This document shows, piece by piece, positions 1-17,022 of a DNA stretch of 17,022 nucleotides; within the stretch, counting starts at the first letter, position 1; each line of letters starts with the position of its first letter. The stretch is from assembly GCA_963709405.1 (NCBI GenBank), contig CAVPXM010000092.1, positions 1-17,022 of the forward strand. The letters run 5' to 3'. The translations under genes and the position numbers were made by a program. The stretch is from an uncultured Nitrososphaerales archaeon. GTDB lineage: Archaea; Thermoproteota; Nitrososphaeria; Nitrososphaerales; Nitrososphaeraceae. Under the pieces are notes generated by a model. The model had not been told where the DNA came from. It was given only the letters and a program-made list of their open reading frames with translations, and made no database searches.

Positions 1-224
1 TAGTAAATGCCTTGTAGCTGATAATCTTACTTTGCTTGAAGAATCAAATTCATATTAGGGCAGAGCAGAGATTATGAAGTTATATTTCAATCTAATTCGC
101 AGTATTTGTGAGTAATTGATATGGAATTGTGTTTCATATAGGCGAACTAAATCAATAATATATTTTAATATTGATGAGTAGAAAATAGTATCTTACAATA
201 TCGTTCGGCAAATTCAGTCAAAAT

Positions 225-461
225 TCAAGCTTTAGGTTCTAGATTCACTATGAGCTTACCTGTGAAGGTTCCGGTTATACCTATTAGTAGTAGACCAATT
301 TTATCTAATTCGTTGATGAAATGTTGGTTTATGAATTTCGTTTTCAGCCTGAGACGCCCTGTCTGAATATCTTGTTCTAACCCTTTTATATCAATGCCTA
401 TCATTTCAATTTTCTTTTGCCATCTTGCTAAACCATCGTCAGATTTCACCTCATCAGCCAT
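225..461 (-). CDS. Hypothetical protein, 78 aa
   Basis: ATG-started ORF with protein-like composition; no recognisable motif. Confidence 0.5.
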   Translation of the reverse strand: MADEVKSDDGLARWQKKIEMIGIDIKGLEQDIQTGRLRLKTKFINQHFINELDKIGLLLIGITGTFTGKLIVNLEPKA

Positions 462-612
462 TGAACAATAATCTCCAATTCTACTTCATCCGTATTGACA
501 TTGGATTACTTAATCCTTTTCTGTGTCGATATTCCTAGCGATATCCCTATTGTGTTATTCGTTGACTCGATTCGATACTTGGAATTTAGTGTGCTTTACT
601 TGAACATGTTTC

Positions 613-762
613 TTATTGGGGGGGAGGTCCAGTCTTACCGCCCTCCAGCATCCTATTATAGAAGTTCTGTTTATAATATCTTTCATAAAAGGAAGTGTGA
701 TTTTCCTCTAAATGCATCAGGTATTCGTGCACTCTCTGGGCGGCTTCTCTTCCAGATGACAT
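613..762 (-). CDS. Possible small hypothetical protein, 49 aa (MSSGREAAQRVHEYLMHLEENHTSFYERYYKQNFYNRMLEGGKTGPPPQ)
   Basis: Read manually: ATG at 762-760, TAA at 615-613. Below the ORF-track cutoff; overlaps the 3' end of the 683-1111 ORF in another frame. Confidence 0.3.
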   Translation of the reverse strand: MSSGREAAQRVHEYLMHLEENHTSFYERYYKQNFYNRMLEGGKTGPPPQ

Positions 763-1111
763 TGTTTTTACTACTAGCGACTTCGTTCAAGGCTTCATCC
801 TTTAATTCAGATATAGACATCGAGAAGGGGCGAAACTCGCCATGAACCTTGCTACTAAGAATCCACTCGCGACCTTCCCTCTCATTGATAAGCTTAAATG
901 TCAGATTATCCTCTTCCCTTATCTTCGCAATTTGAGTACCATTTAGTGATATTACAGCTTCCCGCGGTTTCCGGCTATTTATCACATATTCTGTATTCAA
1001 TCGCTCAATTACTAGGAATAATGGATTATGATAAGAATTTATAGCTTTATATGAATCTTTTTCAACCTGATTTCGAGCTGAAATGTGATTATTTTCTATA
1101 GTGCTGCCCAA
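683..1111 (-). CDS. Hypothetical protein, 142 aa, possibly truncated or chimeric at the C-terminus
   Basis: ORF track; the N-terminal ~110 aa look globular (beta-rich), while the last ~26 codons overlap another plausible frame. Confidence 0.45.
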   Translation of the reverse strand: MGSTIENNHISARNQVEKDSYKAINSYHNPLFLVIERLNTEYVINSRKPREAVISLNGTQIAKIREEDNLTFKLINEREGREWILSSKVHGEFRPFSMSISELKDEALNEVASSKNNVIWKRSRPESARIPDAFRGKSHFLL

Positions 1112-1237
1112 ACAAGTGAGTCATTCAGATTAATTCATTGCTACGTCCACTTTTGAAGAGAAAATAATGCCTGGCGTGCAATCAATTAGAAATCTTTTTA
1201 ATTCATTTGTGAAACTGTGCTATATAAGGGATATCGT

Positions 1238-1756
1238 GTGAAGTCTAACTTATTGTTGTCCATAGTTGGCACTAGCCTGTTGTTATTGATATTTGGTATT
1301 CCATTTTTGAAAGGAGGTCCGGTCGAATTTTTTGCTTCAGGTCTGGATCTAAAGCCTGCCAGTGGTAATCACTCGTTGTACATGCTCGCAAATATTACTA
1401 TAAATGGATTCAACCTACTAGCCGATGTTCCGACCACGAACGATCAATTTCAAAAAGGATTAGATATTAAAGATCATATTAAGGAGAACGAAGGGATGCT
1501 ATTCATTTTCAAACAGCCGGGTAAATACCCTTTTTGGATGCATGGCATGAAATTTCCGATAGATATCATCTGGCTTGATAATGATAGTAATGTTGTACAT
1601 GTAGAACATAACTTGTCACCATGTGTAATCGATCTTATGTGTCCAACGTACTCGCCGGAAAGAGACGCGATGTACGTGTTGGAAACCAAGGCGGGTTTTT
1701 CTGAAAGACATAATGTAAAGACGGGCTCGCACATGAATTATCATTTGATCAGATAA
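1238..1756 (+). CDS. DUF192 family protein with N-terminal membrane anchor
   Basis: Motifs KGL...EGMLFIF...FWMHGMKFPIDIIWLD...YVLETKAG are typical of DUF192; hydrophobic N-terminus. Start uncertain (GTG 1217, GTG 1238 or a later TTG). Confidence 0.9.
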   Translation: MKSNLLLSIVGTSLLLLIFGIPFLKGGPVEFFASGLDLKPASGNHSLYMLANITINGFNLLADVPTTNDQFQKGLDIKDHIKENEGMLFIFKQPGKYPFWMHGMKFPIDIIWLDNDSNVVHVEHNLSPCVIDLMCPTYSPERDAMYVLETKAGFSERHNVKTGSHMNYHLIR

Positions 1757-2047
1757 TCAATCTTGGACGAGAGTAACTATCTAAAGACCAGATATACAAG
1801 TTGAGCAATAATATAATGACTGCAGCGATTGACATTTTGATGGCAAACGAATCTATTTTTCGTCTTGGTAATAGCCGACTAAATAGATTAGCATATCAGG
1901 ATGATGGCACTTGAAGGAAAGAATTTGTAACATAGAGTGTATATGTTAATGAAAGTTGATGGTACATGTAATATTGCTCTCAGAAATGTCCTATCACTTG
2001 ATCCTTGACAATCCTTAAGTAATTGTTATTAGGTAAGGTAAGATTAC

Positions 2048-2728
2048 ATGGAATTAAAAATAACGGCTGTCATAGTATTCTTGATAGCAAACCTGTTTAC
2101 AATAGGATTGGTCTCTTTCCAGTCGAGCATCGTTAATGAAACATATGCAGCGTCCTCGAATGCAACTAATGCAACTAATGCAACATCGAATACAATGCAG
2201 GCTGCTCTTCAAAAAGAAGCGCTCAAATTAACCCCACCATCTTCTTCTAACGATGCTCAAATAACAACGACGAAAAATTCTATTGTTTTGGGAAATCCAT
2301 CATATATAGAATATATCAAAAGCATCCGACAACAACCTTTAGTCCTGAATACTGGACTGCATGCCGTTGGAATGATATTCATAGGTAAAGGAACGGTAAA
2401 GGGTACAAGCTTTGTACAGACTGAAGGCAAAGCATTGATTATACCGTTGTCCCAAGGAATTGCAGATATCGTTGGTGGTGGGCTTATCAGAGCTGCGAAT
2501 GGAGAAGGTGGGAATGCAACTTATAGCTTTAGGGAAATTGGCCATTATAATCCATCAACTCAGACCGCTCAAGGAACTGCGAATCAGATCATGAATGGAA
2601 CAGGAGCAGCCATATTTAACGCGAACGCCACTGGAAGCTTGTCTTTCCTTAGCAATACTGTGGTAATGTTTAAAGATGAAGGTAATCCAAGTGGTGTTAG
2701 TACGATCAAAGGATGGGAATGGAAGTAA
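2048..2728 (+). CDS. Secreted/surface hypothetical protein, 226 aa, with NAT repeats and a C-terminal WEWK
   Basis: Signal-peptide-like N-terminus, Ser/Thr/Asn-rich linker, Gly-rich beta-strand domain; 7 N-X-S/T sequons. Confidence 0.8.
   Translation: MELKITAVIVFLIANLFTIGLVSFQSSIVNETYAASSNATNATNATSNTMQAALQKEALKLTPPSSSNDAQITTTKNSIVLGNPSYIEYIKSIRQQPLVLNTGLHAVGMIFIGKGTVKGTSFVQTEGKALIIPLSQGIADIVGGGLIRAANGEGGNATYSFREIGHYNPSTQTAQGTANQIMNGTGAAIFNANATGSLSFLSNTVVMFKDEGNPSGVSTIKGWEWK
2159..2185 (+). repeat. 9-bp tandem repeat x3 (AATGCAACT, AATGCAACT, AATGCAACA) encoding NAT-NAT-NAT
   Basis: Directly visible in the sequence. Confidence 0.9.
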
Positions 2729-3252
2729 CTATATTAGAAGAATAGAACAAGCCGAATCTTTCGACTTGCCCTTTTCCTATCGGTTTGATTATCATATATT
2801 TTATCCTAAAAGCTGGTGTTAGATTGGCCTGTCCTTGTCTGTGATCCACAAAATTGAATGAAAAATTAAAAATCGCCTCAGGAGCTATAGGAAGTCTTGA
2901 GTCAACAGGTAATTTCTTCATACTGATATTTGCCCCATGAGATAATTAAATAGTCTCATCGTGAGAAGAACTACTCCGGCTAAGATGATTGATGTACTCT
3001 TTTTATATGTGCATGTTTAGCCGTCAACATATTACTCATGAACTGCGAATTGAAAACAAAACAAAACGTCAAATATAGTTTCGCCTAGTCAGTCAGCTGA
3101 GCTACATGGGAGGTACAATCGGTAAATATCGCCAAACAATTAAAAATATGCTTTCAACATAATAGTTTTGATTCCCTAAAACGCATTATTTTAGTTGTGG
3201 CCCAGTCCAATAGTTAAAGAAGGATTAAGGTCGTTTTATTTTCTTCATTCTC

Positions 3253-4083
3253 TCACCTTGATACACTTGACTGCATTGATTTACAGATCATCATTTCAGT
3301 GGAAGGACTTTCCGTAATAACTGACAGCAATAGTAGTTCTATCGGATACAAGATATTACCTACTAAGTATGCCATCCTGTCGCTATGACGCACGAGTGAC
3401 GTAATGGTACGCCACATTAATTTCAAAACAGATCGATTCGTATCAATCGGCGCATTCATTAAAACAAACATTGGACGACGCAGTATTACTTCGAAGTTGT
3501 TTTCGCGCAACGCTTTTTGAATAACGCTCAATGATCTGCTAACTTGACGTGCAGATCTTAATGAATCCTGATGTAGAAAATTATCTGAAAAAATAAAGAG
3601 GCCGCCAGGTTTTAATAATGAAAAAATATTTTTGATGGCATTGTTGTATCTCGAATCATCTACAATATGGAATAATACATCAAATGCAGAAATAATGTCA
3701 AATTTATTTTGAAGAGTTTTATAGCCCGCTTCATCTCCAATGTCTAGCTGTAAGAATTCGTTGGATGGATACATTGATCTCAAATTCTCCACAGCTACCA
3801 TTGTTATATCTGTGCCAGTTATCCTAATTACGCCGAGGTCTTTCCACAGTCTCACATAAAACCCTGTACCTGAACCAATATCCAACACGTTCACATTTCC
3901 ATAGTCAATATTCAGCTTTCTGATTCTCTGCACGAAGACCCGCCGCCTAACCTTATACATATATTCATTATATCGCCTTCCGAGGCCTTGGAAGCCTGTG
4001 CCATGTAATCCAAAATTTTCTTTTAATCTCCATTCCCAATAATCTTTAGAATTTAAATCGCTCAACTTAGGTGAACAGAACAA
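3253..4083 (-). CDS. Class I SAM-dependent methyltransferase
   Basis: Motif I VLDIGSGTG, acidic GTDIT, FDIISAFDVLFHI, LLKPGGLFIF. True start may be TTG at 4065. Confidence 0.92.
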   Translation of the reverse strand: MFCSPKLSDLNSKDYWEWRLKENFGLHGTGFQGLGRRYNEYMYKVRRRVFVQRIRKLNIDYGNVNVLDIGSGTGFYVRLWKDLGVIRITGTDITMVAVENLRSMYPSNEFLQLDIGDEAGYKTLQNKFDIISAFDVLFHIVDDSRYNNAIKNIFSLLKPGGLFIFSDNFLHQDSLRSARQVSRSLSVIQKALRENNFEVILRRPMFVLMNAPIDTNRSVLKLMWRTITSLVRHSDRMAYLVGNILYPIELLLLSVITESPSTEMMICKSMQSSVSR

Positions 4084-4178
4084 AGTACAACATATAAAAA
4101 TCTAGTGACTATCTGATCAACATCTAAAAATTACTATCTTGCTCTTGTTGTTGTTAAGATACATCACTTATCTAAAAG

Positions 4179-5018
4179 TTAAGTATGAAATATGCTCTTT
4201 ATTTTTTCGACCTGTTTTTTTCTTACAAATTGTCTGAGCTCTTCATCATAAACACAATTATACCCTTCATTTTCTGCCTTATATGTAAGATAATAATAGA
4301 TCATATATAACGAGCCACGTCGCCCTGTTACAGTCCCGGTTGAAAAGTACTTGGCGAACCTTCCTAATGCATACATTGGATGATATCCCAGTGTATGCAT
4401 ACTAGCTCCAAATTCAAAGAAGCGATGATTCAATCCTAGAGGCCTTGTATGTCGATACTTTGCTTCTTCTATTACAGCGTATTTGTAACCAAGATATTCT
4501 GCCTCATACAGAATAGCAGATTCATAACCCATTTGTTCAGGATAACTACCATTCCATCTAGTCTTTTCAAAAAAGGAATTTCTTATATATCTACCAGCAC
4601 CATGAGGCATTTCAGGTTTGTGTTTAGTATAATTGCCCGATACTACAGCTACATCAGGATTAGAATCCAAATACGAGACGATCCTAGCAGCGTAATTGGA
4701 AGGATATTCTGTATCATCTGTAGCGATTAGATGATAGTCTGTTCTAACCAAGTTTCTTTGTTTCACGAGCTGTAACGCTGCATTCCAATTCCTAACAACT
4801 CTTCTTATATCATATCCAACATCGGGATTTGTAATTATGAATAGCTCACTCCAGTTATGTTTCAGTTCTTCAAGAATCACTGGTGTATTGTCCTTAGAGC
4901 CATCATCTATAACTATAACATATTCTGGCTTCAATTCTTGATTCCTTAATGAGAGTAGCGCCGACTTGATACTGTCTTCCGAGTTCCTAGATGTCACAAT
5001 AGCAAAATAACTACCCAA
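4179..5018 (-). CDS. Glycosyltransferase family 2 (GT-A fold)
   Basis: VIVIDDGSKDNT motif, N-terminal strand IVTSRN, DXD-like ATDDT. Confidence 0.9.
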   Translation of the reverse strand: MGSYFAIVTSRNSEDSIKSALLSLRNQELKPEYVIVIDDGSKDNTPVILEELKHNWSELFIITNPDVGYDIRRVVRNWNAALQLVKQRNLVRTDYHLIATDDTEYPSNYAARIVSYLDSNPDVAVVSGNYTKHKPEMPHGAGRYIRNSFFEKTRWNGSYPEQMGYESAILYEAEYLGYKYAVIEEAKYRHTRPLGLNHRFFEFGASMHTLGYHPMYALGRFAKYFSTGTVTGRRGSLYMIYYYLTYKAENEGYNCVYDEELRQFVRKKQVEKIKSIFHT

Positions 5019-5293
5019 TTAATTATAGGACTAATGAGTAACATCAATTTTAAAGTTCTTTAATCTTTTGTTACGAGGAATCGTGGATAGTATACCACTA
5101 CGTCGGAATTCTAACGAGAATCATATAAATCCGACCTGCAATAATAACAGAAGTACTTGATAGGACTATTTGAATTTCAAGATAATCAATTTGTTCTATA
5201 ATAAGTAATAGTGTTCAATCATCTTCACTCACAATCAAAGTCGAACCTTAATTATAACAAAAAATTTTGAATTCAATGATATTAGGATCAGTG

Positions 5294-6433
5294 CTAAGAA
5301 AGCTGATAGGCCTGAAGTATATTTTTTTCGTACCTTTCCCATATCAAATCAGTTTTAGCAAATCCGAACGAGTCTTGCCTTTTCTTATATAGTAAATCTA
5401 AGTGGTCTTTGAAATATAACAGTTGAGAAACCATCTCTTCATAGCTATCAAACACTGAGCAATGACCTTGGAGCGTTCTAACTACGGGCTGAATAGATGA
5501 TGAACACATGACAAGGGCACCAGCGTGAGCATATTCATATGGCTTGTTTGGGTTGATGAAGAGATGAGCCCAATGCTTCCTCCATGGCACTAGGCCTATT
5601 GAATGATTGGAGATTTCATTAAACATATCTTGCCTAGATAGAAATCCTTTGTATCTAACCTTATCAGTTGATTTATTCTCCCAGCCCAATATCGTGAGAG
5701 TGCCAATTCCATTGTTTTCAAATAGCTCAGTAAAGCCGACCATGTTCCGATGCGGATAACTATCTATATTATGACCATCGCTGCCCGCATACACTGATGA
5801 TAATGACTGATGACATTTTGGATATTCAATATTACTAGTCTCAGATGTGAGAGGGAAGTTTGGTACAACAAACAATTTGCTCGAGCCTAATTTTCTCATT
5901 TCGTTCGAAATAGAATCAGAAACAGTAATAGTTGGAGTGGAACAAATAATCTCTTTTTCCCACTTGGCCCATAATTTTATAGCATAATAGTTTATGATTT
6001 TTCTTCTAGCATTAGTAGTCAATTCGAGAAAATTGTGACCCAAAGACTTTGGCTTAGACTCATTTAACCTTGGCTTCATTTCATTCAGGAGCCTTGAAGA
6101 AGCTGACCAGTACTCATGATCATCGTATACAAAAGGTACTTGAAATTCCGAAATCATTCTTGCAGAAAAAATATTGTGTGCATGAACGATATCTGGTCTT
6201 GTCTCATCCAACACCTTTGCTAATTTTCTCTTCACCGATTCCCAATACATTGGAATACCTAACCTTGCTTTTGCGTTCCAATTGATTTGATAGATTTTAT
6301 GAAATAGAGTGGTTTCGTAGTTCGATGGCCTACCACAAAAAAAGACCTGATGTCCATTCCTTGCTGCCGTAATAGCTGATTTTTCGACTCTCCAATCGGG
6401 TAGGCCTTCGTGAGACAAGTGCAATATTTTCAA
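5294..6433 (-). CDS. Glycosyltransferase, GT-B/GT4-like
   Basis: MKILHL start, PDIVHAHN, VYDDHEY, ITVS, VVPNFP, PNKPYEYAHAG (GT4 C-terminal motif). Confidence 0.88.
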   Translation of the reverse strand: MKILHLSHEGLPDWRVEKSAITAARNGHQVFFCGRPSNYETTLFHKIYQINWNAKARLGIPMYWESVKRKLAKVLDETRPDIVHAHNIFSARMISEFQVPFVYDDHEYWSASSRLLNEMKPRLNESKPKSLGHNFLELTTNARRKIINYYAIKLWAKWEKEIICSTPTITVSDSISNEMRKLGSSKLFVVPNFPLTSETSNIEYPKCHQSLSSVYAGSDGHNIDSYPHRNMVGFTELFENNGIGTLTILGWENKSTDKVRYKGFLSRQDMFNEISNHSIGLVPWRKHWAHLFINPNKPYEYAHAGALVMCSSSIQPVVRTLQGHCSVFDSYEEMVSQLLYFKDHLDLLYKKRQDSFGFAKTDLIWERYEKNILQAYQLS

Positions 6434-6807
6434 TTCTCATGTATCATAATCTTATCAGTATTTTAATTCCTATCTTAACAGTGAGTACGAATAAGTCACA
6501 CATTGTTATAATGCTACGCGAGGCAAGGCCTGCCATGGAAATATTACATTCATGTTCATGGTTATGGATATGCACTATATGAAATACAATCGTCAGACTA
6601 GACATTATAATTATCGTTGAATATGGTCCGACTCGAAGTTAGCCTTTGATCGACAGATTGCGAATACGAAGTCTAAGTTCAGAGTTGGGGGCGCTAAAAC
6701 GGTTCCACTCAAAGGTTTCAAATGACTACGATTGGTGCTTCATAGTTACAGATGACAACCAACCAGGAACGAAAATCCACGCCACGCCTAAGCCTGAGAA
6801 AAATATC

Positions 6808-7716
6808 CTATGTTCTTGCATATAATGACTGCATCTGTGCTACAACGTTTAACGGATTATGTTCAATCGGCAAATTCTCATGATATTGTAAACGGTAGTT
6901 TAATACTTTAAGACCACACCCGAGGGCTTCCAGAGCCGTCTTGCTTAGGTTAGGCAATAGTACTCCGTTAACATATCTGATATCCACATATACTGCGTAT
7001 TTTTTCAGGAATTCAGGCATATCCCTGTACATAATTGGGTGTTTCGCTCTATCATAAACATTGATATTCAGACGCACATTATTTTTCATACAATAACGCA
7101 TGGTTAAATTGCAATCAGTTGCTTCCGTGTCGATCGTCAAAGCCTCGTTATCTGAAACTTGTCTGTTGTTAAATCCGCGCATAAAATGTTCAGTGTCCAC
7201 TGGATTCGGAATATATATTGCCTGTTTAACCTGTGCCAAGAGATCAGGTGTTGCAACTATAGTGGCATCAGACAGTCTTTGAGCCTTCTCGTGTAGCCTG
7301 TGTTTTAATAGCAGCCTATCGCGCATCATTCTATAGCTGTAAATTGACCTTATTGCCATATCGGATAACGTTGATTTATGTGGTAATTTCACCTTCTTGA
7401 GTCCTCTTATGTCAGTTCCATGGTAATGTAAGATTATCCTCTTTGATTTCCCAAGTTCTTTACGTAACAAAAATAAAACATCAATTCTACTGTGGACATG
7501 AATTATATCAGCTGATTCAGCATGCATTAAACATTCTTCATTGAATTCTTTCTCGGAGTTTGCAAGTATTATATATTCTTTGTAAAAGTCCTTTATTCCG
7601 TATTTATCCGAGCTGCGAGTGGTTAGTACCTTTGATTCGTGTCCTTGCAGTTGCTGAAACTTGGCAAGAACAAATGCTACACCTGCCTGATCGAATATAT
7701 GAAGAATCCGTAACAT
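6808..7716 (-). CDS. Glycosyltransferase, GT-B/GT4-like (short)
   Basis: RILHI, ADIIHVH, HYHGTDIRG, IPNPVD, ALEALGCGLKV. Confidence 0.8.
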   Translation of the reverse strand: MLRILHIFDQAGVAFVLAKFQQLQGHESKVLTTRSSDKYGIKDFYKEYIILANSEKEFNEECLMHAESADIIHVHSRIDVLFLLRKELGKSKRIILHYHGTDIRGLKKVKLPHKSTLSDMAIRSIYSYRMMRDRLLLKHRLHEKAQRLSDATIVATPDLLAQVKQAIYIPNPVDTEHFMRGFNNRQVSDNEALTIDTEATDCNLTMRYCMKNNVRLNINVYDRAKHPIMYRDMPEFLKKYAVYVDIRYVNGVLLPNLSKTALEALGCGLKVLNYRLQYHENLPIEHNPLNVVAQMQSLYART

Positions 7717-7733
7717 GTATTCCCGGTAGAGTA

Positions 7734-8252
7734 TTACACATTCTCAGGGTTTACTTTTGCATCGATGGTGTTGGTTTTTTGAGTTTGCCCATTATCTTGT
7801 GGTGCATTTATAGTCGATGATGGCCTGAGCGCGGCGGTTCGAAGACTACGCCGAGTTATCTTAGTAAGCATTTCTCTCATTTGCAGTTTCTCTTCCTCTG
7901 ATACCCTTCCATCGATTAAGTCGATTACAAACAACCACATCGTGGCTCCTATTTCATTTTCCTTAAAAAGGGCATCTTGTTCCACTCTCCACTGGCTTTT
8001 TCGATGCCAATACCCAATAAATATACCTAGGGGTACATAAACTGCTATGAAAAGAAGAGCAAATCCCCATATACTATGAAATACTGAATTAAATAACGGA
8101 GCTTTGTCGATCAGTAACTTGTACTGGATGGTTATAAAATTAGCAAAAGTCATTATAAATATTAAATAAATACTGTGGCCATTACGAAAATCGAGCCATC
8201 GCCTCCTTACCCAATTTCCAGTAGCTTTTCGTATAAGGTCTCTAGTGAGCAT
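7734..8252 (-). CDS. Hypothetical membrane protein (2 predicted TM helices), 172 aa
   Basis: Two hydrophobic segments followed by a charged tail; co-oriented in the cluster. Confidence 0.75.
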   Translation of the reverse strand: MLTRDLIRKATGNWVRRRWLDFRNGHSIYLIFIMTFANFITIQYKLLIDKAPLFNSVFHSIWGFALLFIAVYVPLGIFIGYWHRKSQWRVEQDALFKENEIGATMWLFVIDLIDGRVSEEEKLQMREMLTKITRRSLRTAALRPSSTINAPQDNGQTQKTNTIDAKVNPENV

Positions 8253-8295
8253 ATAGGCTTAATGATCCTTTTTACTGTTAAAATATGTTACGCAT

Positions 8296-9838
8296 TCATT
8301 TGATATGAGTTTGGTTGATAACCTTCGCCGGCTGCGTCATGTGTGAATACACTCTCGATATAGTGATGATTTCAGATGAATAAACGCTTTTGATCTTCAG
8401 GCCACGGAGATCAGGACTTTCTCCCTTCAATGCGAATAAGTAACTATTTTGGGATTTTAAATTTCGTAAAAAATCGACAAGACCGTCATTGTTATTGAAA
8501 AAATGAAAGGTCCTGCCTTTTTCAAGCTCTAGTTCCATCCATCCCCTTAAGTGACTTGCTCCAATTATAGTTGCATTTGGTTTGGTATTTTTATTGATCC
8601 AATCTATGGCAGACAATAGCTTAGGATTCTCCTTTATATCAACTGAATTGAACTGCATGCTGACTGGTTCAAACGATCCCACATATCCACGCACGATTTC
8701 ATACAGTATAAACGGGCTACGATATGGTAATGCAATATAGCTTATCCCTATAATACCGAATACCGTTATTGCCATTAAAAGGACAGAATACCCCGCCTTC
8801 AAATTTTGGGCACGGACCCTTCTGCTAAGGATGATGAACCCATATCCTGCGAAAATGGAAAGAAAAATTCCAGTCAGTATGATCCATCTGTTAGCAACCA
8901 AAGATTCATTATTTGGAAAGAGTATCCATGAAAACGAGCCAAAAAGAGTGATTAGGAGTGCTATTTTTAGGATTTTATTATTATTCTGGTATCGCAAACC
9001 TAGCAAAGATGTAGGCAATAACAGACCGTTCACAATAATAAAAGAAACTAACAGATTGAACCCGTTGTAAGAGTTGGGGTTTATTCCCGAATGTCGAATT
9101 GTAACTGCCTGCTGTTCAATAAAACTGAAATTAATAACGTTACTCCACAGATTAGAGCCCGTGAACACAGCGATTATAAATATACAGAAGGCAATAATTG
9201 AACTCACAAGGGCTATCCTACAACTGGATTTAACAGCATATATAAGTAGAGAAAGCGAAAATAATCCACCAACCATTCTGTCCGATACAACAATAATAGA
9301 GGATAAGATTAGCGATGATATCAGTTTCAGCAGTTTGTTCTCATTAATGCTTACTCTGTGAACAGCAATCAGTGAAAAGGCGAACAACATTAGTGAGATG
9401 GAAAATACATCTTTGTGCAAATCCCATGACGTACGAAGCACAGCCATTTGTACGATTACAAAGACTGATAGGAATGCGCTTTCTGCTATAGTTGTCTTGA
9501 ACATTCTTATCCCTATCACGAAGATTGAGACAGAAAGTATTCCAAACATGACCGTGGCTGATGTTAAAACGGCAATATATGGGGACGACCCGACAGCATT
9601 AGCCAATAAATGCAGCAGATAGACGTACAATGGAAATTCGTGCGAAGTAGTTTGCCAATGAAGATCGAAATTTGTCAGTACCTGGGATGTAATAGTTAAT
9701 TACATCGTAACCTATAGGATACGGATATGCGAGCACTTCGGGAACGAGTCTAAGGACGCAACCAGCTGAAAAGACGAGCGCAGCCGCACAATATTTATCT
9801 GTTACAAATCGTGAAATCGGTGAAATAAAGGAGTGCAA
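8296..9838 (-). pseudogene. Polytopic membrane protein, GT-C-like (~513 aa), split by a 1-nt insertion at ~9681-9682
   Basis: ORFs 9599-9838 and 8296-9630 join as ...YPIGYDVINYYIP-VLTNFDLHWQTTSHEFPLYVYLLH... if one G of CCAGGTA (minus strand) is removed. About 10 or more TM segments, a first-loop GYD motif and a soluble C-terminal domain (AIDWINKNT). Could be a sequencing indel. Confidence 0.7.
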
Positions 9839-9882
9839 TCTTGGTCAAATGGATGCCAAATTAATATCGTGTCTTGGATCAT

Positions 9883-11151
9883 TCATAGGTGATGTGTATC
9901 TTTAATCTCACGAGTTACAAACAATTTATACCAAATTTCTAAGCTTAATAATTGAAGCAGTTTGCTAATATATCTCGGATCTCCGGTTTGATCTATTCTA
10001 GATAATGCACTAAGATACCATTTCTGATCTATTATTTGTTCCTCAAATATCCGACCTCGATCCAAATTAGACGTTACAATCTCTTTCCCCTCATTTGACC
10101 ATAATGTGTTCAAGTCCATGCCAAATCCTATTTTTTCGTTCTCAATGAACTCATGCTTGGAGTTGCGTTTTAGGATAGATCGCAGTGGAATCTTCCCAAC
10201 ATTATTTTTAAAATCATATTTCAAATCTGGAGGAATTTTGGTGGAGAGAATTACAACTTCGTCATCCAAAAGGGGTGCTATTCCCTTAATATTAAAATGG
10301 TGAAAATATTTCTCATTTGTGGGTACGAAATCGTGCATTAACTTACCATGATAGTCTGCATACAACAACTGGTCTAGTGGTTCTAGATCGTTGTTGAAAT
10401 ATTTTTCGAATATTTCGTAAATTGAAAACCAATTAAATTTCATCTTTTCTGCGAACATTTTTTCTTGATCATCTACCCAATCACGCTCATGACATTGTAG
10501 ATAGATCTGAATACGTTCTAGCGAAGTGGATTTTGATGTAATGGTTGAAAGGAATTTCCTATATCTGAACGTATATCCTGCAAATAATTCATCACCACCA
10601 TCCCCAGTAAACAGGATATTAGAAGTAGATTTTGCCTCCTTGATAAAATAATATTGATATATATTCCATCTCGGTTCTTTAACTATGCTTAACATTTTGA
10701 CTAGATCTCTTAATGGATTTTCTACAACGATATGATTGAATCCTGCTCCTTTACTCTCTGATATCTGCTTAGCAATCAAAACTTCATGATCATCGTAGAA
10801 GCTTACGCCATAACAATTGATGTCGATAGCTGGAAATTCTTCTCGTATTAGCGAAAATATAAGATTCGAATCTACACCTGTGCTCAATGCAAGCGCAATA
10901 CGGTTAGCGTTATTTGTCTCAACAGACTTTTTTATAATACGACGTAGAGTTTTTTCTATTTCCAAAGAAGTCGGAATTGGTTCTATGCTTTTTCTTTGAG
11001 CCAAAATTTGATCCGTGGTAATATTAATAATTTTAGATGTATTTTTTGGATAGGAAGGGTCATATCTCAATGTCAGCAAATTGCATAGATTTATCAACGG
11101 TAAGTCGTACTTCTGCCTTTTAAAAAATATATCGTAAGACTTGAGGCGCAA
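9883..11151 (-). CDS. Asparagine-synthetase-like ATP pyrophosphatase (synthetase domain only)
   Basis: PP-loop variant ALSTGVDS, TGDGGDELFAGY, APLLD, GKIPLR, KIGF, LEIW; no N-terminal Cys Ntn-glutaminase domain. Start uncertain. Confidence 0.88.
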   Translation of the reverse strand: MRLKSYDIFFKRQKYDLPLINLCNLLTLRYDPSYPKNTSKIINITTDQILAQRKSIEPIPTSLEIEKTLRRIIKKSVETNNANRIALALSTGVDSNLIFSLIREEFPAIDINCYGVSFYDDHEVLIAKQISESKGAGFNHIVVENPLRDLVKMLSIVKEPRWNIYQYYFIKEAKSTSNILFTGDGGDELFAGYTFRYRKFLSTITSKSTSLERIQIYLQCHERDWVDDQEKMFAEKMKFNWFSIYEIFEKYFNNDLEPLDQLLYADYHGKLMHDFVPTNEKYFHHFNIKGIAPLLDDEVVILSTKIPPDLKYDFKNNVGKIPLRSILKRNSKHEFIENEKIGFGMDLNTLWSNEGKEIVTSNLDRGRIFEEQIIDQKWYLSALSRIDQTGDPRYISKLLQLLSLEIWYKLFVTREIKDTHHL

Positions 11152-11256
11152 ATCTGATTTCCAAAATAAAGCAAAAGGAATCTATGAATCTGCGCTGCTC
11201 TTAAATTCTATATATTGATAGAATTTTAATGCATAACAACGATAGCCCTTGAAACT

Positions 11257-12138
11257 TCAAGGATTCATTCGTTTGTATGCTCCTTCCAATATCACCCCTA
11301 TTTTTTCTGGGGAGTGATATTTCTTTACATATTCTATTCCTTCTTTTGATAGTCTTTGTTGGGCGCTTGCGTCTTCTATTAAAGTTTCTAGATCCTGCCT
11401 AAAATTCTGCATAGTAGTCAGAAAGATTGGTGGTTTGTATTTATCGTATAACTTGTCAGAGACGTATGCGATGACCGGCTTTCCAAGTGCCATGCCTTCA
11501 AGCTCGAATCTCCCAAACCAGCCAATTTTCGGAATGATCTTTCCGATCACGATGTCGCAAGTAGAAATTAACCTTAATGTCTCTTCATACGAAAAGCCTA
11601 GTACTTTGATTATGTCACACTTACCAGTCTCCTGCAACGAATCTAATATCGCAGAATAAACATCATCATGCCCATACATTTTATAATAAGGATAATGTGC
11701 TATTCTGACTCTCCCTTCACGTTTATTTTCTGCCCGCGCTACCAACTCGTCGATATAAACTGGACTAGGAAGCCACGTTCCATTAGGGGCATATTGTAAC
11801 AAGTCAGGAGTCGAGACTAGACAAAAATCATCATCATGCTTCCCCCTAAGATCGTCACCGTGATAATGCTTGATGTATATCTTCCCACGTTTTCGTTTTT
11901 CTAAACCCACTCTTAACGAGCCGTATGGATAATGATAATGCCATATATCATATTCTTGCAACCTTCTAAATACTTTCCACCTTGAAAAAGGGGATTTGTA
12001 ATTTATCATAATTCCACCAAACTGATTATAGATCTTTGTGTTGAATACATAAACATCCGACAAATGTCCTTGTAATGTTTGCACCCGGGAAAGAGCAGAG
12101 CCGATACCTGAGGTATTGTTTATATGCGCAATTTTCAT
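11257..12138 (-). CDS. Glycosyltransferase, GT-B/GT4-like (short)
   Basis: MKIAHI, YDIWHYH, HYHGDDLRG, FGRFELEGMALGKPVI. Confidence 0.87.
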   Translation of the reverse strand: MKIAHINNTSGIGSALSRVQTLQGHLSDVYVFNTKIYNQFGGIMINYKSPFSRWKVFRRLQEYDIWHYHYPYGSLRVGLEKRKRGKIYIKHYHGDDLRGKHDDDFCLVSTPDLLQYAPNGTWLPSPVYIDELVARAENKREGRVRIAHYPYYKMYGHDDVYSAILDSLQETGKCDIIKVLGFSYEETLRLISTCDIVIGKIIPKIGWFGRFELEGMALGKPVIAYVSDKLYDKYKPPIFLTTMQNFRQDLETLIEDASAQQRLSKEGIEYVKKYHSPEKIGVILEGAYKRMNP

Positions 12139-12238
12139 GTCCGTGGTAACTAGTAAAGTGACATAATAGATAATGAACCTATTGAGATCGCAGGAATAAA
12201 ACGTAGCTAGAAATAACTAGCTAAAAACCAGTAAATTC

Positions 12239-13165
12239 CTAAATTTCAGAATTTTTATCAACGTGCATCTTGTATTTTTTCTCAAGAATCTGATACTTTT
12301 GTAAGTCGACAAGTCTATTGAATTCATCGAACGTAGTCATCATCTTTCTGTGTTTTACTGTCGTACCTTTCCTTTTTAACTCTGTAAAGACTTCATTAAC
12401 TGCGTAAGTAGCTGCATATAATCCTGATAATGGGAAAACTGCAATTCTATATCCAATATCAAGGAGTCGTTTTGCGTTCATATTCGGTGTGATTCCATCT
12501 TCGATCATGTTTGCGACCAATGGCGCGTCAATTTCGTTAGTAACTTTCTTTAATTCTGCAACTGATCTTGGAGCTTCTATAAAAATCACGTCTGCACCAA
12601 CCTCTCGGTATGCTCTTCCGCGTCTGATAGCCTCATCCAATCCTAGGGGTGCTCTCGAATCTGTTCTCGCAACTACAATGAACTCTTTGCTCTTCCTTGC
12701 TTCCAGAGCTGCTCTCAACTTCGAGATATAATCTTCCATTCCGATAACATCTTTACCTTGCATATGTCCGCATCTTTTTGGCCAGATTTGATCTTCTATA
12801 AAGATACCGGCCGCGCCTATCGATTCTAAATCGCGAACGATTTTCCAAACGGTTAACGGATTGCCATAACCTGTATCTATATCGACTATAACTGGCGAAT
12901 CTACAGATCGAATAATTCGAGTTGCATTATCTATCGTTTCGCCAGCATTTAAGAAGCCGTAGTCTGGCATCCCAAGCAGCGAAGCAGCAGAACCATATCC
13001 GGTCTGAAACATAGCATCAAATCCAACATTCTCTGCAATTTTTGCAGTCAATGCATCAAAAACTCCTGGAAGAACCAGAATATTCTTCTTGTCCTCAATC
13101 TTTTCTCTTAAAGATTTATTATTCTTCTGCTTCCTCAATTGCTTCTGTCTAAAAGGAGATTGCAA
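12239..13165 (-). CDS. prpB: Isocitrate lyase/PEP mutase family lyase, probable 2-methylisocitrate lyase
   Basis: DIDTGYG, IEDQ..PKRCGH, VARTD, GADVIFIEA, ANMIEDG.TP motifs. KRCGH indicates the lyase branch; exact substrate not provable from sequence. Confidence 0.75.
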   Translation of the reverse strand: MQSPFRQKQLRKQKNNKSLREKIEDKKNILVLPGVFDALTAKIAENVGFDAMFQTGYGSAASLLGMPDYGFLNAGETIDNATRIIRSVDSPVIVDIDTGYGNPLTVWKIVRDLESIGAAGIFIEDQIWPKRCGHMQGKDVIGMEDYISKLRAALEARKSKEFIVVARTDSRAPLGLDEAIRRGRAYREVGADVIFIEAPRSVAELKKVTNEIDAPLVANMIEDGITPNMNAKRLLDIGYRIAVFPLSGLYAATYAVNEVFTELKRKGTTVKHRKMMTTFDEFNRLVDLQKYQILEKKYKMHVDKNSEI

Positions 13166-13794
13166 TTATTAAAGGATCTGTTTCGATGGATCTTCAATAT
13201 GACCTTTCGATATATTTGAGAAAACCCAATTCTATCCTTATGTTTATTATTTGGACTTACAATGCTATTCCAATTTCTTAATTTTGTGATCTGTTCTTAT
13301 GAATAATGATGTCTGAATACCCACTCCTCAACAAGATATTGCTGCTATTCATATTTCTTGATTATTAATTATATATCAAAAGTATTCCCCTCAACTTGCG
13401 ATATTTTTAATTGCCATTTTTGAATATGACTATAACTCAATTAAAGCCTGTACTTCAAGACTAGACTACTATGTCTCCTATCCGTGAAATTTTGATATTT
13501 ATCCAAGCGAATATGCTCCCCAGGACATAGCAAAATGCATTTGCCCAATGGCGTATTGATTGGAGCGGCTGTAGGGAATAATGAGAATTGAACATCCTAA
13601 TGGCAACGATATCAATACCTGACAATGATTGGTCATCAATATGGGATTACCTCAGAATATGATTCATGCTCATCATTTATTCGCAGTTGGTCAAATATCT
13701 ACAAGACACTAATTTGAGATCACAGAAATAACTATTGGATAACGCAAAGGAGATTTGTATATTTTTTTGCTAGGATTGCTTAGGAAAGTGTTAT

Positions 13795-14040
13795 ATGAAT
13801 ATGAGTAAAAGAAAGGGCATACAAAAATTGCAAGACGACGATGGTCACTTGTCCAGATTAAAAAAGAATGCTCTTGACCAGAAGGAACCTGTTGTAGTAA
13901 AAACCATTATTGATACTATTGCAGCATTTGGGAGGGAGGGAATAGAACCTATACTAGAAATTCTGAGGCAGTCGACAGATAAGTCAGTGAAAATACACGG
14001 AAGTGAAGTAATTAGACGAATAAAGATGCTAAATCCTTAA
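13795..14040 (+). CDS. Small helical (HEAT-repeat-like) hypothetical protein, 81 aa
   Basis: Pattern VVKTIIDTIAAFGREGIEPILEIL...DKSVK resembles HEAT/PBS helical hairpins. Confidence 0.6.
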   Translation: MNMSKRKGIQKLQDDDGHLSRLKKNALDQKEPVVVKTIIDTIAAFGREGIEPILEILRQSTDKSVKIHGSEVIRRIKMLNP

Positions 14041-14227
14041 TTTTATGATTCAATTTCCCCTATGACGCAGATTGTATCGACCTCCACTATTAATTGAAAC
14101 AGTCATAGAGTAAATGTCTCGACTGTATTTTTAACCCGATCCGAGCCGCTGCTTTCTAACCCATATATTGTCAAACACTAATCGGTCGATCACATTGTTG
14201 GGAAGGAATCGGTTTCTGTGATATAAA

Positions 14228-14365
14228 ACTCCCTAGTTGTAACACGATCACCCTAGACGCAACACAGTACGAGAACTTCCGGCTTCGCAACAGGGAGTGC
14301 TGTTGCAATCTCGGGTGCTCTCATAACATGTTGCACGCGGGTGCTAAGTGTTGCATGATGGGAGC
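14228..14365. repeat. Dyad-symmetric ~137-bp site: three CACCC-N5-6-GCAAC boxes, GCAACAG-GGAGTG-CTGTTGC core, three inverted boxes
   Basis: G(C/T)AAC at 14239, 14259, 14287 and GTTGC at 14302, 14330, 14350 are exactly mirror-symmetric about 14296/14297 (20 and 28 bp spacing in both arms). Confidence 0.93.
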
Positions 14366-14402
14366 TAATAAGTTAAAGCTCTGATTGTCTTAAAAGATAT
14401 GA

Positions 14403-14594
14403 TTGGTAAGCATTGAAGAAGTAAAGAAACATGCTGTTGAGATTATAGAGAGTCAGATTCATCTGACTCTGCTTTTAACCCAGTTAAATAATAAAGAAAT
14501 TGAAGAATTTAATCAATGGTATAAAACTAACTGGCATTATATGAAATTGCAGGAATTTCTGCAACTTATGGCACAGAAACGGCACACTCGCTAG
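14403..14594 (+). CDS. Small hypothetical cargo protein, 63 aa
   Basis: TTG-started helical ORF with an AT-rich TATA-like stretch (ATAAGTTAAA, 14368-14377) directly inside the left site. Confidence 0.55.
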   Translation: MVSIEEVKKHAVEIIESQIHLTLLLTQLNNKEIEEFNQWYKTNWHYMKLQEFLQLMAQKRHTR

Positions 14595-14625
14595 TTATTT
14601 CAAGGCTGCTATTGTTGCGTCAATT

Positions 14626-15883
14626 TCAATGGTGTTGATTCCAGCAGTCCGCCTGTCTCATTAGGCTTTCCACTTTGTTATGACCTAAATGCAATTCTAA
14701 CCCCGCTTTTTCCGCTGGAGTCTGGTTCTTTAATGCCTGATGAGGTCTAATGAAATTATAATGAATACGCATAGCATCGACTAGTTCCTGTGTGGGATTT
14801 GCTTTATCCAGTCCATGCGTGACCGTCTCTCTATCCCTTACGGTTCCATTCAGCCTTTCGACTTTAGAGTTTAATCCCTGATGTCCTGAGCCTATGCTTC
14901 TGATGTTTTGGATCTTTGGATTCTTTAGAGTAAAAAGTTCTTTATTAAATGCATCATCATACGCTGGCAATCCGTCATGAATTAGGGCTGAAGGTAAAGG
15001 GCGCGCGCCGTTTCATCTCCTTTAATAGCGCTACACCTGATTTGGTGTCACGTTTCTGACTTATCCTAGAACATATCCAGAACCTAGTAGTAGAATCCAT
15101 TAGATTCCATAGCCATGAATAGTGATTATCGAATTGTCTGTTAGTATGGTTATCTGGATTACTTAAAGTCATTTTAGATTCATTATTTTCCTTACGGACA
15201 TGTAGCATCATTTCGTCTACCTGATAGACACCTCCGACCTGTGGGACCAGACTGTCCACATATGGCTGAACGGTTTTACTGAACTTGCGTAACCATCTAC
15301 AGATAGAAGAGCAATTAATTTTAAAATTATAGAACTGCTTAAGGTGGTCGGCTATCTTACGCAGCGATACTCCTTTAAAGTAAAGGTCGACGGCAGCGGT
15401 GATTAGTTTTGCAGATGCCTTGGAATTCTCGAATGCTGGGTTTATGGTAAATCGATAGTTGCAGACTTTACATAGATAACGTTGAAGGTCACCACTGTTT
15501 TTGTTGTGTCTAACTACGAACTTTTTATAATTAGCGCTTAGGCACTTTGGACATACGATCTGACCTATATCGATAGCATTGTAATTACCGATATTCTCAT
15601 TATTAACTAACTGAGCAAATGTATCCTGATAGATTTTCTTTCGTAATAACTTGCTAAATTTAACGGCATGGACGTGCTTGCATTCCAGATGTCTAAATGC
15701 AAAATCAGGACATTCACACATCCAGCCATCGCTGTAATTACGAGCTACGATATACCACGTATTAGGATCTGACTGTGAGCGCACTTTATAGGTGAGTTTG
15801 TTTAATCGCTGAAGCGCTATGTCTGTATTGGCGATTTCTAGTCCTCTCATCTCCCGCGCAGTCAGATCCGTGTATGCAACCAT
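14626..15883 (-). pseudogene. DDE transposase/integrase (IS6-like) with N-terminal SWIM zinc finger, C4 zinc ribbon and HTH; ~418 aa, split by a 1-nt insertion at ~14996-15001
   Basis: SWIM CECPDF..LECKH; CPKC..CKVC; HTH GVSLRKIADHL..ICRWLRKF; catalytic VDEM, IHDG (only after frame correction: RAPLPSALIHDGLPAY) and VERLNGTVRDR; C-terminal HYNFIRPHQAL..TPAE. Confidence 0.9.
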
Positions 15884-15947
15884 TGATATCAATAGTTACA
15901 TACATAGATTTATAAATGTTATTATCGATATCAATAGATATCAATAT
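15882..15947. promoter_or_regulatory. Divergent promoter/operator: palindromic TATA box ATTTATAAAT (15908-15917) flanked by GATATCAATA x3
   Basis: GATATCAATA at 15885-15894, 15927-15936 and 15937-15946; perfect palindrome ATTGATATCAAT at 15882-15893 overlapping the transposase ATG. Confidence 0.7.
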
Positions 15948-16088
15948 ATGGCAATGAAGAGAATCCTAGTATCGGTGTCTGAAGATTTGTATGACAGTAT
16001 AGAAAAAGAGAGAAAACTTCGTAAGCTTGAAACAGTTCCAGAGGCAACAAGAGCTATCTTAAGTGATTATTTCTTCACAGAGAACTAG
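15948..16088 (+). CDS. Ribbon-helix-helix (CopG/Arc/MetJ-like) DNA-binding protein, 46 aa
   Basis: MAMKRILVSVSEDLYDSIEKERKLRKLETVPEATRAILSDYF shows an alternating beta strand plus two helices; ATG at 15948 within the longer 15819-16088 ORF. Confidence 0.8.
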   Translation: MAMKRILVSVSEDLYDSIEKERKLRKLETVPEATRAILSDYFFTEN

Positions 16089-16902
16089 CGGAAAGACATT
16101 CATACGGTTCAGAGTTATCTAATAACATGTCGTATTCAGAGCAATATCGATTAAAGAAAGCCTGATTTGCTTTCAGGTATGTAACATCGCTTGGTCTTGA
16201 ACTAGAATCACTTCCTACTGGTCGGCTTTCGACATATATCCACGCCTTATCCGCATTGTCTCTATCTATAATTATTATACTATGTTGTGAGATAGAATCA
16301 TACAGCCTGATTCGTACTAGGTCTTTGAATTCATTTTTTAATTTGCATAGTATTTCGAGTGACCCTTGAATCTGTTCCTTTATATCTTCACCTCCATGAT
16401 ACATCTTGCTTTGGACTTCTATAGATGATGAATCAGGATTTGATAATAAGAAAGTGATATGCACCTTTCTGGATAGCAATCCTTTCAGGACGTCGTAATT
16501 TGCATATGTGACAATCCTAAACGTTATTGCTAGCATTTCTATCCGTCCTTCAGCTTTGTAAAGCATCTCATTGAACGGTAGCTGAGATCTATTCTCATAA
16601 TGTTGTATACCATTTTTAATTGACTGTTGGGTTATGAGTGGTTTTGGTTCTGACATCTTTTCTTTAGGAATGATAACTTCCTCCACTGATAGAGGAGACA
16701 ATTTTATATCATTCCTGCTAAACCGATTGTTAATTTTATCTCTAAATCCCCATACAAATAGGCCAATAATACCAGCAGCAATAAAATATGGAATAACGTT
16801 TAGTAGAACACTATTCAATGGCCACCAACTCATGAAAATGCCCAGAATCATAATTGCTACGAGAACGACAATGCCAATCCCTGCTACTACTTCTTTCTTC
16901 AT
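16075..16902 (-). CDS. Membrane-anchored protein (2 TM) with a C-terminal DUF5919/PLD-like domain, 275 aa
   Basis: Two N-terminal hydrophobic helices; IEMLAITF, ITFLLSNPDS, IRLYDSISQHSIIIID, IYVE and FFNRYCSEYDML pattern recalled as DUF5919-like. Confidence 0.65.
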   Translation of the reverse strand: MKKEVVAGIGIVVLVAIMILGIFMSWWPLNSVLLNVIPYFIAAGIIGLFVWGFRDKINNRFSRNDIKLSPLSVEEVIIPKEKMSEPKPLITQQSIKNGIQHYENRSQLPFNEMLYKAEGRIEMLAITFRIVTYANYDVLKGLLSRKVHITFLLSNPDSSSIEVQSKMYHGGEDIKEQIQGSLEILCKLKNEFKDLVRIRLYDSISQHSIIIIDRDNADKAWIYVESRPVGSDSSSRPSDVTYLKANQAFFNRYCSEYDMLLDNSEPYECLSASSL

Positions 16903-16950
16903 AACCCTTTTGAATCAGTATTTTAATAAAGGCTATAATAAGCCTCACCG

Positions 16951-17022
16951 AACACCCGTCTTGCAACACAATCACCCTAGGTGCAACGGCTTGTGAGAGC
17001 ACCCTAGTATGCAGCAGGACTT
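16951..17022 (+). repeat. Second copy of the three-box arm (direct repeat of 14227-14298; inverted relative to 14300-14365), cut off by the window end
   Basis: CACCC-GTCTT-GCAAC (16953-16967), CACCC-TAGGT-GCAAC (16973-16987), CACCC-TAGTAT-GCAGCAG (17000-17017); ungapped 45/68 identity to 14227-14294 at offset 2724. Confidence 0.92.

What the first reader, a model, noticed from the sequence alone, without database searches (positions are those of the whole stretch)
14226..17022. Candidate DDE-driven gene-cassette system: a 2724-bp unit between directly repeated, symmetric recombination-like sites
Seen: a complete two-armed site at 14228-14365 and, exactly 2724 bp later, another left arm (16951-17017). 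The two align without gaps but at only ~66% identity, with conservation concentrated in the boxes. The window stops 5 nt into what would be the 6-nt central spacer. No target-site duplication is evident (GGAGTG vs GACTT). Known: ordinary IS6 elements have short single IRs, 8-bp TSDs and no cargo; abutted ends occur in IS3/IS21/IS30 circle or dimer junctions. Inference: units here are stacked end-to-end, or integrated site-specifically at a matching arm. That would give an integron-like array in which a DDE enzyme rather than a tyrosine recombinase moves gene cassettes. I do not recognise this as a described system.
Basis: partly seen in the sequence, partly recalled or inferred. Interest (0 to 1): 0.92.

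Follow-up and report, generated by a model that had tools for sequence, protein, structure and literature searches.

The report
Stacked site-specific IS6-like archaeal transposons
The "two-armed site" is where one end of an old, decayed transposon meets the start of a newer related one, because this family of archaeal jumping genes keeps inserting at the same spot just upstream of certain gene promoters, building small stacks of cargo-carrying units.

Summary
There are three ~70-nt arms, each with three CTGYTGCAA-N-GGGWG boxes, at 14227-14296 (-), 14297-14366 (+) and 16951-17020 (-), 2724 bp apart. The unit 14297-17020 is an ordinary-style DDE transposon. It has inverted arms, a frameshifted IS6-related transposase (SWIM + zinc ribbon + DDE_Tnp_IS240/rve_3), a small RHH-like gene and a conserved membrane-protein gene. 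Relatives give clean 10-bp target duplications, including a filled/empty pair (G004/G005).

The outer arm is a relic of an earlier copy. On the sister contig C30 the relic tip, a 10-bp spacer and the inner element's flank show the same 10-mer twice. The window has lost 10 bp of that junction.

Across Nitrososphaeraceae genomes, family members sit at one nucleotide position, 27 nt from a CTAGYGATA motif upstream of a PadR-like gene (26 of 121 genomes; many sites empty). They also sit at like positions upstream of SufB and SufC genes.

Re-use of one target builds arrays. One genome has four units separated by the identical 10-mer, carrying Kiwa, TIR and ATPase genes.

So this is not an integron-like recombination site. 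It is a site-specific, stacking, cargo-carrying IS6-like family that my searches did not find described. What lies past 17022 could not be read.

The parts
14041..14226 (.). Sequence between the stop of the conserved 81-aa ORF and the outer arm; inferred leftover interior of an older, mostly deleted element
   Evidence: Shared with C30 but unlike the corresponding stretch in G006, G001 and in the empty or filled sites of G003, G005, G004. No match to other elements apart from the arm. Inference only.
14227..14293 (-). Outer (relic) arm: right end of an earlier family member, three boxes, its 3-nt tip missing
   Evidence: R1 56.5 bits, model positions 3-70; nhmmer E 1.6e-15. 96% identical to the C30 copy, which keeps the full tip.
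14294..14296 (.). GGA: what remains of the 10-bp spacer (the left copy of the target duplication)
   Evidence: The pairwise alignment with C30 shows a 10-nt gap in the window between the outer arm and GGA.
14297..14366 (+). Left terminal inverted repeat of the element (three boxes)
   Evidence: R1 65.7 bits; alignment A1.
14403..14594 (+). 63-aa ORF, doubtful gene
   Evidence: Mechanical ORF; no Pfam hit; one weak BLASTP match to an ORF in the G021 element.
14626..15892 (-). Transposase pseudogene: SWIM-like CxC..CxH, zinc ribbon, HTH and DDE core; reading frame broken near 14970-14975
   Evidence: Two ORFs, 14975-15892 and 14626-14970. Pfam rve_3 and InsA zinc ribbon. NCBIfam IS6 51.7 bits, IS1 43.3 bits. 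Intact homologues hit DDE_Tnp_IS240 above the gathering score. The C30 and G001 copies read through the break point in one frame. No indel at that place in the contigs of four runs.
15882..15950 (.). Divergent intergenic region with three copies of a GATATCAATAG-type repeat or palindrome (operator-like)
   Evidence: the repeat finder D10, I2, I4, I5, I16. The stretch 15893-16073 is conserved in many elements, including transposase-less ones.
15948..16088 (+). 46-aa ribbon-helix-helix-like gene, part of the family core
   Evidence: Weak RHH_5 hit, E 0.072, below cut-off. 49% identical to an ORF in G008 el.1. DNA conserved in L007, L036, L038, L039, L048, L085.
16075..16902 (-). 275-aa membrane protein (N-terminal TM helices + DUF5919-like C-terminal fold): recurrent accessory gene of the family
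   Evidence: No Pfam or PADLOC hit. 14 homologues, all 'hypothetical'. 40-42% identical ORFs in the G021 and G077 elements. The Atlas model aligns to DUF5919-bearing clusters, TM 0.55-0.62 (a lead only).
16951..17020 (-). Right terminal inverted repeat of the element
   Evidence: R1 61.1 bits; 48/70 identical to the left repeat.
17021..17022 (.). TT: first two bases of the flank, where the contig ends
   Evidence: Agrees with the first two bases of the C30 right flank. Contigs in three runs continue 424-782 nt further, but their letters were not shown.

Best explanation
Window 14297-17020 is one 2724-bp member of a family of IS6-related DDE transposons of Nitrososphaeraceae that my searches did not find described. 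Its ends are ~70-bp inverted arms. Each arm carries three copies of a box whose core, CTGTTGCAA, matches the cTGTt/caaa inverted-repeat motifs reported for the IS6 family, followed by GGGWG. These boxes are most likely three transposase-binding sites per end (inferred).

The family core is a ~420-480-aa transposase (SWIM + zinc ribbon + HTH + DDE_Tnp_IS240/rve_3), a divergent small RHH-like gene and a membrane protein. Other members add cargo. Insertion makes a 10-bp target duplication (shown in relatives).

Target choice is site-specific. The tip lands 27 nt from a CTAGYGATA motif, immediately upstream of the TATA-like stretch of a PadR-like regulator gene and about 47 nt before its ATG. It lands at equivalent positions before the SufB and SufC genes.

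Insertion leaves the recognised side intact and duplicates the 10-mer, so the same target can be hit again. The newcomer then lies next to the promoter, and the older copy is pushed outwards and decays. The outer arm 14227-14293 is such a relic. On the sister contig C30 the order is relic tip | 10-mer | element | same 10-mer | promoter. The window's version has since lost 10 bp (the relic's 3-nt tip plus 7 nt of the 10-mer).

The window's transposase is frameshifted, so this copy is probably immobile by itself. What reads the target (the transposase's extra N-terminal domains, the RHH protein, or promoter-bound host factors) is not known.
For: Family and ends. Intact homologues score 34.3 and 38.1 bits on PF13610 (cut-off 27) plus rve_3, and 77-84 bits on NCBIfam IS6. 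The box core matches the IS6 IR motifs quoted in PMC7986276 (passages). Eleven arms align without gaps, with 23 invariant columns.

Transposition with a 10-bp TSD. G004 carries a 2481-bp element between two copies of one 10-mer, and G005 has the same flanks with a single copy and no element. Perfect 10/10 pairs occur in G000:C30 and G006, G008:C10 and G066:C20. 8/10 pairs occur in G021, G002:C87 and G002:C105.

Relic and re-use. In C30 the spacer equals the right-flank 10-mer. The window differs by a 10-nt gap. The outer arm and its flank are ~96% identical between C92 and C30, while the inner arms diverge after ~20 nt and the cargo differs.

Site specificity. The tip-N30-CTAGYGATA pattern gives 30 matches in 26 of 121 genomes against 2 control matches. 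Of the 30, 26 have exactly N30, and the unconstrained tip bases read AAC, GAC or AGC in almost all. The PadR flank is present in 103 of 121 genomes. Of 20 PadR loci sampled, 15 are empty, 4 are occupied at the exact position by other arm types, and 1 holds a decayed arm. All genus g1 genomes were checked: G003 and G005 are empty, while G000 (two alleles), G001, G002, G004 and G006 hold different elements, one in opposite orientation. TSD pairs are identical within a genome but differ between genomes.

Other targets. These are SufB (G008, G066) and SufC-like (G019, G110, G141) genes, with the ATG 45-51 nt from the tip.

Arrays. In G008 the same 10-mer occurs four times, between the SufB promoter, el.1, el.2, el.3 (18 kb) and el.4. 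In the PWM scan of 47 tips in 45 loci, all 11 tips (8 junctions) with an opposing tip score above 9 have a spacer of exactly 10.
Against: The bases after 17022 were not seen, so the right-hand duplication of this copy is inferred from C30 (2 of 2 visible bases agree). The window's junction has 3 nt, not 10, and I explain this by a deletion that I cannot date or prove.

One stacked junction (G118:C4) has a spacer unlike the promoter-side flank. In G099:C123 both ends abut another arm type, with the same 10-mer in inverted rather than direct orientation, which simple re-insertion does not explain.

The strict A-type junction pattern over 238 genomes gave spacers of 10 (4), 0 (2), 23 (2) and 8 (1), so 10 is modal and not universal. 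The zero-spacer cases are only 18-nt tips.

The loci scanned were chosen because they held arms or the PadR flank, and related genomes are not independent. No experiment shows binding of the boxes, activity of the transposase, or what recognises the target. IS6-family scores are below NCBIfam's curated cut-off (125).
Confidence: 0.75

Rival explanations
1. One reading: the two-armed palindrome is a recombination site at which a DDE enzyme integrates or excises cassettes, integron-like, with crossover in a short central spacer and no target duplication.
For: The arms are symmetric and fold weakly on themselves (DNA fold z -2.2; 3 of 200 shuffles fold as well). Two-armed junctions recur in several genera. 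Transposase-less units exist. Arrays exist.
Against: Every well-preserved unit has its own inverted pair of arms and a 10-bp direct duplication, and a clean empty site exists. Single insertions at the same site lack any partner arm (G006, G004). The spacer equals the flanking target. The two arms of the window's site are only 39/70 alike. No tyrosine or serine recombinase lies in the unit.
Confidence: 0.07
2. End-targeting: the transposase (or its transpososome) prefers to insert right beside a resident end of a related element, as I recall being reported for IS30 and IS911, and this preference rather than the promoter-side signal creates the abutted arms.
For: Abutments join different arm types (an A arm beside a GTTAAC-box element in G002:C105; G039:C57). 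The G118 junction's spacer does not match the promoter flank. G099:C123 has partner arms on both sides.
Against: First insertions at the same nucleotide occur without any resident arm (G006, G004, and most of the 30 matches), so a promoter-side determinant is sufficient. In all arrays that could be oriented (C30, G021, G008, G066, G002:C105) the stack starts at such a site. The two mechanisms are not exclusive.
Confidence: 0.12
3. Junction of a tandem dimer or an integrated circle of one element (as in IS21, IS30 and IS3-family intermediates; recalled), meaning both arms belong to copies of the same element.
For: The abutted inverted ends have a spacer about as long as the TSD, which resembles such junctions.
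Against: The outer and inner arms are only 56-64% identical. No second copy lies upstream: nhmmer finds no partner arm in 1-14226 and there is no transposase there. In G008 the stacked units differ in size, arm type and cargo.
Confidence: 0.03
4. No site specificity: one ancient insertion upstream of the PadR gene was inherited vertically, and selection removed insertions elsewhere.
For: The locus is syntenic across the genus. Kin are not independent. Some TSD pairs are decayed (7-8 of 10).
Against: Empty sites occur in 2 of 7 genus g1 genomes and in 15 of 20 sampled loci. TSD pairs are identical within genomes but differ at about half their positions between congeners. Arm types, cargo and orientation differ at the same nucleotide. 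The same geometry is seen at SufB, SufC and an M1-peptidase gene.
Confidence: 0.03

Closest known systems
IS6/IS26 family insertion sequences
   Same: The DDE domain matches PF13610 (DDE_Tnp_IS240) above its cut-off in intact copies. The best NCBIfam match is IS6. The terminal box CTGTTGCAA matches the family's conserved cTGTt/caaa IR motifs (PMC7986276, passages). Longer IS6 clades with zinc-finger N-terminal extensions are known (same paper).
   Different: The TSD is 10 bp, not 8. The arms are ~70 bp with three boxes, not 15-20-bp IRs. The tip is GTNC, not GG. The transposase is 420-480 aa and has a SWIM-like module. The elements make simple insertions with cargo, whereas the review names only one passenger-carrying IS6 member. 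No directly repeated IS copies or pseudo-compound transposons were seen. Insertion is site-specific. NCBIfam scores are 77-84 bits against a cut-off of 125.
Tn7 and Tn7-like elements at attTn7-type sites
   Same: A DDE-superfamily transposon inserts at a fixed distance from a recognised sequence that it does not destroy, next to a conserved gene. Different elements can accrete in tandem at one site and build islands (PMC11014353, seen only in the search listing and the start of its abstract; the rest is recalled).
   Different: No TnsB/TnsC/TnsD-like genes were seen here. There is a single transposase, a 10-bp rather than 5-bp duplication, no sign of target immunity, and the target lies upstream of promoters rather than at a gene's 3' end.
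Casposons and integrase-borne elements stacked at one target in Thaumarchaeota
   Same: Tandem integration of different elements into the same target, with TIRs and TSDs, in the same group of archaea (PMC6563490, passages).
   Different: Those elements use Cas1 casposases or tyrosine integrases and are much larger. The elements here are IS-sized DDE elements.
IS30, IS21 and IS3-family abutted-end junctions and IR-targeting
   Different: Here the two ends belong to different, diverged elements, and the spacer is a copy of the chromosomal target. No evidence of circles or dimers was found.
Integrons
   Same: Cargo-bearing units accumulate site-specifically next to a fixed chromosomal point. If the promoter-side model holds, the newest unit lies next to that point.
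   Different: There is no tyrosine recombinase and no attI or attC. Units carry their own ends, their own promoters and often a transposase. Insertion duplicates the target.

Membership tests
IS6/IS26 family | DDE transposase of the IS240/IS6 type | tested here: met
   PF13610 scores 34.3 and 38.1 bits (cut-off 27) in intact G006 and G077 homologues. It is also precomputed on nearly all of the 120 listed homologues. The window's own copy is split; its N part scores 51.7 bits on NCBIfam IS6.
IS6/IS26 family | Meets NCBIfam's curated equivalog threshold for an IS6 family transposase (125 bits) | tested here: not met
   76.6 and 84.2 bits. Sources name the proteins only 'DDE-type integrase/transposase/recombinase' or 'integrase core domain-containing protein'.
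IS6/IS26 family | 8-bp target-site duplication | tested here: not met
   10 bp in G004, G000:C30, G006, G008 and G066. The 8-bp figure is from PMC7986276.
IS6/IS26 family | Short (15-20 bp) IRs with GG tips and cTGTt/caaa motifs | tested here: inconclusive
   The motif CTGTTGCAA is present at the tip and again in two inner boxes. However, the arms are ~70 bp and start with GTNC.
IS6/IS26 family | Cointegrate products: directly repeated IS copies flanking passenger DNA | tested here: not met
   None was seen in the loci read. The units are simple insertions with inverted arms.
IS1 family (including the ISMhu11 group) | IS1-type transposase (NCBIfam cut-off 100 bits; DDE_Tnp_IS1) | tested here: not met
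   43-48 bits, covering only the zinc ribbon, the HTH and the first D. No DDE_Tnp_IS1 hit.
Integron | IntI tyrosine recombinase with attI and attC sites | tested here: not met
   No recombinase domain in the unit's ORFs. The units have transposon ends and TSDs. The rest of the window's ORFs were not scanned for IntI.
Tn7-like transposons | TnsA/B/C core with a target selector | tested here: not met
   The elements read hold one transposase plus small or cargo genes. The AAA_15 ATPase in G008 el.1 matches defence ATPases (NsnB, AriA, GajA), not TnsC.

The most novel reading that the evidence does not exclude
A whole clade of IS6-related transposons in ammonia-oxidising archaea recognises the upstream edge of particular core promoters with single-nucleotide precision. 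The target is the 10 bp just before the BRE/TATA-like stretch, ~47 nt before the ATG of PadR-like, SufB and SufC genes. Recognition may go through promoter- or operator-bound host proteins rather than DNA sequence alone. Because the signal survives insertion, the site works as a growing landing pad on which cargo units pile up head-to-tail. These units include Kiwa, TIR and ATPase defence genes and a conserved RHH + membrane-protein module. The result is a DDE-driven functional analogue of an integron or attTn7 island in archaea.
Probability: 0.3. Interest if true: 0.85.

Novelty: new variant of a known kind. Interest (0 to 1): 0.62.

Why it matters
IS6-family elements are known for near-random, cointegrate-forming transposition with 8-bp duplications. 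A related archaeal clade with long multi-box ends, 10-bp duplications, cargo and nucleotide-precise promoter-proximal targeting would widen what that superfamily is known to do.

It would also give a simple, single-transposase example of site-specific DDE insertion in archaea. That example is testable with a mini-element and a PadR-promoter target.

The stacking explains how small defence islands (Kiwa, TIR and ATPase genes in G008) can be assembled in Nitrososphaeraceae without integrases. The fixed landing site is a ready marker for strain-level polymorphism in soil metagenomes. For this window itself the result is modest: one decayed copy beside the stump of an older one.

Tried and rejected
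1. Extending past 17022. The window is the whole contig.

3. A very degenerate junction pattern was mostly noise and its list was cut (512 matches not shown). I drew no count from it and replaced it with the strict pattern.

4. The simple regex box scan and nhmmer in G000 found no further arms. PWM hits under ~23 bits in G000 look like chance.

5. Programmed frameshifting was considered for the broken transposase. I rejected it because the C30 and G001 copies read through the break in one frame, other copies are broken elsewhere (stops in G002; 1- and 19-nt gaps in X5), and no slippery-site analysis was done.

6. I looked for a likeness between the RHH-side repeats (GATATCAATAG) and the target motif (CTAGYGATAT). 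Only GATAT is shared, which is not evidence.

7. The relic interior 14041-14226 matched nothing else.

8. Literature. Searches, and word searches inside PMC6563490, PMC7986276 and PMC13343696, found no description of this family, its 10-bp TSD, its target or its arrays. In PMC13343696 the words Nitrososphaer, SWIM, passenger and 'target site' do not occur. Supplements are closed. Table S3 of PMC6563490 (IS coordinates) may list related copies under some family name. PMC6807381 and PMC11014353 were seen only as a search listing and the start of the abstract. IS30/IS21/IS911 behaviour and Tn7 details are recalled, not retrieved.

10. Unpublished genomes. G062, G100 and G122 are among the 121 genomes counted, and G233 is among the 238. 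One of the 30 matches (G100, probably chance) and one 23-nt-spacer junction (G233) rest on them. No main claim does.

Full report
**What is in the window**

The window is an entire 17,022-bp contig (C92) of a 4.83-Mb, 100-contig assembly. Three arms of about 70 nt lie at 14227-14296 (-), 14297-14366 (+) and 16951-17020 (-).

A profile made from the six arms of this genome finds only these three and three on contig C30 (E 5e-17 to 2e-15). Gapless identities are:
- 48/70 (left/right arm of the unit)
- 45/70 (right arm/outer arm)
- 39/70 (left arm/outer arm)

Random 66-mer pairs average 17.6 +/- 3.7 matches. Each arm has three boxes of the form CTGYTGCAA-N(4-6)-GGGWG. The one correction is that the terminal three bases (GTN.../...NAC) belong to the arms. 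This follows from 29 aligned tips and from a filled/empty site pair.

**The unit**

Between the inverted arms lie four features:
- A transposase gene on the minus strand, split into ORFs 14975-15892 and 14626-14970.
- A divergent 46-aa gene with a weak ribbon-helix-helix hit (E 0.072).
- An operator-like repeat cluster at 15882-15950.
- A 275-aa membrane protein gene, 16075-16902 (-).

The transposase has a SWIM-like CxC...CxH motif, a zinc ribbon, an HTH and a DDE core. The intact homologues from G006 and G077 score above Pfam's cut-off on DDE_Tnp_IS240 (34.3 and 38.1 bits against 27) and on rve_3. Their best NCBIfam model is IS6, at 77-84 bits, below the curated 125.

The box core CTGTTGCAA matches the conserved cTGTt/caaa motifs reported for IS6-family inverted repeats (PMC7986276, passages).

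The window's copy is out of frame at about 14970-14975, whereas the C30 and G001 copies read through in one frame. No indel shows there in the contigs of four public runs, so it is a real lesion.

The protein family is large: 1346 proteins at E <= 1e-10. Sources name them only generically.

The 275-aa protein and the RHH-like gene recur in other elements, even in ones without a transposase. They therefore belong to the family core rather than being random cargo. The C-terminal fold of the membrane protein resembles DUF5919, which is found fused to SAVED, HEPN and HTH modules (a lead only).

**The sister locus**

The whole window is colinear with C30:160446-184463 at 90-99% identity. The PadR-gene flank that follows the element on C30 occurs only once in the assembly. 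I read C92 as a strain variant, or a collapsed paralogue, of that region.

On C30 the order is: outer arm with its complete tip, a 10-mer, a 2178-bp element with a truncated transposase, the same 10-mer again, then the promoter and ORF of a PadR-like regulator followed by prs.

The outer arm and its upstream flank are about 96% identical between C92 and C30. The inner arms diverge after about 20 nt, and the interiors share only 714 bp of transposase at 92%. Relative to C30 the window lacks 10 nt at the junction: the relic's 3-nt tip plus 7 nt of the 10-mer. The window's last two bases agree with the start of the C30 right flank.

**Proof of transposition with a 10-bp duplication**

- G004 has a 2481-bp element between two copies of one 10-mer.
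- G005 has the same left and right flanks with one copy of that 10-mer and no element.
- Perfect 10/10 pairs flank elements in C30 and G006, G008 and G066.
- 8/10 pairs flank those in G021, G002:C87 and G002:C105.
- A 7/10 pair flanks the G077 element.
- Element sizes run from 0.95 to 18 kb.

**Site specificity**

The transposase is found in 23 of 61 related genomes, and A-type arms in 37 of 121 family genomes.

The pattern 'arm tip - 30 nt - CTAGYGATA' gives 30 matches in 26 of 121 genomes, against 2 for the reversed control. The spacing is exactly 30 in 26 of the 30, and the three unconstrained tip bases nearly always read AAC, GAC or AGC.

By comparing the contig coordinates, I count about 16 of these matches at the PadR-like gene. 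That gene's flank is present in 103 of 121 genomes. The remaining matches lie at other loci that carry the motif, for example before an M1 peptidase gene in G019.

Of 20 PadR loci fetched without regard to occupancy:
- 15 are empty.
- 4 carry arms of other box types (GGTAAG, GTCAAG, and a GCTGCG variant) at exactly the same nucleotide.
- 1 has a decayed arm.

Within the window's own genus, G003 and G005 are empty. G000 (both alleles), G001, G002, G004 and G006 are occupied by different elements:
- G001's transposase faces the other way.
- G002 holds a GTTAAC-box element with a 374-aa transposase, beside an A-type relic arm.

The duplicated 10-mers are identical within genomes but differ between congeners. 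The insertions are therefore independent and recent relative to speciation.

A second and a third recurrent target lie before SufB (G008, G066) and a SufC-like ATPase gene (G019, G110, G141). At all three genes the ATG lies 45-51 nt from the tip and a TATA-like A/T stretch follows the 10-mer. I infer, but have not shown, that the element lands at the upstream edge of the core promoter.

**Stacking**

Insertion duplicates the 10-mer and leaves the promoter side intact, so the same target can be used again.

In G008 the 10-mer occurs four times. It separates the SufB promoter from el.1 (5.1 kb), el.1 from el.2, el.2 from el.3 (18 kb), and el.3 from the arm of el.4. The el.2 link between contigs C10 and C76 is inferred from matching unusual arms and the identical spacer.

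Cargo in that stack:
- An AAA_15 ATPase resembling NsnB, AriA or GajA (el.1)
- A TIR-domain protein (el.2)
- A KwaA+KwaB pair (el.3)

In a PWM scan of 47 confident tips in 45 loci, all 11 tips (8 junctions) with an opposing tip score above 9 had a spacer of exactly 10. A strict A-A junction pattern over all 238 family genomes gave 9 junctions against 1 control. The spacers were 10 (four), 0 (two, which are mere 18-nt tip palindromes), 23 (two) and 8 (one).

In every oriented stack (C30, G021, G008, G066, G002:C105) the array begins at a promoter site.

**Exceptions**

- The G118 junction spacer does not match its promoter-side flank.
- The G099:C123 element abuts GTTAAC-type arms on both sides, with the same 10-mer inverted.
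- The window's own junction is shortened.

The two-armed site is best read as the scar between an old right end and a new left end, not as a crossover site.

Comparable stacking is described for casposons and integrase-borne elements in Thaumarchaeota (PMC6563490, passages) and for Tn7-like elements (PMC11014353, listing only). My searches found no description of it for an IS6-related family.

**What remains open**

- The bases beyond 17022.
- The agent that reads the target.
- Whether a resident end also attracts insertions.
- The roles of the RHH-like and membrane proteins.

Noticed in passing
window 1-14369 versus L001 / G000:C30:160446-182789: The whole window is a 90-99% identical, colinear variant of part of contig C30. 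C30 holds about 10 kb more (C30:170046-180046) between the matches to window 11537 and 11596. The window looks like a second strain's allele binned into the same genome (contamination 3.67%).
   Followed up: partly
L035 (G008:C10) 3747-12614 and L085+L056 (G008:C76) 1-20638: An array of four stacked family members is separated by one identical 10-mer beside the SufB gene. It carries an AAA_15 ATPase (NsnB/AriA/GajA-like), a TIR-domain protein and a KwaA+KwaB (Kiwa) pair. This is a small defence island built by transposon stacking.
   Followed up: partly
L038 (G099:C123) 2560-2600 and 3995-4040: A 1.4-kb transposase-less element is flanked on both sides by GTTAAC-type arms pointing at it, with the same 10-mer in inverted (not direct) orientation. 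The implied pre-insertion spacer would be a perfect 14-nt palindrome. I could not explain this.
   Followed up: partly
G000:C21:107737-109923: A second, intact 377-aa relative of the transposase (about 30-35% identity), with its own divergent small gene, lies next to a 217-aa ORF with a DNA-methyltransferase-like motif. Its ends were not found by the A-type arm models.
   Followed up: no
L089 (G248:C35) near 4021-4040; also G127:C307:2060-2079: Two 18-nt arm tips are joined tip-to-tip with no spacer and without the inner boxes. This may be a footprint or a collapsed junction.
   Followed up: partly
G109:C243:2354-2700: Two arm tips about 275 bp apart are each followed outward by the identical 36-nt promoter-type flank in mirror orientation. 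This is a miniature element whose flanks are themselves inverted repeats.
   Followed up: no
window 14354 and 15870 (loose ends): Contigs of other soil runs follow the window up to 14354 or 15870 and then switch to other sequence. At 14354 the new letters resemble the C30-type inner arm. Several variants of the unit therefore co-occur in soils.
   Followed up: no
window 12239-13165 (-): A PEP-mutase/isocitrate-lyase family gene (Pfam PEP_mutase, E 1.8e-48) lies upstream. It is part of the conserved neighbourhood that ends at the insertion hot spot.
   Followed up: no
L039 (G077:C97) 3206-7282: A 4.1-kb family member at the PadR site carries its own winged-helix (HTH_34/PadR-like) gene and a proteasome-subunit-like gene as cargo.
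   Followed up: no

What the first reader, a model, noticed from the sequence alone, without database searches (positions are those of the whole stretch)
14228..14365. Dyad-symmetric six-box site with a 7-6-7 core
Seen: boxes CTCCC-TAGTT-GTAAC, CACCC-TAGAC-GCAAC and CTTCC-GGCTTC-GCAAC; core GCAACAG-GGAGTG-CTGTTGC; then GTTGC-AATCTC-GGGTG, GTTGC-ACGC-GGGTG and GTTGC-ATGAT-GGGAG. Box spacing of 20/28 bp is mirrored exactly, as is an extra GAGA(A/G)C element (14271-14276 vs 14317-14322). Bases between the boxes are not complementary, which favours double-stranded protein-binding sites over an RNA or ssDNA hairpin. Known: multiple binding sites per end typify Tn7, Mu, Tn5053 and IS21, not classical IS6, yet the core resembles the IS26 IR. 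Inference: a transposase-loading junction with cleavage in or next to the 6-nt spacer.
Basis: partly seen in the sequence, partly recalled or inferred. Interest (0 to 1): 0.85.

Follow-up and report, generated by a model that had tools for sequence, protein, structure and literature searches.

The report
Two transposon ends abutted tip-to-tip
The palindrome is the spot where a now-broken archaeal jumping gene landed against the leftover end of an earlier one, apparently because this transposon family keeps re-using one 8-base landing spot beside a gene's control region.

Summary
The sequence is real and non-random. The strict box GTTGC-N4-6-GGGWG occurs 6 times in the window against 0.04 expected.

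It is not one six-box site. It is two ~71-bp terminal inverted repeats (TIRs) of an IS6-like archaeal insertion sequence lying tip to tip:
- 14296-14366 is the intact end of a defective 2,726-bp IS (14296-17021). Its other end is at 16951-17021.
- 14227-14293 is a relic end that lacks its 4 terminal bases.

In the paralogous locus C30 the two tips are separated by exactly 8 bp, TTCTAAGG, which is the IS's own target-site duplication. The window copy has lost 10 central bases.

The three-box TIR is family-wide (20 ends aligned without gaps; 121 matches in 51 of 151 family genomes). Among 100 ends with readable flanks:
- 22 have another tip at exactly +9, against 2 anywhere else in 300 nt.
- 25 have a CTAG-centred palindrome at +27/28, mostly in the promoter of a PadR-like gene.

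Best reading: the boxes are transposase-binding sites (inferred). Tip-to-tip stacks arise from repeated insertion into one operator-anchored 8-bp target. This is a new variant of the IS6-like kind. No biochemistry was done and reads were not checked.

The parts
14227..14293 (-). Relic (solo) terminal inverted repeat of an earlier element. It has three boxes (14229-14243, 14249-14263, 14276-14291) and its 4 terminal bases are missing.
   Evidence: nhmmer and covariance-model hits to the TIR profile (model positions 4/5-71). No partner TIR is found anywhere in the assembly. The full-length version in paralogue C30 runs 182637-182707.
14294..14295 (.). GG, the last 2 bases of the 8-bp spacer/target duplication TTCTAAGG. 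The other 6 bases and the relic's 4-base tip are deleted.
   Evidence: MAFFT alignment of C92 against C30 shows a 10-column gap (CACTTTCTAA) at this point. The C30 junction was read.
14296..14366 (+). Intact TIR of the IS, at the end on the 3' side of the transposase gene. The tip is AGTGCTGTTGCAAT. Boxes lie at 14300/14302-14317, 14330-14343 and 14350-14364.
   Evidence: inverted repeat I1 with 16981-17021; E 4e-17.
14296..17021 (.). Whole defective IS6-like element, 2,726 bp, with passenger ORFs.
   Evidence: TIRs at both ends. The orthologous or paralogous C30 copy is flanked by an 8-bp duplication. The contig ends 1 nt after the tip.
14403..14594 (+). 63-aa ORF inside the IS, no family match.
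14626..14970 (-). Transposase, C-terminal catalytic piece (rve_3). It lacks the last ~70 aa seen in intact relatives.
   Evidence: Pfam PF13683, E 2.5e-11. Compared with the 476-aa intact homologue. Frame junction seen.
14975..15892 (-). Transposase, N-terminal piece (SWIM-type CxC..CxH finger, zinc ribbon, HTH, start of the DDE domain). A frameshift near 15,000 separates it from the C-terminal piece.
   Evidence: (homologues of 476-500 aa carry PF13610, PF13683 and sometimes PF04434).
15819..16088 (+). 89-aa ORF inside the IS, no family match.
16075..16902 (-). 275-aa passenger ORF (hydrophobic N-terminus by eye, from the sequence), no confident family.
   Evidence: (only a weak DrmC hit, E 0.004).
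16951..17021 (-). Second TIR of the IS. By homology with C30 this end faces the PadR-like gene.
   Evidence: (E 3e-16). In C30 the equivalent tip is followed by TTCTAAGG and the PadR promoter.
17022..17022 (.). T, the first base outside the IS. It is consistent with the first base of the right copy of TTCTAAGG. The contig ends here.

Best explanation
The 138-bp palindrome is the junction of two ~71-bp terminal inverted repeats (TIRs) of one family of IS6-like insertion sequences of Nitrososphaeraceae archaea, lying tip to tip. The right arm (14296-14366) is the intact end of a 2,726-bp element (14296-17021). Its SWIM/zinc-ribbon/HTH/DDE transposase is frameshifted and C-terminally truncated. 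The left arm (14227-14293) is what is left of an earlier occupant of the same site. Each TIR starts with an IS6-type tip (AGTNCTGYTGCAA) and holds three direct copies of a bipartite box, GTTGC-N4-6-GGGWG. I infer that each box binds a transposase protomer, box 1 placing the active site at the tip (14295|14296) and boxes 2 and 3 helping assembly. The arms abut because the family inserts into an 8-bp target at a fixed distance from a CTAG-centred palindromic operator: 18 nt between the duplication and CTAG, just upstream of a TATA-like stretch. Here the operator sits in the promoter of a PadR-like gene. After each insertion one copy of the 8-mer stays next to the promoter, so the next insertion lands in it and ends up 8 bp from the previous element's tip. 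In paralogue C30 that spacer (TTCTAAGG, equal to the IS's duplication) is intact. In the window a 10-bp deletion at the palindrome centre removed the relic's 4-base tip and 6 spacer bases. Shown: anatomy, TIR architecture, 8-bp duplications, the exact +9 and +27 regularities. Inferred: who binds the boxes, who reads the operator, and the order of insertions.
For: (1) A TIR pair bounds the element: 14296-14336 pairs with 16981-17021, and profile hits have E 4e-17 and 3e-16. (2) Relatives have the same three-box ends and perfect 8-bp duplications: G006 CTTGAGGA, G002 ATACAAGT, C30 TTCTAAGG. (3) 20 ends from different genomes align over 72 columns without a gap; the invariant or near-invariant columns fall in the tip and the boxes, and the inter-box columns vary. 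(4) The covariance model of the TIR gives 121 matches in 51 of 151 family genomes. (5) In 5 of 5 elements where both ends and a junction are visible, the spacer equals the element's own duplication: C30, G008:C10 3746-8824, G021:C298 4290-7119, L123 4313-5312, L099 2812-7319. (6) Census of 100 ends: a tip-like 22-mer (PWM >= 9) sits at offset +9 in 22, against 2 at all other offsets 1-300. The core CTAGYRAT sits at +27 in 23 and at +28 in 2. There are 12 at +39 (I read these as the second half of the PadR operator) and 5 at other offsets. (7) 15 of those 25 ends (14 genomes, 4 genera) sit upstream of the PadR-like gene, with the ATG at duplication+38 to +40 and different 8-mers each time. The other 10 lack such an ATG-led ORF. 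(8) Sister species G003 and G005 have the site empty with the 8-mer in single copy. (9) Arrays share one 8-mer: G248 TGCAATAC, G146 CCAAATCC, G008 TGCATTGG, L123 ATTGGCGC, L099 CCTGAGGA. (10) The transposase is IS6-like: PF13610 at 34.3 bits (cut-off 27) in the intact homologue, and IS6 is the best NCBIfam family.
Against: No binding, cleavage or transposition data exist, so the assignment of the boxes to the transposase rests on position and conservation only. The window's own junction is degenerate, and its 10-bp difference from C30 was not checked against reads; a palindrome centre is a place where assemblers err. C92 and C30 may be two strains in one bin rather than paralogues. The relic has no partner end. 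In G006 the same site holds an IS but no relic is detectable (319 of 2000 shuffles score as well). 42 of 100 ends have neither a neighbouring tip nor the operator. These may be the promoter-distal ends of arrays or other target types. In L123 the promoter-proximal duplication copy is the most decayed (TTTGGGGC against ATTGGCGC), which fits attraction by resident ends better than a strictly promoter-anchored order. NCBIfam's IS6 model scores 76.6 bits, below its 125-bit cut-off.
Confidence: 0.8

Rival explanations
1. End-targeting: a resident TIR loaded with transposase on its three boxes attracts the incoming element, which integrates into the 8 bp abutting the resident tip, as IS30 does next to its own inverted repeats. 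The operator-linked sites would then be old seeds kept occupied by this attraction. This may act together with the anchored-target model rather than instead of it.
For: Neighbouring tips lie at exactly 8 bp (22 of 100 ends at +9, 2 elsewhere). In L123 the two identical 8-mers flank a middle element about 2.5 kb from the PadR promoter, while the promoter-proximal copy is decayed. There is a precedent in IS30 (passages of PMC9333248).
Against: The same distance to the CTAG palindrome is seen at 10 ends that lack a PadR-type ATG-led ORF, and in genomes with a single element and no detectable neighbour (G006). The insertion point keeps its distance to the operator despite a 1-nt indel upstream (GG-AAAAG against GG-AAAAAG). 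Both models predict arrays sharing one 8-mer, so most of the data do not discriminate.
Confidence: 0.3
2. One reading: the abutted ends are one functional unit, an active IR-IR junction (circle or tandem-dimer junction) on which transposase assembles and cleaves at the centre.
For: The junction recurs, and its spacer equals the duplication length, as in IS30 or IS911 circle junctions (PMC9333248 passages). The C30/C92 junction joins the two different end types, as a head-to-tail dimer would.
Against: In the window the left tip is deleted. In G008:C10 both transposase genes point towards the junction, so two ends of the same kind abut, which a circle or head-to-tail dimer cannot give. The two elements there carry different passengers. 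About three quarters of ends are not in a junction. The element at each junction has an ordinary duplication on its far side.
Confidence: 0.07
3. A transcribed structured RNA or single-stranded DNA hairpin with internal loops.
For: It folds better than shuffles: -57.7 kcal/mol (z -4.1) on the + strand and -64.5 (z -6.3) on the - strand.
Against: There are no Rfam matches at gathering score. Only a 23.6-bit miRNA-precursor match (cut-off 100) appears at E <= 1. All 'stems' share one sequence consensus. The arms are ends of different elements, and in most genomes matching ends lie 0.8-5 kb apart.
Confidence: 0.03
4. An array of sites for a host transcription factor unrelated to transposition.
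For: Repeated bipartite boxes lie in an intergenic region next to a regulator gene.
Against: All 6 copies of the 71-bp unit in the assembly are ends of, or abut, the transposase-bearing element. In other genomes the unit bounds elements that carry 8-bp duplications.
Confidence: 0.02

Closest known systems
IS6/IS26 family of insertion sequences (including the archaeal and long-transposase clades discussed in PMC7986276 and PMC6807381; passages read)
   Same: DDE transposase with the IS240-type domain (PF13610). 8-bp target duplication. The terminal motif matches: the bacterial consensus quoted in PMC6807381 is GGTTCTGTTGCAAA, one family member (L024) has exactly this 14-mer, and the window end AGTGCTGTTGCAAT matches 11 of 14.
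   Different: The TIR is ~71 bp with three repeated boxes, instead of 14-20 bp. The transposase is 476-556 aa with a SWIM finger, a zinc ribbon and a C-terminal extension, instead of 213-254 aa. Elements are 0.8-5 kb and carry passenger genes; the review names a single IS6 member with a passenger. Insertion points sit at a fixed distance from an operator-like palindrome and form tip-to-tip stacks. The NCBIfam IS6 model scores below its cut-off.
IS30 insertion next to its own inverted repeats, and its IR-IR junctions (PMC9333248; abstract and passages)
   Same: New copies end up abutting a resident end, with a spacer equal to the duplication length (2 bp in IS30, 8 bp here). The element also has a second, sequence-defined kind of preferred target ('hot spots').
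   Different: IS30 junctions are reported as exclusively IRL-IRR and arise in a copy-out-paste-in pathway via circles or dimers. Here at least one junction joins two ends of the same kind (G008:C10). The family is IS6-like, for which replicative cointegrate formation is the known pathway. IS30 junctions are unstable intermediates, whereas these persist in genomes.
[quoted passage not shown]
   Same: Insertion occurs at a fixed distance from a protein-binding palindrome rather than at a sequence-defined target.
   Different: A different transposase family, a different anchor (a promoter operator upstream of a PadR-like gene and other genes), no orientation bias seen here, and stacking of several elements.
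   Same: Direct repeats of a binding site within each end, one overlapping the tip.
   Different: Unrelated transposases and accessory proteins. No ATPase or target-selector gene is seen in these elements.

Membership tests
IS6/IS26 family | DDE transposase of the IS240/IS6 type | tested here: inconclusive
   The intact homologue (G006, 476 aa) scores 34.3 bits on Pfam PF13610, above the cut-off of 27. On NCBIfam, IS6 (NF033587) is the best family but scores 76.6 bits, below the cut-off of 125. The window's broken pieces hit only rve_3 and weak zinc-ribbon/Mutator models.
IS6/IS26 family | 8-bp direct target duplication | tested here: met
   Perfect 8-bp repeats flank C30 (TTCTAAGG), G006 (CTTGAGGA), G002 (ATACAAGT), G008:C10 (TGCATTGG), G021:C298 (ACATTCAA), L123 (ATTGGCGC) and L099 (CCTGAGGA). 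The 8-mer is in single copy in the empty sites of G003 and G005.
IS6/IS26 family | Terminal motif of the GGTTCTGTTGCAAA type (PMC6807381 passage) | tested here: met
   Alignment of 20 ends: T3, C5, G7 and C11 are invariant. L024 matches the consensus 14 of 14 and the window end 11 of 14.
IS6/IS26 family | Short TIR (14-20 bp) with a single binding site | tested here: not met
   Conservation extends to ~71 bp, with two further copies of the box at about positions 35-49 and 55-69.
IS6/IS26 family | Compact element of ~0.7-0.9 kb with one ORF | tested here: not met
   The window element is 2,726 bp. Relatives are 2.2-5.1 kb with 1-4 passenger ORFs.
IS6/IS26 family | Transposition by cointegrate formation | not testable with these tools
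   Needs genetics or biochemistry.
IS30-type IR-IR junction | Junction joins only IRL to IRR | tested here: not met
   In G008:C10 both transposase genes (6454-7907 on +, 12397-10922 on -) converge on the junction at 8824/8833.
IS30-type IR-IR junction | Spacer equals the target duplication length | tested here: met
   Tips lie 8 bp apart, and the spacer is identical to the element's far-side duplication in 5 of 5 testable cases.
Described structured RNA families (Rfam 15) | Match at the family's gathering score | tested here: not met
   0 matches in the whole window. Only mir-960 at 23.6 of 100 bits at E <= 1.

The most novel reading that the evidence does not exclude
This SWIM-finger IS6-like family is a site-specific, promoter-anchored transposon of ammonia-oxidising archaea. 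Either its transposase or a host PadR-like repressor that it exploits reads an ATC(A/G)CTAG(C/T)GAT operator and directs integration into the 8 bp lying 18 nt upstream, just outside the TATA/BRE region. The gene is therefore spared, and successive elements (some carrying TIR-domain or other defence-like passengers) pile up tip to tip in a 'landing pad'. The three-box ends are what lets resident ends and newcomers be handled by the same protein.
Probability: 0.5. Interest if true: 0.75.

Novelty: new variant of a known kind. Interest (0 to 1): 0.6.

Why it matters
IS6/IS26-type elements are treated as minimal, with one gene and 14-bp ends, and the passages I read in the main IS6 review describe no anchored target choice.

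Here a large archaeal branch departs from that in four ways:
- It has long ends with three repeated boxes.
- It carries passenger genes.
- It shows nucleotide-exact target choice next to a promoter operator.
- It builds stacks of elements separated by one re-used 8-mer.

If confirmed, this gives a tractable archaeal system for how a DDE transposase measures distance from a bound regulator or promoter complex. Such a 'safe harbour' strategy is known from a few bacterial and eukaryotic elements.

It also explains a practical nuisance: contigs of Nitrososphaeraceae genome bins often break upstream of the PadR-like gene.

For the window itself the message is sobering. The striking dyad is a fossil junction, not a working machine.

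Tried and rejected
1. Strict palindromic junction pattern over 238 family genomes. It matched 8 genomes forward against 5 for the reversed control. By inspection only G000 (two places) and G092 were real junctions. The pattern was too strict for divergent tips and too loose for GCAGCAG repeats.

2. A decayed relic end left of the G006 element. The local alignment score was 18, and 319 of 2000 shuffles and 64 of 630 natural windows did as well. Not supported.

3. MAFFT of the intergenic regions of G006 and G001 against C92/C30. They are not alignable beyond the IS tip.

4. Rfam at gathering score and at E <= 1. Nothing credible.

5. Bacterial promoter/terminator scan. 4 promoter-like sites against 4.2 expected and 0 terminators. 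The scan is also the wrong promoter type for an archaeon.

6. Passenger ORFs:
- Pfam: only a TIR domain (PF13676) in the G008 passenger and DUF5919 in a G002 passenger; nothing for the window's 275-aa ORF.
- PADLOC: TIR-type defence models for the G008 passenger; a weak DrmC hit (E 0.004) for the window's 275-aa ORF.

7. 'Other' flanks (42 ends). These show only a modest A+T rise, 73% at offsets 16-24 against about 60%. That is a hint of further promoter-type targets, no more.

8. Tools that gave nothing:
- The look-up of sequencing runs was unanswered three times.
- Complex prediction and structure prediction were not tried, because no protein-DNA docking is on offer.

9. Supplementary tables were closed, for example the IS coordinates of PMC6563490. 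They might already list elements of this family in cultured Nitrososphaera.

Full report
**Observation**

The boxes, the 7-6-7 core and the GAGAAC/GAGAGC pair are all at the stated coordinates.
- The strict box pattern GTTGCN{4,6}GGGWG occurs 6 times in the 17-kb window against 0.04 expected, and 0 of 200 shuffles reach 6.
- Two of those matches lie at 16953-16987. This is part of a third copy of the array, which runs to the contig end.
- The 20/28 spacing is mirrored exactly on the GCAAC/GTTGC half-boxes only.
- Both strands fold better than shuffles (z -4.1 and -6.3), as expected of any 138-bp imperfect palindrome.
- Rfam has nothing at gathering score and only a 23.6-bit miRNA-precursor hit at E <= 1.

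**What surrounds it**

The window is a whole contig (C92) of a 4.8-Mb, 37% G+C assembly. Names that sources give to homologous proteins place it in the Nitrososphaeraceae.

Right of the palindrome, on the minus strand, lies a transposase in two pieces: 14975-15892 and 14626-14970.
- It has a CxC..CxH (SWIM-type) finger, a zinc ribbon, an HTH and an rve_3 catalytic end.
- The frames meet near 15,000.
- Intact relatives are 476-500 aa and carry PF13610 (DDE_Tnp_IS240) plus PF13683. Some also carry PF04434 (SWIM).
- Compared with them, the window copy also lacks about 70 C-terminal residues.

The right arm of the palindrome (14296-14336) is an inverted repeat of 16981-17021. So 14296-17021 is one 2,726-bp element that also holds ORFs of 63, 89 and 275 aa.

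A profile of the 71-bp end finds six copies in the whole assembly:
- the two ends of this element;
- the left arm of the palindrome;
- the same three in contig C30.

**The paralogue**

C92 matches C30:160446-184463 in blocks of 73.8-99.2% nucleotide identity, 90.9-99.2% for the five long collinear blocks. This is either a segmental duplication or a second strain in the bin.
- In C30 the junction reads: relic end, TTCTAAGG, IS end. The far end of the C30 element is again followed by TTCTAAGG. The 8-bp spacer is therefore the element's target-site duplication.
- Relative to C30, the window lacks 10 bases (CACTTTCTAA) at the centre: the relic's 4-base tip and 6 of the 8 spacer bases.
- The 'GGAGTG' core is thus GG (the spacer remnant) plus AGTG (the first four bases of the IS). 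The IS boundary is 14295|14296.
- The relic has no partner end anywhere in the assembly.

**The end architecture is family-wide**

Elements with 83-84% identical transposases in two sister species have the same ends and perfect 8-bp duplications (CTTGAGGA, ATACAAGT).

Twenty ends from several genomes align over 72 columns without gaps.
- Invariant or nearly invariant columns fall in the tip (T3, C5, T6, G7, C11), in GG of box 1, in GTTGC of box 2 and in the GG positions of boxes 2 and 3.
- Inter-box columns vary.
- Two sub-types exist, with GGGWG or GGTTG half-boxes. By eye there is a third with GTTAAC in place of GTTGC.

A sequence-only covariance model of the end gives 121 matches at E <= 0.01 in 51 of 151 family genomes (the sum of the per-genome column is mine).

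The same consensus in every box is what protein-binding repeats look like. So is the fact that most ends have their partner 0.8-5 kb away, not next door. It is not what a selected hairpin looks like.

**Tip-to-tip junctions recur at exactly 8 bp**

Junctions with both tips detected and an 8-bp spacer are:

| Locus | Spacer |
|---|---|
| C30 | TTCTAAGG |
| G008:C10 | TGCATTGG |
| G021:C298 | ACATTCAA |
| G244:C667 (the same junction as metagenome locus L123) | ATTGGCGC |
| G013:C31 | CTCTGTTA |
| Metagenome locus L099 | CCTGAGGA |

- G092:C4 (GGCATTAA) has a degenerate partner.
- G249:C111, like the window, has a deleted centre.
- In 5 of 5 cases where the element's far end is visible, the spacer equals the far-side duplication.
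- In G008:C10 the two abutting elements carry different passengers, and both transposase genes point at the junction. It is therefore not a circle or head-to-tail dimer junction.

**Census of what lies outside the tips**

I collected flanks for the model's better matches, for earlier loci, and for 14 metagenome loci.

Rows dropped:
- hits whose alignment began after model position 8;
- flanks shorter than 60 nt;
- the two window-centre tips.

That left 100 ends. L043 and L123 are the same junction counted twice.

| Feature outside the tip | Count |
|---|---|
| 22-nt tip matrix scoring >= 9 at offset +9 | 22 ends |
| Same matrix >= 9 at any other offset 1-300 | 2 |
| Same matrix >= 0 at offset +9 | 26 ends |
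| Same matrix >= 0 spread over all other offsets | 26 |
| Core CTAGYRAT starting at +27 | 23 ends |
| Core CTAGYRAT starting at +28 | 2 ends |
| Core at +39 (read by me as the second half of the PadR operator) | 12 |
| Core at any other offset | 5, once each |
| A different conserved flank (..CCGTTATA) | 7 ends |
| Neither a tip nor either conserved flank | 42 ends |

- One of the seven ..CCGTTATA ends sits 36 nt upstream of the ATG of a SufB-like gene (PF01458).
- A+T reaches about 80% at offsets 16-21 in non-junction flanks. I read this as a TATA-like stretch.

**The anchor**

Fifteen of the 25 CTAG sites, in 14 genomes of 4 genera, are upstream of a PadR-like gene.
- The gene matches PF03551 at E 6e-10. 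It is present in 141 of 151 family genomes, a tally that includes the unpublished G234, G235 and G250.
- Its ATG lies 38-40 nt after the duplication.
- The 8-mers differ from genome to genome while the distance to CTAG is constant. This holds even where the number of A's just after the duplication differs by one.
- Two sister species (G003, G005) have the site empty, with a related 8-mer in single copy.
- Of 30 PadR loci examined, 7 have a profile-detected tip 46-48 nt upstream of the ATG. By eye about five more carry divergent tips at the same place.
- Ten CTAG sites lack such an ATG-led ORF and have different downstream sequence. The motif, not only this gene, therefore marks the target.

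Several genomes hold arrays in which every spacer is the same 8-mer (G248, G146, G008, L123, L099).

**How it most likely works**

Shown:
- a DDE, IS6-like element with an 8-bp duplication;
- 71-bp ends with three box repeats;
- insertion points at a fixed distance from a palindromic operator;
- stacks of elements 8 bp apart.

Inferred:
- The boxes bind transposase protomers. The tip box sets cleavage, and the two subterminal boxes aid assembly. Their bipartite form would suit two DNA-binding modules.
- The operator is read by the transposase's extra domains or by the bound host regulator.
- Because the promoter-side copy of the 8-mer keeps its distance to the operator after each insertion, the next element lands in it and abuts the previous tip.

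In the window, the newcomer is the 2.7-kb element and the earlier occupant has decayed to 67 bp. The relic is most like the PadR-side end of the G006 element, which fits that history. The central 10-bp loss may reflect palindrome instability (inference).

The element is probably immobile now. Its transposase is broken, and the assembly holds no close intact copy; the best other match is 29.5% identical.

**Rivals**

- Attraction by resident ends, of the IS30 type (PMC9333248, abstract and passages), explains the +9 rule equally well. It fits L123 better, where the promoter-proximal duplication is the decayed one. It does not explain single elements at the same operator distance, or the non-PadR CTAG sites. 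The two mechanisms may coexist.
- An active IR-IR junction, an RNA hairpin and a host factor array are each contradicted as set out above.

**Comparison and novelty**

The element matches IS6/IS26 in three respects:
- the duplication length;
- the tip motif (the consensus GGTTCTGTTGCAAA is quoted in PMC6807381);
- the Pfam domain.

It departs in four:
- TIR length and site number;
- size and passengers;
- transposase architecture;
- target choice.

NCBIfam's IS6 model is the best hit but scores below its cut-off.

In the passages I read:
- The IS6 review (PMC7986276) and the IS6/IS26 analysis (PMC6807381) mention 14-20 bp TIRs, one passenger-bearing member, and no thaumarchaeal members. The search terms SWIM and subterminal had 0 occurrences in the review, and Thaumarchaeota and Nitroso had 0 in the analysis.
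- The thaumarchaeal mobilome survey (PMC6563490) counts IS by family without describing ends. Its supplementary tables were closed.
- Searches found no description of this family's ends or targets.

I therefore rate it a new variant of a known kind.

**Caveats**

- All genomes are metagenome bins or draft assemblies. Contigs often break at these elements, so arrays are seen in pieces and counts are lower bounds.
- Related genomes are not independent.
- No reads could be checked.
- Nothing here is biochemical.

Noticed in passing
window 1-14375 against G000:C30:160446-182796 (L001): The whole contig is a second copy of a C30 region. The aligned blocks range from 73.8 to 99.2% identity (five long collinear blocks 90.9-99.2%), and C30 has an extra ~10 kb between the equivalents of 11537 and 11596. 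In C30 the glycosyltransferase and PEP-mutase genes are broken into shorter ORFs. Either a segmental duplication or two strains in one bin.
   Followed up: partly
window 14296-14306 against L001:4698-4708 and L001:4717-4727: The first 11 bases of the window's IS end (AGTGCTGTTGC) are identical to the relic tip of C30, not to C30's own IS end (AGTCCTGCTGC). The window's centre is therefore a more perfect palindrome than C30's. This could be correction between the arms or plain divergence.
   Followed up: no
window 15362-17021 against L001:6464-6896: The transposase-upstream halves of the C92 and C30 elements are not homologous, and their PadR-side ends differ (the C30 end resembles an end of the G002 element). 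Yet both sit in the same 8-mer. Either part of the element was replaced, or there were two separate insertions into one target.
   Followed up: no
L023:2903-3703 (= G008:C10 element); L004:929-1294; window 16075-16902: Passenger genes differ from element to element. One is a TIR-domain protein (PF13676, E 2e-22, with ThsB-like and other defence-model hits). One carries DUF5919. The window's 275-aa ORF has no confident match. The family may ferry defence-like genes.
   Followed up: partly
L042:4290-7119; G142:C20:74926-75874; G248:C123:2592-4003; L123:4313-5312: Non-autonomous derivatives of 0.95-2.8 kb have both three-box ends. 8-bp duplications were seen for all four. Absence of a transposase match was tested only for L042. 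They sit in the same stacks.
   Followed up: partly
L016 (G001:C31) about 8100-10315: At the same PadR site in a sister species the transposase gene is inverted relative to the window and only the PadR-side end is detectable. The other end and the gene's first codons are missing.
   Followed up: no
G000 contigs C36:63191-63394, C44:3555-3758, C59:14453-14647, C6:88087-88290, and many places in relatives: Dozens of free-standing ORFs of ~65-115 aa match only residues ~10-85 of the transposase (the SWIM-finger part, 37-46% identity). Possibly domesticated or regulatory fragments.
   Followed up: no
window 13795-14040; L029:5273-5494: An 81-aa ORF left of the palindrome is conserved in synteny in sister species (75-76% nucleotide identity). 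By eye, from the sequence, it is helical-repeat-like. A loosely similar 73-aa ORF lies beside the junction in G013. No family match.
   Followed up: no
PadR-like gene starts (for example G241:C339:172, G087:C105:63, G246:C78:55, G016:C92:55, G144:C3:104): Many contigs of family genomes begin or end 50-170 nt upstream of the PadR-like gene. This is what repeated elements at that site would do to short-read assemblies.
   Followed up: partly
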